A stretch of 64,000 nucleotides of DNA, taken from assembly GCA_036002045.1 (NCBI GenBank), contig DASYTT010000121.1, positions 95 through 64,094 on the forward strand. Direction: 5' to 3'. The translations under genes and the position numbers were made by a program. This DNA is from Gemmatimonadales bacterium (GTDB lineage Bacteria > Gemmatimonadota > Gemmatimonadetes > Gemmatimonadales > GWC2-71-9). The notes under the pieces are model-generated. The model was given only the letters and a program-made list of their open reading frames with translations, was not told the origin of the DNA and did no database searches. Shown here in pieces: positions 1 to 64,000 of this stretch (position 1 is the first letter of the stretch; every line of letters starts with the position of its first letter).

Positions 1-227
1 TCGCTCTTTGCCGCGCCCCCGAACAGCCACTGGTACCAGCCATAGAGCGCGATGCCGAAGAAACAGCCCTGCAGCACCATCAGGGCGTAGAGTCGCTGCT
101 GGAAGAAGATCGCCCCGTACATCCCGTTGTTGAGCAGCGAAGTGGGCCACGCCAGCACGTTTTGTCGCGTGCTCAGAAAGACGCTGATGATGCCCAGCGC
201 CGCGGCGACGATCTCGAAGAGCTTCAC
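1..227 (-). CDS. pnuC: PnuC-family nicotinamide riboside transporter, 5' part only (gene continues past the left edge)
   Basis: Not in the ORF track because there is no stop in the window. My minus-strand translation reads (V)KLFEIVAAALGIISVFLSTRQNVLAWPTSLLNNGMYGAIFFQQRLYALMVLQGCFFGIALYGWYQWLFGG. This is a PnuC-like TM pattern including YGWxxW. GTG at 227-225 is taken as the start, just downstream of the LOG stop. Confidence 0.6.
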   Translation of the reverse strand, partial: MKLFEIVAAALGIISVFLSTRQNVLAWPTSLLNNGMYGAIFFQQRLYALMVLQGCFFGIALYGWYQWLFGGAAKS

Positions 228-232
228 GTTGC

Positions 233-745
233 TCAGGAGGTCTGCCGGCGGGTTTCCGGTGGACGGTAATCCCCGATCGCGCGGAGCAGCTCGGCGGGGT
301 CGCGGTTTACGATGAGCCGGCCACGCTGGGTTTCGTGGATGAAGCGTTCGACCACCTCATCGGGCACCGCTTTGAGCAACCCGGTGAAATAGTCTTCGGT
401 ATTGAGCAAGCCGCAGGGCTTCTCCGTTCCGGGGGAGGAACTAAGGCAGGCTTCGAGCAGTTCTTCCAGGCGCTCGGGTCCGCCCGGCAGAGCGATCATG
501 CCATCGGCACGCTCACCGAGCTCCTGTGGCACGACGGAGAGCGCCAATCCGTGGGCCTGGTTGAGGGCCGCGGTCAGCGCGCCGATGGGACCCTGCGAGC
601 TGCCATCGTAGATCACGGTAATCCCGTTCTCCGCGCAAAGACGGCCCAGCTGGGTCGCCGCCTCGAGGTGCTCGGCGCGCGCAGCGGGATCGCTTCCCCC
701 CAGCACGGAGACACGGCGCAACGGCATCGCGGTATTATAAGGCAT
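233..745 (-). CDS. LOG family protein (TIGR00730-type, lysine-decarboxylase-like / cytokinin riboside 5'-monophosphate phosphoribohydrolase-like)
   Basis: C-terminal 170 aa of track ORF 233..1135: MPYNTAMPLRRVSVLGGS...VIYDGSSQGPIGAL...ALPGGPERLEELLE. The upstream part of the track ORF is antisense to the M24 peptidase gene. Start set at ATG 745; ATG 727 is also possible. Confidence 0.8.
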   Translation of the reverse strand: MPYNTAMPLRRVSVLGGSDPAARAEHLEAATQLGRLCAENGITVIYDGSSQGPIGALTAALNQAHGLALSVVPQELGERADGMIALPGGPERLEELLEACLSSSPGTEKPCGLLNTEDYFTGLLKAVPDEVVERFIHETQRGRLIVNRDPAELLRAIGDYRPPETRRQTS

Positions 746-2030
746 GCCTACCCGACGCGAATTCCTCGCAGTGTCTTCCACCGCGGTCGCCGCGGCGGTC
801 GTCAAGCACCCGGGTATGGAGCCGCAGCTCCAGCAGGGCGAGTCCCTGCCCCCTTCGATTCGCGCGCTCAGCTCCATGCGCGCGCAGGCGCGTCCGATCA
901 CCATCGAGGAGCGCCAGGCCCGGCTGGAGCGAGCCCGCGAGCTCCTCGCCGGCGAAAAACTGGCGGCGCTGCTCCTGATGGGGGGCACTTCGCTTCGGTA
1001 CTTCGCCAACATCGAATGGGGTCTGAGCGAACGGATGCTGGCGCTCCTCGTTCCGCAGAGTGGCCGTCCCTTCGTGGTCTGCCCCGCCTTCGAGCGCGAC
1101 CGAGCGGCTGAGCAGATCGAGGCGGGCCCGCTCAAGGGAACCGCCGATGTCCTGAGCTGGGAAGAAGACGAGAGTCCCTATGAGCGAGTCACCCAGGGGC
1201 TTCGGGAACGCGGACTGACCACGGGCAGAATCGGGGTCGAGGAGACGGTTCGGCATGTCTTTGTGAACGGCATCGCCGCAGCGCTCCCCGCCATGACGCC
1301 GGCCAGCGGCACGCCCGTGACCGCCGGGTGTCGCATCATCAAGAGCGCGCACGAGCTCGAGCTGATGCGGCTGGCTTCCGCCGTCACCCTCAAAGCGTAT
1401 GAGGCCGCCTACCGGGCGCTGCGGGACGGCATGAGTCAGGACGAGTTTGCCCGCCTCGTCGCACAGGCACACGAGCGACTGGGCTTTCGGGGCGGTGCCG
1501 GCGTGCAGGTGGGGCCCTACTCGGCGCTCCCCCACGGTTCGGCGACTCCCCAGATCGTCCGCGAAGGAACCATCCTGCTCATCGACGGAGGGTGCCAGGT
1601 CGAAGGGTACTCCAGCGACATCAGCCGGACCTTCGTGCTCGGCAAAGCAACCAATCGCATGAAGCAGGTGTTCGCGATCGAGCAGCGTGCCCAGCAAGCG
1701 GCGCTTGCCGCAGCGCGGCCGGGCGTCGAGTGCCAGGCGGTCGATGCGGCCGCGCGCAAGGTCATCAGCGATGCCGGCTTCGGACCGGACTACCAGTACT
1801 TCACGCATCGGGTGGGGCACGGGATGGGCATGGACGGGCACGAGTGGCCCTACCTGGTGCGCGGCAATACGCTACCGCTCGCACCGGGGATGGTCTTCAG
1901 CGATGAGCCGGGGATCTACATTCGCGGCGAGTTCGGGGTTCGGCTGGAAGACGACATGGTGATCACTGAAGCAGGCGCGGAGCTCTTTACCCCGACGTCG
2001 CCGTCACTGGAGGATCCCTTTGGAAGGTGA
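744..2030 (+). CDS. M24-family metallopeptidase (Xaa-Pro aminopeptidase/creatinase fold) with Tat-like signal
   Basis: Track ORF. The N-terminus MPTRREFLAVSSTAVAAAVV looks twin-arginine-like. M24 metal-ligand blocks are present: IDGG..GYSSDISRT, HRVGHGMGMDGHE, SDEPGIY, VRLED. Confidence 0.85.
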   Translation: MPTRREFLAVSSTAVAAAVVKHPGMEPQLQQGESLPPSIRALSSMRAQARPITIEERQARLERARELLAGEKLAALLLMGGTSLRYFANIEWGLSERMLALLVPQSGRPFVVCPAFERDRAAEQIEAGPLKGTADVLSWEEDESPYERVTQGLRERGLTTGRIGVEETVRHVFVNGIAAALPAMTPASGTPVTAGCRIIKSAHELELMRLASAVTLKAYEAAYRALRDGMSQDEFARLVAQAHERLGFRGGAGVQVGPYSALPHGSATPQIVREGTILLIDGGCQVEGYSSDISRTFVLGKATNRMKQVFAIEQRAQQAALAAARPGVECQAVDAAARKVISDAGFGPDYQYFTHRVGHGMGMDGHEWPYLVRGNTLPLAPGMVFSDEPGIYIRGEFGVRLEDDMVITEAGAELFTPTSPSLEDPFGR

Positions 2031-2056
2031 GAGGGAAGTGCTGGTCCCTCTCACCT
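2026..2056. terminator. Bidirectional GC hairpin between convergent genes
   Basis: GGTGAGAGGGA (2026-2036), a 9-nt loop, then TCCCTCTCACC (2046-2056). This 11-bp perfect stem overlaps both stop codons (TGA 2028-2030 on the plus strand, TCA 2051-2053 on the minus strand). There is no T-tract. Confidence 0.5.
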
Positions 2057-2068
2057 CTCACCTCTCAC
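2048..2068. repeat. 3 x 7-nt tandem repeat CTCTCAC (GTGAGAG on the minus strand)
   Basis: Direct reading gives ctctcac ctctcac ctctcac. It encodes the C-terminal ...KVRGER of gene 2051..3304 and belongs to the GGTGAGR-type motif seen at other gene 3' ends. Confidence 0.8.
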
Positions 2069-3304
2069 CTTATAGACCCGCACGTGGGGCACTTCGTCTG
2101 GATCCCGCCACAGTCCAATGATCTCCGCCGGACCGACGTGGTACGGGCGTACCCGCTCAGGACAGCTCACCGTCGCGATCGCCCGACCGGTTGAGTCATA
2201 GACGATGAAGCGCCGTCCCTCATCCTCATAGCGGCGCGCCCGCTCCACCCAGAGCGCGCCGTCGGTACCGATGAGCAGGCGTTCATAGAACGGAAAAACT
2301 TCGGCGTAGCGCGCATTCTCCTGGTTCTTACGCCATTCCGCCTTGACCTGCTCGGAGCCCCGCTGGCGGTCGATCCTGGCCAACGCCTCGCGCATCCGCG
2401 TCTCGCGATGCTCCGCGGTGACCAGCTCGGCTGGAGATGCGCTCCGGATCTTTCGGATGAGCTTCCCGTTCGAGCTGTATACCCGGATTCCGTCAGGCTC
2501 GTTCGTGCCCACATAGATCCGCTCTCGATCGATGGCAACGACCGTTTGCCGCCCAAACTCGAGCGAGTGAATGGTAGGGAAGCTGTGTCCACCCTCGTGC
2601 CCCAACGCCGGGAATACTTCGCCGCCTGGAATCACGGCGATGGTATCGGCGCTGGAACCGTCCGGGTCGAGGAACACCAGCGCGAAGGTGTCTCGACGCA
2701 CCGGCCCCGAGGTTTTCTTCATCTCGGTGAACAGGCGGCTCTCGCCGAGCAGGCGCCCTTGGTCGAGCAGAGCGATCGCATAGGTATAGCCCTGAACCCG
2801 ACCAGCTTCCAGGTCCGCGCGCTGACCCGTGGTCATGCTGCGCACGAACTCTCCCGTGGGTGCGAACAGAGAGCCCCGCCGAAGCTGGGGATCCAGAGCG
2901 AAGAGGCTATCGCCGGGGAGCAGCTGGATGGTGCCGAGCGAGGCAAACTCTCCCGGGCCCTGCCCTTGCCGGCCCGCCGCAAACAAATACGCTCCGGTGG
3001 AGTCGAAGAAGCGGAGCTCGTTGCTGCCGCGATTGACGACTACGATCCGCCCGTCGCCCAAACGCACCGCTCCGCCGACTTGGTACAGATCTTGGCCAGG
3101 GCCGTCCCCTTCACCGATGTCCAGGAGGGGAGCTTCCGCCACCATCCACTTTGGCAGTCGCTCTTCCGATCCGGCCAGATGCTCCAAGATCTGCACTCCG
3201 GCGCTGTCGCGGACGGCGACCGATTCGGCCACCTCGATGGCAGGCCGCGAGCAGGCAAACAGCACGACAAAACCAGGGAGGATTCTGGAATTCATGCGGA
3301 GCAC
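2051..3304 (-). CDS. Hypothetical lipoprotein, probable beta-propeller fold
   Basis: Track ORF. Signal plus lipobox MLRMNSRILPGFVVLFAC. The body is a repetitive beta-strand-rich sequence (e.g. GRIVVVNRGSNELRFFDSTG, IRVYSSNGKLI, RFIVYDSTGRAI) like 6-bladed propeller proteins. Confidence 0.65.
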   Translation of the reverse strand: MLRMNSRILPGFVVLFACSRPAIEVAESVAVRDSAGVQILEHLAGSEERLPKWMVAEAPLLDIGEGDGPGQDLYQVGGAVRLGDGRIVVVNRGSNELRFFDSTGAYLFAAGRQGQGPGEFASLGTIQLLPGDSLFALDPQLRRGSLFAPTGEFVRSMTTGQRADLEAGRVQGYTYAIALLDQGRLLGESRLFTEMKKTSGPVRRDTFALVFLDPDGSSADTIAVIPGGEVFPALGHEGGHSFPTIHSLEFGRQTVVAIDRERIYVGTNEPDGIRVYSSNGKLIRKIRSASPAELVTAEHRETRMREALARIDRQRGSEQVKAEWRKNQENARYAEVFPFYERLLIGTDGALWVERARRYEDEGRRFIVYDSTGRAIATVSCPERVRPYHVGPAEIIGLWRDPDEVPHVRVYKVRGER

Positions 3305-3388
3305 CCCTACGGCAGAAAACCGCGCTAAGCCGGAGCGCGGTCTCTAACGTATCTGATTCTCGAGGGAGTGCGAAGGACCTCTCAGCGC

Positions 3389-4858
3389 TCAGCGTTCGAC
3401 GAGCTGCCCTAACGAGGCTTCGAGCTCCGCTTCCCGCACCCCGCCCCCCCGCCGCGCTTCCGCCAGGAAATGCCGAGTGACAAAGAGCCGGTGCCATGCC
3501 GCGCGCGGCGTGCGTCGCAGGGTTTCCAGCGCCTCGCGCAGGTCGGCGGGAGCCACCGGCTTGACCAGATATCCACGAAAGCCGGCTTCCATCAGGCGTC
3601 GAGCATCCCCCGGATTGCCTACCGCCGGCAGCATCAGCAGGGCCGGCTTGCCGAAGCTCTCGTCCGCCACGATCTCACGACCGACCTGCACGTATTCCTC
3701 GGCGCCATGATCGCTGAACAGCACGATGGCTGCCGGACGGCCAGCTTCCGCCCGGCGGCTGAGCTCGGCCAGGGCTTCTTCCCGAGTTGGATATCCGGTC
3801 GCGCGATAGCCAGCTGCTTCGGCGATCGTGGCCCAGCTGGCGCGCTGATTCGCATCGGCATCGACTACGAGCAGCGCTCCCGGCAACGCCGAGGTGGGCA
3901 GCTGTTCGTCCGCCGTGTCCGGGGGGACCGCATTGGCGTCATCCAGGAGCTTCGTCAGCGGCAGCCGCAGCGTAAAGCGGGTGCCAGCTCCCTTCGGATT
4001 CTCCACCGCGAGATCACCGCCCATCAAATGGGCCAACTGTTGGGCGATGGGGAGCGCCAGCCCGCCATCTCGGTTGGCATAGGCATCGCCCCGCACGAAC
4101 GGCTCGAACAACGTGGGCATCAGGTCGTCGGGAATGGCGGGACCGCTGTCTGCTACGATCATGCGAACGCCCTTCCCTGCGGGACGAGCTGGATCTCCTC
4201 CCACCTCGAGCACAATTTCTCCCTGTCCCAGACGACTCAAGCCATCCTGCACCAGACCCCGGAGGACCTGGCGAAGCCTGCCTGGATCTCCCGTCACCCG
4301 ACGCGGCGTCTCGGGACGCCAGATGAGCCGCAGCGCCACGCCTTTTGCTTGCGCCTCTCCACCGAGGGCGGCGGCCAGATCTTCTACCATGACGCGGAGA
4401 TCGAAGGCAATCGGCTCCAGCGGTAAGGTGCCGTTCTCGAGCCGGGAGAAGTCCGATACGTCGTTAAGAATGCTCCGCAAGACCTCCGCCGCCCCGTGCA
4501 GCGCGTCGGCGTAGGCTCGTTGCGAGGGGACGAGTGGTCCGAGGCGCAGCAAGCGGGCCAGCCCGAGTAAGGCATCGGCGGGCGTGCGCATCGTCCGGCT
4601 CACGGTGGCAAGGATCTCCCCCCGCACGAGATTCGCCGATTCTGCTGCGCTGCGCGCGCGCCGCAGCGCTTCGAGCTCGATGAGTTGCTCGCGCATTTCG
4701 GTGGAGGTCCGCTCGAGCGCCTGGGCCAGCCACTCCCGTTGCTCCGTGATTCGCCCGAGCTGTTCCCGCAGCGCCTCGAAGAGCTCCCTCCAATGCGGCG
4801 GCAAGGGCTCGAGTACGTCCTCGTGGGGTACGCTCGGATCCCCCAGACGATCCAGCAT
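3389..4858 (-). CDS. Hybrid sensor histidine kinase/response regulator homologue with degenerate kinase motifs
   Basis: Track ORF with coiled-coil, HisKA-like, HATPase_c-like and REC regions. The H-box reads VSRTMRTPADA (Arg where the phospho-His is expected). The N-box reads RLRQVLRGLVQDGLSRL, G1 reads VADSGPAIP and G2 reads DGGLALPIA. REC is LLVVDADA...IVLFSDHG...YLVKP. Confidence 0.85.
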   Translation of the reverse strand: MLDRLGDPSVPHEDVLEPLPPHWRELFEALREQLGRITEQREWLAQALERTSTEMREQLIELEALRRARSAAESANLVRGEILATVSRTMRTPADALLGLARLLRLGPLVPSQRAYADALHGAAEVLRSILNDVSDFSRLENGTLPLEPIAFDLRVMVEDLAAALGGEAQAKGVALRLIWRPETPRRVTGDPGRLRQVLRGLVQDGLSRLGQGEIVLEVGGDPARPAGKGVRMIVADSGPAIPDDLMPTLFEPFVRGDAYANRDGGLALPIAQQLAHLMGGDLAVENPKGAGTRFTLRLPLTKLLDDANAVPPDTADEQLPTSALPGALLVVDADANQRASWATIAEAAGYRATGYPTREEALAELSRRAEAGRPAAIVLFSDHGAEEYVQVGREIVADESFGKPALLMLPAVGNPGDARRLMEAGFRGYLVKPVAPADLREALETLRRTPRAAWHRLFVTRHFLAEARRGGGVREAELEASLGQLVER

Positions 4859-5226
4859 GCGGCTTCCTCTCCGTTGTGGCGCAGTTCCGAAACATGACGG
4901 AACGCCCCGCAGGAATAATCAGGGGCATTATTGACGCATTTATTAATCCAGCTTGAACTTAGACTGGTTGATCTAGGCCATGTTACCAGTGCAAAGTTGC
5001 ATATGCGTCACAAAATGCGACAGATTTCTTAGAAGTATTCGGATAGCCTCGAGCAGAGACCGCGCTTCCCGCTTGCCGCCAACTACTTGGAGAAGTCGCT
5101 TGAAACCACTGAAAATTCGACAACTCCGGAGGAGAGCCAGGTGAGGCCTGGCCAGTGCCGTCAAGCCTGAGTTTTAAAACAAGGCAGGGATCGGATCTAT
5201 TCGCCGCAGAGCGCGGGATACCCGGC

Positions 5227-6021
5227 TCAGCGCAAGGCAGCCCGGAGGGGAATGCGAAGTCGAGTTGTCTCCCAGGAGAGCACCAAATCGGTCAGGTCGG
5301 AATTGCCGCGTGTCGCAGGTTCGTGGCTCCAGCTCAGCCGCTCCACGTACTCGCCGCGCTCGCTCGGCAGAATCGCGCGGCCCAACTCACGACTGCGCAC
5401 CGCCGTGGTGAATTCCGACTCGATGCCCCACTGGGAGGTGGCGGCAGTGAGAATGAGCTCCCACGATTCCGGTCCGGGGATGGTGTAGAGCGCGGTGCGA
5501 CCGGGGGGGACCGCAATGCCGGCGACTTCGAGCGCCGCGGTGGTGATGAGAGTCGTCGGCTCGTTGGCGCCGGTGCGCCAGAGCCGTCCATAGGGGATCC
5601 GGCTTCCGCCGAGCATTCGGCGGCCGCGCGCGGCCGGCTGCCCGTAGCACAGCTTCACTCTGGCTTCGCCGACCTCGAAGCTCAACGAGCCCAGCGGGCT
5701 CGATCGCAAGAGCCAGGTGGGGAGCCAGCCCCAGTTGCGCGGGCAGGGCAGCCGAAGGGCGAGGGGCGGGGCGGGGCGGATCGCGGTTAGCAAAACGGGC
5801 AGCGCTAGCGCCAGGGCGACCACCCCAAGCGCAGGCTTGCGACCGAAGCGGACCGAGAGGATTTGGATGGCCGACCAGAGCAGCACGGCGAGCGCACAGT
5901 ACCACAACGCGGACGCAACCAGGATCTGGGGATAGGGCAGGTGCGGCGCGAGCAGCTGAGCCCCGAGCAGCACGAGCCCCGCGGTCACCACCATCCGCGT
6001 GACCGCGCGTCTCCCGCTCAC
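5227..6021 (-). CDS. DUF2911 domain protein with N-terminal TM segments
   Basis: Track ORF with a GTG start. The block RIPYGRLWRTGANEPTTLITTAALEVAGIAVPPGRTALYTIPGPESWELIL matches the DUF2911 pattern (WRxGANExT ... G.Y.L..IP....W.LI). Confidence 0.7.
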   Translation of the reverse strand: MSGRRAVTRMVVTAGLVLLGAQLLAPHLPYPQILVASALWYCALAVLLWSAIQILSVRFGRKPALGVVALALALPVLLTAIRPAPPLALRLPCPRNWGWLPTWLLRSSPLGSLSFEVGEARVKLCYGQPAARGRRMLGGSRIPYGRLWRTGANEPTTLITTAALEVAGIAVPPGRTALYTIPGPESWELILTAATSQWGIESEFTTAVRSRELGRAILPSERGEYVERLSWSHEPATRGNSDLTDLVLSWETTRLRIPLRAALR

Positions 6022-6031
6022 CGCTTCCCTC

Positions 6032-6568
6032 TCACCCCTTCACCCACCCCATCCGGTCGCGCAGCGCGGTAATGTGAGCGACGTGATGCCTGCCATGCCA
6101 GGCATACAGCGCAAGGGTGCGATCGAGCCGGAAATCCTTCTGGTGCTCGGGATGGAAGAAGGTCCGGGCCCATTGGGGCTCCGTGAGGGCGCGGAGCAGC
6201 ACGACCCAGCGGCGATGCAACGCTTCGAGCAACATGAGGGAGACCCCGATCTGCGTCGCCGCGCTGTCGGGAAGCTCGGCCCAGCGGGCCTCCTCGTACG
6301 GGCGGATCGTGGGGTTCTCTTCGGTAAGCGCGAGCTTGAAGCGCACATAGGCGTTGAGGTGGCTGTCGGGGAGGTGGTGAACCACCTGGCGAACCGTCCA
6401 CCCGCCGTCCCGATAGGGCGTATCGAATTGCTCCTCGCTCAGGCCGTGTACCGCGGCGCGCAGCAGTGCTGGGGCGTCGGCGACCTCGCCGATCCAGGTC
6501 TCCCGCCGCTCCGGCGTGATCTCTCCCTCAACCACGAAAGGACCGACCGGGTAGCGAAGGTCGCTCAT
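6032..6568 (-). CDS. YfiT/DinB-family metal-dependent hydrolase (bacillithiol transferase BstA-like)
   Basis: Track ORF. LRYPVGPF...GWTVRQVVHHLPDSHLNAYVRFKLALTEENPTI..Y.E..WAEL...LYAWHGRHHVAHI is the typical YfiT His-triad arrangement. Confidence 0.85.
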   Translation of the reverse strand: MSDLRYPVGPFVVEGEITPERRETWIGEVADAPALLRAAVHGLSEEQFDTPYRDGGWTVRQVVHHLPDSHLNAYVRFKLALTEENPTIRPYEEARWAELPDSAATQIGVSLMLLEALHRRWVVLLRALTEPQWARTFFHPEHQKDFRLDRTLALYAWHGRHHVAHITALRDRMGWVKG

Positions 6569-7158
6569 TGGGAGGGCGGGCCGGGTCGCTGCGGCGCGGT
6601 GAGACGGACCGCACCCGGTATCAACGTCACCCTTCCATCGGGAGGGATTTCGACGTAGAGATCTCGCCCGGTTTTGGTGAGCGCCGGATAGTGCTCGCCG
6701 ACGTCGAGCAGCATCGAGCGGAGAATCACTTCGGGGACCGGGAAGCCGCCGATGCTGACGCCCTCGAGCCGGAAATGGCTGAGTCCCTGGGCGGCCGGGA
6801 GGAGCGCGATATCGGCGGCGAGCACGGTGCTCGAATCCACCAACGCGGCCAGCGGACCGATCATCGCACGCGCTGCCTCGGGTAAATCCTGAATCCGGCC
6901 CGAGAGAACGATGCGCTGACTGTCCACCATGATCTGAATCTCGGTGCTTTCGGGGATCGGCTCCACGCCCAGGCGGGCCATGAGATACGATGCCCAGTCA
7001 CCTCCCTCGATACTGCCTTCGGTCGCCTTGCGGTCGAGGAACACCGAGTCCACCACCGCCTGCGCACGGGCGACGCCGGCACGCGAGATTCTTCCCGGCG
7101 GAGCCTGTATCGGCAGCAGGGAAACGAGGGACGCCGCCACCCCGAGCAGGAGCCTCAT
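6565..7158 (-). CDS. Hypothetical secreted protein
   Basis: Track ORF 6565..7188 trimmed to ATG 7158 (MRLLLGVAASLVSLLPIQA, signal-like). This start forms an ATGA overlap with the lspA stop, and a second ATGA overlap occurs with the YfiT start at 6565-6568. Confidence 0.6.
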   Translation of the reverse strand: MRLLLGVAASLVSLLPIQAPPGRISRAGVARAQAVVDSVFLDRKATEGSIEGGDWASYLMARLGVEPIPESTEIQIMVDSQRIVLSGRIQDLPEAARAMIGPLAALVDSSTVLAADIALLPAAQGLSHFRLEGVSIGGFPVPEVILRSMLLDVGEHYPALTKTGRDLYVEIPPDGRVTLIPGAVRLTAPQRPGPPSQ

Positions 7159-7667
7159 GCGGCCTCCTTCGCCTGGTCTTCGCGCCACAGCACCAGGGCG
7201 AGCAGCACCGCCCCAACGGAGACGCCCATGTCCGCGACGTTGAAAGTCCAGAAGCGCACGTCGCCCACTCCGACATCAATGAAATCCACCACGCCGCGGG
7301 CCGAGCGGATCCGATCCAGCAGGTTACCGAGCGCACCCGCTGCGACCAGCGCCAGTGCCACGGCACGCAGCACGGCGTCAGAGGCGGTGCGCTGGTAGAG
7401 CCGGAAGAGGACCGCCAGAGCGAAGAGCGCGATGCCGCCAAAAACCAGACGCGAGGCACTCCCAAAAGAAAGATTCAGCGCGGCATCCGGGTTGTACGCG
7501 AGGGTGAACCGAAGCAAGTCGCCGATCACGGCGTGAGGGCCAGGGTTGGTCCCCAGCGCCGACACCACCAGCTCTTTGGTGGAGCAGTCGGCCAGCAGGA
7601 GGGTGGCAAAAACCGGCCAGAACCAGCGCGCTTTTCGAAGCGTGAGCATCCCACAATATGGATGCAC
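7155..7667 (-). CDS. lspA: Lipoprotein signal peptidase (signal peptidase II)
   Basis: Track ORF. AYNPDAALN, GGIALFAL, GALGNLLDR and VVDFID...WTFNVADMGVSVG are conserved LspA blocks that include the catalytic Asp contexts. Confidence 0.9.
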   Translation of the reverse strand: MHPYCGMLTLRKARWFWPVFATLLLADCSTKELVVSALGTNPGPHAVIGDLLRFTLAYNPDAALNLSFGSASRLVFGGIALFALAVLFRLYQRTASDAVLRAVALALVAAGALGNLLDRIRSARGVVDFIDVGVGDVRFWTFNVADMGVSVGAVLLALVLWREDQAKEAA

Positions 7668-7706
7668 GGAGCGACAGGAGGAATCGGGGCGGAACGCCCC
7701 ACGATT

Positions 7707-7883
7707 CTAAGCGCCGGATCTGGGACGGCCCGGCGAGGGATCCGTGGGCAGATACAGCATGGCGCTGACCGCGCGACCGTCACTCGCATGGACAATGGCG
7801 ACGGCTTTGCGATACAGTCCTTCGGCTACCCCCTCGAAGGCATCCAGCGCCAGCTCGTCGTCCGAGGGTAGCTCCCAGAGCAC
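7707..7883 (-). pseudogene. Gamma-glutamylcyclotransferase (AIG2/GGCT-like) C-terminal remnant
   Basis: 58-codon GTG-initiated frame, below the track cutoff: VLWELPSDDELALDAFEGVAEGLYRKAVAIVHASDGRAVSAMLYLPTDPSPGRPRSGA. It resembles only the C-terminal half of GGCT-like proteins (vY.l....l..LD.fEg....Y.R..v.v). The N-terminal YGSL half is absent. Confidence 0.3.
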
Positions 7884-7884
7884 C

Positions 7885-8643
7885 TCACCGCCAGCGGCCC
7901 GCGCGCACGAAGAGCGGCCATTCGATGCGCCGCGCCGTACTCGGCGCGCCCCAGGATGCGGCGAGCCTGGGCTCGAGCTCCTCCACCGGGTCGCGGCCGT
8001 TCACACTGCGATACTTTCCGACGGCTGACCAGGTTCGCAGGTAACCCAGCAGCTCCGCTAAGGTCAGTTCGGCCTCGATCGCGAAAACAGGCGCAGGTAC
8101 CTCCCGGATCGGAATCTCAACGCTGCGATACCCTTCCACGACCAGCTTCCGCTCGGCCGACCAGTAGGGTCCTACGGTCTCATCGTGGAAGCGCTGGATC
8201 AAGGCATCGATCGCCGGCGAGGCCCGGAGCAGCGCGTATCCCCAGACGGCCAGCGCGGCTCCCGGCCCGGCCACGCGGTCGACCTCAGCGTAAAACCGCG
8301 GCAGCTCGAGCCAATGCAGCGCCTGGGCGACGGTGACGAAATCCACGCGACCGCTCCGCAGCGCATTCGCCTCGGCGAGCGAGGCGAGATAGCCCACCCG
8401 CGGGGCACGGGCGGCTGCCTGGAGCTGCGCAATGCTCGCGTCCGATCCCACCACGCGATCAAAATGGGCAGCCAGCATGGTCGCGGCTTGCCCGTTTCCC
8501 GTGGCGCAATCCCAGGCGAGCCGATGCGCCTCCGGCAACCCAGCAAGCCATTCGAAGAGCCTAGCTGGATAGCGAGGCCGGAACTTGGCGTAAGCCGTCG
8601 AATCGCGGGAAAAGAGATCGCGAAAGCCGGAGGTGCCCGTCAC
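7885..8643 (-). CDS. Class I SAM-dependent methyltransferase
   Basis: Track ORF. Motif I is AWDCATGNGQAATMLAAHFDRVVGSDAS. The length and C-terminus are typical of the Methyltransf_11 type. Confidence 0.85.
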   Translation of the reverse strand: MTGTSGFRDLFSRDSTAYAKFRPRYPARLFEWLAGLPEAHRLAWDCATGNGQAATMLAAHFDRVVGSDASIAQLQAAARAPRVGYLASLAEANALRSGRVDFVTVAQALHWLELPRFYAEVDRVAGPGAALAVWGYALLRASPAIDALIQRFHDETVGPYWSAERKLVVEGYRSVEIPIREVPAPVFAIEAELTLAELLGYLRTWSAVGKYRSVNGRDPVEELEPRLAASWGAPSTARRIEWPLFVRAGRWR

Positions 8644-8646
8644 TCC

Positions 8647-9057
8647 TCAGTCGACGCGAAAGGTGCCGTGAAACGCGAGCTCGCTCTGACCCACCGGCGA
8701 ATCGCTCACCCTCTCGAAGACCTGCAGATCATACTCTCCCCGAGGCAGGTGGATTATCCGGCCCACGTAGTAGTTCTGCACTCGGACCGCGGGCGCCTCA
8801 CGATCCTTGATTGCCTTCACCGTGAGGATCAGCTGGTGACCGCTCAGCAACTCGAGGCTGCCGGAGAGAGTGTATCCGAGGTCGGTTGGAAAGACCCCCG
8901 AGATGTCGACCCCGTAGACCTCCACTGCCACCCTCGTTTCCAGGGTGCGGATACCGAAGATGATTCTCGAGTTGAATTGAAATACGGGATCGGCGGGTTC
9001 CGTGGGCGTCCCACAGGAGGCCACGATGAAGCCGAGCGCGAGTACCGCTGGTCTCAT
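8647..9057 (-). CDS. Hypothetical lipoprotein
   Basis: C-terminal 136 aa of track ORF 8647..9588. Start MRPAVLALGFIVASCG (lipobox). ATGA overlap with the upstream gene at 9054-9057. Confidence 0.6.
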   Translation of the reverse strand: MRPAVLALGFIVASCGTPTEPADPVFQFNSRIIFGIRTLETRVAVEVYGVDISGVFPTDLGYTLSGSLELLSGHQLILTVKAIKDREAPAVRVQNYYVGRIIHLPRGEYDLQVFERVSDSPVGQSELAFHGTFRVD

Positions 9058-9419
9058 TGCTCGTCCTGGTCCGCCGGAGTGGTTTCTTCCAGATGGACCC
9101 GGTGCAGAATCCGGTGCAGTACCGGAGCCAGGATCAGGGTGGTCACTGCGATGAGCACGAGGCCCGCGTAGAGCGCAAACAAGGCGGCGAAAAGCTTTCC
9201 CGCGTGGGTCGCGATCTCTCCTACTTGTCCCATCCCGCCCAGCAGCATCGCGGCATTCACGAACGCGTCCTCCCAGCTCTGCAGCCCCAGTTCGTGGTAG
9301 CCGAGCGTCCCGATCCCCAGAGAGATCAGCACCACGCAGGCCGCCCAGAGGACGTGCAGGCCCAAGCGGCGCAGAAAGAGCGGACTGGACAGCATGGGAT
9401 CGGAGCGGCGCTCGTACAT
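9054..9419 (-). CDS. Small 2-TM membrane protein with pore-loop-like segment (ion-channel-like, non-canonical filter)
   Basis: Track ORF. The layout is TM1 LHVLWAACVVLISLGIGTLGY, a helix/loop SWEDAFVNAAMLLGGMGQ, then TM2 LFAALFALYAGLVLIAVTTLILAP. This resembles Ion_trans_2 channels but lacks the TVGYG filter. Confidence 0.5.
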   Translation of the reverse strand: MYERRSDPMLSSPLFLRRLGLHVLWAACVVLISLGIGTLGYHELGLQSWEDAFVNAAMLLGGMGQVGEIATHAGKLFAALFALYAGLVLIAVTTLILAPVLHRILHRVHLEETTPADQDEQ

Positions 9420-9425
9420 GGGGGC

Positions 9426-9704
9426 TTAGAACTGGTCGGCGTTGCGCAGGAAGAAGGCGAGCAGACGGAAAAAGGGAAGCACGTAACCCACCAGGAACCC
9501 TGTGGCGGCGAGCAACACGGCTCCACTCCCGGTCAGGCCCCAGCTGATACCGTAGCTCAGGTAACCGAGCAGCGCGAGCCCCAAACATTGAGCAAAGACG
9601 TGAATCCAGGCACGCCGCCAGTGGCGCTCCAGCAGCTCGGCCTCGTTGGCATGAGCCGACTCCTTCGCTTGCCGGGAGGCAGTGAGCGTAACGAGTGCGG
9701 ACAT
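9426..9704 (-). CDS. Small hypothetical membrane protein
   Basis: C-terminal 92 aa of track ORF 9426..9929, starting at ATG 9704 (MSALVTLTASRQ...). There are two predicted TM helices. The longer track start would overlap the upstream gene. Confidence 0.45.
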   Translation of the reverse strand: MSALVTLTASRQAKESAHANEAELLERHWRRAWIHVFAQCLGLALLGYLSYGISWGLTGSGAVLLAATGFLVGYVLPFFRLLAFFLRNADQF

Positions 9705-9729
9705 GCCTCCCAAGATACCGGCGACGGAC

Positions 9730-10791
9730 TCACCCGTCGACCGGAGCTGCGAGCGGCGCGGTTTCGGATCGCAGGGCTGCAAGCCGCGCTTCCACCTCTT
9801 CGGGAAGCCCGAGCCTGTCGGCGATGGCTGCAAGCTCCTCGGCTGCGCGCCAGGCCTCTTCGAGCTCGAGGAGCTCGCCCGCCAGCCAGCGTCGCTCCGC
9901 GTCTTCATGAGCACCCATCTCGAGCGCAAGACGCAGCTCGGGCGGCAGCGCCTGTAGCAGGCCAGCCTTCTTCTTCCAGTACACCCCTGGGGTGGCCGTA
10001 AGCCGACTCGCGAGCGAATCCGTGCTCGGCGACTCCTCCAGTACCCGTACCGCTTCCTTCAACTGCTCCTTCGAAGCGCCTTGCCGGTTCACCCGCGGCA
10101 GAATCTTCTGGAGCGCCTGATGCGCTGGGGCGCCTTCCAAGATTACCAGGTCGCCACCCTTAGGCTTGCGGCCCCAATTCGTCTTGCGCCGCGGAGGGAT
10201 ATGAAGGCGCCAGGAGCTCGCGGCCGCTTGCGCGGAAACACGCGTGTTCTCGATCTGGAGCTGGGTAACTGGAAGGGCGACACCCTGCTCCAGCGGCAGG
10301 CGGGCCACCGTGCGCTTCGCTTTCACTAACTGCAGCATCGGATTGATCACGTTGTACAGTCCACCGCCGCCAATCGAGAGCCCGATGAGCTTCGGGGCGA
10401 ACACCAGCCCGGCGAGGCCCGCCACGCCGGCACTCACCAGCAGGAAGTGCCTGACCCGGCGGCGCCCGAACTGATCGCCGTAGCGCCAGGCCGCGAACTC
10501 AGGCCGCAGGGGCTCTCCAATCCGAACCAGCTCGGTGCCTTCCCGCAGTCGCGCGAGGCCGATCTCGTCGGTGGACAGCCGAAGAGTGGTCCCGCGGAAG
10601 AGCTTCTCGCATTCCTCGATCGCTTCCCAGCGGTCGTCGAAGGGCGTGAGATTCCAGCGTTCGCACTTTCTGCAGACGACCCAGAGCCGACCCTTTCCCG
10701 CGTCGAAGGCGAGCCGCCGGCCGATCGGCAGGTGCTCTACCACCTCGTTCTGGCCGAGATCACCGTGACAGAAGAGACAGGCGCGATACAT
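9730..10791 (-). CDS. Hypothetical zinc-ribbon membrane protein
   Basis: Track ORF. The N-terminus has a CxxC...CxxC arrangement (CLFCHG...CRKCERW). One central TM region is present (FLLVSAGVAGLAGLVFAPKLIGLSIGGGGL). The helical C-terminus carries LALEMGAHEDAERRWLAGELLELEEAWRAAEELAAIAD. Confidence 0.65.
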   Translation of the reverse strand: MYRACLFCHGDLGQNEVVEHLPIGRRLAFDAGKGRLWVVCRKCERWNLTPFDDRWEAIEECEKLFRGTTLRLSTDEIGLARLREGTELVRIGEPLRPEFAAWRYGDQFGRRRVRHFLLVSAGVAGLAGLVFAPKLIGLSIGGGGLYNVINPMLQLVKAKRTVARLPLEQGVALPVTQLQIENTRVSAQAAASSWRLHIPPRRKTNWGRKPKGGDLVILEGAPAHQALQKILPRVNRQGASKEQLKEAVRVLEESPSTDSLASRLTATPGVYWKKKAGLLQALPPELRLALEMGAHEDAERRWLAGELLELEEAWRAAEELAAIADRLGLPEEVEARLAALRSETAPLAAPVDG

Positions 10792-10902
10792 GGGACTAGC
10801 GGGCCCGACGTCTCCGGCGGGGGACTTGTTTCGCTGCGGCGGCTGCCAGGCCCCGGAGCCGGCTTGGGAAGGTATCCGAAGAGATCCTCTCGCACAGCCG
10901 GA

Positions 10903-11409
10903 TTACGGAGCTTCCACACCACGCCATCGGTGAAGGGCGAGGCGCTTCAGCAGCTGGATTTGGCCGACGTGGTAGGCGTCATGGACAGTAATGCCGAGGA
11001 CGAGGTCGCCGTAGGTCCAGCGCTTTCGGGTTCCGGCCCGCCGGTTGAGCCGAGCCGGCGGAAAATCCTGCACGACCTCGACGAGCAGTCGGTGCTCCCG
11101 CGCGAGCAACGCCTGATCGGCGGCCCAGGCCGCCTCGTCGGCCGGCCGCGGAGTCGCGGGCCAGTTAGCCGGACTGCGAGGGAAGCGCGGGATCGGCGTG
11201 CGCAGCAAGCGGCGCCGGACGGCGTAATTCCAGTACGCTATGTGCAGCGCTAGCTCCCAGATCGTGTGGCGGCCGCGGGCGGGTCGCCAGCGCGCAAGAG
11301 CCGCATCAACGCCGCGGACGGCGCCGACCGGGGTGGGGCCGCCGTGCCACGCCTGTCCCCGGAGCGGCTGCAGCGTACGGGTAATGAGCGCGAGGGTGAG
11401 CGCGCTCAC
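10903..11409 (-). CDS. DinB-fold family protein
   Basis: Track ORF. WHGGP...TIWELALHIAYWNYAVRRRL...VHDAYHVGQI shows DinB four-helix His motifs. Confidence 0.8.
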   Translation of the reverse strand: MSALTLALITRTLQPLRGQAWHGGPTPVGAVRGVDAALARWRPARGRHTIWELALHIAYWNYAVRRRLLRTPIPRFPRSPANWPATPRPADEAAWAADQALLAREHRLLVEVVQDFPPARLNRRAGTRKRWTYGDLVLGITVHDAYHVGQIQLLKRLALHRWRGVEAP

Positions 11410-11933
11410 GGTGCCGCTTCGCGCAACAGCGCTGCGAGATCGAAGGGATCGGACATTCGAAGCTCCACCTCACCCTCGGGAGTGCGCGGCCATTCCGCGG
11501 CCGGACGGTCCCAGGTGAGCTCGAGCCCGATCCCATCCGGATCAGTGAGGTAGATCGAAACGCTCACCCCATGATCCGAGGCCCCGCGGAGGGGCACGCC
11601 GGCTTCCCCGAGCCGGCGGACGGCAACAGCCAGATCATGGCGGGTGGGATAGCGAATCGCCATGTGATACAGGCCGGTATGGCGGGGGGGCGGGGCGGAA
11701 GCGCCGAGACTCTCCCAGGTGTTGAGTCCCAGATGGTGGTGGTAATCACCCGCCGCGAGGAAGGCCGCGCTCTCGCGAAACCGCGCGACCAGATTGAAGC
11801 CGAGAATCCCACAGTAGAACTCGAGGGAGCGATCGAGGTTACTGACCTTGAGGTGGACATGGCCGATCCCCGCACCTGGGGGAATCTGGTAACTCGCCTC
11901 GGGGGACGCGGTGAGAGCGGCGACTCGGTTCAT
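11406..11933 (-). CDS. VOC family protein (glyoxalase/dioxygenase fold)
   Basis: Track ORF. GIGHVHLKVSNLDRSLEFYCGILGF...HHHLGLN...HMAIRYP...SIYLTDPDGIGLEL. ATGA overlap with the downstream DinB gene. Confidence 0.85.
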   Translation of the reverse strand: MNRVAALTASPEASYQIPPGAGIGHVHLKVSNLDRSLEFYCGILGFNLVARFRESAAFLAAGDYHHHLGLNTWESLGASAPPPRHTGLYHMAIRYPTRHDLAVAVRRLGEAGVPLRGASDHGVSVSIYLTDPDGIGLELTWDRPAAEWPRTPEGEVELRMSDPFDLAALLREAAP

Positions 11934-12008
11934 CTCCGCCTCCGTGACGGGGAGTGTAGCAACCGAGATGATCTATCGCTCGAACTGCATCCGGGCAAGC
12001 GCTGGGGG

Positions 12009-12683
12009 TCAGCCGTTGCTTCGCGGGCTGGCCAGCATCAGGCCGTCTCCGATGGTGAGCAGACAGGCATCGACTCGCGGATCATCGCGAATCTTGAGAT
12101 TCAGGGCGCGGATCGCGGCCGGATTCGGCTCCTGATTCGTGAGGTCGGCCACCGCACCGCTCCAGAGCATGTTGTCGAGGGCGATGATGCCCCCGGGCCG
12201 GATCAATTGCAGGCAAGCCTCGTAATAGGCATCGTACGCCGGTTTGTCGGCGTCGATGAAGGCGAGATCGAACGACCGCGGCCCCCACTCGAGGAACAAT
12301 CGCTCGAGCGTCTCCTGCGCGGGTCCGAGGCGGAGCTCGATTTTATTCGCGAGGCCCGCCGCTTCCCAAAACCGCCGCGCAATTCCGGTCCACTCCTCGC
12401 TCACGTCACAGGTCAACAGCCTGCCGTCCTCTGGAAGCGCGGCGGCCATCGCCATCGCGCTGTAACCGGTGAAGGTGCCGATCTCCAGCACGTGACGAGC
12501 CCCGAGCACCCGCACCAGCAGAGCCAGCAAGGCTCCTTGATCGGCCCCGATCTGCATGCCGGCTTCCGGCAGCGTTGCCGTTTCACGCCGGAGGCTCCGT
12601 TGCAGCGGGGTCTCTCGCGTGATCAGGTGCGAGACGTATTCCTCGACTGCGTCGGGCAGCAGTGAACGTTTGGGGGCTACCAT
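12009..12683 (-). CDS. Class I SAM-dependent O-methyltransferase (family 3, caffeoyl-CoA OMT-like)
   Basis: C-terminal 224 aa of track ORF 12009..12998, starting at ATG 12683. VLEIGTFTGYSAMAMA, FDLAFIDADKPAYDAYYE and LIRPGGIIALDNMLWSG are present. Confidence 0.85.
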   Translation of the reverse strand: MVAPKRSLLPDAVEEYVSHLITRETPLQRSLRRETATLPEAGMQIGADQGALLALLVRVLGARHVLEIGTFTGYSAMAMAAALPEDGRLLTCDVSEEWTGIARRFWEAAGLANKIELRLGPAQETLERLFLEWGPRSFDLAFIDADKPAYDAYYEACLQLIRPGGIIALDNMLWSGAVADLTNQEPNPAAIRALNLKIRDDPRVDACLLTIGDGLMLASPRSNG

Positions 12684-12700
12684 CAGCCCGTCACCTGGCT

Positions 12701-13060
12701 CTACGGCCTTCGGGTGGCGGCAGGAGCACCCCGCGCAAAGGCGATATAGTCGGTGGGCTCCGGCTCGGCGCCGGCTTCGCGCAGGGTAAGGGCCACCTGG
12801 CCGCGATGATAGCACCCGTGCAGGGCCACATGGAGCAGGATATCGCTGCGGCTGCTGCGGAAGGCAATGCCGGCGGAGTTGGTATACGGCACTTCGGCGT
12901 CGAGATCGCTCGGAGCGAGCGATGCGAGCAATGCCGAGAACTCCGCATGGTTTGTGTGGGCCAGCCGGCTGCAAGCATCGAGATCGAGCACTGGCCACAC
13001 CGCGACTCGGGTGGGCTGCTGGCGCAGCCGGGCAAGCCAGACGTGCTCGGCTCCAAGCAC
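12701..13060 (-). CDS. DinB family protein (true start probably upstream, up to ~13180)
   Basis: Track ORF (GTG 13060). C-terminus LLHVALHGCYHRGQV. The same frame stays open and DinB-like upstream (LSPSWLERLFAHLRWADDRTLAALRAAPAPPPKALELYAH) without any ATG/GTG/TTG. Confidence 0.75.
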   Translation of the reverse strand: MLGAEHVWLARLRQQPTRVAVWPVLDLDACSRLAHTNHAEFSALLASLAPSDLDAEVPYTNSAGIAFRSSRSDILLHVALHGCYHRGQVALTLREAGAEPEPTDYIAFARGAPAATRRP

Positions 13061-13176
13061 GTGGGCGTAAAGCTCGAGGGCTTTTGGAGGGGGGGCCGGG
13101 GCGGCGCGGAGCGCGGCGAGAGTTCGGTCGTCGGCCCAGCGAAGATGAGCAAACAGCCGCTCGAGCCAGCTTGGGC

Positions 13177-13353
13177 TCAGAACTCTCTCCGCTTCATTTC
13201 CTTGAAGAACCGCTTGGTTTCGTCGTCCGTCTCCGGGGCCTTCTTGCGGAGGGTGTCGTCGTACTGCGCGGAGCGATCCTGGCGAGCTCCACTGGTCTTG
13301 GCAGTATTCTTCTTGATCAACGCGGCAATGCGTTGCTCTTCCCGTTTGGACAT
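13177..13353 (-). CDS. Small basic hypothetical protein (58 aa)
   Basis: Inner ATG of track ORF 13177..13554: MSKREEQRIAALIKKNTAKTSGARQDRSAQYDDTLRKKAPETDDETKRFFKEMKRREF. The region upstream of this ATG looks non-coding. Confidence 0.4.
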   Translation of the reverse strand: MSKREEQRIAALIKKNTAKTSGARQDRSAQYDDTLRKKAPETDDETKRFFKEMKRREF

Positions 13354-13418
13354 GGCGACTCCGGCTGGAAGTAGTGAAACCGGCCCATTCGGCCTTCCGA
13401 ATTCTAATCGGCGATTGG

Positions 13419-13814
13419 CTAACCCCCTAGCTCCGTCCCGCCAGGCCCCTTCACCGCCATGACCACCAGAAAGGTCAACAGCCCCGCCGCCATGAATTCG
13501 GCGAAGGCCGTCCACCGGATGGCGGAAAACGTGTAACTCCACGGCGCTCCCCACAACTCGGTCAAGGGCTCCAATATCTGGCCCAGAAACACTCCCACCA
13601 GAATGAGGACTGCGCTGCTCCGCCAGCGGTCCCGGCTCGGCAGCCGGGTCTCATAGAGAGCCAGCAATGCAAACACGGGGATCCCCAGCAGCCAATGCTG
13701 CGCCCAATGACCACTCAGCTCGGAGTGATGGCCCGGCCGCGCCAGATGCCAATCGACATGAATGGCGGCCGCGAGGAGGAACGCCGCGAGCACTCTGGCA
13801 TTGCGCGGCTTCAC
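13419..13814 (-). CDS. Hypothetical membrane protein
   Basis: Track ORF with 4 hydrophobic helices and His-rich loops (HVDWHLARPGHHSELSGHWAQHW). Confidence 0.55.
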   Translation of the reverse strand: MKPRNARVLAAFLLAAAIHVDWHLARPGHHSELSGHWAQHWLLGIPVFALLALYETRLPSRDRWRSSAVLILVGVFLGQILEPLTELWGAPWSYTFSAIRWTAFAEFMAAGLLTFLVVMAVKGPGGTELGG

Positions 13815-13815
13815 G

Positions 13816-14457
13816 CTACTTTACGGTCACGTAGCGCTCCAGCCGGGCGACTTCCTTCGGGCTCACGTACTTCCCGATTTCACGGCGGAACCGCGCGATG
13901 TTTTCGTAGGGACGGTATTCCTTGAACTCCCGCAGCATCCGCTTGCCGACTCCTGGAATGCTGAGGATGTCCTCGTCGCTCGCGCTGTTGAGGTCGATCG
14001 GGACAAAGACGTACTGCTCCAGCCGGGCTTCCTCCTTCTCATCCACGTACTTTCCGATCTCGCGGCGAAACCGCGCCAGCGACTCGTAAGGACGATATTC
14101 CAGGAATTCCCGCAACATCCGGTTCCCCACCCCCGGGATCAAAAGAATCTCTTCCCGTGAGGCCGTATTCAGGTTGAGCGCCAGGAAGAGCCTGCCGTAA
14201 AGCTCGGGGAGCTGCTCCTTGGAAAGCGTCTGGGTCAGGTAGGCGTGCAGGTCCGCCATGCTGAGAAACGGACGCCGCTCGAGCAATCCCTTCACGATCG
14301 TTGCGTTGAGATGGGGGAGAGCGAGGAGGTCTTGCTCGGATGCCAGGTTGGGGTCGAGCACGCCGAGGCTCTTGCCGACCTGGCTCGCCGCCGGGCGAGG
14401 CAGCGTGGCCGACAGAGTGAGCAGCAGGACAAGCGCGGTGAGCAGAATTCGTTTCAT
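13816..14457 (-). CDS. Secreted protein with three helix-hairpin-helix (ComEA-like) modules
   Basis: Track ORF with signal MKRILLTALVLLLTLSA. The modules are LDPNLASEQDLLALPHLNATIVKGLLERRPF, LNLNTASREEILLIPGVGNRMLREFLEYRPY and IDLNSASDEDILSIPGVGKRMLREFKEYRPY. Confidence 0.8.
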   Translation of the reverse strand: MKRILLTALVLLLTLSATLPRPAASQVGKSLGVLDPNLASEQDLLALPHLNATIVKGLLERRPFLSMADLHAYLTQTLSKEQLPELYGRLFLALNLNTASREEILLIPGVGNRMLREFLEYRPYESLARFRREIGKYVDEKEEARLEQYVFVPIDLNSASDEDILSIPGVGKRMLREFKEYRPYENIARFRREIGKYVSPKEVARLERYVTVK

Positions 14458-14458
14458 C

Positions 14459-14929
14459 TCATTGCTCCCTCGAGGGCGAAGCGGAATCGGGGGACCCGGC
14501 TGTGAGCGCGGGATGCCGATGAGTGTACACCAGACCGATGAGCCCCAGCTGGATCATAGCCCCCGGGGCAAGCGTGGGGGTAGCGCCTTTGATCGCCTCC
14601 CAGAACAACTCGAATCCAGCCGCGGCGGTATGGAGCTCGCGCTCGAACTCCACGTTGCCACGATAATGCAGCAGCAGCCCCGCGAAACCGCTCAGAATGA
14701 AGGTGAGCATCAAGAGCTGGGTTACTCGCACGCTTGCGGGGCTCCGCGCGATGAGATGCCAGGTCAAGACCAGAAGCGCCACTCCCAACAGCAGCAACGG
14801 AACCAGCTGCCAGACTCCCTCGGTGTGCTCGAGCAGCAGCAGCTCGATGCCCGTGCCTACGATCCCGAGCAGCAGGATGATGAGCAGCAGGCCACGGAGC
14901 GCACCGAGAGCGGCGTGACGCGCGGGCAT
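14459..14929 (-). CDS. Hypothetical membrane protein
   Basis: Track ORF with 4 TM helices. Its start lies 15 nt downstream of the VOC gene stop (14945). Confidence 0.55.
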   Translation of the reverse strand: MPARHAALGALRGLLLIILLLGIVGTGIELLLLEHTEGVWQLVPLLLLGVALLVLTWHLIARSPASVRVTQLLMLTFILSGFAGLLLHYRGNVEFERELHTAAAGFELFWEAIKGATPTLAPGAMIQLGLIGLVYTHRHPALTAGSPDSASPSREQ

Positions 14930-14944
14930 GGGACTCCTGATTCC

Positions 14945-15343
14945 CTATTTCCCTGCCGCGGGCTCGAGCGCAGTCGGCAGCTCAAACCAGATCTCGATTT
15001 CGTAGCCATCCGGATCTCGAGCGAATAGATAGGGTTCTCCGGGACAGAACTCTCCCTGGCTGAGGATCTTCCCCCCAGCCCGCTCTACCTCCCGGGCGGC
15101 GACGCCGATGTCGGCGGGATCCAGCAGCCGAAATCCGAAATGGGCCACGCCTCCAGCCTTTCCCGCCTTGGAGGCATGTTTCTCGAAGACCAGCACGTCT
15201 CGGCTTCCGGGGGTCTGCGCCTGGATGAAACCGGGTTCCTGAAAAACCGCTACGACGCCGAATACTTGCCGATAGAACTGCAGCGAGCGCTCCGGATCGC
15301 GAACGGCAAGGGCAATGTGAGTCAGGCCGTGCGTCTTGACCAT
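14945..15343 (-). CDS. VOC family protein (glyoxalase I-like)
   Basis: Track ORF. LTHIALAVRDPERSLQFYRQVFG...HFGFRL...YLFARDPDGYEIEIW. Confidence 0.85.
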   Translation of the reverse strand: MVKTHGLTHIALAVRDPERSLQFYRQVFGVVAVFQEPGFIQAQTPGSRDVLVFEKHASKAGKAGGVAHFGFRLLDPADIGVAAREVERAGGKILSQGEFCPGEPYLFARDPDGYEIEIWFELPTALEPAAGK

Positions 15344-15428
15344 CGCAGCCTCAGAGAGAGGTGACTACGGCTGCCATCAGCCAATGGCTGATTGCGTCGA
15401 TATCCGGCAGAATGGAGGCTACGCCCGC

Positions 15429-15824
15429 TCAGCTCTCCGGGACAAGGAGGCGGACGCGGTAGCGCCGTCCGGTGGGAGGTTCCCCGCTGCGCGGCGCCGG
15501 CTCCAGGCCACGAACCTCGAGGGGGAGGCCACAACCGGTGCCCGTGCGCGGTTCGAGATCCGTGTTGAGCCGGAGGAGGGTCGAGCAGCCGGCACCGCCC
15601 TGAAGCCTCAGCCGTACCAGCGCGTTCCCGGCCCAGACACAAGTTACGTCGACCGGGCAGCGGGAGTCCTGCTCCACCGCCTCGAAATGGACGCTTTGCT
15701 CACTGCCCGCGATGCGTGCCGAATGGTCGAGCTCGAGGTCGAATTCCTGGCCCCGGGAGACCTCCGCCGGGCCGCCAGGGCATGCGGCAACAATCGCGGT
15801 CAAGTACAGACGCAATGGGCGCAT
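15429..15824 (-). CDS. Hypothetical lipoprotein
   Basis: Track ORF. Lipobox LTAIVAAC. Cys-containing beta-rich body. Confidence 0.5.
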   Translation of the reverse strand: MRPLRLYLTAIVAACPGGPAEVSRGQEFDLELDHSARIAGSEQSVHFEAVEQDSRCPVDVTCVWAGNALVRLRLQGGAGCSTLLRLNTDLEPRTGTGCGLPLEVRGLEPAPRSGEPPTGRRYRVRLLVPES

Positions 15825-15909
15825 AGCTTGGCGCTGGGACAGAGACGGGCCAGCCCGCCATGGATCCTGTCATGGCCGGCTGGCCCAACCCCACTTTTGA
15901 GAGAACGCT

Positions 15910-16368
15910 CTACGGGACCCGAGTGCCCCTGGTCCGCAGCATCGCAACACTGTCGCCGCTCTTGGTGGCGTAGTGCGCGGTCGTCATACCGACCAGCAAG
16001 CCGCCTTGGAGCCGGCTCACACTGTGGGTCGTGACCTGCACCCCCTTGCGGAGAACGCTCTCGAAGGGACCCATGTCCACCACGACGCTGTCACCGGAGA
16101 ACATGACCCGCGGCGTCATGGCCGGCCGGTTTGGCAGCATGACCACCCATCCGGTGTCGGTGGTCGTCGCGGTCATCTCGTACTGGGTGACCACGCTGTC
16201 ACTGGTCTCGGGCATGACGACCACGCTCCACTTCCCGGCCACGTCGGCCGCCGTCAGCATCGCGGGAGCCGGCGGTGCCGCGGCAGTGGTGTCCGCAGCC
16301 GGCTCGGCCTCCTTCTTCGCGCAGCCTACCAGCACTGCGGCACAGCAAAGCAACACAAGACGTCGCAT
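15910..16368 (-). CDS. Hypothetical lipoprotein
   Basis: Track ORF. MRRLVLLCCAAVLVGC lipobox followed by an Ala/Pro-rich linker. Confidence 0.6.
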   Translation of the reverse strand: MRRLVLLCCAAVLVGCAKKEAEPAADTTAAAPPAPAMLTAADVAGKWSVVVMPETSDSVVTQYEMTATTTDTGWVVMLPNRPAMTPRVMFSGDSVVVDMGPFESVLRKGVQVTTHSVSRLQGGLLVGMTTAHYATKSGDSVAMLRTRGTRVP

Positions 16369-16457
16369 CCAGTCCTCCCCCGGTTAAAGGCACGCCCCTC
16401 TGCCGCGAACGGCGGCCCTAACATACGCCCCCTTCCCGCATAGGGAAAGTAGAGAGC

Positions 16458-16916
16458 CTAGCCGCCCTCCGTCGCGGCCTGCACCGCCTGACGGAAATCC
16501 AGCGGAGCCTGAATCCCATTAAAGGGTTCCTGGGTTCCGCCACTGCCGGTGAGCACGATCGCACCAAATCCGAACAAACGACCAGCAAGACTCTGGGTGA
16601 CAGCGATGCCCTCGATTTTGGGTAACAGGAGCTCTACCGATCGCGTGTTGAGGACGCCGAGCTTCAGGATGACACGCTTGTTGGTCACGGCGAACTCGGA
16701 AGTCCGCCGCCGGATGAAGGCTGCAAGCAGCACGGCGAGGGCCGCAACCGCCGGAATCAGCGCCAGGATCTCATGCTCCGACGCGAAGGCCAGGATGGCC
16801 AGGGGCAGCAATACCAGCAACACGAGGGCGAACGGTCCCAGGTACAGTTTCCAATGCAGCCGGGTCCGATAGGTGACCTCTTCGCCCGGCAACAAGTGCC
16901 TGGTGACGTAACTCAT
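16458..16916 (-). CDS. Bacterial PH domain (bPH_2/YdbS-like) membrane protein
   Basis: C-terminal 152 aa of track ORF 16458..17177, starting at ATG 16916. LLPGEEVTYRTRLHW, two TM helices, then EFAVTNKRVILKLGVLNTRSVELLLPKIEGIAVTQSLAGRLFGFG. Confidence 0.75.
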   Translation of the reverse strand: MSYVTRHLLPGEEVTYRTRLHWKLYLGPFALVLLVLLPLAILAFASEHEILALIPAVAALAVLLAAFIRRRTSEFAVTNKRVILKLGVLNTRSVELLLPKIEGIAVTQSLAGRLFGFGAIVLTGSGGTQEPFNGIQAPLDFRQAVQAATEGG

Positions 16917-16932
16917 GCGCTGCGATCCTTCC

Positions 16933-17730
16933 TCAGGCCGAGCCCCGCCGATAGGGCGCGAGGAGCACCGCCCAGCTCCGCCGAAGCCGCTGGTATTCTC
17001 CCGGACAGCGTGCCGCCCGGTGTTCGGGGAGCCAGCCTTCCTTGAGCACCTCGGGATAGCGGTCAGGGTCTCTGCCGTAAATCCAGCAGATGATGTTGTA
17101 CACTCGCTGCTTGTCGAGGCCATGGTCGTCGGCCAAAGCCAGATCGTCGAGCTGACTCGAGCGCGCATTGGCGGCAAACCAGCCGACCGCGCCGAATGCC
17201 AGGGAGTCGCCGATCGCCCCCTGATTCAATAACAGCACGGTGGCGAGCTGGTCCACCGCGTCTTCCTCTCTCCCCGTCGTCGGCAGCTCGAGCACGTCGA
17301 TCAGTCCATGCCCCAGCTCGTGCATGAGCGCGAAGACCAGCGTGCCGGTCACCAGGTAATCTCCCTCGATTTCAGTCGCGAACCGCTCGGAGAGCGCCCG
17401 GAAGAGCTCGTAGCAGAGGGTAACCTTCCGCTCCCCCGGCTGATAGGAAGCGTTCGGCTCGTTGCAGTGGGCCGTGGCGAGCGTCATGTCCTTGGGAATC
17501 CGCAGCGAATCGTTGAGCCGGGCCGCGAGCGTATCCAGGAAGCGGTTGGCGATCAGCCCGGCCCGGAAATCTTCGAATTCAGGCGTCGGGGGTCCGTACT
17601 CCGCGATGAAGTGGCCCTCCGGGGGGGGAGCGCCTTCGCGGGCGGGGGGTTCCTGCGGCTCCCGGCCGCAGCCGGCCAGAACCAGGAGCGCCGGGATCGC
17701 AATACCGCGGAGAGGGCAGAGGCGCGACAC
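16933..17730 (-). CDS. Putative metallopeptidase lipoprotein (DUF4344-like, HExxH)
   Basis: Track ORF. Lipobox LVLAGC. NASYQPGERKVTLCYEL...LVFALMHELGHGLID...GREEDAVDQLA. Confidence 0.7.
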   Translation of the reverse strand: MSRLCPLRGIAIPALLVLAGCGREPQEPPAREGAPPPEGHFIAEYGPPTPEFEDFRAGLIANRFLDTLAARLNDSLRIPKDMTLATAHCNEPNASYQPGERKVTLCYELFRALSERFATEIEGDYLVTGTLVFALMHELGHGLIDVLELPTTGREEDAVDQLATVLLLNQGAIGDSLAFGAVGWFAANARSSQLDDLALADDHGLDKQRVYNIICWIYGRDPDRYPEVLKEGWLPEHRAARCPGEYQRLRRSWAVLLAPYRRGSA

Positions 17731-17731
17731 G

Positions 17732-18043
17732 TCAGGAAATCGGGTGCCCGCCGGCGATCCAGCCGATCAGCAATCCTCCGACCGCTCCGATACCGAGAAT
17801 CGGCGCGTAGGCGCGGGTGACGATTGCCGCCGGGGCGCTCAGCAGCAGCGAAATGGCCAAGCCGGAGAGCCAGCCCGGGAGGCCCAAGTCGGCGACGGCG
17901 ATCAGCAGACCGATGCCGAACCGGTTGAGGAAGGCGGCAGTAAGCGCCGCGCGTTTGTCGGGGAACGACATCGGCAGCATCAACGCGACCGCCACCGCGC
18001 CGAAAACCGCACCGCACAGCACGCCCAAGGCAACCTGGCTCAT
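17732..18043 (-). CDS. Hypothetical membrane protein
   Basis: Track ORF. Gly/Ala-rich with 3-4 TM helices. Confidence 0.5.
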   Translation of the reverse strand: MSQVALGVLCGAVFGAVAVALMLPMSFPDKRAALTAAFLNRFGIGLLIAVADLGLPGWLSGLAISLLLSAPAAIVTRAYAPILGIGAVGGLLIGWIAGGHPIS

Positions 18044-18059
18044 CGGTACCCTCCTGAGG

Positions 18060-18827
18060 TCATTCGTAAAGCTCCTCGGGATCTACGGCGGCGAGCTCTG
18101 TCAAAAACGCGGCCAGTTTATTCACGACTCCGTGCAGGAAACGTGCTCCCTTCTCCGCGGTCGCCTGGTGCGGATCGCCGACGCCGGTATCCGTGGTCAG
18201 CTTGGACCAGCGCCGGGGCGCCCAGGCTAGACCCTCCCGTAAGCCGCGAACACGGAAGCGCCGTGCCTGGCCAGAGCCAGCTTCCGCAAGCGGACGCACC
18301 AGCTCCCCGGCAATCGAGAGCATTGCGCTCGTCTCCAGCTCGCCCGCGTGATCGCCCGGCTCCGCGAAGAAGGGGCGCGGGTCCAATGCGGTATACCAGT
18401 TCACCGTGCAGATGAAGAGCGAGCGCAGCGGCACGAGCTCGCGGATCATCGCGCGGAAATCATTCCCGCCGTGCCCGTTCAGCAAGACCAGCCGCCGGAT
18501 TCCCGCCCGTTCGATGCTTTCCGCAAGGTCTCCGAGCACCGCCGCCTGGGTACTCGGGTTCAGGTTGAGGCAAAGCGGAATGTCGAGCTGACCAGTGTTT
18601 ACGCCGAAGGGCACGGTGGGAAGCACGATGACGCGGGTTCCCTGCTCCCACGCAATCCGCGCGGACTCTGCGGCGATATGGCTTACCTCGATCGAGTCCG
18701 TGCCATAGGGGAGATGCAGGTTGTGGGCTTCGGTCGCGCCCCAGGGTAAGACCGCGACAGCGTACTCGCTGCCCTGCACACTCTTCCAGGTCGTCTCGGC
18801 GAGCAGATACGGCCGGGAGTCGCTCAT
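18060..18827 (-). CDS. Creatininase family protein
   Basis: C-terminal 255 aa of track ORF 18060..19268, starting at ATG 18827 (MSDSRPYLLAE). VLPWGATEAHNLHLPYGTD, LLNGHGGN and GDHAGELETS are present. Confidence 0.85.
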   Translation of the reverse strand: MSDSRPYLLAETTWKSVQGSEYAVAVLPWGATEAHNLHLPYGTDSIEVSHIAAESARIAWEQGTRVIVLPTVPFGVNTGQLDIPLCLNLNPSTQAAVLGDLAESIERAGIRRLVLLNGHGGNDFRAMIRELVPLRSLFICTVNWYTALDPRPFFAEPGDHAGELETSAMLSIAGELVRPLAEAGSGQARRFRVRGLREGLAWAPRRWSKLTTDTGVGDPHQATAEKGARFLHGVVNKLAAFLTELAAVDPEELYE

Positions 18828-18976
18828 CCCCGCCGCTTGAAGAATTGGATCGCCCGTTCGTGCTTGACGGCGGCGGTGCGGGAACTGAAGGTGCCCAGAT
18901 TGCGGCGTTTCCCGGTTTTCGGATTGGGCTTCCGAGAATACAGGCGGTACTGCCCGGACTTGAGCTTGCGAATCAT
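18824..18976 (-). CDS. Small conserved hypothetical protein (50 aa)
   Basis: Not in the track (<60 aa). My translation is MIRKLKSGQYRLYSRKPNPKTGKRRNLGTFSSRTAAVKHERAIQFFKRRG. The ATG directly abuts the upstream stop (18977-18979). The TGA overlaps the creatininase ATG (ATGA at 18824-18827). I recall this sequence type as a widespread small-protein family. Confidence 0.55.
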   Translation of the reverse strand: MIRKLKSGQYRLYSRKPNPKTGKRRNLGTFSSRTAAVKHERAIQFFKRRG

Positions 18977-19495
18977 CTAGCCTACCTCCGCCCCTCCTGG
19001 GGCCCGGATGAAGGTGAGCTCGAGAGTTTCCCCCGGCCGAAGCCCCGCCCATTGGGCGAAAAGCTCCCCGCGACGCTCGCGGACCCGCTCGAGCTCGGCG
19101 TCGGTGACGGCGCAGGCACCCGAAAGGCCATGCTCGGCGAAGTAGCTCGCCGCGCTCGCGTTGAAATCCGCGGCACTCCATTGGGTTCCGGCTGCACGCT
19201 CTCGGTCGAGGAAGCCGACGAGCAGTTCGGAAGCGGCTGCCTCGCCCGGCACCGGCCCTCGTGGCCACGGCCGCCCGAAGTCCGTGAGGTTCCAGCCTTC
19301 GGCCACCAGCCCATAGAACCCGCGGGAGTGGCCCAGTACCGTCTCGACGGCGTAGTGGGTGAGATCATGGAGGGGGAAGAAGCGGCCCTGCGCACCGTCC
19401 TGACGCTGCCAGGTGACCGTGCCGTCCGCTCGCAGGCAAGAAAGCGCCGCGGAACCATCACTCTTTTTCTTGATGCGAATGACCAGCCGATCCAT
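18977..19495 (-). CDS. Hypothetical protein
   Basis: Track ORF (MDRLVIRIKKKSDGSAALSCLRADG...). No family recognised. Good GC3 bias and operon context. Confidence 0.55.
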   Translation of the reverse strand: MDRLVIRIKKKSDGSAALSCLRADGTVTWQRQDGAQGRFFPLHDLTHYAVETVLGHSRGFYGLVAEGWNLTDFGRPWPRGPVPGEAAASELLVGFLDRERAAGTQWSAADFNASAASYFAEHGLSGACAVTDAELERVRERRGELFAQWAGLRPGETLELTFIRAPGGAEVG

Positions 19496-19515
19496 GGCAG
19501 AGCAAGCTAATGGCC

Positions 19516-19758
19516 CTAGCCGCGATCGTCATCCGCCGCATAGGCGAAGCGGACCACCATCGGCGCGGCGCGCAGGAGGTAGATCCCGCCGAACAGGTAG
19601 ACGGCGCTCATCAGCCAGCCTCCCGGGAATCCGAAATAGTTGATGCCGTCGGTCAGCGCGGTTCCAATGAGCCCGCCGAGCAAACCGCCGATTCCGCGGA
19701 GCAGCAGCAGCAGTCCTGCTGCCCGAACGATGACGCCGAACAGCGCCTTGGCCGACAT
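19516..19758 (-). CDS. Small hypothetical membrane protein
   Basis: Track ORF with two Gly-rich TM helices. Confidence 0.4.
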   Translation of the reverse strand: MSAKALFGVIVRAAGLLLLLRGIGGLLGGLIGTALTDGINYFGFPGGWLMSAVYLFGGIYLLRAAPMVVRFAYAADDDRG

Positions 19759-19811
19759 GGCTTGCTCCAGTCTCGGGAGGGGTCCTTCCTCGCAGCCGTT
19801 TCAGGGAACTG

Positions 19812-20243
19812 TTACTGAGCTCCAGTGAGCGTCGCCCGTAAGCGCACCGGAACCGCGCGCAACGCCTGGCACATCACACAGCCGGTCTTGGCCTGCTCGA
19901 CCAGGCTCTGGAATTCCTGGTTCGACAGGGCGGGCACCTCGGCCCGGGTGTCGAGGTCGATGCTGGTGATCGCGAAGCCCGCGCCAGCCTTGTCGAGATG
20001 CACCGTGGCTTTGGTCTCGAGCGAGGTAGGTGGATGGCCGGCCTGGGCCAGGCCGTGGGCCAGCGCCATGGAAAAGCACCCGGCGTGAGCGGCACCAAGC
20101 AGCTCCTCCGGGTTGGTGCCCGGCGCGCCTTCGAACCGGGTGCTGAACGAATACTTCCCTTCGAATGCCCCGCTTCCCAGCCGCAAAGTGCCCTGCCCAT
20201 CGCGCAGCGCGCCTTGCCACCGTGCTTCTGCCGTGCGTTCCAT
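19812..20243 (-). CDS. osmC: OsmC family peroxiredoxin
   Basis: Track ORF. NPEELLGAAHAGCFSMAL and KTGCVMCQAL are the two conserved OsmC Cys motifs. Confidence 0.9.
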   Translation of the reverse strand: MERTAEARWQGALRDGQGTLRLGSGAFEGKYSFSTRFEGAPGTNPEELLGAAHAGCFSMALAHGLAQAGHPPTSLETKATVHLDKAGAGFAITSIDLDTRAEVPALSNQEFQSLVEQAKTGCVMCQALRAVPVRLRATLTGAQ

Positions 20244-20267
20244 CGCGAGTCCTCCTTCCTTCGAGAC

Positions 20268-20483
20268 CTAGCCTCGACGCCGCGTGCCGTTCACCAGCAG
20301 AACGACGCCGCCCACGAGCGCAACGGCGCCTACCCAAGTCGGAATCCTGCGGCGGGCTTCAACCGAGGCCTTGAGGTCGCCGACCCTGAGGACGGCCTCA
20401 TCCGATTTGTAGCTCAAGCCACGGAACAGGATTACGGCGCCGATCAACGCGATCACGAGACCTGCGAGGGCGGCGGGCTTCAT
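20268..20483 (-). CDS. Small hypothetical 2-TM membrane protein
   Basis: Track ORF. 4-nt overlap with the upstream gene. Confidence 0.45.
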   Translation of the reverse strand: MKPAALAGLVIALIGAVILFRGLSYKSDEAVLRVGDLKASVEARRRIPTWVGAVALVGGVVLLVNGTRRRG

Positions 20484-20707
20484 GGGGTACCTCCGGAGGT
20501 CCCGGACAGTGCAATCTCGCCATCGATGTGCACGTGATCGAGTACGCCCGGGATGCTGAGGGTGGCGTGCACCGGCAGCACTTCCTGCCCCGACAGCGTG
20601 CCCGATTCGAGCGCGGCTTCCACCGCCTTCTCGATTTCTCGCTGCGAGGTGATACCGAAGCGCTTGAGGAATTTCCGCAGTTCGAGGTTGAACACTTCTT
20701 CGTCCAT
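20480..20707 (-). CDS. Small hypothetical protein (DUF6494-like)
   Basis: C-terminal 75 aa of track ORF 20480..21184, starting at ATG 20707: MDEEVFNLELRKFLKRFGITSQREIEKAVEAALESG. Confidence 0.5.
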   Translation of the reverse strand: MDEEVFNLELRKFLKRFGITSQREIEKAVEAALESGTLSGQEVLPVHATLSIPGVLDHVHIDGEIALSGTSGGTP

Positions 20708-20715
20708 GGCCCCTC

Positions 20716-21309
20716 CTACTTCAGGTATTTCCAGTTGCGCGACTTCCCCTCCTCCATCCACTTGATCGCGCTGTCCAGCCGGCGTTGCCGAGTCGCGTCG
20801 CTTTTGGCCTCGCTGATCCACTCGATGTATTCGCCCTGATGACTCGGGCTGAACTCCTCGAAGGTGGTCCGCGCACGCGCGTTGCGTCGCAGCCCGCGCT
20901 TGAGCTCCGGCGGCACGACCACCGCTCCCTTGGGCTTGGGCGCTGCTCGCTTCAGCTTCACCCCTGCTTCGTTGAGCTGCATCGCTTTCTTGAGGTAGCG
21001 GAGCAGGACTTGCCTGGGAGGGAGATCGGACAGCCGGGTGATCCGCCCGAATTGACCCATCGCTTCTTCTGCGTGGTCCGCGGGCACGACGAGCGCACCC
21101 TTCCAGAATCCGAAGGTACAGTGCCGCTTGAAGGCCGCCATGCCGCACAGCATGCCGTGATACAGGAAATGCGGATGGCTCCACTTCCAGGCTTCTTCCA
21201 TAGCGGGACAGGCCTCGTGCACTGTTTCCCGCAACTGGCTCAGAATCGGCTTCGCGAAAGGAGCCGACTTTGCGATGTAAGCGTCGATTCGTGCGTCACG
21301 CGTCCCCAT
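20716..21309 (-). CDS. YdeI/OmpD-associated family protein (DUF1801 N-domain)
   Basis: Track ORF trimmed to ATG 21309 (MGTRDARIDAYIAKSAPFAKPIL...). C-terminus FEEFSPSHQGEYIEWISEAKSDATRQRRLDSAIKWMEEGKSRNWKY. Confidence 0.8.
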   Translation of the reverse strand: MGTRDARIDAYIAKSAPFAKPILSQLRETVHEACPAMEEAWKWSHPHFLYHGMLCGMAAFKRHCTFGFWKGALVVPADHAEEAMGQFGRITRLSDLPPRQVLLRYLKKAMQLNEAGVKLKRAAPKPKGAVVVPPELKRGLRRNARARTTFEEFSPSHQGEYIEWISEAKSDATRQRRLDSAIKWMEEGKSRNWKYLK

Positions 21310-21698
21310 CACCGTTCCTCGCGCGGTTCCAGATCCAAAGGGACGATTGAGACCAGCGAGTGTCAAGAGGTGGTCAGAAGGCGCCGAGAACGACGCCGAA
21401 GCCGAAAGCTCGTGGTGTTACCACTCCAGGGTGGCTCGGCGCGGATCCGCACCTCGGCACGACCACCCCAGCCCAAGGAAGGCTCGAGCAGCAGGGCTCG
21501 CCGGCGCGGCCGAAAGGCGAGGCTGGCCAGTCCGGCAAGTCCGCTGTCGCTCGAGGTCAGCTGGTACCGTGAGGCCCGATGAGCAGCGACGACTCCAGTC
21601 CCGGAGCGCGGCGCTGTGACTCCGCACGCCCCGGGAATGGAGCCGCGAGCAGCAAAACCGCCGCAGCACCCGCCGACTGCGGCTGGAACGGCATTGGA

Positions 21699-21974
21699 CT
21701 ATTCGACCTGGATTTCCAGCCCGCCGACCCACCCGGCGACCAGATTGTAAAACGCTGCCATGATGAGGCTCATGATGAAGCCGATACAGCCATAGAGAAG
21801 AGGGAGCAGGATGACTGCGCCGATCCCGAACGCCGCCCCGAAGGGCAACCCCGCCGCCGCGCCGCCGGTCAGGGCGAAGAGCGAAAAGATGAGCCCGATG
21901 ATGAAGCCCAGAAGCGCATACAGGGTGCCGGCCATCTTCGCGCACTGAACCGGCTCGATCCGCTTGATGAACAT
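21699..21974 (-). CDS. Small hypothetical membrane protein
   Basis: Track ORF 21699..22070 trimmed to ATG 21974 (MFIKRIEPVQCAKMAGTLYALLGFIIGLIF...). 3 TM helices. Confidence 0.5.
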   Translation of the reverse strand: MFIKRIEPVQCAKMAGTLYALLGFIIGLIFSLFALTGGAAAGLPFGAAFGIGAVILLPLLYGCIGFIMSLIMAAFYNLVAGWVGGLEIQVE

Positions 21975-22082
21975 CCGTTCCTCCCTCTCTGGAGTGGGGG
22001 AAATTCGCGACCGCGTTCGCCGCGGCCGGTCGCGCTGCACCAATGTCGGGCGCGAAAGCAACTCCCGCAAGCAGCGTCGGGT

Positions 22083-22823
22083 CTAGGCAACCCGCTCCGG
22101 TGACCACACGATTACCTCAAGTCTGCGAGAGAAATGCAGCAGCCTCGGAGGCCCGCTCGCAGGGATCCCGTGCAGCGCGAGCATCTCGTTGCGGTCGATG
22201 GTGGCGGCGGCGGCTTGCAGCGGCCACGGCGCATGGTGGATGTCGGCTCGGTACAGCCCACCGGATGGTCTCGGCGCGTAGAGGCAGTAGCGCTCGGTCA
22301 GCCAGTGCTCGAGGCTTCCCGGGCAGCTTGGAGTCACCGGCCCAATGGGGCCATAGCGCGCCCTGAAGCCGATGCCCGGATTCCGCTCGGAGTGGTAGAG
22401 GACCTCTTCCCCCAGGAGTTGATGCTGCATGCGAGCGTGGACGTAGGGAAGCCGATACAACCAGCGCGCACCCCAGACGCCCAGCCGGCTGCCGGCATCC
22501 AGGCTGAAGAACCAGACCCCGGAGCGACCTCCGAAGCTCACGTAGGTACGCACGTTCAGCTCGTCGAAGCGCGACAGCGCCGCCGGGCTCGGCCAGTTGC
22601 GAAACCCGATCTCCGACATCCAGAACGGCGTTACCGCTACCCACGCACTGCCCGCGAATTCATCGACCTGCAGCGCTCCGGGCAGCAACGGCCGCAAGGT
22701 CTCCGCGGGAACGGCCCAATGCAGGAAGAGCAGATCGTGCCAGGTTTGCCGCAGCAGCCAGGGCCGGGAGGGAATCGGCCAGGGACGATGCGATTGGTGT
22801 TGCAGCGAGGGGTGCGCTGCCAC
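22083..22823 (-). CDS. DUF2071 (YqjF-like) family protein
   Basis: Track ORF 22083..22910. WHDLLFLHWAVPAETLRPLLP...VAVTPFWM...ELNVRTYV...GVWFFSLDA. GTG 22823 is chosen because it avoids overlap with the msrB stop. Confidence 0.8.
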   Translation of the reverse strand: MAAHPSLQHQSHRPWPIPSRPWLLRQTWHDLLFLHWAVPAETLRPLLPGALQVDEFAGSAWVAVTPFWMSEIGFRNWPSPAALSRFDELNVRTYVSFGGRSGVWFFSLDAGSRLGVWGARWLYRLPYVHARMQHQLLGEEVLYHSERNPGIGFRARYGPIGPVTPSCPGSLEHWLTERYCLYAPRPSGGLYRADIHHAPWPLQAAAATIDRNEMLALHGIPASGPPRLLHFSRRLEVIVWSPERVA

Positions 22824-22834
22824 CGGAGCGCGCG

Positions 22835-23314
22835 CTAGTCGGCGGCCGGATCGGCCAGCGTGGCCAGCTCGGCCTGGTCGACGAATTCGAGCGACTCGGA
22901 GTTTACGCAATAACGGAGGCCGCTGGGCGCGGGACCATCGTTGAAGACGTGGCCGAGGTGGGCATCACACCGCGCACAGAGAATCTCGGTTCGTGCCATT
23001 CCGTAGCTGTGGTCTTCCTCGTTGCGAACGTTCTCAGTCGCGATCGGCTGGAAGAAGCTCGGCCACCCCGTTCCGGAGTTGAACTTTCCGCCCGAGGCGA
23101 AGAGCGGCAATCGGCAGCAGACGCAGACGTAGACGCCCTCTCGCTTGTTGTCCAGCAGGGTGCCACAAAAGGGCCGCTCCGTGTCCTTTCCGCGAGCGAT
23201 CCGGTACTGTGGCAGCGTGAGCTGTGCGCGCCACTCCGCTTCCGATTTCACGACGTGCGGGCTCTCGACCGGGCCCACCAGCTCGCCCGAGCGGTTGAAT
23301 ACCTTGACTGTCAT
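22835..23314 (-). CDS. msrB: Peptide-methionine (R)-S-oxide reductase
   Basis: Track ORF trimmed to ATG 23314 (MTVKVFNRSG...). YVCVCCRLPLFAS..KF.SGTGWPSF, CARCDAHLGHVFNDGP and RYCVNS are present. Confidence 0.9.
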   Translation of the reverse strand: MTVKVFNRSGELVGPVESPHVVKSEAEWRAQLTLPQYRIARGKDTERPFCGTLLDNKREGVYVCVCCRLPLFASGGKFNSGTGWPSFFQPIATENVRNEEDHSYGMARTEILCARCDAHLGHVFNDGPAPSGLRYCVNSESLEFVDQAELATLADPAAD

Positions 23315-23376
23315 CGGATTCCTTTGAGTCGCTCCTCTGGAAAACGTAAGGGACTGAAGCAACTGCCGCATCAGGG

Positions 23377-24309
23377 TCAGGGGATTCGCACCGTTATGCT
23401 GGCCCAGGAGCGATTGGCACCGTCTCCATACCGCAAATCGCTGATCGTGACCGCCGTAGAGCCATCCGTCTTTTTCAAGCTGAAGCTGGGAAAACGCGCC
23501 CAGCGGAGGAAGCGCCTCCCATCTCGGCTGTCTGCGGCGAGCACGGCTGTCGGCTTCCTGCGTCCCGAAGATTGCAGGACCAGCGGAGTGTAGCGGGAAG
23601 GCGACCCAAGCGTCAGACGGCCCAGTTCGTACTGGTCACCGAGCTCGCGGATCACGCGGCGTCGCAATGGATTGCCAAAGACGGGCGAGGCGAGGGTTCG
23701 CACCGCAGGACCATTCCGCGCTTGTCGCTCGACCAGGGCCGCGCCCGCGCGGGAAGCAGCCGCCATGAAGACTGCATAGCCGGCGCAAAGGGCCAGCGCC
23801 GCGAGCGCCGGACGCTCGGCATCCCGCCTCGCGCTGGACCTTCCGGCTCGTCGTCGCGCGAGCGCGATTCCCCCGCCGAGAATGACCCAGATCCAGGGAT
23901 CCACGATGAAGAGCGCATCCCCTTAGAACCAGCGCTCCGAGAATGGCATGAGCAGACGCACACCGTAGGTATTCAGCAGGTCCAGCAGCGGGTGCGAGAT
24001 CACCCCGATCGCTGCGAGCAGCAGCAGCCAGCCGCCACGGACCCGCGCGCCTGCTCCCCCGCCGAGCCGACTCCAGCCGAGCATTCCCGCCGTGAGCAGC
24101 GGCGGGAGCAGCACCATCGCCAGCACGCCGTGGGTCCAGCCGCGCCGGAACGCGAGCCCGTCGGTGGCGCTGCCGAACAGGTAGCTCAGTCCATCGAGGT
24201 CCGGGAGGTTCGCCGCGAGGACCAGTGTGGCTGTCCCGAGCCGGGTGGTGTGCTTGAGTCCCGACTCAGCGAGCGCGAACCCGGCCAGCGTGTGGGTGAG
24301 ATTATCCAT
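23377..24309 (-). pseudogene. YdjM-like membrane-bound metal-dependent hydrolase (DUF457) interrupted by an in-frame TAA
   Basis: Track ORFs 23923..24309 (MDNLTHTLAG...LLMPFSERWF) and 23377..23904 (..DPWIWVILGG..) are in the same frame. They are joined by TAA (23923-23925) plus GDALFIV. Homologues read ...WFYGD..., so this looks like TAY to TAA. Confidence 0.7.
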
Positions 24310-24335
24310 GGAAGCATGGCCAGGCTACCGCGGTG

Positions 24336-24791
24336 TCAACCGCAAGGAAAGAGCGTCCCGCTGGGATATGGCGAAGCCGATGCATCCGATGGTGGAATGA
24401 GCGCCGCGATCCTGCCTGCGTCGTAGCTCTGATGACTCAATTGCAGAAAGGAGAGATCCTGACGGATCGAATAGAGGTAGACGTGAAACTGGGCGCCCGA
24501 ATCATTCATCTGGCTGTTGGCGGCATCGCGCAGCCACTTGAGCGAGTCGTACGAAGGGGCCATCGGATACGTCCCAGAGCTCCGCACCACGACGAGCACG
24601 AGATCGGCATCCCGCACGAGCGTGGTATCCGTCCAACGGCACACCCGCAGCATGCGTCGCGCCTCGAGCTGGGTAGAGACGCTGGGCGCGACGACGAAAG
24701 CAATAGGCGCCTGGGCCAGTGCGGCACTGTGACTGCTCCCCAGCCCGACCGTCCCGAACAATGCCGTGAAGAGGAGACTCCGGAATTGCAT
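24336..24791 (-). CDS. Hypothetical secreted protein
   Basis: Track ORF. Signal MQFRSLLFTALFGTVGLGSSHSAALA. Confidence 0.5.
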   Translation of the reverse strand: MQFRSLLFTALFGTVGLGSSHSAALAQAPIAFVVAPSVSTQLEARRMLRVCRWTDTTLVRDADLVLVVVRSSGTYPMAPSYDSLKWLRDAANSQMNDSGAQFHVYLYSIRQDLSFLQLSHQSYDAGRIAALIPPSDASASPYPSGTLFPCG

Positions 24792-24833
24792 GGCAGAAAA
24801 ATATGTCGGACGAGGACGTTGGTCATGGGGCCG

Positions 24834-25805
24834 TCAGCGCCGTGAAATGACCTGTTGGACCAGTTGACGCACGGCATGGTCTCCGCGCCGGGCGGGCTCG
24901 AAGCGCCACCCCGCGACGAGCTGGGCGGCATCGGCTTCCTGGCGCGGCGAGGCCGCCAGCAGAATCAGAATCGACTCCGGTTCTACCCGACCGTCTGCTC
25001 CGACCACGAATTGCGCAGCAATCGTTCCGGAACCCTCTCTCGCCGGCTTGGATTCCGGCTGCAGCATTGCCGGCCGGTCGACCTGTTCCTTGTCGGCCGC
25101 GGCTCGGGCCGAGCTGTCGATCCGGGACTGTCCAGCCACGATCAGGAAGAGCCGCAGCAGACTATCCGCCTCCTGCGCGGAGATCTTGGCCTGCCAGCCG
25201 GGGGCGGAATCCGCAATGGCGAGCCAGTGGTCCTTCTGGAGCGCTCCTCTCTTCCGGTGCCGCCCCAGCAAGAACCCGCCGCGTCCGTCGAGCGGGCGCA
25301 GGTTAGGCGACCACTGGATGGCTTCCGGTGGACCGCCTGGGACCGGCGTGCGTAACACGCCGGAGGCGCTATTGAGCCATGCCAGGGCTGCCTCCGGGTC
25401 GAAACGAAGCCAGACTACGCTTCGGTCCAGTTCGCCCGCACCCGCGGGTGAACCGGTCGGCTCAATCAGCAGTTGGAATCCGTATGTCGTATCGGGCAGC
25501 ATCCGCACTTCCACGGAGCCGAGCCGGTAGCGAACCATCCCGCGAGCTGGCAGAACCGGACCGGGCCCATGCCCGGCATCAGGGCCCTGCCTGTCCCGCT
25601 GCGTCGGGTTATCGACAACCTGCACCGCTTCGATCGGCCCATCGGTATACCCGGCGGTGACGGACCGCACGCCGCGCAGGCGCTCGAAGACGGCCTCGAC
25701 TCCCCAAAAGCAGCCGCCTGCGAATACCGGCTTCGTGTCAGCGGAGCTCGCCCCGGCGAGCCACAGCGACACGAGCGGGACCAGCACTATTGCGGCCAGC
25801 GCCAT
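24834..25805 (-). CDS. Secreted chimeric protein: MsrA N-terminal remnant + unknown domain + TonB-C-like tail
   Basis: Track ORF. A signal peptide is followed by [32 protein letters not shown], the MsrA active-site block. The rest of MsrA is missing. The C-terminus [19 protein letters not shown]...[15 protein letters not shown] is TonB_C-like. Confidence 0.6.
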
Positions 25806-26347
25806 CCGAATACCCCCGGGGTCAACAGCGCGTAGATCAGGCCGTCAATCGTTAACCGGATCGTCGTGCCCAGGGCGCGATGGTACCAGATCGACATCTG
25901 CCAGAGAGCGAGGGAATAGCCGACAAACGCAGTGCAACCGACAAAGCGGAAAACCTCCAGATAGGCCGCGCCGGGTGGCAGCGCCCGGCTCGCGATATAG
26001 GCGGCAAAGATCCCGACCACGAAGCAATAGAGAAACCAGAGCGCGAGGTTCCTTCCCATGCTCCAGGCACCCGTGGGTAGTACGGTCATAATCAGGTTGG
26101 GACCCTGCTTGAATTTCTCCATGAACTCCGGCGAGCGCATTTCTTCCGTGCTTGCCGGCCTCGGCACCATGTAGTCTCCTGGCGGGATAGCCAGGGGACG
26201 GACGGCCTCCCGCAGCTTGTCTTCGTTGGGCACCTTGCCGTAATCGTGCTTGTGCCAGGGAGTCATCATATGAATGACCGAGCTCGCGAGGAAAACGAGC
26301 ACCGCCGACAGCAAGATCGGAAGCAGCAACGCGCTGAGCCCCGTCAT
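25787..26347 (-). CDS. Hypothetical membrane protein
   Basis: Track ORF 25787..26494 trimmed to ATG 26347 ([23 protein letters not shown]...). 4-5 TM helices. Confidence 0.55.
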
Positions 26348-26420
26348 GGTAGTCTCCTGGTGAGAGGCAGAGCCGACTAACCTACTCCAGTCGAGCGGAT
26401 GCGCCAGAGACCGGGGCGGG

Positions 26421-26951
26421 TTAGGTCGCCGGCCCGCCGCCGCCGGTGACCTCGCTTCGGCGTTCATAAAGCAGGGTATCGCGCCAGACTCCATGGTGCT
26501 GGGCGATACGATGGCGCCGGCCCACCAGGCGAAACCCGCACGCCTCGTGTAAACGGATACTTGCCCCGTTCTCGGGAAAGATCGACGCCTGCAAGGTCCA
26601 GATGCCTGCCAGCTCGCTCTGCCGGATCAGCTCAAGCAGCAGACGCCGGCCGACGCCTCGCCCCCGCAGGTGCCCGGTCACATACACGCTGACCTCGGCG
26701 ACCCCCGCATAGACCACCCGGCGCGAAACCGGCGTGAGGGCCGCCCAGCCAACCGGATTCCCCGCCTGGCAGGCCAGCACACGGGAGTGCGCCAGATGTC
26801 CGTCATCCCAGGCCTTCCAGTCCGGAGGCTTTGTTTCGAAGCTCGCCTGGCCGGTCGCGAGGCCCTCCTCATAGATGGCTTTGACGGCCTCCCAATGTTC
26901 CTCACGGAGCGCCACCAGGTTGAGCGAAACCAGCGGTTCAGGAGACCTCAT
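26421..26951 (-). CDS. GNAT family N-acetyltransferase (phosphinothricin acetyltransferase-like)
   Basis: Track [28 protein letters not shown]...[25 protein letters not shown]. Confidence 0.85.
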
Positions 26952-26996
26952 TTTTTTTCGTTGCTCCAGAACGCGTTTCTTGCCGTTCGAGAGGAC

Positions 26997-27914
26997 TCAA
27001 CGGCCGAGTCCCGCCGGCGCCCGCGCCCGTCCCTTCCCTACCGCGCCCGCCAGCGCCAGCAGTGCGATCAAATAGGGCAGCCCCAGGAAGAGCTGATAGG
27101 GGGCGCTCAGCCCCATGGCCTGCAGCGCAAACTGCAGCGCGCTCGCGGCCCCGAAAAGCAGCGCCGCAGCGAGGACACCCCGCGGGTGCCAGCGTCCGAG
27201 CACGACGATGGCAATTGCGATGAAGCCGCGTCCGGCCGTCATTTTTTCCGCGAAGGTCCCGACCTGGGCCAGCACGAGGGTGGCGCCGCCCAATCCCGCC
27301 AGTGCGCCGCCGCAGAGAGTCGCCAGAATCTGCAATCGCCGCACCGGGACTCCGTTGGCGCGTGCCGCTTCTGCCGATTCGCCGCTTGCGCGGAGGGCGA
27401 GCCCCCACCAACTCCGGAAGAGAAACCAGCTGGCAAGCGGGACGAGGATCCAGCCGAGGTAGGTGAGCGCGGATTGCTCGAAGAGCGCGGGCCCGAGCAA
27501 CGGGATCTGGCGCAATCCGGGAACCGGTAAGGCGGCGAACGTGGGAATCGAGAGCCCGGGGCCGGCCGCGCCAAACGCGCTCCTATATATGGCTCCGGTG
27601 AGGCCGATTGTTCCGAGCGTGATTGCCGTGCCCGTGATGATCTGATCAGCGCGCGCTGCGATCGCCACCGCGCTGAAGCAAGCGGCGACCAGTAGGCCGG
27701 CACCCACGGCGGCCAGCACGCCTGCCCAGGGACCTGCCGTCGCGGCACCCATTGCCGACGCGAGCGCACCGGCCAGCATGGCACCTTCCACGCCGAGATT
27801 GATCACGCCGGCACGTTCGGCGACCAGCTCGCCCGTGGCCGCGAGCAACAAGGGCGTCGAGATCCGGACCGTGGCCGCGACAAAGCCGGCGAGAATCACG
27901 GCCACGTCGTTCAT
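26997..27914 (-). CDS. ABC transporter permease (BPD_transp_2, nucleoside/simple-sugar type)
   Basis: Track ORF, polytopic. GVINLGVEGAML motif. 4-nt overlap with the upstream permease. Confidence 0.85.
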   Translation of the reverse strand: MNDVAVILAGFVAATVRISTPLLLAATGELVAERAGVINLGVEGAMLAGALASAMGAATAGPWAGVLAAVGAGLLVAACFSAVAIAARADQIITGTAITLGTIGLTGAIYRSAFGAAGPGLSIPTFAALPVPGLRQIPLLGPALFEQSALTYLGWILVPLASWFLFRSWWGLALRASGESAEAARANGVPVRRLQILATLCGGALAGLGGATLVLAQVGTFAEKMTAGRGFIAIAIVVLGRWHPRGVLAAALLFGAASALQFALQAMGLSAPYQLFLGLPYLIALLALAGAVGKGRARAPAGLGR

Positions 27915-28966
27915 GCGGATTCTCTCTCCAGCGTGTCCACTCTGCTGCGTACTTGTCTTCGCGCCAAGACATCCGCCAACAGCACCGTGATGATGATTAC
28001 CGCCTCCGCGGCTGCGACCGTCACCGCAGGGACGCCCGCCTCCCGCTGCATTCCCTGCGCTCCTGCTTCGAGTCCGCCGAAGAGGACTCCCGTCGCCACG
28101 ATCGCCAACGGGTGCAGTCGTGCGAGCAAGGCAACTGCGATGGCAGTGAAGCCGTACCCGGGCGAGAGATTCTGATAGAGGCTGTAGCTCACCCCTGACA
28201 CCTCGAGCCCGCCGGCCAGTCCCGCCAGCGCTCCAGACCAGAGCAGGGCGAACCCGGTCACGCGCTGCGGGGAAATCCGCCCACTTACCCAGGCGGCCCG
28301 CGGACCCAGGCCCACGGCTCGCAGGCGGAAGCCCCAGACCGTCCTGGTCAGGATGAGCCAGAGGAGTGCCGCAAGGACCAGGGCGAGCAGAATCCCGCTA
28401 TGCAGGCGGGAACCGGGCAGCAGCGGCAAGCGAGCCACTTCCGCGATGGGCTCGCTTTGCGGATAGACCCGCTGGGCTTCCTGCAGCGGCCCGGTTACCG
28501 CGTAGCTGACCGCTGCCTCGGCCACGAAGTTGAGCAGGAGGGTCGAGATCACTTCGAGCACGCCGAAACGCAGTTTGAGCAGGACGGCAAACGCGATCCA
28601 GCCTGCGCCCGCGACGGTTGCGACGAGCCACACAGCGGTGATAGCGAAGGGCGCCGGCCAGCCTCCCAGATGCATCCCCATCCAGGTGGCTGCAATCGCA
28701 CCGGCGTAGAACTGCCCTTCGCCACCGATATTTAGAGCGCCGGCCCGGAACGCCACGGCGACGGCGAGCCCGAGCACGATCAGCGGCACCGCGCGTACCA
28801 GGGTCGCGGAAATCAGCGCATCGCGTGACCCGAACGCCCCGCGCCAAAGCGCCCCCACGGCCAGCAATGGATCATAACCCGCGATCAGCAGCCCGAGCAG
28901 CAGCGCCCCGAACCCAGCGACGATCGCCGCCCCCGCCGTGAGCAACGGCGATCGTTCAGCGCGCAC
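27911..28966 (-). CDS. ABC transporter permease (BPD_transp_2)
   Basis: Track ORF. GALNIGGEGQFYAGA motif. Overlaps the ATPase gene by 11 nt. Confidence 0.85.
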   Translation of the reverse strand: MRAERSPLLTAGAAIVAGFGALLLGLLIAGYDPLLAVGALWRGAFGSRDALISATLVRAVPLIVLGLAVAVAFRAGALNIGGEGQFYAGAIAATWMGMHLGGWPAPFAITAVWLVATVAGAGWIAFAVLLKLRFGVLEVISTLLLNFVAEAAVSYAVTGPLQEAQRVYPQSEPIAEVARLPLLPGSRLHSGILLALVLAALLWLILTRTVWGFRLRAVGLGPRAAWVSGRISPQRVTGFALLWSGALAGLAGGLEVSGVSYSLYQNLSPGYGFTAIAVALLARLHPLAIVATGVLFGGLEAGAQGMQREAGVPAVTVAAAEAVIIITVLLADVLARRQVRSRVDTLERESA

Positions 28967-30371
28967 GCTGGATTCCCAGCATGAGGTCGCCCACGACCTG
29001 CCGGTCGGCGCCCCGGGGCGCTTCGGATACCTGCCCCTGATGCACGACGAGGATCCGGTCCCCCAGCTCCAACACCTCGTCGAGATCGCTCGAATAAACG
29101 ATTACGGAAACCCCGGCTCGAGCCGCCCCCCGAAGCTGCTCATGAACGTACGCCGTTGCGCGGAGGTCGAGCCCCCTGGTGGGGTTCTCGGCCACCAGAA
29201 CTCGGGGCCGGCCTTCCAGCGCCCGCGCCAGGACCACCTTTTGCTGATTGCCGCCCGAAAGCGTTGCCGCAGCAGCTTCCGGTCCCGAGGCCAGGATGCC
29301 ATAGCCCTCGATCAGCCGGCTGGCATGGCGTCGCACCGCACTCCAGTCGAGTCGGGGGCCACGGGCCCAGCGGGGATCCCGCTCCAATCCCAGCACCAGA
29401 TTCTCCGCGACGGACATCGCGGGAATCAGCCCCTCGGTGCTCCGGTCTTCGGGCACGAACGCAACGGACCCTTCTTCCAGCGCTGGCACCGGACCGCCTC
29501 CTGTCACCCCGGCCAAGCTTCGCAGCAGCTCGCGTTCCCCGTTGCCCTCGACCGCGGCGACTCCGACCATCTCGCCGGCGTGTATGACGATGTGGCCAAG
29601 CCGGCAAACCTCGGAAGGTCGCAAGGTGGGAAGTTCGGAAGGTGGTGGGGCTGAAGCTTCCGACGTTTCGACGTTTCGACTTGCCGGCGTTCCCAGCATC
29701 GCCAGCGCCAGACTATCCCGGCTTTGGCCTTCGACCGGCGCGCTGAGCGTGACCTTCCCGTTGCGCAGCACTGTCACTCGATCGGCGGCGCTCAAGACTT
29801 CGGGAAGCTTGTGGGTGACCAACGCCACGGCTCCGCCTTCCGAGGCGAAGCGTCTCACCAGCGCGAGCAGCTCGGCCACCTCGCCCGGTGCCAAGGCTGC
29901 GCTGGGCTCGTCGAGCAGCAGGATCTTCGCGCCGGTGAAGAGCGCCTTCACAATCTCGAGCCGCTGACGGAGTCCCACGCTCAAGCTCTCGACCGGTGCG
30001 TGCAGGTCCATCCGCTCGAGCAGTCCGCTGTCGGGCCGACAGCCCCGCCGCCCGACTGCCAGCGCGATGTTCTCAGCCACAGTCAATGTCCCGATGCTCG
30101 TGAAGTGCTGATGCACCATGCCGATCCCGTGAGCGCGCGCATCCCGGGGCGAGCGGAGCACGACCTCCCGGCCGTGGACTCGGATCTGGCCCCCCTCCGG
30201 TACGAGCATGCCGTCGGCCACGTGCAGGAGGGTGGATTTCCCCGCCCCGTTCTCCCCCAGCAGGGCATGGACCTCGCCCGCCGTCAAGACGAGATCGGCT
30301 CCGCGCAGCGCCTGCACGGAGCCGAAGGACTTGGTGATGCCGTGAAGTTCCAGCACTGGCGCTTCGCTCAT
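28956..30371 (-). CDS. ABC transporter ATP-binding protein, duplicated ATPase
   Basis: Track ORF. Walker A GENGAGKST, signature LSVGLRQRLEI and LSGGNQQKVVL, Walker B ILLLDEPSA and VLVAENPTRGLD. Confidence 0.9.
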   Translation of the reverse strand: MSEAPVLELHGITKSFGSVQALRGADLVLTAGEVHALLGENGAGKSTLLHVADGMLVPEGGQIRVHGREVVLRSPRDARAHGIGMVHQHFTSIGTLTVAENIALAVGRRGCRPDSGLLERMDLHAPVESLSVGLRQRLEIVKALFTGAKILLLDEPSAALAPGEVAELLALVRRFASEGGAVALVTHKLPEVLSAADRVTVLRNGKVTLSAPVEGQSRDSLALAMLGTPASRNVETSEASAPPPSELPTLRPSEVCRLGHIVIHAGEMVGVAAVEGNGERELLRSLAGVTGGGPVPALEEGSVAFVPEDRSTEGLIPAMSVAENLVLGLERDPRWARGPRLDWSAVRRHASRLIEGYGILASGPEAAAATLSGGNQQKVVLARALEGRPRVLVAENPTRGLDLRATAYVHEQLRGAARAGVSVIVYSSDLDEVLELGDRILVVHQGQVSEAPRGADRQVVGDLMLGIQRAR

Positions 30372-30407
30372 GCGCCCCCGCTCACTGTCTACCGTTTACC
30401 GCCCGCC

Positions 30408-31172
30408 TCACAATCCCGTCGGATGATCATGGAATTCCCAGGGGATTCCAAATTTTCCTGCGAGCTGCGCTGCTAGAGCCTTTACGCCCACCGTTTCCGT
30501 GGCATAGTGACCAGCGTAGATCAGGTTCACCCCGAGCTCCATGGCGTCGAAGTAGGTGTGATGCGCGCCTTCTCCGGTGAGATAGGTGTCGATTCCGGCC
30601 TCATGCGCCGCGGCGATCCGGCCCCCACCGCTTCCGGTGATGATTCCTACTCGGCGCGACAAGGCTGGTCCTCCCGGAATCAGTCGCGCCTTGGTTCCCA
30701 GCAGCTGCTCCACACGCGCGGTGAAGGCCTCGCGCGGTTCGCCGGGATCCAGCAGCCCCTGCACGCCGAACGGAACTCCCCGGTACGTATCGAAAGGAGC
30801 GGGTGCGGCGAGACCGAGCGCCCGGGCCAGCACGGCATTGTTACCGATCTCGGGATGAGCGTCGAGCGGAATGTGCGCTGAGTAAAGAGCAGCGTCGCGC
30901 TGCAGCAAAGCCCGGACGCGCTGGTAGCGCCGGCCGATAAGCGGAACGTTGCCGTCCCACAACAGGCCATGGTGGACCAGCAGCAGCGGAGAGCCGGCAG
31001 GCAAGGCTTGGATCGTTCCGAGCGAGGCATCCACCGCCGCCACGATTCGGTCCACCGCGCCGGAGTTCTCCACCTGAAGTCCGTTTACCGCGTTGGCTTC
31101 GTCCGGAACCTCGCGGATCCGGAGATACTCGTCGAGGTAACTGGTGAGCGTCGCGAGCGGCACGGCCGACAT
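30408..31172 (-). CDS. Nif3-like dinuclear metal center protein (YbgI/GTP cyclohydrolase 1 type 2 homologue)
   Basis: Track ORF. NGLQVENSG...LLLVHHGLLW...LYSAHIPLDAH...GHYATE. Confidence 0.85.
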   Translation of the reverse strand: MSAVPLATLTSYLDEYLRIREVPDEANAVNGLQVENSGAVDRIVAAVDASLGTIQALPAGSPLLLVHHGLLWDGNVPLIGRRYQRVRALLQRDAALYSAHIPLDAHPEIGNNAVLARALGLAAPAPFDTYRGVPFGVQGLLDPGEPREAFTARVEQLLGTKARLIPGGPALSRRVGIITGSGGGRIAAAHEAGIDTYLTGEGAHHTYFDAMELGVNLIYAGHYATETVGVKALAAQLAGKFGIPWEFHDHPTGL

Positions 31173-31178
31173 TGGGAT

Positions 31179-32147
31179 TCAGCGCTGGGCGAGGGGCCGG
31201 AGCGTACCCGCCACAATCGAATCCCTGGCGGCCTCGACTCGGTTCCGCAGCTGGACGGGCATCCGGTCGAGGAGCGCCGGGTTAGGGTCAAAGCGTAACA
31301 CGCCTCCCGCCAGCCCGAACGTCTCGACCCGAGGGCGGAAACGCCCTTCCTGGATCTCGCGCGCGATGGCGAGAAAGGCCTTGGGCAGATCGATCACCAC
31401 GGAGGCCAGCACCCGCTCCGGCGCCAGGGCGCTCTGCTCGGCGTTGGCGCCGAAGGCGTAGACTCCTGGACTTTCCTTCACCGCTTGAAACAAACCAAGG
31501 GCGGCCTGATCCGCATTATGGTGCAGCATGTCCACGCCAAGCCGGATCATTGCGAGCGCTGCCTCACGCCCGGCCGCCACGTCATCGAAGGTATTGAGGT
31601 AGGCGAGCCGGCTCTCGACCTTCGGGTTCACGGCCTTGGCGCCGTTGACCCAGCCTTGATAGCCACGCACGATCGGGGGCAATTCCATCCCGCCCACGAA
31701 GCCGATCTTATTGGACTTGGTCATTCCGCCGGCGAGGATTCCGGCGAGATAGGTCCCCTCCTCGATCCCGAATACCAGCGGAACGACGTTGCCGGACGCG
31801 GAGACCCGTTCGCCGGAGGTGACGACGAAGATGGTCCTGGGGTACTCCGCTCCGATCCGCTCTGCCGGTTGCTGGAATTCGAAGCCGTGCCCGAAGACCA
31901 GGTCGTACCCTTGGGCGGCATAACTGCGGAGCGCTTCGGCCTGCTCGCCCGGAGTCCGGGCCTCGACGTGGCTGATGACGGCGCCGGCAGAATCCCGGAT
32001 TTGCAGCAGCCCGAGATAGGCCCCTGAGTTCCAGGCCGCGTCAGCGATCGATCCCGGCGTTATCAGGGCAACACGAAAAGCGGCGGGGCCTTCGGTCTTC
32101 CTGGCACAAGCCGCGAGCAGCCAGAGCAGCCAGGACAGTCGTCCCAT
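31179..32147 (-). CDS. BMP family ABC transporter substrate-binding lipoprotein
   Basis: Track ORF. Signal ending LLAAC. VALITPGSIADAAWNSGAYLGL and GFVGGMELPPI are typical Bmp/PnrA blocks. Confidence 0.85.
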   Translation of the reverse strand: MGRLSWLLWLLAACARKTEGPAAFRVALITPGSIADAAWNSGAYLGLLQIRDSAGAVISHVEARTPGEQAEALRSYAAQGYDLVFGHGFEFQQPAERIGAEYPRTIFVVTSGERVSASGNVVPLVFGIEEGTYLAGILAGGMTKSNKIGFVGGMELPPIVRGYQGWVNGAKAVNPKVESRLAYLNTFDDVAAGREAALAMIRLGVDMLHHNADQAALGLFQAVKESPGVYAFGANAEQSALAPERVLASVVIDLPKAFLAIAREIQEGRFRPRVETFGLAGGVLRFDPNPALLDRMPVQLRNRVEAARDSIVAGTLRPLAQR

Positions 32148-32190
32148 CAGGCTCGCGGGAGAGCGCGTCGAGGATCGCTGATGGCCGCCT

Positions 32191-32646
32191 CTACCCGTTG
32201 ACGGTTAGCCGCAGCCCTTCGGCAACCGGGCGCTGCGGTTCGACGTCCTCCATCTTCATGGAGCCGTTGACGGTTCCGCCCTCCTGGATGAGCAGCCGAG
32301 GCGTGGCGATGTCGCCATGCACGATCGCGGAGGTCTGCAGCTCCACCCGTTCCACTGCGGTGATACACCCGTGCACTCGGCCGCCGATCACTGCTTCGCG
32401 AGCGATCACGTCTCCCTCAATGATGCCGCCGTCGCAGAGCAGGACCTGATCGCCCGCGTGTACGTTGCCGACGACCCGCCCTTCGATCCGGATGACTCCT
32501 TCGGCCTGGAGATCTCCGGCGATGGTGAGGTCCTTGGCGACGATAGAGAGCCCGGCTTGCAGCTCGCGGTTCCGCCGCCGTTCGCCAGTCGGGGGAGGCC
32601 CGGATTTCGCCGGTTCGCTGCTGCCAGTTTGCGAGAAGAAACCCAT
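32191..32646 (-). CDS. Bactofilin family cytoskeletal protein
   Basis: Track ORF. Repetitive beta-helix pattern IAGDLQAEGVIRIEGRVVGNV...IEGDVIAREAVIGGRVHG...IVHGDIATPRLLIQEGGTVNG. Confidence 0.85.
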   Translation of the reverse strand: MGFFSQTGSSEPAKSGPPPTGERRRNRELQAGLSIVAKDLTIAGDLQAEGVIRIEGRVVGNVHAGDQVLLCDGGIIEGDVIAREAVIGGRVHGCITAVERVELQTSAIVHGDIATPRLLIQEGGTVNGSMKMEDVEPQRPVAEGLRLTVNG

Positions 32647-33440
32647 CAGCGCTCCTCCTTCACCATCGTCCCGGGATCGACCGATACGTCATTGCGCCGG
32701 ATCTCGAAGTGCAGATGCGGGGCGGAGGACCGGCCGCTGTTGCCGCTCAGGGCAATGACCTCACCGGCGCGCACCGTCATTCCCTGAATTGCAATAATGC
32801 GCGACAGATGGCCGTACTTCGACTGATACCCTTCGGGGTGCTCGAGCAGCACGAAATTGCCGTATTCCTCCTGGGCCCCCGTTTGCAGCACCACTCCACC
32901 TCCGGCTGCGCGGACGATGCTTCCGATCGGCACCGCAATGTCGATGCCGGGATGTTCCTCTTCGCTCCCCCCCGCCACCGCCTGGCCCCGGGTGACGTAT
33001 CCGCGCTCATCCAGCGGCCAATGGCGCGGTGGAGAGGGCTCGGATTCGTACCGCGGTCCGGCGCCCGGGAGACCGGCGAAGATTGCGGGCGCCACCAGCC
33101 GGGCGCCGCTCAACGTGACGCGGTCGGGGACGATATCGGCCCCCACCATCCGGCGCAGTTGCTCGTAATTGGACTCGACGCTATCCAGTGCGGCGGCAAG
33201 CTCCCGGATCCGCAGCTTATCGCCCCGGAGCTGTTCGACTTCTCGCGACAAGGAAGGAACGCGCGCCGCCTGCCGTGCGATGGGGCCATAGAAGGCTATC
33301 CCCAGCACCAGCGCGATGGTGGCTGCAACACCGACCACCAAGGCGCCGCGCAGGACCCAGAGCGGAATCCGGTAGGTTCGCGCCTGCAGGGCCCCATCCC
33401 GCTGCACGATGACCGAAACGGCGCGCTTCCCGAGGTTCAT
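32646..33440 (-). CDS. M23 family metallopeptidase (LytM-type) with N-terminal TM anchor
   Basis: Track ORF. HPGIDIAVPIGSIVRAAGGG...YGHLS...GNSGRSSAPHLHFEI. Confidence 0.85.
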   Translation of the reverse strand: MNLGKRAVSVIVQRDGALQARTYRIPLWVLRGALVVGVAATIALVLGIAFYGPIARQAARVPSLSREVEQLRGDKLRIRELAAALDSVESNYEQLRRMVGADIVPDRVTLSGARLVAPAIFAGLPGAGPRYESEPSPPRHWPLDERGYVTRGQAVAGGSEEEHPGIDIAVPIGSIVRAAGGGVVLQTGAQEEYGNFVLLEHPEGYQSKYGHLSRIIAIQGMTVRAGEVIALSGNSGRSSAPHLHFEIRRNDVSVDPGTMVKEER

Positions 33441-34342
33441 CCTTCGAAGGGCTTACCCAGGATCAGCTCGAGCAACCGAGCCAGATCGTCGTTGGAGTAG
33501 TAGTGGATGGTCACGGCCCCGCGGCCTCGGCGGCGGGCGGTGATGCGGACGTCCGTCTGCAACCGCTTGCGCAGCGCATCCTCGACGAGCCGGATGTCCG
33601 CGCTCGGATTGCGGACCTCTGCCCGCGGCCGGCGGAGGGTTTTTCGGGCAGGCGCGGCGGTTTGCAGCTGCTCGCCGCGTACTCGCGCCTCGAGATCCCG
33701 CACCGACCATTCGGCGGCTGCGCATTCTCGGGCTAGCCGGGTGAGCTCCTGCGGATCCGAGAGCGCGAGGAGCGCGCGCGCGTGACCCTCGGACAACTTG
33801 CGCTCCTCGAGGAGTTGCTGCACGTCATCGGGAAGCCGGAGCAGTCGCAGCGTGTTACTCACAGTCGAACGATCCTTGCCGACCAGCCGTGCGACCTCAT
33901 GCTGCGGAAGCGTGAACTCCTGCATGAGCTGCTGGTAGCCCCGTGCCGCGTCGAGGGGGGAGAGGGCGTCGCGCTGCAGGTTCTCGATCAGCGCAAGCGT
34001 CAGGAGCGAGCGGTCGTCAACTTCCTTGATGACCGCTGGCACGTTCTTCCAGCCCAGCCGCTGCACCGCGCGCCAGCGCCGCTCTCCGGCGATCAGCTCG
34101 TAGCGCCCCGCGCCGTCCGGCTGGGGACGCACGACGACCGGTTGCAGCAGCCCGGAGGCCTCGATGGAGTCGGCCAGCTCCTTGAGCTGTGCCTCGTCGA
34201 ACTGGCGCCGCGGCTGATAGGGATTCGGTCGGATCGCCGCGACGGGGAGCTCTTTGAGCCCGCCGCCCGCCTGAGCCGCTTCGCGCGTGAGGGGTCCCAG
34301 CAGGGCCTCGAGTCCGCGTCCCAACCGCTTGGTCTCGGTCAC
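33437..34342 (-). CDS. parB: Chromosome partitioning protein ParB
   Basis: Track ORF 33437..34594 trimmed to GTG 34342, which forms a GTGA overlap with the parA stop. (V)TETKRLGRGLEALLG, IRPNPYQPRR, GERRWRA and HTH LVGKDRSTVSNTLRLLRLP are present. Confidence 0.9.
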   Translation of the reverse strand: MTETKRLGRGLEALLGPLTREAAQAGGGLKELPVAAIRPNPYQPRRQFDEAQLKELADSIEASGLLQPVVVRPQPDGAGRYELIAGERRWRAVQRLGWKNVPAVIKEVDDRSLLTLALIENLQRDALSPLDAARGYQQLMQEFTLPQHEVARLVGKDRSTVSNTLRLLRLPDDVQQLLEERKLSEGHARALLALSDPQELTRLARECAAAEWSVRDLEARVRGEQLQTAAPARKTLRRPRAEVRNPSADIRLVEDALRKRLQTDVRITARRRGRGAVTIHYYSNDDLARLLELILGKPFEG

Positions 34343-35172
34343 AATACCTCCGGTACACTGCGGGTTACGCCGTGCGGTAACTCGAGGTCGTCGCTCAGCT
34401 CTCCGGATTCCGCGCGGCGCAACAGCTCCTGCGCGACCCCCAGGTAACTCTTGGCTCCCACCGATTGCACGTCGTACATCAGGATCGGCTTGCCGAAGCT
34501 GGGCGCCTCTGCCAGCCGCACGTTGCGGGGGATGACCGTGCGGAACATCTTCGGCCCGAAATACTCCTTGGCATCTTTCGCCACCTGCCGACACAGATTG
34601 AGCCGAGAGTCGTACATGGTGAGCAGCACGCCATCCAGGGCTAGCTCAGGGTTGAAGTTCTGCTGGACCAGGCGAATCGTGTTGAGCAATTGCGAGATGC
34701 CTTCGAGCGCATAGTACTCACACTGGATCGGGATAATCACGCCGTGCGCGGCGGCGAGGACGTTAAGGGTGATCAGCCCGAGCGAGGGAGGACAATCGAT
34801 GATGATGTAATCGAAGGCCGGGAGCACCGGCCGCAGCGCCTCGCGCAGCCGAGCTTCCCGGCTGTCGACATTCACGAGCTCGAGTTCGGCACCAACCAGA
34901 TCCTGGGTGGCGGGCAGGATCGCCAGGTAGGGCAGTTCGCTATCCTGCTGGACCGCGCTCTCGGCGGGACGCCCATCCACGAGCACATCATAGAGAGAGG
35001 GGCGCGAGGGATCCTTGGGAACCCCCACCCCGCTGGTGGCGTTCCCTTGTGGATCGGCATCGACTAGCAGGGTCCGCCGTTCCGCGGTCGCCAGCGAGGC
35101 GGCCAAGTTGACCGCAGTGGTCGTCTTGCCGACGCCGCCCTTCTGATTGGCGATCGCGATGGTTCGGGCCAT
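34339..35172 (-). CDS. parA: Chromosome partitioning ATPase ParA/Soj
   Basis: Track ORF. Deviant Walker A IAIANQKGGVGKTTT. DADPQGNAT, IIIDCPPSLG. Confidence 0.95.
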   Translation of the reverse strand: MARTIAIANQKGGVGKTTTAVNLAASLATAERRTLLVDADPQGNATSGVGVPKDPSRPSLYDVLVDGRPAESAVQQDSELPYLAILPATQDLVGAELELVNVDSREARLREALRPVLPAFDYIIIDCPPSLGLITLNVLAAAHGVIIPIQCEYYALEGISQLLNTIRLVQQNFNPELALDGVLLTMYDSRLNLCRQVAKDAKEYFGPKMFRTVIPRNVRLAEAPSFGKPILMYDVQSVGAKSYLGVAQELLRRAESGELSDDLELPHGVTRSVPEVL

Positions 35173-35292
35173 TATTGGATTGGTAGCTAAATCCTAGTAT
35201 TATAAAGCGTTACAGGCAAATGCCATGAAATGAATCATAAATTTACTAGGTTAGATCCATCAATATAGGACCCAAGCTTGGATCTGTCAGGC

Positions 35293-35308
35293 AATTTCAC
35301 GTGAAACC
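35293..35308. other. parS: parS-like centromere site
   Basis: AATTTCACGTGAAACC compared with the canonical TGTTTCACGTGAAACA. The palindromic core TTTCACGTGAAA is perfect. Confidence 0.75.
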
Positions 35309-35380
35309 TACCATTTAAACCCAGCCCAATCCTTCGCAGACCTAAATGAAGCATCGACCAGATTCCGTCGGATCCGGTTC

Positions 35381-35396
35381 GTTTTCACGTGAAACA
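35381..35396. other. parS: parS site
   Basis: GTTTTCACGTGAAACA matches the canonical TGTTTCACGTGAAACA at 14 of 16 positions. It lies 12 nt downstream of the mnmG stop. Confidence 0.85.
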
Positions 35397-35408
35397 GACT
35401 ACTGGGGA

Positions 35409-37283
35409 TTATTTCTGAGCGCGGAGGCTTCTGCCGCGAAATTTGATTACCTCGACGACCAGATTCTGCAAATCACTTGGGGATACACCGGGGATCCGGC
35501 CTGCTTCCCCCAAGCTGCGAGGACGACGTTGATCCAGCTTCTCACGTGCCTCCGTGGAGAGACTCTCGACTCCGGCAAATACAAGCCCAGCGGGAATCTC
35601 AAACTCTTCAAGTTTACTCAAGCGTTCTGCGGCTTCCCTTTCGCGCTGGATATAGCCTCCGTAGCGGAGCTCGATCGAGGCCCACTCAGCCGCCTCCGCT
35701 CCCTCGGCGTTATCGGCAGCCCGAAGCAACTTTTCGAGCTGCACTTGGGGGCGTCGAGCCAGCTCAGCCACACGAACTGGCTCGGTGATCCCAGGGCCAG
35801 AGGTCTCCCGCAGAATGGGATTCGCCAACTCGGGAGTAATGGCTGACTGGTGGGCGAACGCCAGTACTCGATCCTCGGCTTCCAATCGGGCGCTGGCAGT
35901 GCGCTCTTCCTGCTCCGAGAGCAGTCCCAAGCTCTCGGCGATCGGATACAGCCGGCGCAGCGCATTGTCCTGTCGCAACAGGAGCCGGAATTCCGCTCGC
36001 GAGGTAAAGAGGCGATAGGGCTCGTCGACTCCTCGGCTGACCAAATCGTCCACCAAGACCCCCAGAAAGGCCTGATCCCGCCGGAACACGACCGGCGCCT
36101 TCTGAAGCGCGGCCGCCGCCGCATTAAGGCCGGCGACGACTCCCTGGCCAGCTGCCTCCTCATATCCTGTTGTGCCATTGACTTGGCCCGCAAAATAGAG
36201 TCCCTCTATTCCGCGAACCTGAAGAGTCGTCGTGAGCTGCGTCGGAGGGAAGTAGTCATACTCGATCGCATACCCCGGGCGGGTCATCTCCACTTGTTCG
36301 AGACCTGGGACCGAGCGCAAATAGGCCAGCTGGACCTGCGGCGGTAGCGAGGTCGAAAGCCCGTTGACATAAAGCTCCGACGTGTCGAGTCCCTCAGGCT
36401 CCAGGAAAACCTGGTGACGTGCGGCGTGCGGGAAGCGCACGATCTTGTCCTCGATCGATGGGCAGTATCGTGGACCCCTGCCGCTGATCGCCCCCCCATA
36501 CATCGCCGACTCGCTCAGGTGCGCCGAGACGATCTCCCGCAGCCGCTCGGTGGTGTGGGTGAGGTAACAGGGCAACTGCTGCGGGTGCTCCAGGCGCTCG
36601 TAGAAGGAGAACCAGTACGGCTCAACCTCCCCGTCTTGGCGCAGGAGCCGGTCCAGCTGAACCGTCCGACCATCTACTCTTGGGGGGGTTCCAGTCTTGA
36701 AGCGTTCGATCGTAATGCCAAGTGCCGCAACGGCTTGGGAGATTTCACCAGCCGGTGCCTCCCCCGCCCGACCCGCCGGAATCCGCGTGGTAAGGCCTAC
36801 CCGGATCTCCCCGCGGATGAACGTCCCGGCGGTGAGCACAATCGCTCTGCCGCGGTAGCGGCGTCCGTCGCTCGTCTCCACCCCGGCGACTCGGCCGCCC
36901 TCGAGTAGAAAGCGGGCGACTGTGCCTTGGGCAAATCCCAGCCGCGCCAGCCGTTCCAGTTGCGAGCGAACCGCGCGCCGGTAGAGTCCCCGATCGCACT
37001 GGGCACGCGGCGACCAGACTGCAGGGCCCTTGGAGCGATTGAGCATCCGGAATTGGATCCGGGCAAGGTCGGTCGCTCGGCCCATAATTCCGCCCAATGC
37101 ATCCACTTCGCGCACCACCGTGCCCTTGGCAATGCCCCCGATAGCCGGATTGCAGGACATCTGCCCAATGGTTTCCAGGTTCTGCGTCAGCAACAAGGTG
37201 CGCACTCCGGAGCGCGCTGCCATCGCGCACGCTTCGGCCCCCGCATGCCCGCCGCCAATGACGATCACGTCGTATTCGTGCAT
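35409..37283 (-). CDS. mnmG: tRNA uridine-5-carboxymethylaminomethyl(34) synthesis enzyme MnmG (GidA)
   Basis: Track ORF. YDVIVIGGGHAGAEA, GQMSCNPAIGGIAKG, PRYCPSIEDK and full-length colinearity. Confidence 0.97.
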   Translation of the reverse strand: MHEYDVIVIGGGHAGAEACAMAARSGVRTLLLTQNLETIGQMSCNPAIGGIAKGTVVREVDALGGIMGRATDLARIQFRMLNRSKGPAVWSPRAQCDRGLYRRAVRSQLERLARLGFAQGTVARFLLEGGRVAGVETSDGRRYRGRAIVLTAGTFIRGEIRVGLTTRIPAGRAGEAPAGEISQAVAALGITIERFKTGTPPRVDGRTVQLDRLLRQDGEVEPYWFSFYERLEHPQQLPCYLTHTTERLREIVSAHLSESAMYGGAISGRGPRYCPSIEDKIVRFPHAARHQVFLEPEGLDTSELYVNGLSTSLPPQVQLAYLRSVPGLEQVEMTRPGYAIEYDYFPPTQLTTTLQVRGIEGLYFAGQVNGTTGYEEAAGQGVVAGLNAAAAALQKAPVVFRRDQAFLGVLVDDLVSRGVDEPYRLFTSRAEFRLLLRQDNALRRLYPIAESLGLLSEQEERTASARLEAEDRVLAFAHQSAITPELANPILRETSGPGITEPVRVAELARRPQVQLEKLLRAADNAEGAEAAEWASIELRYGGYIQREREAAERLSKLEEFEIPAGLVFAGVESLSTEAREKLDQRRPRSLGEAGRIPGVSPSDLQNLVVEVIKFRGRSLRAQK

Positions 37284-37426
37284 GGCCGAAAGCTAAGGGA
37301 TCAGGATTCAGCGCGCGGCTCTGCTGCCAGCGGCCAATAGCCAAGAGCCGCGAGCCAACGTAAGTTCTCGCCGTACCGGATAGCGCAGTTTGACCTTGAG
37401 CCCTGGCAATTTAGGGAGGTTCACGC

Positions 37427-38062
37427 ATGGCCATTCGATTGGGCGACGACGCCCCCAACTTCACCGCCGACACTACAATGGGACCGATCAATTTTCACGA
37501 GTGGAAAGGCAATGCTTGGGCGGTGCTCTTCAGCCACCCGAAAGATTTCACCCCGGTGTGCACTACGGAGTTGGGTCGCGCCGCAGAGCTCAAGGGGGAA
37601 TTTGACAGACGCAACACCAAGATCATCGGCCTGAGCGTTGATCCGGTGGATTCGCATCGGAAATGGGAGGGTGACATCAAGGATGTCACCGGCCACCAAG
37701 TGAACTTTCCCATGATCGGCGACCCTGATCGCAAAGTGGCGATGCTTTACGACATGATTCATCCCAGCGCCAGCGAGAATTTCACCGTCCGTTCCGTCTT
37801 CGTCATCGGCCCCGACAACAAGGTCAAACTGACCCTGACCTATCCTGCGAGCACCGGACGCAACTTCGAGGAGCTGCTCCGCGTCATTGACTCGCTCCAG
37901 CTCACGGCGGGATACTCGGTGGCGACACCCGTGGATTGGAAGCACGGCGAGGACGTGATCATCGTACCGGCGGTATCGGATGACGATGCCAAGAAGAAAT
38001 TCCCCAAGGGCTTCGTCGCCAAGAAACCCTATTTGCGGGTTACCCCTCAGCCGAACCGGTAA
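37427..38062 (+). CDS. 1-Cys peroxiredoxin (Prx6 type)
   Basis: Track ORF. WAVLFSHPKDFTPVCTTELG is the peroxidatic Cys motif. Length and C-terminal extension fit Prx6. RBS GGGAGG lies 7 nt upstream. Confidence 0.9.
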   Translation: MAIRLGDDAPNFTADTTMGPINFHEWKGNAWAVLFSHPKDFTPVCTTELGRAAELKGEFDRRNTKIIGLSVDPVDSHRKWEGDIKDVTGHQVNFPMIGDPDRKVAMLYDMIHPSASENFTVRSVFVIGPDNKVKLTLTYPASTGRNFEELLRVIDSLQLTAGYSVATPVDWKHGEDVIIVPAVSDDDAKKKFPKGFVAKKPYLRVTPQPNR

Positions 38063-38079
38063 ACCGCTCCAGATATTTC

Positions 38080-38119
38080 CCCGGGCAGCGTGGCGCTGGC
38101 TCTCTGCGCGCTGCCCGGG
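38080..38119 (+). terminator. GC-rich hairpin downstream of the peroxiredoxin gene
   Basis: CCCGGGCAGCG (38080-38090) pairs with CGCTGCCCGGG (38109-38119), an 11-bp stem with an 18-nt loop. No T-tract. Confidence 0.4.
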
Positions 38120-38259
38120 AGCGTGGGTGAGCCCGGCCACGCTGCTGTGCTCTTCCGTCCAGCCGCCTCAGCACGTGCCCGCCACTGGATCGGTAACCGT
38201 CACCTAGCCAAGTACTTCTTGACCGGAACCTCGACCGGCAGGCGGCTGATGCCCCTAGG

Positions 38260-40815
38260 GTGGCAATGATTCCGAGGCGGAGTTTCCCGCCCGCGCCCCT
38301 ATGCGGTACGGCTACCGTGCTGCTGGTAACTCTCCTCGCCATGCCCAGCTCAGGCGCAGCGCAAGCGGACTCTTCCCGTCGCTCCCCGGTCCGCCGGGCC
38401 GACCACGATCGCGATAGCGTAACGGTGATTCCGCACAGCGCGTTTGCGGTGGGCGGACTCCACCGGTTTCTGCTGGGAAACACCTACCGTCCACTTTGGA
38501 CGAAGCCGATCCGGATCCGCGTCGCCGATCTCGGGGGGGTCGAGGGCGGCCTTACCGCGGTGAAGCGAAGCAGCGCCGACGCAAGCCGCCCCTTCATGTT
38601 CCAGGCCGCCAATGGCAGCACCTTCGGCTTTCGAGCCCTCGTCAAGGACGCAACCCTGGACTGGCCCCCGAAGCTGCGCACCGCCGCCGCGAGGAAGCTC
38701 GCGCAGGATCAAATCAGCGGCACCGTGCCAGGCGGACCCTTGGCAATCGAGGTGCTCCAGCACGCGGCCGGGTTGATCCATCCCGATGTCCAGCTAGTGG
38801 TACTCCCGGACGATCCGCGGCTCGGGGAATGGCGCGCCGACTACGCCGGGCGCCCAGGTATTCTGGAGCAGCGCCTGCACGGCTCCGACGAGAATCCGGA
38901 AGAAGTGAAGGGAGCTCGCGAGCTGCTGGACAGCAAGGACTTGTTCGAGCGCCTGCGAACCGACGGCGCCAGCAGAGTCGACGCTCGGGCCTACCTGACC
39001 GCGCGTCTGGTGGACCTCCTCATTGGTGACTGGGATCGCCATGAAGGACAATGGACCTGGGCTCGCTTCGACGATGCGGCAGGTCACCGCTGGGTCCCTA
39101 TCCCCACCGATCGCGACTGGGCGTTCACACGTCTCGATGGTCTGCTCTGGTCCCTGGCCCGTTTCGCGGAGCCGAAGTTCACCAAATTCGACAGCCGTTT
39201 TAGCGGCCTCGGCGGACTCACCAAGCGCTCTACCGCGGTGGACCGGCGGCTGCTGGTGAGCCTCGATCGTGCCGCATGGGATTCAGTGACCAAACGCCTG
39301 GTCAGCCGCCTCAACGACAAGGTGATTGAACGCGCGATGGCAGCGCTTCCGCCGGGCTACGATCGCAACGTTGTAGCCTGGCTCACCGAGGCCTTGCAGC
39401 ACCGCCGCGATGAATTGCCCAGCATCGCGAACGCCTTCTATCGCCAGCTCGCAGACGTCGTGGAGATCTGGGCGACGGAAGGAGCCGATCGGATCGAGCT
39501 CGCCCAAGCGCGCGACAGCAGCCTCACGCTGACGGTGGAGCGCATGGCGGGACAGAGCCGCTGGCGTCGGCACTTCCTGCCGGCCGAGACGCAAGAGATT
39601 CGTGTCTACACGCTGGGCGGCGCCGACCGAGTGACTGGGGCGAGCACCGAGGCGATTCGGATCCGCATTGTCGATGACGGGGGCGGGCCGCTCTCTATCG
39701 CGACCTCGATTACCGCTTCGGTGTATGACTCGACGCGGACGTTTAATCCGCCCGGCAAACCCCACAGCCCCGAGGCGATGTTGCGCGACTGGGGCGCGAC
39801 GCTCGGTATCGCGCCCTGGCTGGACTACTGGACCAACGTGGGGTTGGTATTGGGCGGGGGGCCGATGCTGACTCGCTACGGCTTCCGTCGGGCTCCTTTT
39901 GCGTCGCAGCTGGCCGTCCGGGCGGCCTATGCCACGGGGATCACCGGTATCAACGTGGATTTCAGGGGCGACTTTCGATTCGAATCTCCAGGACGCCGCC
40001 TGCTCCTCAGGGGAACTGCATTCAGCTCGGACGCGGTCCGCTACTTCGGACTGGGCAATGAAACCAAGCCGGTCGAGCCGGTCCCCTTCTATGTAGTGCG
40101 CCGGAACAGCTACAGCTTCGAGCCGAAGCTGTCGCTCGGAATGAAGGGGAAGACCGAATTCTCGATCGGAGGTTTCGTGCGCAACTCCGACACGGACCAG
40201 CGGCGTCAGACGCTGGCGGCCGCCGAGCGGCCCTATGGCTTCGGGAACTTCACCGAAGTCGGGGCCAGTGCCGGCTGGGAACTGGACCTGCGCGACAATC
40301 CAGGCTACCCGAACTTGGGTCTACGCGTTCAACTGAATGGAGAGTTTTTCCCCGCCATAGCCGACGTCGCAGCCTCTTTCGCGGTTTTCGAGGGCACGAT
40401 CGCCGGCTTCGCGACGGCGGGGTTCCTGCCGGGCAGGCCCACCCTCGCCCTCCGAGCTGGTGCCAGCAAGGACTGGGGCGACTCGCCCTTCTTCGAAGCT
40501 CCTTCTCTCGGCGGACGTCACTCCCTCAGAGGATTTCTTCCCGGGCGCTTCATCGGGGACGCTGCCTTGTATGGAAGCGGCGAGCTTCGGCTTGACCTCG
40601 GCGCGTCTCCGGTAATCCCGGGGGAGTGGGGGATCTTCGGGCTCGGCGACCTCGGACAGGTCTACCTGGACGGCGAAGCTTCGAGCACCTGGCACAGGGG
40701 ATGGGGTGCCGGTCTCTGGCTCGCGATCGTCGAGCGGAAGAACACGGTCACTTTCACTTATGCGCGGAGTGGTGAGGCGGCCCGAATCTACGCCACATTC
40801 GGGTTTCATTTCTAA
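38260..40815 (+). CDS. Large outer-membrane protein: uncharacterised N-terminal domain + Omp85/surface-antigen-type beta-barrel (paralogue 1)
   Basis: Track ORF with a signal-like N-terminus. Conserved blocks LLIGDWDRHEGQWTW and VPIPTDRDWAF are present. The C-terminus has an alternating beta pattern, GGRHSLRGF..RFIGD and a terminal GFHF. Confidence 0.8.
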   Translation: MAMIPRRSFPPAPLCGTATVLLVTLLAMPSSGAAQADSSRRSPVRRADHDRDSVTVIPHSAFAVGGLHRFLLGNTYRPLWTKPIRIRVADLGGVEGGLTAVKRSSADASRPFMFQAANGSTFGFRALVKDATLDWPPKLRTAAARKLAQDQISGTVPGGPLAIEVLQHAAGLIHPDVQLVVLPDDPRLGEWRADYAGRPGILEQRLHGSDENPEEVKGARELLDSKDLFERLRTDGASRVDARAYLTARLVDLLIGDWDRHEGQWTWARFDDAAGHRWVPIPTDRDWAFTRLDGLLWSLARFAEPKFTKFDSRFSGLGGLTKRSTAVDRRLLVSLDRAAWDSVTKRLVSRLNDKVIERAMAALPPGYDRNVVAWLTEALQHRRDELPSIANAFYRQLADVVEIWATEGADRIELAQARDSSLTLTVERMAGQSRWRRHFLPAETQEIRVYTLGGADRVTGASTEAIRIRIVDDGGGPLSIATSITASVYDSTRTFNPPGKPHSPEAMLRDWGATLGIAPWLDYWTNVGLVLGGGPMLTRYGFRRAPFASQLAVRAAYATGITGINVDFRGDFRFESPGRRLLLRGTAFSSDAVRYFGLGNETKPVEPVPFYVVRRNSYSFEPKLSLGMKGKTEFSIGGFVRNSDTDQRRQTLAAAERPYGFGNFTEVGASAGWELDLRDNPGYPNLGLRVQLNGEFFPAIADVAASFAVFEGTIAGFATAGFLPGRPTLALRAGASKDWGDSPFFEAPSLGGRHSLRGFLPGRFIGDAALYGSGELRLDLGASPVIPGEWGIFGLGDLGQVYLDGEASSTWHRGWGAGLWLAIVERKNTVTFTYARSGEAARIYATFGFHF

Positions 40816-40846
40816 GGGGAGATTATTCAAACCAGGGGGTGCCTGC

Positions 40847-40868
40847 GGGGGACCGAAGACCGTCCCCC
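40847..40868 (+). terminator. Hairpin between the two Omp85-like paralogues
   Basis: GGGGGAC (40847-40853), an 8-nt loop, then GTCCCCC (40862-40868). Confidence 0.35.
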
Positions 40869-40908
40869 AGTGTAGAGGGCGCGCGCCATTCGGCGCTGCG
40901 CCCCGCTG

Positions 40909-43437
40909 GTGAAGTGCCAGCGCTCACCCTTGCAGGCGGGTGTCATGGTCGTAGCCGGCATCGCGCTCCTGACTTTGCTGCAAGCTGCACAACTCAGCGA
41001 ACCGGTTGTGCCTGGCAGCAAGGTCGCGCTGAAGCCGGGGCCTCAATACGAAGCGGGATGGTTTCGCCGCTTCCTGTTCGGCAAGGGCTGGCGGCAACTG
41101 TGGATGACGGAGATCGAAGTGCCGGTTGCGGCCCTGGACACGCTTCGGGGAGGGCTCACGGCCTATGATCGTGGGGGCGGAGGCCAAACCTTGGCGCTCC
41201 GCTTTTGTACGCCTGACGGCCGCATCTATCAGTTTCGTTCCGTCGACAAGAACCCGGGCCAATTGGCGAAGGGGTTTCGCCGTACCCCTCCAATCCGCTG
41301 GCTCTATCACAATCACATCAGTGCGATGTTCCCCGCCGGGGCGCTCGCCGTGGGAGGATTAGAGGAGGCCGCCGGCTTGCCGACGACCGAACGCTGGCTG
41401 GCCGTCATGCCCGACTCCCCGCGCGTGGGCAAATGGCGGGAGGATTTCAAAGGCATGCTGGGCACCTTCGAGCGCCGTCACATTCCCAGCGAAGAGTGTT
41501 TTCCCGAAGTGCACGAAGCGGAAGTGATCGCATCGGACACTCTGCTGGCGCGGATTCACGCGGATGGAGTGAACTGGGTTGACCAAAACAGCTACCTGAC
41601 AGCGCGCCTCCTCGATCTCCTCGTCAACGATCCCGACCGGCACGCCGAGCAATGGAGCTGGATACGCTCAGATCGTGATGGCCTGCACTGGTGGGTCCCG
41701 ATCCCGCGCGATCGGGATTGGGCCCTCGCCCACAACGATGGCCTCATCTACAACGTGGCCAGGCGGGTTTTCCCAGTTTGGATCAAGTTCGGCCCCGAAT
41801 ACCGCAGCATTCGGGGGCTCACGATGAAATCGGAATCACTCGACCGACTGCTCCTGGCCGGCATGGACCGTCGGGCGTGGGACACGGTGGCGGCGCACCT
41901 CCGCAGCCGGTTGAGCGACGAGACCATCACTGCGGCGGTCGCTACTCTTCCAGCTGAGTTCGACGACTCAACGACTGGTTATCTAGCGAAGAGCCTCATG
42001 AGCCGGCGGGATGCCCTGCCGGGAGCAGCGGACCGGTTCTATCGCGGGCTCGCTCAGGTGGTGGATATCCACGGCTCGGAGGGCTCGGAGCTCGTTGAGG
42101 CCAGTCGGGCACCTGATGGCTCGCTGGTGCTGGAGATGTTCGCGGCCAATCGCACTCCGGTGTGGCGGCGGCGATTTGTGCGGGAGGAGACCAGCGAGAT
42201 CCGGTTGTACTTCCGGGGCGGGGCCGACAGCATGCGGATCCGCGGTCACAAGGACGGGATCCCGCTCCGAGTGATCACCGGAGGCGGCGCCGACCTCGTG
42301 GCGGATTCGACGGGGGGCAGTGCTCTCCGGGTCTACGACGATTCGGGCAGTTCAACGGTCCAGGCAACTGGCCCGGTGCAACGCATCATGCGCCCCCCGG
42401 AGGCACTTCCCCACCGCGATTGGGGACATCGTATCAGTATGGCGCCCTGGATCGGCATCCGTCCGGAGCTTGGCGCCATCGTTGGAGCGGGACCCGTGTT
42501 CTACAGCTACGGGTTCCGCAAAGTACCCTACCAATCGCGGGTTGCCCTCCGCTTGGCGACCACGACCAAGGCGGGTGAGCTCAACGCCGACTTCAGGGCC
42601 GACATCCGCTTTGAGCGGCCCGACCGGCGCGTGCTCATCAAGGCGGCGGCCTTGAACGCGGACGTGATCCGGTTCTTCGGATTTGGAAACGAGACGACCC
42701 GGGCTCCCAGCAGCGGCTTTCACAACGTGATTCAGCAGGCCTATTCCCTCGAGCCGGTAGTCGAGCTTGGGATTGGCGGGCCGGCGCGATTCGAGCTCGG
42801 AGGACTGCTGCGCTGGTCGGAGACGGATGAGCAGCGGGTTACTCTGCTTACCGTCGAGCGGCCCTATGGAACCGGATCCTTCACCGAAGCCGGGGCCAGC
42901 GCGGCCTTCGTCATCGACTCCCGGGACGATGAGGATCTGCCCACCAAGGGGGTGACCCTCGAGCTCAGGGGCCGGGTGTTCCCCTCGATCCTGGACGTAC
43001 GCTCGGCATTTGGAACGATTGGGTTGGTGGGAACCTCGTATCACACCGCGCGCTCCATGCCGATGCAGCCCACCCTCGCGTTTCGGATCGGCGCCCAGCG
43101 AGCCCTCGGCACCCCGCCATTCTTCGAGGCGCCCGAGCTCGGCGGCTGGCTGAACTTCCGCGGTCTCACCACCCGTCGCTTCATCGGCGATGCCTCGCTC
43201 TATGCCAACGTCGATGTGCGGCTCAATCTCGGCGACTTGCTGGATGTCGGAAACTGGGGAGTGCTCGGGCTGGGCGACGTGGGACGCGTCTTCCAGGACG
43301 GCGAGAGCTCCACGCGCTGGCACTACTCACTGGGTGGAGGAGTCTGGACGACCGTCTCGAGCCATGTGTTTACGGCGACGCTTGCCAGCGGCGGCGAAAA
43401 GCTCCGCTTCTACGTCAAGAGCGGCTTTCACTTCTGA
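40909..43437 (+). CDS. Large outer-membrane protein, paralogue 2 of 38260..40815
   Basis: Track ORF (GTG 40909; ATG 40945 also possible). GGGGQTLALRF..YQFRSVDKN, LLVNDPDRHAEQWSW, VPIPRDRDWAL. C-terminal barrel ends with FYVKSGFHF. Confidence 0.8.
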   Translation: MKCQRSPLQAGVMVVAGIALLTLLQAAQLSEPVVPGSKVALKPGPQYEAGWFRRFLFGKGWRQLWMTEIEVPVAALDTLRGGLTAYDRGGGGQTLALRFCTPDGRIYQFRSVDKNPGQLAKGFRRTPPIRWLYHNHISAMFPAGALAVGGLEEAAGLPTTERWLAVMPDSPRVGKWREDFKGMLGTFERRHIPSEECFPEVHEAEVIASDTLLARIHADGVNWVDQNSYLTARLLDLLVNDPDRHAEQWSWIRSDRDGLHWWVPIPRDRDWALAHNDGLIYNVARRVFPVWIKFGPEYRSIRGLTMKSESLDRLLLAGMDRRAWDTVAAHLRSRLSDETITAAVATLPAEFDDSTTGYLAKSLMSRRDALPGAADRFYRGLAQVVDIHGSEGSELVEASRAPDGSLVLEMFAANRTPVWRRRFVREETSEIRLYFRGGADSMRIRGHKDGIPLRVITGGGADLVADSTGGSALRVYDDSGSSTVQATGPVQRIMRPPEALPHRDWGHRISMAPWIGIRPELGAIVGAGPVFYSYGFRKVPYQSRVALRLATTTKAGELNADFRADIRFERPDRRVLIKAAALNADVIRFFGFGNETTRAPSSGFHNVIQQAYSLEPVVELGIGGPARFELGGLLRWSETDEQRVTLLTVERPYGTGSFTEAGASAAFVIDSRDDEDLPTKGVTLELRGRVFPSILDVRSAFGTIGLVGTSYHTARSMPMQPTLAFRIGAQRALGTPPFFEAPELGGWLNFRGLTTRRFIGDASLYANVDVRLNLGDLLDVGNWGVLGLGDVGRVFQDGESSTRWHYSLGGGVWTTVSSHVFTATLASGGEKLRFYVKSGFHF

Positions 43438-43468
43438 GTGCCCCCAATGGGAAGCTATCCGCGCCCCG

Positions 43469-44803
43469 TCAGGCAGTCCTGACCCACCTCACCATGTCGC
43501 GGAACGTAGCGCGCTTCCCGTACGACAGAATTCCCACCCGGTAGACCCGTCCGGCCACCCAGGCCACGCCCAACACGCTCAGAATCATCACCGCGATGGC
43601 GGAGAGAACCTCCCAAATCGGGAGCGGCGTGATCGAATAACGCACCGGCAACGCAAAGGGTGCCCAGAAGGGAATGAAGGTGATCACTTTGCCCAGCGTC
43701 CCGTTCGGATCGTTGACCAGCGCGAAAATGGTCATGATGCCGAGCATGATGGGCAACGTCACCGGCATCATGAGCTGTTGGGTATCCTGAACCGTGCTGG
43801 ACATCGCTCCAACCGCCGCAAACATGGCTGCATAGAAAAGGAAGCCGAGAATGAACAGCACCAGGAAGATGAGCACAAGCGCCGGGCTGACGGCGGAGAG
43901 GAAGGATGCCCCGCCGCTGCTGGTGGCCGCGGCGGCGGCGCCACCGTCGTCCATCATCCGCCCCATGAACGAGGCTCCGAACGACCCGAGGTACAGCGCC
44001 GTCGCCGCCCAGATCGAGAGCTGAAACAGCCCGACCAGGCCCACGCCGATCACCTTGCCGAGCATCAGCTCAAACGGGCGAAGGCTGGATGCGAGGACTT
44101 CGATGATGCGGCTCGATTTTTCCTCGACGACCGAGGTCATGACCTGGGAGCCGTAAATCATCAGCGCGAGATAGAGGATGAACACCATGCCGTAGGCCAG
44201 CCCGAATGTTGCGGCACCGCTTTGGCCGGTAAGTCTCCCATCCGCCACCTTTTGGGTGACGAGGTCGACCCTCCCGATCGCCTGAAGCACCACCCCGGGA
44301 TCGACTCCAAGTCGCTCGAGCCGTTCACGCTGCACCACCGGGCGGAGGATTTCCTCCAAACGTCGCATTTCCGCCGGACTCCCCACGTTGGCTCCATAGT
44401 ACTGGATCCGGCCGTTCTGGAGCGTCTCTTCGGTCAGCACCAGCACGCCGTCGAACGCCTCGGCCTGCGCGCGTTTCGATAGCCCGGTGCGGGCGAGCGC
44501 CGAGTCCCGTACCGCCTCTACCCGGCCGACTGCGGGCAGGCGTTCCACATCGAACGGCAGCGGCGCGGCGGAATCTCTGCGCCGGTTGCTGGCCAACGCA
44601 TCCGCAACCCTCGCCGTGAAGGTGCCTTCCACCCCCTCCACCACTGCGATCCGTTTGGTCCCGCTCGCGCGCCGGAGCAGCAGGGCGGGCAGCACCGTGA
44701 ACATCGCCATGAGCAAGGGGAACAGCATCGTGGAGATGATGAACGCCCGCGTCCGCACGCGCTCGACGAACTCGCGCCGGATGACCGCGAGAATCTTATG
44801 CAT
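43469..44803 (-). CDS. ABC-2 type transporter permease (NatB-like)
   Basis: Track ORF. MHKILAVIRREFVERVRTRAFIISTMLFPLL, a large extracytoplasmic loop, then 5 C-terminal TM helices. Confidence 0.8.
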   Translation of the reverse strand: MHKILAVIRREFVERVRTRAFIISTMLFPLLMAMFTVLPALLLRRASGTKRIAVVEGVEGTFTARVADALASNRRRDSAAPLPFDVERLPAVGRVEAVRDSALARTGLSKRAQAEAFDGVLVLTEETLQNGRIQYYGANVGSPAEMRRLEEILRPVVQRERLERLGVDPGVVLQAIGRVDLVTQKVADGRLTGQSGAATFGLAYGMVFILYLALMIYGSQVMTSVVEEKSSRIIEVLASSLRPFELMLGKVIGVGLVGLFQLSIWAATALYLGSFGASFMGRMMDDGGAAAAATSSGGASFLSAVSPALVLIFLVLFILGFLFYAAMFAAVGAMSSTVQDTQQLMMPVTLPIMLGIMTIFALVNDPNGTLGKVITFIPFWAPFALPVRYSITPLPIWEVLSAIAVMILSVLGVAWVAGRVYRVGILSYGKRATFRDMVRWVRTA

Positions 44804-45755
44804 GGGTCACCTCGTGCGCCGGCGCGACGGCTGCCTCTGCTCCAACCTTGGCGATGAAGATGGACTGGAGCGACGCCTCGACCACTTCGAAGCGGGCCAG
44901 CCCGACGTCGTTCTCCACCAGCGCGCGAAGCAGCCGGTCGGGATCGGAGTTTCCCGTCAGCTGCACTTCCGCGCTGGCGCCGTAGTCATCCACTCGCTCA
45001 ACCAGCGCGCGGTCGTTCAGTACGCGGGCCGCGCGGTCGCCGTTCCTGGTGAAGCTGAGCGCGATATGCCGCCCGCCGAACTCCCGCTTCACTCCTGCCA
45101 GCGATCCGTCGACCACCTTCTGTCCGCGCGCGATAATCACGATGTGGTCGCACATCCGCTCGGCCTGCTCCATGATGTGGGTCGAAAAGAGCAGGGTCTT
45201 CCCGGTGCGCGCCAGCTCGACCACCACGTCCTTCATCACCTGGCTGTTGACGGGGTCGAGCCCGCTGAATGGCTCGTCCAGCAAGAGCAGGTCGGGATCG
45301 TGCAAGAGAGCGCCGATGAACTGGACCTTCTGCTGCATGCCCTTGGACAACTCCTCGACCTTTTTCATCGTCCAGTCCGAGATGCCAAGCCGTTCGAGCC
45401 AGACACCGGCCTTCCGGCGTGCCACGGAGCGGGCGATTCCCTTGGTCTCGCCCAGGAAAGCGAGGTGATCCCCCACGCGCATCTTCTTGTAGAGCCCGCG
45501 CTCTTCGGGGAGATAACCGATCCGCGCCGAGAGGTCGCGGCTCGCCGCCTCGCCCCCGAAGAGGGTGATGCGCCCCTCGTCGGGGGTGAGAATGTTGAGG
45601 ATCATGCGGATCGTGGTGCTCTTGCCGGCGCCGTTGGGACCGAGCAGGCCGAAGATCCCGCCGGCGGGGACCTCCATGGAGAGCCGGTCGACGGCAGTGT
45701 GGCCGGCGAAGCGCTTGGTGACGCCCTCAAGGCGGACCACAGTGCCGCTGTTCAT
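44796..45755 (-). CDS. ABC transporter ATP-binding protein (NatA-like, C-terminal DUF4162-type domain)
   Basis: Track ORF. GLLGPNGAGKSTT, LSKGMQQKV, LLLLDEPFSGLD. 8-nt overlap with the permease gene. Confidence 0.9.
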   Translation of the reverse strand: MNSGTVVRLEGVTKRFAGHTAVDRLSMEVPAGGIFGLLGPNGAGKSTTIRMILNILTPDEGRITLFGGEAASRDLSARIGYLPEERGLYKKMRVGDHLAFLGETKGIARSVARRKAGVWLERLGISDWTMKKVEELSKGMQQKVQFIGALLHDPDLLLLDEPFSGLDPVNSQVMKDVVVELARTGKTLLFSTHIMEQAERMCDHIVIIARGQKVVDGSLAGVKREFGGRHIALSFTRNGDRAARVLNDRALVERVDDYGASAEVQLTGNSDPDRLLRALVENDVGLARFEVVEASLQSIFIAKVGAEAAVAPAHEVTHA

Positions 45756-45759
45756 GCGG

Positions 45760-46068
45760 TCAGGCTCCGGATGGTCGGACGGGGGGTTCCTTCCAGTCGC
45801 TCAGGCGGGTGATCGGGCCGGCCTCTTTGGCAGGCAGAATGACGAACGGCTCGTCGACGCGGATCCCGAACTTGCGAAGCCGTTCGATCCAGTCTCCGCG
45901 GGACAAGGCGGCCGTGGCGGGATCGTGGATGGCGACGTCGTGGAGCACGACGCCCCGCTCATTGGTTTCGTGATAGCGTCCCACCCAGCTGCGGCCCGAA
46001 GCACCTTCCACCACGACAGTGACGCCGTGGAGCGCTTCGTGGCCGGGATGGAAAACGTGGCCGGACAT
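45760..46068 (-). CDS. Hypothetical protein
   Basis: Track ORF (MSGHVFHPGHEALHGVTVVVEG...). No family recognised. No obvious SD; the leader is C-rich. Confidence 0.5.
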   Translation of the reverse strand: MSGHVFHPGHEALHGVTVVVEGASGRSWVGRYHETNERGVVLHDVAIHDPATAALSRGDWIERLRKFGIRVDEPFVILPAKEAGPITRLSDWKEPPVRPSGA

Positions 46069-46076
46069 AGCAGTGA

Positions 46077-46104
46077 GGGGTGAGGGGTGAGGGGTGGAAC
46101 GGGG
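46077..46104 (+). other. Canonical G-quadruplex motif (G4-N3-G4-N3-G4-N6-G4)
   Basis: GGGGTGAGGGGTGAGGGGTGGAACGGGG read directly on the plus strand, in the 50-nt spacer between genes 46119..46568 and 45760..46068. Confidence 0.6.
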
Positions 46105-46118
46105 AAGGTAATAACGTC

Positions 46119-46568
46119 TTACCGCTTACCTCTCACCGCTTCGGTGCCGCAGTACCGCTCGAACGCCGCAATCAGATCCTGCGCGATCGCCTCCGGCCCC
46201 TTGCCCTCGATCATGTGGCGGTGGACGAAGTGCACCACCTCACCATCCGAGAGCAATGCTACCGAAGGTGAGCTGGGCTGATACTCCGCGAAATAGCTCC
46301 GCGCCCGCGCCGCGGCCTCCATATCCTGTCCGGCGAAGACCGTATACAGGTGCTGCGGCTTGACCGGATGCCGGAGCGCGAGGCTCAGCGCGGGCCGGGC
46401 CGCCCCCGCAGCACATCCGCACACCGAGTTCACGAACACCAGCGCAGTTCCCTCCCCAGGCCCGAGTGCCGCATCCACCTCCGCAATGCTGCGAAGCTCC
46501 CGGACCCCCAGGCGAGTGACCTCCTCACGCATGGGTTTTACCATCATCTCGTTATAGGGCACTCCCAC
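46119..46568 (-). CDS. BrxA/BrxB-family bacilliredoxin (DUF1094/YphP-like)
   Basis: Track ORF. LVFVNSVCGCAAGAARP is the CGC redox motif. Length and flanks are typical of YphP/YqiW. Confidence 0.8.
   Translation of the reverse strand: MGVPYNEMMVKPMREEVTRLGVRELRSIAEVDAALGPGEGTALVFVNSVCGCAAGAARPALSLALRHPVKPQHLYTVFAGQDMEAAARARSYFAEYQPSSPSVALLSDGEVVHFVHRHMIEGKGPEAIAQDLIAAFERYCGTEAVRGKR
46126..46142. repeat. 17-nt repeat copy TTACCTCTCACCGCTTC (GAAGCGGTGAGAGGTAA on the coding strand)
   Basis: Identical 17-mer also at 46621-46637, and a 15-nt version at 46602-46616. Here it encodes the bacilliredoxin C-terminus EAVRGK. Confidence 0.85.
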
Positions 46569-46601
46569 CTCCCTCTTCGGTTGGGTCCTCGTCTCACCCT
46601 C

Positions 46602-46637
46602 TTACCTCTCACCGCTCTGGTTACCTCTCACCGCTTC
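46602..46637. repeat. Two tandem copies of the TTACCTCTCACCGCT(TC) repeat at the sufU 3' end
   Basis: 46602-46616 and 46621-46637, separated by 4 nt. The distal copy supplies the sufU TAA stop and the proximal copy encodes EAVRGN. Confidence 0.85.
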
Positions 46638-47054
46638 TAGCGCCTGTTTCATCGCATGCCAGCTGAGCGTCGCGCACTTCACCCGAATCGGGAAAGCGCG
46701 CACGCCCTTGAACACCTCCAGCTTCGGGGGAAGCCCGCTGCCACCGCTGGCACCTACCGTCACGAGCTCGTGGAACTTCTCGAATAGTCCTTCCACTTCC
46801 GCCACGCTCTTTCCTTTGATGATCTGGGTCATCATCGAGGCACTCGCCTTGGAGATCGCGCAGCCTTGTCCCAGGAACGCAGCATCGCTGACCCGGTCTC
46901 CTTCCAGCTTGAGCCAGATCTCATACATATCCCCGCAGAGCGGGTTACGCCCCTCGGCATGGGTCGTCGCGTCCTCGAGCCTGTGAAAATTCCGCGGAGT
47001 GCGGTTGTGATCGAGGATGACGCTCTGATAGAGCTCGTCGAGCTCGCTGCTCAT
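46602..47054 (-). CDS. sufU: SUF system Fe-S cluster scaffold SufU (NifU/IscU-like)
   Basis: C-terminal 150 aa of track ORF 46602..47624, starting at ATG 47054 with an ATGA overlap onto sufS. YQSVILDHNRTPRNF, NPLCGD, GQGCAISKASASMM, VKCATLSW. Confidence 0.9.
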   Translation of the reverse strand: MSSELDELYQSVILDHNRTPRNFHRLEDATTHAEGRNPLCGDMYEIWLKLEGDRVSDAAFLGQGCAISKASASMMTQIIKGKSVAEVEGLFEKFHELVTVGASGGSGLPPKLEVFKGVRAFPIRVKCATLSWHAMKQALEAVRGNQSGER

Positions 47055-48322
47055 CCCAACACCGCTCTGGCTCGGCCGAGCCCAGCGACCAGGGCATCGA
47101 TCTCGGCGGGAGTGTTGTAGGCCCCGAACGAGGCACGCAGGGTAGCCGAGACTCCAAAGCGCCGCATCAAGGGTTGGGCACAGTGATGCCCGGCCCGGAC
47201 GGCGATGCCCAGAGTGTCGAGCACCGTGCCGGCATCGTGGGGATGGATCCCTTCCAGCACCACCGACATGACGCTGACCCGATCCGCGCCTTCGCCAAGA
47301 ATCCGAAGCCCTGGCACGTCGGCGAGCTTGCGGCCCGCCTCGGCGACCAGATCCTGCTCGTACGCCACCAGGGCCTCCCAGTCCCACGTCATCAAGTAGT
47401 CCAGCGCCGCTCCCAGCCCCACCACCTCCGCGATCGGCGGGGTGCCGGCTTCGAAGCGTTCCGGCGGCGGCGCATAGCTGCTGCGCTCGATCTGGACCTC
47501 GCGAATCATCCCCCCCCCGCCCTGCCATGGCGGCATCGCTTCGAGCAGCTCGCGCTTCCCGTACAGCAGGCCGATCCCGGTGGGTCCGTAGAGTTTGTGA
47601 CCGGAACAGGCGAAGAAATCGCAATTCATGGCCGCGAGGTCGAGGCGGAGATGCGGGGCCGACTGCGCCCCGTCCACGACCACTACCGCGCCGACCTCGT
47701 GGGCCATCGCGCAGATGGCGTTGATGGGGTTGATGGCTCCCAGGACATTGGAGGCATGGGTCACCGCCACGATCCGGGTGCGCGACGTCAGCAGCGATTC
47801 GAACGCCGCGAGGTCCAGTCCGCCTGATTCCGTCACGGGAATCGCCTTGATGGCCGCACCGGTCCGTTCGGCGATGAGCTGCCAGGGAACCAGATTGGAG
47901 TGGTGTTCCATCTCGGTGACGAGGATTTCATCGCCGGGCCGGAGCACCGAGCCGCCATAGCTCTGGGCTACGAGGTTGAGGGCGGCGGTCGTGCCGGAGG
48001 TAAAGACGAGCTCGGCGCTCGAGCCGGCGCCCAGGAACTGCGCGGCCAGCTCTCGCACCCGCTCGTACGCCAGGGTCGCTTCCTGGCTCAGCGCATGCAC
48101 GCCGCGATGCACGTTCGCGTTGCCGGTTTCGTAGTAGCGTGTCATCGCCGCGATGACAGGCCCGGGCTTCTGGGCTGTCGCGGCATTGTCGAGATAGACC
48201 AGCGGACGCCCACGCACCTCGCGCGCGAGGATCGGAAAATCCGCACGGATCCGTTCGACATCCCACGCCCCGGCGCGCCCAACGCGGGATGCTCCTGGAG
48301 GAACCGTCGCCAGCGGCGTCAT
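47051..48322 (-). CDS. sufS: Cysteine desulfurase SufS
   Basis: Track ORF trimmed to ATG 48322. YLDNAATAQKP, HHSNLVPW, SGHKLYGPTGIG (PLP Lys), RAGHHCAQP (active-site Cys). Confidence 0.95.
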   Translation of the reverse strand: MTPLATVPPGASRVGRAGAWDVERIRADFPILAREVRGRPLVYLDNAATAQKPGPVIAAMTRYYETGNANVHRGVHALSQEATLAYERVRELAAQFLGAGSSAELVFTSGTTAALNLVAQSYGGSVLRPGDEILVTEMEHHSNLVPWQLIAERTGAAIKAIPVTESGGLDLAAFESLLTSRTRIVAVTHASNVLGAINPINAICAMAHEVGAVVVVDGAQSAPHLRLDLAAMNCDFFACSGHKLYGPTGIGLLYGKRELLEAMPPWQGGGGMIREVQIERSSYAPPPERFEAGTPPIAEVVGLGAALDYLMTWDWEALVAYEQDLVAEAGRKLADVPGLRILGEGADRVSVMSVVLEGIHPHDAGTVLDTLGIAVRAGHHCAQPLMRRFGVSATLRASFGAYNTPAEIDALVAGLGRARAVLG

Positions 48323-48329
48323 GGCTGGA

Positions 48330-49640
48330 TCAGCTCTCGATGCCGAGACGGGTGGCCACCAGCTCATCGAGGGCCTCGCGCACCGGCGTCGATGCCACTT
48401 CGTTCACCACCTCGGCGGCGAATGCGTACGTCAGCACGCGCTGCGCCTCAGCGCGGGGAATTCCGCGGCTCTGGAGATAGAAGAATGCGCTCTCGTCTAT
48501 GCGCCCGACCGTCGCGCCATGGGTGCACTTGACGTCGTCCGCGAAGATCTCGAGCTGGGGCTTGGTGTCGACCTTGGCCCCTTCGGACAGCAGCAGGTTC
48601 CGGTTCGTCTGTTTGGCGTCGGTCTTCTGCGCTTCGGGCCGGACGAACACCTTGCCGTTGAATACGGCGTGGCTCCGGTCGTCAAGGATGCCCTTGTAAA
48701 CCTCCCAGCTCCGACAATTGGGCTGGTCGTGGAAGATCGTCGTGTGATTGTCCACCAACTGCTCGCCGCGCCCGAGGTAGAGACCATACAAGAGCGTCTC
48801 GACATTCTCGCCGGAAAGGCGAGCCCGGAGGTCGTGGCGCGCGATGGCGCCGCCGGCCGCCAGGGTGAAGGACCGATAGTGGCTGTCGCGCGCCTGCTCC
48901 ACTTGGGTCAGCCCGATATGAAACGTCGCTTCGTTTTCGCGCTGGATCCGGGTGTGCTCCACCCAGGCTCCCTCGCCGACCACGACCTCGGTGACCACGT
49001 TGTGGAACGAGGCGCCGGTGCCCAGTCCGGCATAGCTCTCGACCAATTGCGCGCGCGCGCTTCGCTCGACCAGCAACACCGTGCGCACCTGCACGGCGGC
49101 GCCGGCAGCAGCGTCCGTCGTGACGTACAGCAGGTGGATCGGAGCGGCGAGATCCACCCCCGGCGGGACTCGCACCACGGCGCCTTCACCGGCAAACGCC
49201 GCATTGAGCGCCGCGAAGGGAGTGAGGTCCGGAGTGGCAATCTGGGCGTAGGAGCGCTCGATGAGCAGGGGATCTCGGGTGAGCGCCTCGCCCAGCGGCT
49301 CGACCGTGACGCCGGCAGGCAGCTCCGGGCGGTGGGAAAGCACCGGATCGAATTGGCCATCCACGAAAACCAGCGTACACCATTCCGTGGCGCCGAACCG
49401 GTACGCCTCGAGATCCTGCCCTGCTACCGGCTGGCGGCCCGCCCGCCCGTCGAGGCGCCAGCTCGTCCGCGCGATCGGCGTCACTGGCGTGAACCGCCAC
49501 TCCTCGTCCTTCGCCGTCGGAAACCCGGTTCTGGCAAAGCGGTCGAACGCTTCGCGCCGCCGGGCCAGCAAAGCGGCCGGGCCACGGCTGCCGCCGTTGC
49601 CGGTAAACCGCTCGAAGGCTTCCAGATATTCGCCGTTCAC
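48330..49640 (-). CDS. sufD: Fe-S cluster assembly protein SufD
   Basis: Track ORF 48330..49673 trimmed to GTG 49640, a GTGA overlap with the sufC stop. The C-terminal beta-helix has [20 protein letters not shown]. Confidence 0.9.
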
Positions 49641-50398
49641 GCCGGCGTTCCTTCCGGAATTCCGGTCAACCACTCGTAGCCTTTGGCCTCGAGCTCGAGG
49701 GCAAGCTCTTTTCCGCCCGATTTCACGATTTGTCCCTCGACGAGCACGTGCACGAAGTCGGGGATGATGAAATTGAGCAACCGCTGGTAGTGGGTCACCA
49801 CAATGGTGGCCCGATCGGGGCGGCGCAGAGCATTGACCCCATCCGCCACGATCCGCAGCGCATCGATATCGAGGCCGGAATCGGTCTCATCGAGGATCGC
49901 CAGCTTCGGCTCGAGCACCGCCATCTGCAGGATCTCATTGCGTTTCTTCTCACCACCCGAGAATCCGCTGTTGACGGCGCGCTGCATGATTTCGGATTCC
50001 CACCCCACCACCTTGAGTTTTTCCTCGAGCAGGTCGAGAAAGTCGATGGGATCGAGCTCTTCCTGGCCGCGCGCCTTGCGGAGCGCATTGTACGCGGCGC
50101 GCAGGAAATAGGCGTTGCTGACACCGGCGATCTCCACGGGATACTGGAAGGCCAGGAACACCCCGGCCTGGGCGCGCTCTTCAGGCTCGAGCTCCAGGAG
50201 GTCCTGGCCCTCGAGCAGTACGCTGCCCGCCGTGACCGTGTAGGCCGGGTGGCCCGCCAGCACCTGAGCAAGCGTGCTCTTGCCCGATCCGTTCGGGCCC
50301 ATGATGGCATGCACTTCCCCAGCCTTCACACTGAGATCAATGCCGCGCAGGATTTCGTTGTCGCCCGCGGAGGCCCGGAGCCCTTTGATTTCCAGCAC
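49637..50398 (-). CDS. sufC: Fe-S cluster assembly ATPase SufC
   Basis: Track ORF 49637..50674 trimmed to GTG 50398 ((V)LEIKGLRA). [33 protein letters not shown]. Confidence 0.95.
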
Positions 50399-51831
50399 TA
50401 GCCCACGCTCCCCTCGAGACTGACACCAAGCAGCTTCTGCGCTTCCACGGCGAACTCCATCGGCAATTCCTTGAATACTTCCTTGCAGAAGCCGTTCACG
50501 ATCATCGAGATGGCGTTCTCGGTATTGAGGCCGCGTTGCTTGCAGTAGAAGATCTGATCCTCGCCGATCTTCGACGTGCTGGCTTCGTGCTCCACCGAGG
50601 CCGATGGGTTCTGCACGTCGATATAGGGAAAGGTATTCGCGCCGCAGCGGTTTCCGATCAGCATCGAGTCGCATTGGGTATAGTTGCGCGCTCCGGAGGC
50701 CTTGGGGAGAACCTTGACCAGGCCGCGATAACTGTTGTTGCCACGCCCCGCGCTGATCCCCTTCGAGACAATGGTGCTCCGGGTGTTACGGCCCATATGG
50801 ATCATCTTGGTGCCGGTATCGGCCTGCTGCCGGCCGTTCACCACCGCCACTGAATAAAACTCGCCGACCGAGTCATCCCCCTGCAGAATTACACTGGGGT
50901 ATTTCCAGGTGATCGCCGAACCGGTTTCCACTTGCGTCCAGGAGATCTTGGCCCCCCGCGAAGCCTTGCCGCGTTTCGTCACGAAGTTATAGATCCCACC
51001 GCGGCCTTCCTCGTCGCCGGCGTACCAATTCTGCACGGTCGAGTACTTGATGGTCGCCCCCTCGAGCGCCACCAGCTCGACCACCGCGGCGTGCAGCTGA
51101 TTCTCATCGCGTTTCGGAGCAGTACAGCCCTCGAGGTAGCTGACGTGAGCACCCTCGTCGGCGATGATCAGCGTGCGTTCAAACTGGCCGGTGTTCTGGG
51201 CATTCATCCGGAAATAGGTCGAGAGGTCCATCGGGCAACGAACCCCCTTCGGGACGTACACGAACGACCCATCGCTGAAGACCGCGGAATTGAGTGCCGC
51301 GAAATAATTGTCGCTCGCGGGAACCACGGAACCCAGGTACTTCTGGACCAGCTCGGGATGCTCCAGAACCGCCTCGGAGAAGGAGCAGAAAATGATGCCC
51401 AGCTCGCCGAGCTGCTTCTTGTAGGAGGTTCCGACCGATACGGAATCGAAAATGGCATCGACCGCAACGCCAGTCAGGATTTTCTGCTCGGTCAGCGGGA
51501 TACCGAGCTTCTGGTAGGTCTCCAGGAGTTTCGGGTCGGCCTCTTCCAGCGAGCCAAGCGGCTTCTGGGTCTTCGGCGCCGAGTAATAGATGATGTTCTG
51601 ATAGTCGATGACCGGATAGGAGACATTGGGCCAATGCGGCTCGCTCATCTTGAGCCAGCCGCGATAGGCCTTGAGCCGCCAATCCAGCATGAACGCGGGC
51701 TCGGCCTTCTTGGTCGAAATGAGGCGGATGATGTCCTCACTCAAACCCTTCGGAACCGAATCGGCCTCGATGTCGGTGACGAAGCCCCACTTGTATTCGC
51801 GATTGACGAGGGACTCGACGGGGCTGCTCAT
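50398..51831 (-). CDS. sufB: Fe-S cluster assembly protein SufB
   Basis: Track ORF with full-length SufB colinearity ([46 protein letters not shown]). Confidence 0.95.
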
Positions 51832-52101
51832 GGTGCTAATACCCTTCTTTCCGGACCGTTAGAATATAGCGAATCCTAAGTAAAATAGTCGGGATTGTCA
51901 AAGGGCGGAAGATTTGGTGGTGCAATGAGTTAGCAAACTTAGTTCCGGTTCGCTTCCCTTCCGCAGGCCTTGCTTCGGCATACCCCCGGACAGGCGATCT
52001 GCTGAAGTAGTTGTTACTGCTACTTATTAGCTAACTAACTGTGCCACGGTCTCCTGAGTCCAACTCTTGAGTAATCGGGGCGCAAGCCGGAGATTAGCAG
52101 C

Positions 52102-52674
52102 ATGACTATTCATCGCATCCGGCTGCTGGGCGACCCTATTCTCCGCGCCCGCTGCGAGTTCATCGCCAAGCCTCGCTCTACAGCGGTTCGAGTCATCGTG
52201 GACGATCTGCGCGAGACGCTGCGGGACTGGCAGTCCCGTTTCGGTAGCGGCCGGGCGATCGCAGCACCCCAGATCGGCGCACCGGTTCGCATTGTCCACG
52301 TCGAGATGGATCAGCCGTGGACTTTGATCAATCCCGAGATCGTGGATATCGGAACTGAAGATTTCTCGGTCTGGGACGATTGCTTCTCCTTCCCGAACCT
52401 GCTGGTAAGGGTTCAACGAGCCCATCACGTAAGAATTCGCTACGAGGACTTGAAGGGAGAGACCCACGAGCTCGAGCTCGAGGGCGACCGCGCGGAGCTG
52501 CTGCAGCACGAAATTGACCACCTCGACGGGGTCTTGGCAGTTGACCGGGCGTACGGAGCAGATCCCTTCTGCTTGCGCGAGGAATGGAACCGTCTCTATA
52601 CGGCCTCCGACCGCTACGGAGAACCCGAGCCACGGAGTGAACAGGTCCCGACACCGCTCTCCGCTCTGCTGTAG
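52102..52674 (+). CDS. def: Peptide deformylase homologue with non-canonical motif 2
   Basis: Track ORF. Motif 1 is GRAIAAPQIG, motif 2 is DDCFSFP (canonical EGCLS) and motif 3 is QHEIDHLDG. Confidence 0.75.
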   Translation: MTIHRIRLLGDPILRARCEFIAKPRSTAVRVIVDDLRETLRDWQSRFGSGRAIAAPQIGAPVRIVHVEMDQPWTLINPEIVDIGTEDFSVWDDCFSFPNLLVRVQRAHHVRIRYEDLKGETHELELEGDRAELLQHEIDHLDGVLAVDRAYGADPFCLREEWNRLYTASDRYGEPEPRSEQVPTPLSALL

Positions 52675-52679
52675 TCCAC

Positions 52680-53357
52680 ATGGGTGAGCTGGTACAATTT
52701 CCTGGCAATGGACATATCGCGGCCGGATACCTCGCGCTCCCGCCTTCCGGAGCGGGTCCCGGAGTGCTGGTGCTGCAGGAATGGTGGGGACTGGTCGATC
52801 ACATCAAGGAGGTGTGCGACCGCTTCGCGCGGGAGGGCTTCGTCGCTCTGGCGCCCGATCTCTACAATGGCGAGGTCACCAAGAGTCCGGATGAGGCGGG
52901 GAAGCTCTTCATGGCGCTGAACATCGCCAAGGCCGGTGCCGATTTGAGCGCGGCCGCCGGGGCGCTGCTGGCTCGCCCGGAGACCAGCTCGAAAAGGGTA
53001 GGAGTGGTGGGATTCTGCATGGGCGGCCAGTTGGCTCTCTACGCCGCCATTGAATACCCCGACCAGATTGGCGCGGCTGTCGACTTCTACGGCGTGCACC
53101 CCAAAGTCCGGATCGATCCGGCCAGGGTCGGCGTACCGGTACTAGCGCACTTCGCGAAGCGCGACAATTCCGTCAAGGAAGCGGACGCCCGGGTGCTGGT
53201 CGACCAGATCAAGACGGCGGGCGGCAGCATCGAAGCGCATTACTACGAGGCGGATCACGCTTTCTTCAACGACACCCGTCCGACGGTCCACGACAAGGCC
53301 TGCGCCGCCCTAGCGTGGCAGCGGACACTGGCCTTCCTGCGGAGGCAGCTCGCCTAG
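52680..53357 (+). CDS. Dienelactone hydrolase family protein
   Basis: Track ORF. GVLVLQEWWGL, nucleophile elbow VGFCMGG, DHAFFND. Confidence 0.85.
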   Translation: MGELVQFPGNGHIAAGYLALPPSGAGPGVLVLQEWWGLVDHIKEVCDRFAREGFVALAPDLYNGEVTKSPDEAGKLFMALNIAKAGADLSAAAGALLARPETSSKRVGVVGFCMGGQLALYAAIEYPDQIGAAVDFYGVHPKVRIDPARVGVPVLAHFAKRDNSVKEADARVLVDQIKTAGGSIEAHYYEADHAFFNDTRPTVHDKACAALAWQRTLAFLRRQLA

Positions 53358-53370
53358 AGCGGAACGCCGT

Positions 53371-55437
53371 TTAGAACCAGCGTCCCACCCGAACGAAGGC
53401 CGCCGCTTTTCCGTTCGTCGCCAGCCCATACTCGAACAGCATCGGCCCGAACGGAGTGCTGGCGCCGAGCCCTGCCCGCGCTCCGCCAAGCCAGTTGTTC
53501 CGCTCCAGCAACCCTCCGCCCTCGGCGGAGCGACCGGCCGCCAGGAGCAGCCGGACTGCCAGGGGACCCCGCACCACGAAGTTGCTCTGTAACTGAGCCA
53601 CCAGCTCACGATCGCCTCGCCGCTCTCCGATCGCGAGACCAGGAAAGCCGTTTTCGCCACCAAACTCGAAAGTGAGCTGGGGAGGAAGCCGACGACCTGC
53701 TCCGACCCGCACAGCGGGCGCGAGGCTGACCCGGCCGAACCGTACCAGGGTGCCCAGCTCGGCGAGCGCATAGCGGTACTTGCCGGTGTACACCACCTCG
53801 CCTTGCAGCTGGCCCGCGCGGTCCGGCTCCGTTCGAGCGGATAGGAACACGCCGACCGCCGAGCGACTTTCTCCTCCGGCAGAATCCCAGACCACGAATC
53901 CTCCGGTGCCGCGCAGCCGCCAAGCGCCTGCCCGCGCCCATTCGATCCCACCCTGTCCCGTGGCCTGTCGAACCGGAAGTCGCGTGAAATCCCGTTCAGT
54001 CCCGGTGAACCGGCGGATCTCCTCGGTGCGCAACTGGCCGGTGAGCAGCGGGGTGAGACTCATCCGACGAACGCCGAGGTGGGTCAACGCGCTGCCGGTG
54101 AGATCGCTGCGAAAGCGACCCAGCGTCAGGATCCCGCTCGTTTCCACCCCCGGAAGCAGCACGCGATCGAGCACACCAACCCAGAGCCGCCCCCCCAAGT
54201 CGTAATCGTAGGCCAGACCAAGCCCGGCCACGCGCGGCGCGGCACGAACGATCTGCGCCCGGAACATCAGGCTGTCCCCTTCGCCTCGCGGACCGAGCCA
54301 GAGCTCCCGGAAGGACTCGACTTGAGCGAGATCGCTGAGCTGCGCCGCGAGCGCATCGATCCGGAGCGGCGCTTCGCGCCGGAGCCCCAGAACCCGGCCC
54401 AACGTCGCGGCATCCCGCGCAGTGCCGTTCTCCACGGTCCAGCCGGCGAGGCGGGTTGGGAGGGGGGGAAGGGCCGGTACAGCCGGCCGCGGAAGACAGC
54501 TCGCCCTCCCCAGCAGCGAGTCGGCAGCCGCCCTTCCGTTGGCCAGCATCCGCCTGCGGGTTTTGCGGTCGAAACGCAGGTTGGACACTCCGCGGACATC
54601 GGGCGAGATGTAGATGTCATCCGGCCCAAGTGAATCCAGCGGCTGGGCGAAGAGAAAGCTGGCGAGCCGGCCCGCGACCGCATCCGGAGAAGCAAGCACC
54701 AGGCTGTCCACGAGCTCCCGGTCTTTCAGGTCCACCACGATGAAGCGCCTGGCCCCGGCGGCCCGCGCCGTCCGAATCGGCACATTCTCGGCTATCCCGC
54801 CATCGGTATAAATCTGATCCCCGATCCGCTCGGGAGAGAAGACCAGTGGCACGGCAAGGCTGGCCCGGACCGCCTGCGCCAGATCGCCCGCTTGCAATGC
54901 CACGGGTTGGCGATTGCGGAGGTTGGTGGCCACCGCCCGGAAGGGGATGCCGAGCCGATTGAAGTCGCCGCGTGCCTGCAGGTTTGCGCGCAGCAACAGA
55001 CGATTCAGCAGTGCGTTGGTCTCGAGCTCCCGGAGCGAACTGCTCGCCAGCGTGAAGCCGCGACTCCCTTGCTCCCACAGAACGGCTGCAGGAAGACCGC
55101 CCCATTGATGGGGGCCGTGACTGAGGCCGCTCGCGTTGTTGTTGTTGCTGTTGTTGTTGAAGGGATCCAGGCCCCGGGTCAGCGAATCGATCTCCCGGGC
55201 CGACCGCCCGCCGGCATAGAGCGCACCCACCAGCGCGCCGATGCTCGTACCGACCACCAGATCGGGCCGGATCCCCAGGCTGTCCAGCACCTGCAGCACA
55301 CCGATATGCGCATAACCCTTGGAGCCTCCGCCGGACAACACGAGCGCGAGCGGCCCAGGAGGACATTGTTGCGCGGGTGCGGACGGTGCGCAGAGCACCA
55401 GCAGGAACAGCAATCGCGCACCATGCCGCATGCGCAA
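53371..55437 (-). CDS. Patatin-like phospholipase fused to an Omp85-type beta-barrel (PlpD-like, type Vd secretion architecture)
   Basis: Track ORF with signal [24 protein letters not shown]. Patatin motifs [14 protein letters not shown] and GTSIG, and a DGG Asp context ([12 protein letters not shown]). C-terminal barrel ends in FVRVGRWF. Confidence 0.85.
55135..55158. repeat. Trinucleotide microsatellite (GTT)4 GCT (GTT)3, equal to (AAC)n on the coding strand
   Basis: Read directly. It encodes NNNSNNNN inside the patatin domain gene and is strikingly AT-rich for this genome. Confidence 0.9.
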
Positions 55438-55549
55438 AGTTAATCCCGGGCTCCCCTTGCGGAGCGCGGTCCGGCTCCTTAATTCTGTCCCGACGACCTT
55501 AACCTCGCCTGCGGACCGCCCGAACGATCATCCAGGGAGAGCGGATGGC

Positions 55550-55813
55550 ATGACGTACATCATCACTGAGGCATGTATCGGCGTGAAAGACAGAGCGTGC
55601 GTTGACGTCTGTCCCGTCGATTGCATTTACGAAGGGGAAGATCAGCTCTACATTCACCCGGACGAGTGCATTGATTGCGGCGCCTGTGAGCCGGAGTGCC
55701 CTGTAACGGCCATTTTCCCCGAAGAAGACGTTCCGGCCAACCTCGAAAGCTTCATCGCAAAGAACAAAGAAATCTTCAACTCGGATACGCCGCCCGGCAG
55801 GCCTCACAAGTAG
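55550..55813 (+). CDS. Ferredoxin (FdxA-like, 3Fe-4S/4Fe-4S type)
   Basis: Inner ATG of track ORF 55319..55813. [29 protein letters not shown]...[30 protein letters not shown] upstream. Confidence 0.9.
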
Positions 55814-55825
55814 GTGAGACGACCC

Positions 55826-55850
55826 GCGGGACGGGTCTACTACCCGTCCC
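55826..55850 (+). terminator. Hairpin after the ferredoxin gene (convergent gene junction)
   Basis: CGGGACGGGT (55826-55835), loop CTACT, then ACCCGTCCCG (55841-55850). This is a 10-bp perfect stem. Confidence 0.45.
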
Positions 55851-55967
55851 GGGGCCGCACAAAGGGAGAACTGCATGAGGCTTGGCGGTGATGCGATATG
55901 GAGCATCGAATCGGTCCCGCCATTCTATTAGACGCACGAAACCCCCAGGACGTTTCATCCGCCCTTT

Positions 55968-56531
55968 TCAGTCCCGCCCGACCCCCAGCGAATCCGCCAC
56001 CCGGTTGATGTAATTGAACCAGGATGCGATGAGGGTGATCTGCAGGATGCCGCGATCGTCGAAGCCTACCGCACGGAGCTTGGCGTGATCATCGCGTGAG
56101 ATCCGGGTGGCGTCCCGGGTGAGCTGCACGACGTAATCCAGCATCACCCGGTCCTGCTCGTTGATCGGGGCGGATCGGTGATCCTCCCGCAGGGCCTCGA
56201 CCAGCTTCTCGTCCAGGGTGACTCGACGCAGAAACTCTGCGTGCGAAGTAATTCAATAGCGGCACCGATTGGTGACCGATACCACCGTGGTGATCATCTC
56301 ATGTTGCGCCCGCGTCAGCGGGAGATCCGGCGAGAGCAGGGCTCCGAAGGTCGCGAAGGCGTGCTGCAGCGCGGCAGGGATGAGGCTGTGCGAGGCCACG
56401 ATTCCCGAGGTGCCGTCGGTTGTAGGATGCACCGGCTCGGCATACTCGGCCGGATAGAGCGCCCGCTGGGCCTCGATCGCCCGACGAACCGCAGCATCCG
56501 TCTCAGCCGGTACTGTGCGGATCCAGGTCAT
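55968..56531 (-). CDS. AhpD-like / carboxymuconolactone decarboxylase-family peroxidase-related protein with in-frame TGA (candidate selenoprotein, otherwise a pseudogene)
   Basis: Track ORF 56253..56531 ends ...[12 protein letters not shown]. The same frame continues open for 94 codons ([10 protein letters not shown]...[12 protein letters not shown]) to the TGA at 55968-55970. The total of 564 nt is in frame. The active-site pattern NxCxYCxxSH reads NRCRY[TGA]ITSH. Confidence 0.65.
56223..56246 (-). promoter_or_regulatory. SECIS-like stem-loop downstream of the in-frame UGA
   Basis: On the minus strand: UCG(C)ACGCAG-AGUUU-CUGCGUCGA. It has 9 bp with one bulged C and a 5-nt loop containing GU. 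The stem begins 6 nt and the loop 16 nt after the UGA. Confidence 0.5.
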
Positions 56532-57805
56532 TCAGCCCTCCTTGGAAGACCCCGTCGGAAGACCAGGTGGTAGACCGGCCAGCCCAGCCCCACGACTGCA
56601 GTGCCCAGCAGCGCCTGGCTGGGACTGTTGCGAACGAAAAGGAAGAGTAACCAGACGGAAAAGCTCAGGAAGACGATCGGAATGGCCGGCGAAATTTGCC
56701 AGAAGTCCCCGGAATCCGTTCTTGCCGGCAGGCGGAATACCGCCGCGGCCGTGAGAGCCACGAACAAGACGGTGGCAAAGAGGAAGTAGCCCACGATCTG
56801 GTCGAAGCTGCCGAGCGCAACCAGGAGGATGGCCAGCGCGGCCTGGACCAGGATCGCGCCGACGGGAGTCCCGAAGCGCGGATGGAGTGCCCCGGCGGCC
56901 TTGAGGAAGATTCCGTCGCGAGCCATCGCGTAGTACACCCGCGGAGCAGCGATCATGTAGCTGGTCAGGCTGCTCAGCACTCCGATGCAGACAACTGCGG
57001 CGAAGACGGTCCCGCCGATCCGTCCGAACAGCGCCTCGCCGGCCTGGGCCGCGAAGGCCTCTCCCGAGGTGACCCGTTCGAGCGGGACGAGATAGAGGAA
57101 CGCAGTCGTCGTGAGGATATACACCGCCGTGACGATCGTGACGCCCAGAATGAGTGCACGGGGCACCGTGCGCCGCGGATCGCGGGTTTCCCCGGCTACC
57201 TTGCTGGCGTCCCACCAGCCGCCAAACGAAAAGAAGGCGGAGACCAGTCCGATCGCGAGCGCAGCGCCCAGAGGTGCCGACCCTGGCCGCTGGGCCACGA
57301 AGGGGACGAAGTGCGACCAGTCGCCCAGACCGCGCGCAAAGCCCCACAGAATCAGGAAGCCGAGCAGCCCGAGCTTGAGGAAGGTGAGCCAACGGGTAAT
57401 CCCCGCGCCGAGCCGCACGCCGATGATGTTGGCACCCGCAACCAGGACGATGGCCGACATCGCGAGGAGCTTCTGCGCGATCGGAGCGAGCTCAACCATA
57501 TAGGCCGCGTAGCTGGCCACGCCCACCGCGAGCGCGGCCGTCAAGCCGGGATCCAGCACGAAAAGACATTTCCAGCCGTAGAGGAAAGCCAGTCCGCGAC
57601 CCCAGCCCTCCCTGAGATAGACGTAGCCCCCACCCGCCTCGGGAAAGCGTGCCGCCAGGGCGCCGTAGCTGAGGGCGCCCGTGAGCGCCATCACGCCCAT
57701 CGCCAGCCACACCACCAGCAGCCAGAAGGGCGAGCCGAGCGCGCGCGCCATCTGGGCGGGCGTGAGAAAAATCCCGACGCCGATGACCTCGCCAACCACC
57801 AGCAT
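56528..57805 (-). CDS. APC-family amino acid permease (start probably upstream of the annotated ATG)
   Basis: Track ORF. VVGEVIGVGIFLTP, GGGYVYL, 12-TM pattern. The in-frame upstream sequence ELRRQLGLASVT also looks like genuine permease N-terminus. Confidence 0.85.
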   Translation of the reverse strand: MLVVGEVIGVGIFLTPAQMARALGSPFWLLVVWLAMGVMALTGALSYGALAARFPEAGGGYVYLREGWGRGLAFLYGWKCLFVLDPGLTAALAVGVASYAAYMVELAPIAQKLLAMSAIVLVAGANIIGVRLGAGITRWLTFLKLGLLGFLILWGFARGLGDWSHFVPFVAQRPGSAPLGAALAIGLVSAFFSFGGWWDASKVAGETRDPRRTVPRALILGVTIVTAVYILTTTAFLYLVPLERVTSGEAFAAQAGEALFGRIGGTVFAAVVCIGVLSSLTSYMIAAPRVYYAMARDGIFLKAAGALHPRFGTPVGAILVQAALAILLVALGSFDQIVGYFLFATVLFVALTAAAVFRLPARTDSGDFWQISPAIPIVFLSFSVWLLFLFVRNSPSQALLGTAVVGLGWPVYHLVFRRGLPRRAE

Positions 57806-57867
57806 GGTAACGGACGCGAGGCCGAGCTGGCGGCGAAGCTCTCCCGACGACGTTGGAGTCAGATGGG

Positions 57868-59106
57868 CTATCCGACGGTCTGCAGAAATTTCAGAATGGC
57901 CCGGGTGGTTGGAACGGGCTGCTCCACACAGGGCAAATGCCCCGCGCCCGGAATCTCCATCAAACGGGCCCCTGGAATCGCCGTCGCCATGGCCTGTGCG
58001 ATCGGCGGCGGGGTGATCATGTCTTCCGCGCCGACCAGCACGAGCGTGGGGATCCCGGTGAGGGTCTCGAGCAGTGCCGTGCTGTCGGGCCGCTCGCGCA
58101 TCGCGGAAAGCGCCCCCACGATGCCGGAGACCGGCGTTCGCAGGATCATGGTGCGGATCCGCTCGATGATCTCCGGCGAGACCTGCGGCGTGAAGAAACG
58201 CGGAAGCATCGCTTCCGCCGCAGCCAGGGCCCCCTGTTCGCGCACCCGCCCGATCAGCGCATCGCGGGCGCGGCGTCCTTCGGCGCTATCGGCCTCGGCG
58301 CGCGTGTCCATGAGGATCAGTCCGCGGACACGTTCCCGCCAGCGCCGCAACAGCTCGAACGCGACGTAGCCACCCAGGGAAAGGCCGCACAGCACCACCT
58401 GGCCCTCGCCGATCACGTCGAGAATTCCCACCAGATCTTCGGCATAGGTGCTCATCGAATAGCCGAGGTCGGGTGCGTCGGATTGCCCCATGCCCCGGAG
58501 ATCGGGAGCGATCCGGCGGTATCCGGTCAGGCTGTCGAGCTGATGCTGCCAGACCGTGCGATCGAGGGGAAAACCGTGCACGAAGAGTATGGCGGGTCCC
58601 GTGCCGCGCTGCTCCACGGCGAGCCGCACGCCGTTGACCGAGAGCCGATCCGCGGGCTCGGAGCTCGGCCGCGCCTGAAAGTGCTCGCCCACTTCCTCGG
58701 GCACCGGAACCGGCCGGCCTTCCCGGTTGATGCAGACGAACACGAACTCGGCGGTGGCGACGAGTGCGCCGTCACTGGCTCGGCGCGCAGTCTGCCGCAT
58801 GGTGAAGCTGGTGCGCCCGTGGTGGACCAGGGCCTGATGCACGCGAAGAACATCGCCGGGAAAGGCGGGGGCCAGATAATCGATCACCGTCTTTCGCACC
58901 GCGGGCCAGGCATCATGACGCACGAAAACGTCCATCCCCGGCCCGCGACCCAGCACATCCCAGCGCGCCCTCTCGAACACCCGCAGGAATGCGGCCTGAT
59001 TGAGGTGGCCGAACGCGTCGCAATCGTCGGGATAAACGACTTGTTCGACCTCAGCGAGGCTCATTGGGCGGCTCCGGAGGAGGCCGAAAAGTACGCCGGG
59101 TCGCAC
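57868..59106 (-). CDS. Fusion protein: hotdog-fold acyl-CoA thioesterase (YbgC/4HBT-like) + alpha/beta hydrolase
   Basis: Track ORF (ATG 59064 also possible). N-domain VYPDDCDAFGHLNQAAFLRVFE...GRTSFTM. C-domain ILFVHGFPLD...GLSLGGYVAFE...GAGHLP. Confidence 0.8.
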   Translation of the reverse strand: MRPGVLFGLLRSRPMSLAEVEQVVYPDDCDAFGHLNQAAFLRVFERARWDVLGRGPGMDVFVRHDAWPAVRKTVIDYLAPAFPGDVLRVHQALVHHGRTSFTMRQTARRASDGALVATAEFVFVCINREGRPVPVPEEVGEHFQARPSSEPADRLSVNGVRLAVEQRGTGPAILFVHGFPLDRTVWQHQLDSLTGYRRIAPDLRGMGQSDAPDLGYSMSTYAEDLVGILDVIGEGQVVLCGLSLGGYVAFELLRRWRERVRGLILMDTRAEADSAEGRRARDALIGRVREQGALAAAEAMLPRFFTPQVSPEIIERIRTMILRTPVSGIVGALSAMRERPDSTALLETLTGIPTLVLVGAEDMITPPPIAQAMATAIPGARLMEIPGAGHLPCVEQPVPTTRAILKFLQTVG

Positions 59107-59138
59107 CGGGCTCGCTACTATTCGAAGTCTCCATCCGC

Positions 59139-60275
59139 GTGGTGCACTGCGTCGTGCTGCAACTGATCGAGGAGCCGGACGCTTTCACCGAGTTGCTCGA
59201 TCGCCTGCGGGTCGAGTTGCTGATTGCGGTGGATACCGAAGCGGCCAGCTTCCATCGCCACCGGGACCGGGTCTATCTCCTGCAGCTCTCCAGCCGGACG
59301 GAGACCTGGCTGGTGGACCCACTCGCCGTCAGCGGACTCCCGGGATTCGGCGCACTGCTGGCAGATCCGGGGATCGAGTTCATCTTTCACGATGCCGATT
59401 ACGACCTGCGGCTGCTGGGCCACGAGTTTGGCTTTCGCGCCGCGCGGCTCTTCGATACCCGAGTCGCAGCCCAGTTCCTCAACGAGCCGGGCATCGGACT
59501 GGCGGCGCTCCTGGAGAAGTATTTCGGCGTCCGCCTCGACAAGCAGTTTCAACGGGCCGATTGGTCGCTCCGACCGCTGACGCAGCCAATGCTCCGCTAC
59601 GCTGCTACGGATACCCAGCATCTGCCCGCGCTACGCGACCTGCTGCGGCAGCGCTTGCTCGATTGCGGACGCTTGAGCTGGGTCGAGGAAGAGTGCGAGC
59701 TGCTCACCCTGGTGCGTTGGCCGGAGCCGGAGGCCCCCGAAACCCAAGCCCTGAGCGTGAAAGGGGCGCGCGCGCTCACGCCGAGAGCGCTGGCGATCTT
59801 CCGGGAACTCTACGTCTGGAGAGCAGCGACCGCAGAGGCGCTGGACCGCGCCGCCTTCCGGATCCTGGGCAACGAGGCGATGTTCGCTCTTGCCGAGCAC
59901 CCACCCCGAGACCTTGCACGTCTCGCCCAGATCCGTGGAATCGGCCGGGACACGGTGGAGCGCCGCGGCCGAGAGATTCTGGAAGCCGTTCGGCGCGGAC
60001 TGGGAATTCCCGAGGCCGAACTTCCACGCTATGCTCGTCCGCCCCGGTACCGTCCGGATCCCGCCTTTGAACGCAGATTGGAGCAACTCAAAAGCCTACG
60101 GACAGAGCTCGCCACCAAGTTCGAGCTGGCTCCCGGAGTACTCTGTCCAAACTGGCTCCTGGAAGCGATCGCCCGTGCCGCCCCTAAAGATTTGGAAGCG
60201 CTCGCGCAGGTCGCAGGCATTCGGCACTGGCAACTCCATGAACTCGGTAATGAGTTGCTTCAGCAACTACGCTAG
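59139..60275 (+). CDS. rnd: Ribonuclease D
   Basis: Track ORF 59064..60275 trimmed to the first in-frame GTG (59139; 59142 or 59154 also possible). DEDD exonuclease blocks IAVDTEAAS, FHDADYDL and YAATDTQHL, plus an HRDC-like C-terminus. Confidence 0.85.
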   Translation: MVHCVVLQLIEEPDAFTELLDRLRVELLIAVDTEAASFHRHRDRVYLLQLSSRTETWLVDPLAVSGLPGFGALLADPGIEFIFHDADYDLRLLGHEFGFRAARLFDTRVAAQFLNEPGIGLAALLEKYFGVRLDKQFQRADWSLRPLTQPMLRYAATDTQHLPALRDLLRQRLLDCGRLSWVEEECELLTLVRWPEPEAPETQALSVKGARALTPRALAIFRELYVWRAATAEALDRAAFRILGNEAMFALAEHPPRDLARLAQIRGIGRDTVERRGREILEAVRRGLGIPEAELPRYARPPRYRPDPAFERRLEQLKSLRTELATKFELAPGVLCPNWLLEAIARAAPKDLEALAQVAGIRHWQLHELGNELLQQLR

Positions 60276-60398
60276 AATTGTCTTTCCTGGAGCCGAACCT
60301 AAGCCGAGCCCGCGGGCAAACCCAACCAGTTTGAGCTTCTCCGCGTCATACGTGATGCAGTGGCAGGCCACTCCGCATGCGGCCGCAAGGAACGGTGT

Positions 60399-60932
60399 GT
60401 GGACGATTCCGAGCTGATCGCCGGTGCTCGTGCCGGAGACCGGATGGCAGCGCGCCGCCTCTACGATCGGCATGCCCCGCGCGTGTATCGACTGATTTAT
60501 CGGTCGGTTGGCGATGAGGAGCTCGCCCGCGAGTACACGCAGGACACCTTCGTGAAGGTGTTTCAGCGACTGGAGCAATATCGCGGCGAGTCCGCCTTTT
60601 CGACCTGGTTGCACTCGGTGGCGATGTCGATGCTGTTCACGGGGCTGCGGCGATTGCGACGGGTGCGGGCGCGGGAGTTCGAGCTGGCGGCGGCCGAGAG
60701 CGTGGCGAGCGGAGAAAGTCAGGGTGATCCGCATCTGCGGGATCGCCTGCAGAGTGAGCTGGAGCGGCTTCCGCCGAGGCTTCGCATGCCGGTGGTGCTG
60801 CACGACATGGAAGGATTCACCCATCGGGAGATCAGCCAGATGCTGGACATCCCGGAGGGGACCAGCAAAGCCCGCTTGGCGGAGGCACGGGCCCGGTTGC
60901 GCGAAGCGCTCGCGGGAATCGTGGCCGAGTAG
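60399..60932 (+). CDS. ECF-type RNA polymerase sigma-70 factor
   Basis: Track ORF 60360..60932 trimmed to GTG 60399 (AAGGAA RBS upstream). Region 2 is LYDRHAPRVYRLIYRSVG...QDTFVKVF. Region 4 is VVLHDMEGFTHREISQMLDIPEGTSKARL. Confidence 0.85.
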   Translation: MDDSELIAGARAGDRMAARRLYDRHAPRVYRLIYRSVGDEELAREYTQDTFVKVFQRLEQYRGESAFSTWLHSVAMSMLFTGLRRLRRVRAREFELAAAESVASGESQGDPHLRDRLQSELERLPPRLRMPVVLHDMEGFTHREISQMLDIPEGTSKARLAEARARLREALAGIVAE

Positions 60933-60958
60933 GCAAGCGACGGGAAGGAAAGGCCGTA

Positions 60959-61612
60959 ATGGACGACAACGAATTGGAACGCAGACTGGTCGAGCTGAAG
61001 GAAACCTGGCGGGTTCCCCGGGATCCTCCGCTCGAGGAGATCTGGCAGACCGTCGAGGCCCGCGCATTTCCGCTGGGTACTCGACGGCAACCCTGGCGAT
61101 GGACGCGAACGCTGCTTCCCCTCGCGGCGATGTTGCTGCTCGGATTCGGGATCGGCCAGCTGACTCCGGCGGTCCTGCGCCAGCAGGTGACCGCGACCCC
61201 GGTAGGGGCCGTGAGGACGACAGGCTCGACTCCCGTAAGTGAAGCGTCGGCGCGATCGAGTAGTGACGCAGCGCCGTTCGTCGGGATCGCGACGGATTAC
61301 CTCGAACGGGTGACCGCGTTGCTGGTGACGCTGGCGGATGCTAACCGCGCCGGCAAACCGTTGGGGAACTCCGCCGGGCAGGCGCGTGATCTCCTCGCCA
61401 CTACCCGGCTCTTGCTGGATTCGCCCCAAGCCAGTGATCCCCATCTCCAGGCACTGCTCAACGATCTCGAGCTGGTGCTGGCTCAAATCGCCCGGCTGCC
61501 GCAGCGCGCGGCACAACCGGACGTGTACCTCATCGACGAGACTCTCGATCAGCGGGAAGTGCTCCCGCGCCTCCGCGAGCTGCTCGCGGAGAATACCGCC
61601 TCCCAGCCGTGA
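60959..61612 (+). CDS. Putative anti-sigma factor (single-pass membrane protein)
   Basis: Track ORF immediately downstream of the ECF sigma gene. One TM helix (LLPLAAMLLLGFGIG). No family recognised, so the call rests on position. Confidence 0.5.
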   Translation: MDDNELERRLVELKETWRVPRDPPLEEIWQTVEARAFPLGTRRQPWRWTRTLLPLAAMLLLGFGIGQLTPAVLRQQVTATPVGAVRTTGSTPVSEASARSSSDAAPFVGIATDYLERVTALLVTLADANRAGKPLGNSAGQARDLLATTRLLLDSPQASDPHLQALLNDLELVLAQIARLPQRAAQPDVYLIDETLDQREVLPRLRELLAENTASQP

Positions 61613-61629
61613 TCGGCGGAGAGACCGCA

Positions 61630-63354
61630 ATGCGCACTGCTTTTTTCCTGATCCTGTTGACGGTGGCGGCGGAATTGACTGTCGCCCAGACTCCTCCCAG
61701 GCCGGCGCGGCCGGCACCGGCACCCCGCCGGCCTCCAGCAGCGCCGAGCCGGCCGCTGCTGCCCGCGCTGCCGGACGCGCCGCTTATGGACCAATGGGAT
61801 CACCTGCGATTCGAGCTGATGGCGCCGATCCCGCAATTCCACGAGTTCGACTTCCCGTCCCTGCCCGAGCTGGCTCCGCTGGCCGAGTTGCCTCAGCTGC
61901 CGGAGCCGCTGCTGCCGCATTTGGATTGGGAATTCCAGCTGCCGCAGGCACCGCTCTGGCCGCAGCTACCGCTCGAACCCAGCGCGCCGCTTGCGCCCAT
62001 GGAGTGGCCTGCCTGGGCCGATGAAGCGGCGCACGGAAGGTTGAGCGGCCTGCGTCCCGAGCAGGGTACTCCCGAGGATTCGCTGTTCCGCAGAGCCCGG
62101 CAAGCGCTCAATCAGGGCGAATACAATCGGGCGGCGACGCTGTTCCAGTCATTCGAGCAGAAATACCCGCGCTCGCGCGTGGCACCGGCAGCCATTTATT
62201 GGCGCGCCTTCGCGCTCTACCGGTCGGGCGCTTCGGACGAGCTACGCACGGCCCTGGAAGCGCTCAAGGCCCGGCAGGAGCGCTACCCGGAGGCGGCCTC
62301 GGATGCTGACGCCGCCACGCTACGCACCAGGCTCTACGCCGCGCTCGCAGCGCGGGGGGACGCACAAGCGACGGCTGCGCTGCGGGCCGCCAATGCCTCG
62401 GGAACGAGCTGCGATCGCGAGGAGATGGATGTCCGCGCGGAGGCGCTGAATGCCCTGGCGCAGCTCGACGCCCCAGAAGCGCGGCCCACGCTCAAGCGGG
62501 TGCTAGCCCGGCGCGATGAGTGCTCGGCCACCTTGCGGCGCCGAGCAGTCTACATCCTCGGTCGGAGCGGCACCGAGGAGTCTGCGGCAGATCTCACAGA
62601 GGCGGCGAAGAACGACCCCGATCCGGGCGTGCGCAGCGATGCCATCATGTTCATCGGCCGCTCGCCTGGTGCGAGCTCGGTTCGCGTACTGGAACAGCTC
62701 TTCAACGAGAGCAGTGACGAGCGGACCCGTGCAGCCGCTCTTTCGGCACTCCGCTCGAAAGGAGGTCCCGAGGCCAAGCGTGCGCTGCGGGCGATCATCG
62801 AAAAGAGCGACGTCCCCGAGCGGATGCGCGCGGAGGCGATCCAGCAACTGGCGCGCTCCTCCGAAAAGGAGAGCGAGTGGGTGATGGTCGGAGGCCGCCG
62901 GACGCCGGCGCCGCCTACTGCTGCGGAGGAGGAGGACGCCGCCTTCCTACGCGGCCTCTACGCAAAAACCGAATCCCGCGGGGTGAAGAGCGCAATCATA
63001 TCGGCGGTGGCGCGAATCGGGGGAACGGCCAACGAGCAATGGCTACTCGAGATCGCCAAGAACCCCAATGAGGAAACCGCCCTCCGGCGCGAGGCGCTCT
63101 CCAGAATCAAGACGAGCTCGCTCCCGATCAGTGAGCTCAGCAAGCTCTTCGATGCGCTACCCGAACGGGAGCTCCGCTATGCGGTCGTCAATCAGCTCGC
63201 CAGCCGGGATGATCCCGCCGCCGTCGACAAGCTGATCGAGATCGCACGCTCGGGCACCGATCCTCAGGTCCGCCGCCAGGCCATCGCGGCCCTGGCCCGC
63301 AAGAACGACCCCAGAACCATGAAGCTCCTGCTGGAGCTGGTGGAGAAGCCATGA
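61630..63354 (+). CDS. Secreted HEAT-repeat protein with Pro-rich N-terminal region
   Basis: Track ORF 61609..63354 trimmed to ATG 61630 (MRTAFFLILLTVAAELTVAQ signal). HEAT-like units include DPDPGVRSDAIMFIG, ERTRAAALSAL, ERMRAEAIQQLA and DPQVRRQAIAALA. Confidence 0.75.
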   Translation: MRTAFFLILLTVAAELTVAQTPPRPARPAPAPRRPPAAPSRPLLPALPDAPLMDQWDHLRFELMAPIPQFHEFDFPSLPELAPLAELPQLPEPLLPHLDWEFQLPQAPLWPQLPLEPSAPLAPMEWPAWADEAAHGRLSGLRPEQGTPEDSLFRRARQALNQGEYNRAATLFQSFEQKYPRSRVAPAAIYWRAFALYRSGASDELRTALEALKARQERYPEAASDADAATLRTRLYAALAARGDAQATAALRAANASGTSCDREEMDVRAEALNALAQLDAPEARPTLKRVLARRDECSATLRRRAVYILGRSGTEESAADLTEAAKNDPDPGVRSDAIMFIGRSPGASSVRVLEQLFNESSDERTRAAALSALRSKGGPEAKRALRAIIEKSDVPERMRAEAIQQLARSSEKESEWVMVGGRRTPAPPTAAEEEDAAFLRGLYAKTESRGVKSAIISAVARIGGTANEQWLLEIAKNPNEETALRREALSRIKTSSLPISELSKLFDALPERELRYAVVNQLASRDDPAAVDKLIEIARSGTDPQVRRQAIAALARKNDPRTMKLLLELVEKP

Positions 63355-64000
63355 GCACGCGCGCGTGGAGGGTGGGATTCGGATTCGCCGTTGCTGCACT
63401 TGTCGGCGGCGCGGCAACGCTACTGGGACAAGGCGGCTTGCGCTCGCGGGTCGAGGGGGCCGGCGATGGGCGAGTGCAGTTCCGTTACGCCGCCCGTGCG
63501 GACGTCTGCGGCTACGGTTCCTCCATCTCGGTCGGCCGCTCGACCTACATCTCCAGCGGCAACGTGAATGTCTACGACGGCATAGACCGGATCTGCCGGC
63601 GCGGTCCCGTCGTGGTGCGGGTGACCCGAGCCGGCGGGCAGGTAGTCGGCGTGACCGTCGAGATCGCTCCGGAAACGACCCCGGAAGGCACCACGGACCT
63701 GGGCGCCGTCGGGGCGAACGCGGCGGCAGAATACCTCCTCGATCTCGCGGCGCGGAGCGACGGCCGACCTGCCCGAGAGGCGATCCTTCCCGCGGTGCTG
63801 GCCGACAGTGCCAGCGTGTGGCCCGGGCTGTTGACGCTGGCGCGGAACCGCGAAATCTCCCGCTCGGTGCGATCCAGTGCGATCAGCTGGCTGGGGCGCG
63901 AGCTCGACCGCTTGGCCGGCGAGGAGGCGCGCAAAGTGTCTGCCGCACTGATCGCCCTGGCCAGTGACACGGAGGAAACCCTTCCGATCCGCCAGCAGGC
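63351..64000 (+). CDS. Hypothetical secreted protein, HEAT-like C-part; 3' end beyond the window
   Basis: Not in the track (no stop in the window). ATG 63351 overlaps the upstream TGA (ATGA). My translation MSTRAWRVGFGFAVAALVGGAATLLGQ...SVRSSAISWLGRELD...TEETLPIRQQ is open to the edge. Confidence 0.6.
   Translation, partial: MSTRAWRVGFGFAVAALVGGAATLLGQGGLRSRVEGAGDGRVQFRYAARADVCGYGSSISVGRSTYISSGNVNVYDGIDRICRRGPVVVRVTRAGGQVVGVTVEIAPETTPEGTTDLGAVGANAAAEYLLDLAARSDGRPAREAILPAVLADSASVWPGLLTLARNREISRSVRSSAISWLGRELDRLAGEEARKVSAALIALASDTEETLPIRQQ

Follow-up and report, generated by a model that had tools for sequence, protein, structure and literature searches.

The analysed window, a 64,000-nt stretch of contig DASYTT010000121.1 from a soil Gemmatimonadota bacterium, contains two neighbouring genes on the + strand, 38260..40815 and 40909..43437, which encode products of 851 and 842 AA (copy 1 and copy 2). 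BLASTP alignment of the two products gives 41% identity and 57% positives over 817 aa (E = 0), which confirms that they are tandem paralogues. Each protein is predicted to consist of five parts: a signal sequence, a ~265-aa kinase-like domain, a helical bundle, a β-repeat module and a 16-stranded Omp85 barrel with no POTRA domain. Copy 2 probably starts at the ATG at 40945 (830 aa), as in the database gene call that is 100% identical to it, rather than at the upstream GTG. The features, with motifs verified by translation, are as follows.

38260..40815 (+), copy 1 gene (851 aa from GTG), encoding an SRPF-subtype kinase-like/Omp85 protein
38260..38367 (+), copy 1 predicted signal sequence (residues 1-36, ...GAAQA)
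38413..39207 (+), copy 1 kinase-like domain (residues 52-316), boundaries transferred from the copy 2 model through the BLASTP alignment
38569..38595 (+), copy 1 SSADASRPF, in the position of the Gly-rich loop
38629..38649 (+), copy 1 FRALVKD
39025..39060 (+), copy 1 catalytic-loop-like GDWDRHEGQWTW
39106..39126 (+), copy 1 TDRDWAF (possible DFG-equivalent D-R-D block)
39796..40815 (+), copy 1 Omp85 barrel (residues 513-851), with loop-6 LRGF at 40525-40536 and a C-terminal GFHF
40847..40868 (+), intergenic hairpin GGGGGAC-N8-GTCCCCC, followed by a second stem-loop (about 40869-40907)
40909..43437 (+), copy 2 gene (842 aa from GTG; probable start ATG 40945, 830 aa), encoding the canonical kinase-like/Omp85 protein
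40945..40992 (+), copy 2 predicted signal sequence (MVVAGIALLTLLQAAQ)
41017..41808 (+), copy 2 kinase-like domain (residues 37-300 of the 842-aa ORF)
41173..41190 (+), copy 2 Gly-rich loop GGGGQT between β1 and β2
41236..41250 (+), copy 2 RSVDK, with R110 at the end of β3 (tentative assignment) and K114
41629..41661 (+), copy 2 catalytic-loop-like DPDRHAEQWSW (D241, D243, R244, H245, Q248, W251)
41710..41718 (+), copy 2 D268-R269-D270 (possible DFG-equivalent)
41809..42054 (+), copy 2 helical bundle carrying R366 and R367
42058..42387 (+), copy 2 β-repeat module (about 11 short strands, GGxxD-type repeats; consensus RLYLxGGxDxxxxRG...GGxGxD), in the place where POTRA domains sit in BamA/TamA
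42427..43437 (+), copy 2 16-stranded Omp85 barrel, with loop-6 FRGL...RRFIGD and a C-terminal GFHF

The signal sequences were read from the sequence and a hydrophobicity heuristic only; for copy 2 an N-terminal helix (2-14) is seen in the model, whereas the database call for copy 1 starts at M28 and would lack the signal sequence. The hairpin between the genes has a 7-bp GC stem, an 8-nt loop and no U-tract, and the whole spacer is not clearly more structured than shuffled sequence (z = -1.75). A promoter and terminator scan found nothing useful around the genes and no terminator at the hairpin, and no tRNA or Rfam element lies in the window.

Predicted structure of the paralogues

To examine the C-terminal region, we first compared both proteins with family models. 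Copy 1 scored 26.6 bits against Pfam Omp85 (PF01103), above the cut-off of 24, and copy 2 scored 14.7 bits, below it; NCBIfam Omp85_fam (NF047779) gave 63 and 81 bits, below its whole-protein cut-off of 200. The full-length AlphaFold2 model of copy 2 (pLDDT 91.6, pTM 0.83) shows 16 strands at 495-826, and the Foldseek top hits for the barrel are Sam50, TamA, BamA, Toc75 and FhaC (probability 1.0), with TM 0.69-0.72 on barrel-only TamA. The loop-6 motif is LRGF in copy 1 and FRGL, a variant, in copy 2, with (L/V)RG(F/Y) in the family majority, and the C-terminal residue is F in 248 and Y in 36 of 314 barrel forms. No POTRA-like element was observed in the secondary structure of the model and no POTRA hit was obtained in Pfam.

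The N-terminal region was not named by any sequence library searched. No hit was found in Pfam (including PF00454, PF07804, PF08757 and the like) at E <= 10 for the N-domains of seven members, or for the N-region of both proteins in NCBIfam and PADLOC, and searches of PDB sequences by phmmer and by profile gave only spurious hits, to ribosomal protein L20 and FliG, at E > 0.2. At the same time, the AlphaFold2 model of the copy 2 N-domain is confident (pLDDT 94, pTM 0.93), and all 25 best Foldseek hits in the PDB are kinase-like folds, with probability 0.94-1.00 and TM about 0.5 on the target for the best of them. These include CtkA (probably a HipA-like kinase), PI4KII-alpha as the second-best hit, HipA, CotH and Fam20C. 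A viral library (BFVD) gave the same classes, PI3/4K and CotH, with E down to 4e-7 as compared with 1e-5 in the PDB. The order of elements, with a Gly-rich loop between β1 and β2 (strands 50-57 and 60-66 of the N-domain model), the D-R-H-x-x-Q loop after a helix, two strands and then D-R-D, fits the kinase topology. Alignment of the family profile with E. coli HipA by hhalign was not significant (probability 0.07), so that its register is only weak corroboration.

The preliminary description had proposed, from the sequence alone, an Omp85-type barrel joined to an unplaced domain that echoes PI3K/PI4K/HipA-type folds, and had mentioned Bacteroidota barrel proteins of the GDWDRHxDQW type. Every testable element of it held, and such Bacteroidota proteins exist. 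Three refinements are needed: the His of DRH is not essential, the Gly-rich block of copy 1 did not simply decay, and enzymatic activity remains an inference.

Conservation, subtypes and gene neighbourhoods of the family

The family has at least 3,745 sequence clusters, mainly in Gemmatimonadota, Bacteroidota and Chlorobiota, and occurs also in Ignavibacteria; cultured hosts such as Pontibacter, Pedobacter, Flectobacillus and Chlorobium limicola carry homologues. It also occurs as lipoproteins and as ~1,240-aa forms fused to a metallophosphoesterase. By heuristic, the N-termini look like signal peptides or carry lipoboxes in nearly all members. Conservation was assessed over 244 relatives in three architectures. 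R110, R233, W251, D268 and D270 are 100% conserved in every class, K114, D236, D241 and R244 are 96-100%, R269 is 97-100%, and R366 and R367 of the helical bundle are 92-100% in every class. Position 248 is always Q or N, while His245 is about 90% conserved, not invariant, and D243 is Ser in 38% of the standalone forms. In the Gly-rich loop, G89, G90, Q93 and T94 are each about 80-100% conserved in every class, and G91 varies more (57-88%). The same residue set is kept in barrel-less forms, so the constraint belongs to the domain itself.

Copy 2 is the canonical form. Copy 1 belongs to a monophyletic subtype in which the Gly-rich loop was replaced by a conserved motif, SRPF...FRALVKD; its orthologues (P0246-P0259 in our protein set) share these variant motifs. 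The idea that copy 1 needs an adjacent canonical partner was rejected, as two other loci carry a copy-1-type gene alone at the syntenic site, and so was the idea that the tandem pair is a recent one-off duplication.

Family genes repeatedly neighbour phosphate and polyphosphate genes. A metallophosphoesterase gene lies directly upstream in 16 loci, and PPK1 lies within 6 kb in 27 of 82 loci, across six of the eight taxon groups sampled. DUF4956 occurs in 16 loci, PF06977 in 30 and HD-PycTM in 29. These counts come from crude ORF calling and from loci that are not phylogenetically independent. The joining of a conserved kinase-type signature to a POTRA-less Omp85 barrel, with repeated linkage to PPK1, DUF4956 and phosphoesterases, points to an unexplored envelope process in phosphorus or polyphosphate handling. 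The window itself has none of these partner genes; the neighbours of the pair are a peroxiredoxin and an ABC-2 exporter, so the polyphosphate link may not apply to it.

Possible function of the kinase-like domain

Enzymes with a kinase fold are not expected in the periplasm or on the outer membrane, as no ATP pool is expected there, and Omp85 barrels are thought of as protein insertases or translocases that carry POTRA domains. The most likely reading, to which we assign a probability of about 0.55, is that each gene encodes an outer-membrane-anchored, phosphotransfer-type enzyme outside the cytoplasm, in which the POTRA-less barrel anchors a compact unit of an atypical protein-kinase-like domain (closest in fold to PI4KII, HipA/CtkA and CotH/Fam20), a helical bundle and a β-repeat module. 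We infer, without inspection of the pocket geometry, that this unit faces the periplasm, the default Omp85 topology, and that it is an active Mg2+-dependent phosphoryl- or nucleotidyl-transferase. The Gly-rich loop with R110 and K114 would hold the phosphate donor, D243 (or D241) would act as the base, and Q248 with D268 and D270 would bind metal. Because ATP is not expected in the periplasm, the donor or substrate may be polyphosphate or another phosphoester supplied by partner genes (PPK1, DUF4956, metallophosphoesterase) in the many relatives that have them. The remodelled donor-binding loop of copy 1 suggests a different ligand or a regulatory role. Against this reading stand the absence of a sequence-level relation to any kinase family in the libraries searched, the Arg rather than Lys at the β3 position (a tentative assignment), the Gln in place of the metal-binding Asn, the variable His245 and D243, and the missing Gly-rich loop of copy 1.

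A more speculative and improbable possibility is that the family is an ATP-independent phosphotransfer system outside the cytoplasm. PPK1 would make polyphosphate, which would reach the periplasm, perhaps through DUF4956, and the anchored kinase-fold domain would use it as phosphoryl donor or handle it as substrate, to phosphorylate envelope proteins or lipids or to thread or attach polyphosphate at the cell surface. The canonical and SRPF subtypes of the window would then form a division-of-labour pair.

Among the alternatives, a pseudokinase scaffold survives best, although we consider it unlikely. In this case the kinase-shaped domain would be a non-catalytic binding or structural module that took the place of POTRA domains, and the real activity would be that of the barrel, in protein or lipid insertion or translocation. 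The non-canonical residues, the lost Gly-rich loop of copy 1, the lack of ATP expected in the periplasm and the lack of sequence similarity to active kinases are consistent with this, and a recent preprint describes kinase-like scaffolds reused for non-catalytic roles (10.64898/2026.09.18.752743). Yet, three acidic and several basic residues are 96-100% conserved across three architectures, including barrel-less forms, some with lipoprotein signals, where no barrel function exists, and the fusion or adjacency with a metallophosphoesterase and the linkage with PPK1 point to chemistry on phosphates.

It is less likely still that the domain is a lipid kinase or lipid-modifying enzyme acting on outer-membrane lipids (phospholipid, inositol lipid, or lipid A/LPS phosphates) from the periplasmic face, like a membrane-tethered PI4KII. 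The PI4KII-alpha hit, the tethering of the domain to a membrane by a barrel or in some forms by a lipid anchor, and the metallophosphoesterase family, which appears to include lipid-A and sphingomyelin phosphodiesterases, would agree with this. However, protein kinases (CtkA, HipA, CotH, Fam20C) match equally well, PPK1 and DUF4956 point to polyphosphate rather than lipid, and no lipid-synthesis genes recur nearby.

A type Vd-like autotransporter, with the kinase-like unit exported to the cell surface or released by its own barrel, is similarly doubtful. Enzyme-plus-Omp85 fusions with an exported passenger are known (PlpD; PMC4104836), and CtkA and CotH, both among the structural hits, are presumably secreted kinase-fold proteins. 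In contrast, no POTRA domain and no long linker are predicted, the β-module runs into barrel strand 1 within about 13 residues, the whole model is compact, and barrel-less relatives do without any translocator. Finally, ordinary BamA/TamA-type assembly factors, as suggested by database names of relatives ('BamA/TamA family outer membrane protein', 'outer membrane protein assembly factor') and by the resemblance of the barrel to TamA, BamA and Sam50, are very improbable, given the lack of POTRA, a score of 13 bits against a cut-off of 297 for the TIGR03303 BamA model, and about 500 N-terminal residues that form a kinase-like unit unrelated to BamA or TamA.

Comparison with related systems

Literature searches combining Omp85 with kinase-like, metallophosphoesterase or polyphosphate kinase found no description of this domain, although we could not tell whether a Riemerella metallophosphoesterase (PMC8208144) is a family member; a 2026 preprint on kinase-like domain discovery does not mention it, and the TamL preprint does not discuss these proteins. 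The 'Metallo' and 'noNterm' Omp85 subfamilies (PMC4104836) are POTRA-less barrels found mostly in Bacteroidota and relatives. The ~1,240-aa relatives found here, with PF00149 plus a barrel, have the 'Metallo' architecture and share the kinase-like middle domain and the barrel with the window proteins, in which no PF00149 hit was obtained. In the parts consulted, that study calls PF00149 a metalloprotease and does not describe the ~450-aa region between it and the barrel; the predicted kinase-like fold of this region is the new element.

PlpD (patatin-POTRA-Omp85) likewise has an enzyme-type N-terminal domain fused to a 16-stranded Omp85 barrel, but it has a POTRA domain, exports its passenger and has a different enzyme fold. 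PI4KII-alpha, HipA/HipT and H. pylori CtkA are the best structural matches (E about 1e-5, probability 1.0) and have what appears to be the same order of elements, a Gly-rich loop, a D-x-H-x-x-N-type loop and then a metal-binding Asp after two strands. No sequence homology to them was detected, D-R-D stands in place of DFG/DNG, and the proteins described here are predicted to be membrane-anchored outside the cytoplasm, with added helical and β modules.

A published parallel exists in Gram-positives, where CotH, a polyphosphate polymerase and DUF4956 form a gene trio in pel loci (10.1101/768473; PMC12345266). There too an extracytoplasmic kinase-fold protein is encoded beside a polyphosphate-making enzyme and a DUF4956 membrane protein, and a trio of the kinase-like/Omp85 gene, PPK1 and DUF4956 recurs among the loci examined here. 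The family differs from CotH in giving no Pfam CotH hit, in having PPK1 instead of a VTC-type polymerase, and in its diderm hosts and barrel anchor. Fam20C, a structural hit at E about 1e-3 with no sequence relation, has a kinase fold that works outside the cytosol, but it is eukaryotic and located in the Golgi lumen, where ATP is imported.

Tandem paralogues with a predicted Omp85 barrel

To establish whether the two genes of the preliminary description are present and related, the reading frames were translated and the products compared. Both ORFs exist exactly as described, with the following coordinates:

38260..40815 (+ strand), copy 1, 851 aa
40909..43437 (+ strand), copy 2, 842 aa
40945, ATG, the most likely start of copy 2, giving an 830-aa product

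The two products are clear paralogues, 41% identical and 57% similar over 817 aa, and all of the sequence motifs listed in the preliminary description were confirmed by translation. The shorter product of copy 2 corresponds to the database protein P0001 and has the N-terminus MVVAGIALLTLLQAAQ. Copy 1, when read from its GTG start, has a signal-like N-terminus ending in GAAQA. The public gene call for copy 1 (P0245, 824 aa) starts at M28 and would lack this signal (window 38260-38340), while orthologues (P0246-P0248) are called with longer N-termini. Automated annotation of start codons in this family looks inconsistent. The window has about 65% G+C, its nearest relatives are Gemmatimonadales metagenome bins, and the public DNA runs in which it was found are soil metagenomes.

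Sequence models for the C-terminal barrel were weak but consistent. Pfam Omp85 gave 26.6 bits for copy 1 (cut-off 24) and 14.7 bits for copy 2, and NCBIfam Omp85_fam gave 63 and 81 bits on the last ~190 residues, below its whole-protein cut-off of 200. The question was settled by structure prediction: the full-length AF2 model of copy 2 (pLDDT 91.6, pTM 0.83) has 16 long strands between residues 495 and 826, and its best PDB matches are Sam50, TamA, BamA, Toc75 and FhaC, at probability 1.0, with TM reaching 0.69-0.72 on barrel-only TamA entries. The Omp85 loop-6 motif is present as LRGF in copy 1 and FRGL in copy 2, and both proteins end in GFHF. At the same time, no beta-alpha-alpha-beta-beta POTRA unit is predicted, and the BamA equivalog model scored 13 bits against a cut-off of 297.

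Predicted kinase-like fold and conservation of the N-terminal domain

None of the sequence libraries searched recognised the N-terminal region. To examine its fold, we built an AF2 model of residues 35-505 of copy 2 on 73 homologues, which was very confident (pLDDT 94, pTM 0.93). Foldseek against the PDB returned only protein-kinase-like folds at the top, namely H. pylori CtkA (E = 1e-5, TM 0.50-0.55 on the target), PI4KII-alpha (E = 2.5e-5), HipA and HipT, a bacterial Ser/Thr kinase (7VKC), CotH, Fam20C and Rio2. An independent viral library gave a PI3/4-kinase catalytic domain, CotH and other kinases.

The order of secondary-structure elements fits a kinase: three N-lobe strands with the Gly-rich GGGGQT between beta1 and beta2, Arg110 at the end of the third strand (probably beta3) with Lys114 just after it, helices and two more strands, a long helix carrying R233 and D236, the loop D241-x-D243-R-H-x-x-Q248, two strands, and D268-R-D270. 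This arrangement appears to match the D-R-x-x-D-N / D-x-H-x-x-N motifs of PI4KII-alpha and HipA followed by the metal-binding Asp. The only local alignment found by hhalign against E. coli HipA, which puts LLVNDPDRHAEQW on LIGATDGHAKNF, is not statistically significant and offers weak corroboration only. The kinase-like domain is followed by a helical bundle (about residues 300-382 of the 842-aa ORF) and a module of about 11 short strands with GGxxD-type repeats (about residues 384-493), which leads within about 13 residues into barrel strand 1.

To determine which residues are constrained, we aligned 244 family members to a profile of the N-domain and split them by architecture.

Conservation of N-domain residues (copy 2 numbering) among 244 family members split by architecture
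R110, R233, W251, D268, D270: 100% in every class
K114, D236, D241, R244: 96-100%
Q248: always Q or N
R269: 97-100%
E188: 92-97%
G89, G90, Q93, T94 of the Gly-rich loop: about 80-100% in every class (G91: 57-88%)
H245: about 90% in the barrel classes, 73% in standalone forms
D243: 99-100% in barrel-bearing forms, 61% in standalone forms (Ser otherwise)

The D-R-H-x-x-Q motif noted in the preliminary description is therefore real, but the fixed core is Asp/Arg/Lys/Trp rather than His. The same set is kept in forms without a barrel, so the constraint belongs to the kinase-like domain itself, which argues for chemistry rather than a mere scaffold.

Family distribution, gene neighbourhoods and possible function

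A profile of the N-domain found 3,745 representative clusters (at 50% identity) at E <= 1e-3 and 1,806 at E <= 1e-30. Among the 244 sampled members, 188 are kinase-like plus barrel proteins (~850 aa, the type present in the window), 27 are metallophosphoesterase (PF00149) plus kinase-like plus barrel proteins (~1,240 aa), 26 are standalone (~530 aa), and 3 are metallophosphoesterase plus kinase-like. They come from Gemmatimonadota including Longimicrobia, many Bacteroidota (Pontibacter, Rufibacter, Pedobacter, Flectobacillus, Chitinophagaceae, Rhodothermales), Chlorobiota (Chlorobium limicola), Ignavibacteria and one Myxococcales bin. By a simple heuristic, nearly all members have a hydrophobic secretion-type N-terminus and 13 of 37 standalone forms have a lipobox, indicating that the domain is outside the cytoplasm; most sampled forms have a barrel or a lipid anchor. 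Barrel-less family members in Bacteroidota (P0094, P0096, P0098-P0100, P0132, P0144 and others) carry lipoprotein signal peptides (for example ...LAGC, ...LTGC), and about 38% of them replace the DRH Asp with Ser (GDWSRR/GDWSRH). These may be a functionally distinct or inactive branch.

To examine whether family genes have recurrent partners, we clustered all flanking ORFs of 82 related loci and named the recurrent ones with Pfam.

Recurrent neighbours of family genes (number of loci out of 82)
PF06977 'SdiA-regulated' domain protein: 30; six of the eight taxon groups; typically directly upstream, mostly on the same strand
HD plus PycTM protein: 29; mostly Bacteroidota, mostly on the opposite strand just upstream
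PPK1 polyphosphate kinase: 27; Gemmatimonadota 12, Hymenobacteraceae 9, Longimicrobia 2, other Bacteroidota 2, Rhodothermales 1, Ignavibacteria 1
Separate PF00149 gene: 16; directly upstream in the loci inspected; the same domain is fused in the long forms
DUF4956: 16; almost all Gemmatimonadota
DUF6268: 11
His_Phos_1: 10

Gene orders vary, for example DUF4956 > Metallophos > KL-Omp85 (the kinase-like/Omp85 gene) > PPK1 in locus L026, DUF4956 > KL-Omp85 > KL-Omp85 > PPK1 in locus L013, and PPK1 > HD-PycTM > KL-Omp85 in locus L045. By our own rough estimate, not a computed control, a single-copy gene such as ppk1 would be expected within 6 kb in roughly 0.3% of loci by chance. ORF calling was crude, the loci are not phylogenetically independent, and the window itself has none of these partners. 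A parallel trio of secreted CotH, a polyphosphate polymerase and DUF4956 has been described next to Gram-positive pel loci (10.1101/768473; PMC12345266). In Bacteroidota the long metallophosphoesterase/kinase-like/Omp85 gene is usually preceded, mostly on the opposite strand, by a gene for an HD phosphohydrolase domain fused to a PycTM (Pycsar-effector-type) transmembrane domain (L054:3174-4457, L053:3174-4373, L062:2535-3728 and 26 other loci), a combination that is unusual outside defence systems.

Taken together, the models and alignments describe a POTRA-less Omp85 barrel carrying a compact kinase-fold unit with a conserved residue set that may be of kinase type, predicted to be outside the cytoplasm. 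We infer that the unit faces the periplasm, because the N-terminus of an Omp85 barrel does so by default, and that it performs metal-dependent phosphoryl or nucleotidyl transfer. Given the absence of periplasmic ATP and the partner genes elsewhere in the family, its donor or substrate may be polyphosphate or another phosphoester. For the window pair specifically the polyphosphate link is weaker, because its neighbours are a peroxiredoxin and an ABC-2 exporter. A non-catalytic scaffold is a less likely alternative, and a lipid kinase or a type Vd-like exported passenger are more doubtful still. An ordinary BamA/TamA paralogue is contradicted by the missing POTRA domain and by the N-domain fold.

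The 'Metallo' and 'noNterm' Omp85 subfamilies were defined by Heinz & Lithgow (PMC4104836), who, in the parts of that work consulted, did not identify the middle domain, and we found no paper that links Omp85 to a kinase-like fold or to PPK1. We classify the proteins studied here as a new family within the kinase-like fold class and a new Omp85 architecture, with an unexpected cellular location and a testable link to phosphate metabolism.

The gene pair and its surroundings in the window

Copy 2 is canonical. Copy 1 belongs to a monophyletic lineage, with orthologues from 82% down to about 47% identity, in which GGxxQT..LR became (A/G)SRPF, FRSxDK became FRALVKD, and RDRD became (T/S)DRD. All the acidic and basic core residues are kept. 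This is constrained divergence rather than the decay of the Gly-rich block proposed in the preliminary description. The syntenic slot suf - ABC-2 exporter - [gene] - mnmG - parAB holds different content in different Gemmatimonadales: only the canonical type is present in locus L001, and only the SRPF type in loci L084 and L085, in inverted orientation and without the peroxiredoxin. The SRPF subtype therefore does not need an adjacent canonical partner. A different Gemmatimonadales genome has its own tandem pair of kinase-like/Omp85 genes (L013:3287-8457), flanked by DUF4956 upstream and PPK1 downstream, and tandem duplication of this gene appears to have happened more than once.

The features between and around the two genes are as follows:

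40847-40868, hairpin in the 93-nt spacer between the copies
40869-40907, second, longer GC-rich stem-loop (GCGCGCGCC...GGCGCUGCGC), directly after the hairpin and just before the copy 2 GTG
45760-46068 (- strand), small ORF of 102 aa with no Pfam family
about 28900-37300, upstream part of a conserved housekeeping block (ABC ATPase, NIF3, Bmp, bactofilin, M23 peptidase, parB, parA and mnmG)
43469-51900 (approximate), downstream part of the same block (ABC-2 exporter plus the suf Fe-S operon)

The two stem-loops together fill most of the spacer. There is no U-tract and the folding energy is not clearly exceptional (z-score only -1.75). The small ORF sits between the ABC-2 ATPase gene and the Disulph_isomer/NifU/suf genes, and an ORF of 94-102 aa is called at the same position in L001, L002, L084 and L085 (related loci), so it is probably a real conserved gene of unknown function. 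The strongly conserved housekeeping block in which the pair sits also occurs in these four loci, and its parAB-mnmG context may mean that the region is near the replication origin.

Follow-up and report, generated by a model that had tools for sequence, protein, structure and literature searches.

The window analysed here is a 64,000-nucleotide stretch of DNA from a Gemmatimonadales bacterium (GCA_036002045.1, DASYTT010000121.1:95-64094). Its minus strand carries a reading frame that is interrupted by a TGA codon and continues in the same frame (Table 1): 92 sense codons lie between the ATG and the in-frame TGA, and another 94, ending in the C-terminus GVGRD, lie beyond it. A first-pass annotation, made from the sequence alone, had described this open reading frame with its in-frame TGA, the 94-codon read-through and the stop at 55970-55968, and re-reading the sequence returned the same coordinates. 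Gene callers split the gene into fragments of 92 and 58 aa. A scan of the window for TGA codons joining two coding-like segments found no other in-frame TGA with a redox motif.

The gene immediately upstream encodes an amino-acid permease, the stop codon of which (TGA) overlaps the start codon of the interrupted gene (ATG) as ATGA. The interrupted gene closes a transcription unit that it shares with the permease gene, and the layout makes co-transcription and translational coupling probable. A short 4Fe-4S ferredoxin gene is convergent to the unit and is followed by a gene for a patatin-like phospholipase. A 135-aa open reading frame at 55499-55906 on the minus strand was rejected as a gene; it has no family match, overlaps the plus-strand ferredoxin gene and is probably spurious.

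Table 1. The putative selenoprotein gene, its parts and neighbouring genes, in coordinates of the 64-kb window
Feature	Position	Strand	Remarks
Putative AhpD-like (TIGR01926) selenoprotein gene, complete	55968..56531	minus	187 residues including Sec93, plus stop codon
Shine-Dalgarno AAGGAGG	56537..56543	minus	5 nt upstream of ATG; read directly from sequence
Start ATG	56531-56529	minus	read from sequence
In-frame UGA, inferred Sec93, at second catalytic Cys position (CxxU)	56253..56255	minus	homologue alignment
Near-invariant 20-nt core CACGCAGAGTTTCTGCGTCG	56243-56224	minus	near-invariant nucleotides; also encodes H97-A-E-F-L-R-R
Hairpin of bSECIS type	56226..56242	minus	fold of -8.2 kcal/mol, RNAalifold consensus, published model
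Hairpin, 5' stem ACGCAG	56242-56237	minus	
Hairpin, loop AGUUU	56236-56232	minus	
Hairpin, 3' stem CUGCGU	56231-56226	minus	
Terminal stop TGA	55970-55968	minus	read from sequence
Amino-acid permease, immediately upstream	56528..57805	minus	AA_permease_2 at 2.3e-48
4HBT thioesterase / alpha-beta hydrolase fusion, upstream of permease	57868-59106	minus	
RNase D-like 3'-5' exonuclease with HRDC domain	59064-60275	plus	
ECF sigma factor	60360-60932	plus	
4Fe-4S ferredoxin, 87 aa, convergent to the selenoprotein gene	55550-55813	plus	Pfam Fer4, 1.9e-11
Dienelactone hydrolase	52680-53357	plus	
Peptide deformylase	52102-52674	plus	
SufB/D	50398-51831	minus	

For protein-level scoring of the read-through product, the TGA was entered as Cys. 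The product matches the TIGR01926 model ("peroxidase-related enzyme") with 117.5 bits against a cutoff of 81.8, in an alignment that covers residues 41-184 and profile positions 29-173 of 178, and it also matches the Pfam CMD domain. Among structures, PDB 2pfx is matched at 5e-22 over residues 58-181, that is, across the TGA, and in 2pfx, 2oyo, 3c1l and 6k40, which are peroxidase-related proteins or AhpD, a Cys stands opposite the UGA in every case. With the TIGR01926 cutoff passed and the structural alignments running through the TGA, the proposed placement of the product in the peroxidase-related branch of the AhpD family stands. Two further models scored below their cutoffs, namely NF041238 (AhpD_rel_CFYUT; 54.8 bits, cutoff 175) and NF053654 (GroundWater_YciW (seleno)protein; 34.1 bits, cutoff 310).

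The redox motif of the product reads N88-R-C90-R-Y92-[TGA]93-I-T-S96-H97, where homologues have N-x-C-x-Y-C-x-x-S-H. The TGA column aligns with Cys in TIGR01926 homologues, and the stop codon does occupy the place of the second redox Cys, as had been suggested. The AhpD proton relay pattern on its catalytic helix-turn-helix, Glu-x11-Cys-x-(His/Tyr)-Cys-x3-His, is reproduced by E78-C90-Y92-U93-H97, its second Cys being UGA-encoded; E78 and H97 are invariant among homologues, and C90 and Y92 nearly so. In most Cys-type relatives (L085-L087, L090, L091, L093-L098, L101), from Solibacteraceae, Vicinamibacterales, Acidimicrobiales and others, Thr replaces the first Cys (N-R-T-x-Y-C), and the sole Cys that is kept is the equivalent of Sec93. 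These sequences suggest that position 93 is the essential nucleophile.

To place the TGA in its family context, we drew on 163 homologous loci, obtained by two scans of species-representative genomes, an exact-pattern match and two look-ups. The codon at position 93 is TGA in 147 of them (148 with the window), TGC in 15 and TTA in one, and the loci sampled contain about ten selenocysteine (Sec) forms for every Cys form. A recurrence of this order lies far outside what chance would give. All but one of the 147 other TGA sequences are loci from species-representative genomes, and the 148 are mutually distinct over the 78 nt compared. By record title, the TGA loci belong mostly to Acidobacteriota (Pyrinomonadaceae, Blastocatellia, Terriglobia, Thermoanaerobaculia, Vicinamibacterales and Acidiferrales) and Gemmatimonadota, with a few from Planctomycetota (Isosphaerales, Pirellulales), Zixiibacteriota, KSB1 and others. 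Cys occupies the UGA column in the 15 TGC loci, in more distant database homologues and in the PDB relatives, forming a Cys/Sec pair. The pairing with a permease gene recurs in 40 of the 121 TGA loci that have enough upstream flank and in 3 of 13 Cys loci, a recurrence that may point to some functional connection of the AhpD-like enzyme with an amino-acid-like substrate taken up by the cell. As a side observation, one MAG, DATEUF01 (Pyrinomonadaceae SMAG_U8334), contains two TGA paralogues on separate contigs (L046 and L060), with the motifs NRCHY[TGA]IESH and NRCVY[TGA]IESH.

Downstream of the UGA, the mRNA can fold into the hairpin listed in Table 1, which begins 10 nt after the UGA and presents its loop 16 nt after it; the GU-containing loop at this distance is present as the first-pass annotation had described it. 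The published bSECIS model comprises an apical loop of 3-9 nt, a stem of 4-16 bp, a UGA-to-loop distance of 16-37 nt and a minimum free energy (MFE) of -7.5 kcal/mol or lower, with a G among the first two loop bases, typically as N1-G-[G/U]-N-N2 with N1 and N2 paired (PMC13188914). The hairpin has 6 bp (7 with an A-U closing pair), the loop AGUUU, a spacing of 16 nt and a fold of -8.2 kcal/mol; in the loop, G stands at position 2 and is followed by U, and N1-N2 is an A-U pair. The resemblance to bacterial SECIS elements noted at first sight thus extends to all four criteria of the published model.

The element had been drawn with a longer stem, of 9 bp with one bulged C. The upper hairpin of 6-7 bp holds, but the lower UCG/CGA pairs do not hold up in the family comparison. 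They do form in the window, where the full structure as drawn has -10.9 kcal/mol. As a conserved stem they were rejected, their pairing across the 148 sequences being no commoner than column composition predicts, and the lower helix proposed by RNAalifold was set aside on the same grounds.

The ACGCAG/AGUUU/CUGCGU hairpin is part of the MFE fold in 142 of the 148 TGA sequences. The only substitution inside the helix turns an A-U pair into G-U, in 4 sequences, and the basal A-U pair is mismatched in 7. The stem varies too little for compensatory covariation to be counted, and the structural case rests on synonymous-site conservation, the one G-U-compatible change and the contrast with the Cys form. 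A 61-nt single-sequence fold of the window returns a competing MFE structure (z = -0.89) and misses the hairpin because window-specific downstream sequence competes for pairing; shorter segments and the alignment fold recover it. Rfam gave no match to the hairpin, either at gathering thresholds or at E-values up to 10.

Conservation at synonymous sites is concentrated in the core CACGCAGAGTTTCTGCGTCG, which spans +12 to +31 after the T of the TGA and is identical in 120 of the 148 TGA sequences. At the third codon positions +14, +17, +20, +23, +26 and +29, the TGA loci have an entropy of at most 0.3 bit, against about 1-1.8 bit at most flanking third positions. The Cys loci encode nearly the same peptide, H-x-E-F-L-R-R, with TTC rather than TTT and with varied Ala/Thr, Leu and Arg codons, and their entropy is 0.57-1.4 bit at five of the same six third positions. 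Since loci with nearly the same peptide vary at the core where the codon is one for Cys, nucleotide conservation tracks the TGA and not the peptide. The core is absent from 13 of the 15 Cys loci, complete in one and mostly kept in one. The complete copy is found at L114:3001-3561 (Latescibacterota MAG SICM01000011.1), which has TGC at the Sec position; the combination suggests a recent change from Sec to Cys that left a fossil SECIS behind. The other, L089, also has TGC and retains most of the core as CATGCGGAGTTTCTGCGGCG.

Decoding of the UGA as Sec would depend on factors encoded elsewhere. Searches with ARAGORN (the window and all loci) and by tblastn with E. coli SelA, SelB and SelD (the window and the 163 loci) turned up no selA, selB, selD or tRNA-Sec, either in the 64-kb window or in the related loci, which total about 0.9 Mb. 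SelA is the enzyme specific to Sec synthesis. When genomes were scanned with a SelA alignment, the 80 best matches included one Acidobacteriota MAG, and with the SelA of this MAG as seed, more than 100 close relatives were found. Cluster names sampled across SelA diversity added SelA from "Vicinamibacteria bacterium" and "Gemmatimonadota bacterium", and a further search gave six SelA proteins named as Gemmatimonadota. A Sec-synthesis enzyme therefore exists both in the phylum of the window and in the main phylum of the TGA form. Three of the six lie on Gemmatimonadota MAG contigs (L256, JBHHYZ010000015; L257, JBHHZD010000010; L258, JBHHYJ010000026) with a conserved gene order, namely ValRS, a Big_5 / CarboxypepD_reg protein, SelA, PurN, PurH and cytochrome c oxidase. 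Unlike the selAB operon of E. coli, selA stands alone at these loci, with selB not adjacent. Among the SelA-bearing Gemmatimonadota and Acidobacteriota MAGs, none was found to have the TGA gene as well, and the literature yielded nothing usable on a Sec trait in Gemmatimonadetes.

Some room is left for the UGA being decoded as an amino acid other than Sec, whether by near-cognate read-through (Trp, Cys or Arg), by an opal-suppressor or allo-tRNA, or by a SelB-dependent tRNA-Cys of the selC* type, which inserts Cys at a SECIS-linked UGA. We consider decoding of this kind improbable. The UGA occupies a catalytic Cys position with Cys homologues, as is classical for a Cys/Sec pair, the hairpin agrees with the bSECIS model of SelB type, and SelA, dedicated to Sec synthesis, occurs in the same phyla; moreover, keeping a UGA and a hairpin just for Cys in more than 140 species would bring no evident advantage over TGC. 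Allo-tRNAs that are possible nonsense suppressors have been described in Acidobacteria, and selC* tRNA-Cys mimics tRNA-Sec in some anaerobes (PMC5389517), yet the reports of selC* concern Firmicutes, Thermodesulfobacteria, Nitrospirae and Proteobacteria and not the phyla considered here (PMC5389517).

In a single-genome view, a Cys codon mutated to TGA in a gene that is now dead would be hard to tell from a selenoprotein gene, and the 92-aa and 58-aa pieces of the gene callers would suit such a nonsense pseudogene. Against this, the TGA recurs at the same codon in the 147 other distinct sequences from several phyla, and the frame stays open for 93-113 codons past the TGA in all 148, with a frameshift in none. 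For 600 random pairs, pN/pS is 0.17 over the 50 codons before the TGA and 0.23 over codons 12-92 after it, at a pS of about 0.66-0.70, which is near saturation. Relaxed or frameshifted conservation downstream of the TGA in relatives, named at the outset as the mark of a pseudogene, was thus found in neither form. Because a dead gene would not keep its frame and its amino acids over such divergence, the pseudogene reading is rejected, its remaining chance being very slight. The pattern of substitution shows that the codons after the UGA are translated and under purifying selection.

That the TGA is a sequencing or assembly error for TGC or TGT, for which nothing speaks beyond its prior possibility, is less probable still and is likewise rejected. 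The first-pass annotation had advised a check for these codons at 56253-56255. Two further JGI metagenome contigs from the same population, independently assembled and 99.98% and 99.29% identical to the window, both have TGA and no mismatches in the gene, although the latter differs at 53 positions elsewhere over 7.5 kb. In addition, the hairpin sequence accompanies the TGA across the family and is missing from 13 of the 15 TGC forms, a pattern at odds with a base-calling error.

A protein search retrieved many full-length relatives with 70-80% identity, in which the distant ones have Cys at the TGA column and the closest ones W, S or L. For one of these entries, P0001, the DNA (L002, 613-1182) has TGA, and the recorded protein is not obtained under table 11; its W must have been an artefact of a gene caller that used a code with TGA as Trp. 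Trp stands at the catalytic position in many JGI/ENA entries (P0001-P0005, P0023 and similar), with the DNA checked in the one case of P0001 / L002, and these entries would be a systematic database artefact of a code-4 model applied to short contigs. Global reassignment of UGA to a sense codon, of the code 4 or code 25 type, to which W at the Sec position in some close homologues might point, is rejected too, its likelihood being negligible, as those W go back to TGA codons in short contigs to which a metagenome gene caller applied code 4, and TGA is the commonest stop in the window (35 of 64 crude gene calls).

Two other entries deviate at the same position. The locus L003:2319-2885 (ENA contig k141_3915912, protein P0013) has TTA (Leu) at the Sec codon and an intact hairpin, and the database protein P0006 has Ser at the Sec position together with H97N. 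Both represent either sequencing errors or inactivated or neofunctionalised copies.

Taken together, the comparative data make it very probable that the locus holds an intact gene for a Sec-containing AhpD-like thiol/selenol oxidoreductase of the TIGR01926 family. In the mechanism we propose, the hairpin would act as a bacterial SECIS, its apical loop A-G-U-U-U being bound by SelB with Sec-tRNA(Sec) while the ribosome is at the UGA, and Sec would be inserted at UGA93 in competition with RF2. Sec93 would then stand in for the second catalytic Cys in the proton relay of AhpD and may cycle with Cys90 by way of a selenenylsulfide as peroxides or disulfides are reduced, a reaction for which the Sec form is expected to provide a more reactive centre than the Cys form. 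We infer the part of SelB and Sec insertion from the established bacterial Sec pathway, and the Sec93/Cys90 cycle from AhpD chemistry.

What stands out is a SECIS core with almost no nucleotide variation among several phyla, for which horizontal spread or a dual coding constraint may be the cause. A bolder proposal, which we hold to be doubtful, is that of a horizontally mobile selenoprotein-plus-SECIS module, whose single hairpin either suits the divergent SelB proteins found in many soil phyla or has been frozen by the dual constraint of the H-A-E-F-L-R-R peptide and SelB binding. If true, the module would be one of the chief ways in which aerobic soil bacteria use selenium.

For annotation, the practical consequence is a correction: gene callers either truncate the protein to 92 aa and add a spurious 58-aa piece, or place Trp at the UGA. 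Because the protein is cut short at the UGA or the codon read as Trp in this way, soil-metagenome entries for the AhpD-like family are probably wrong at the catalytic residue as a rule. The Gemmatimonadota host is implied to use Sec and should carry selABCD elsewhere in its genome. The locus is further evidence that selenium is widely used in AhpD-like CxxU proteins beyond anaerobes and marine plankton. Present knowledge of Sec decoding and of the function of AhpD-like proteins is not altered by it.

Among known decoding elements, the SECIS of E. coli fdhF and the consensus bSECIS likewise lie inside the coding sequence and carry a G followed by U in a small apical loop, borne by a short stem rich in G+C; the distance from the UGA in the window falls within the bSECISearch range of 16-37 nt, at its lower limit. 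The primary sequence, on the other hand, is unrelated, and a conserved bulged U finds no support in the window family. A further difference is the unusual degree of invariance that the window element shows from phylum to phylum; bSECIS elements are described as otherwise little alike (PMC13188914).

At the protein level, the closest mechanistic parallels are the proton relays of Mycobacterium tuberculosis AhpD, formed by Glu118, Cys130, His132, Cys133 and His137 on two adjacent helices, and of PA0269 from Pseudomonas aeruginosa, formed by Glu36, Cys48, Tyr50, Cys51 and His55 (PMC3141380). Their spacing is identical to that of the window protein, in which Tyr92 corresponds to the middle residue of the PA0269 type; where both have a second Cys, the window protein would have Sec. 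The architecture of M. tuberculosis AhpD differs, the window protein being a TIGR01926-type chain of about 188 residues that scores 19.1 bits against TIGR00777, below the cutoff of 191.95. In contrast to these systems, the window gene has an amino-acid permease as neighbour and no adjacent ahpC. NF041238, the "alkylhydroperoxidase-related (seleno)protein" known from the Sargasso Sea as "hypothetical protein 1", has a related CMD/AhpD domain in which C-x-Y-U occupies the corresponding position, and some relatives of the window gene share its C-F-Y-U; this model is, however, a two-domain one of 357 positions, of which the window protein matches the C-terminal half only, and the protein is therefore not a member.

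The first-pass annotation had noted that AhpD-like selenoproteins were already on record, and CxxU proteins of this kind have indeed been documented in surveys since 2005. AhpD-like (COG2128) CxxU proteins entered the literature as a new selenoprotein family with the 27 sequences of the Sargasso Sea survey (Zhang, Fomenko & Gladyshev 2005, PMC1088965). Complete genomes were shown to contain them in 2006 (PMC1794560), and in the GOS survey they came fourth in abundance, as "AhpD-like 1" with 299 sequences (PMC2398784). A 2026 review lists an "AhpD-like protein, TIGR01926, CxxU" with the representative MCB9421940.1 (PMC13188914), and the family is a browsable class in BSepDB (PMC13326102). The window gene belongs to this family because its product scores above the TIGR01926 cutoff and its Sec occupies the same place in the motif. 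TIGR01926 membership, a CxxU motif in which Sec takes the place of the second Cys, a SECIS-like hairpin directly after the UGA and widespread Cys homologues are common to both, and nothing essential differs, the likeness being judged by family model and motif rather than against the published representative sequence. The family was first described in marine metagenomes, and the copy in the window comes from a soil-type Gemmatimonadota genome. It is an unannotated member of a known selenoprotein family, and as such will not surprise the specialist.
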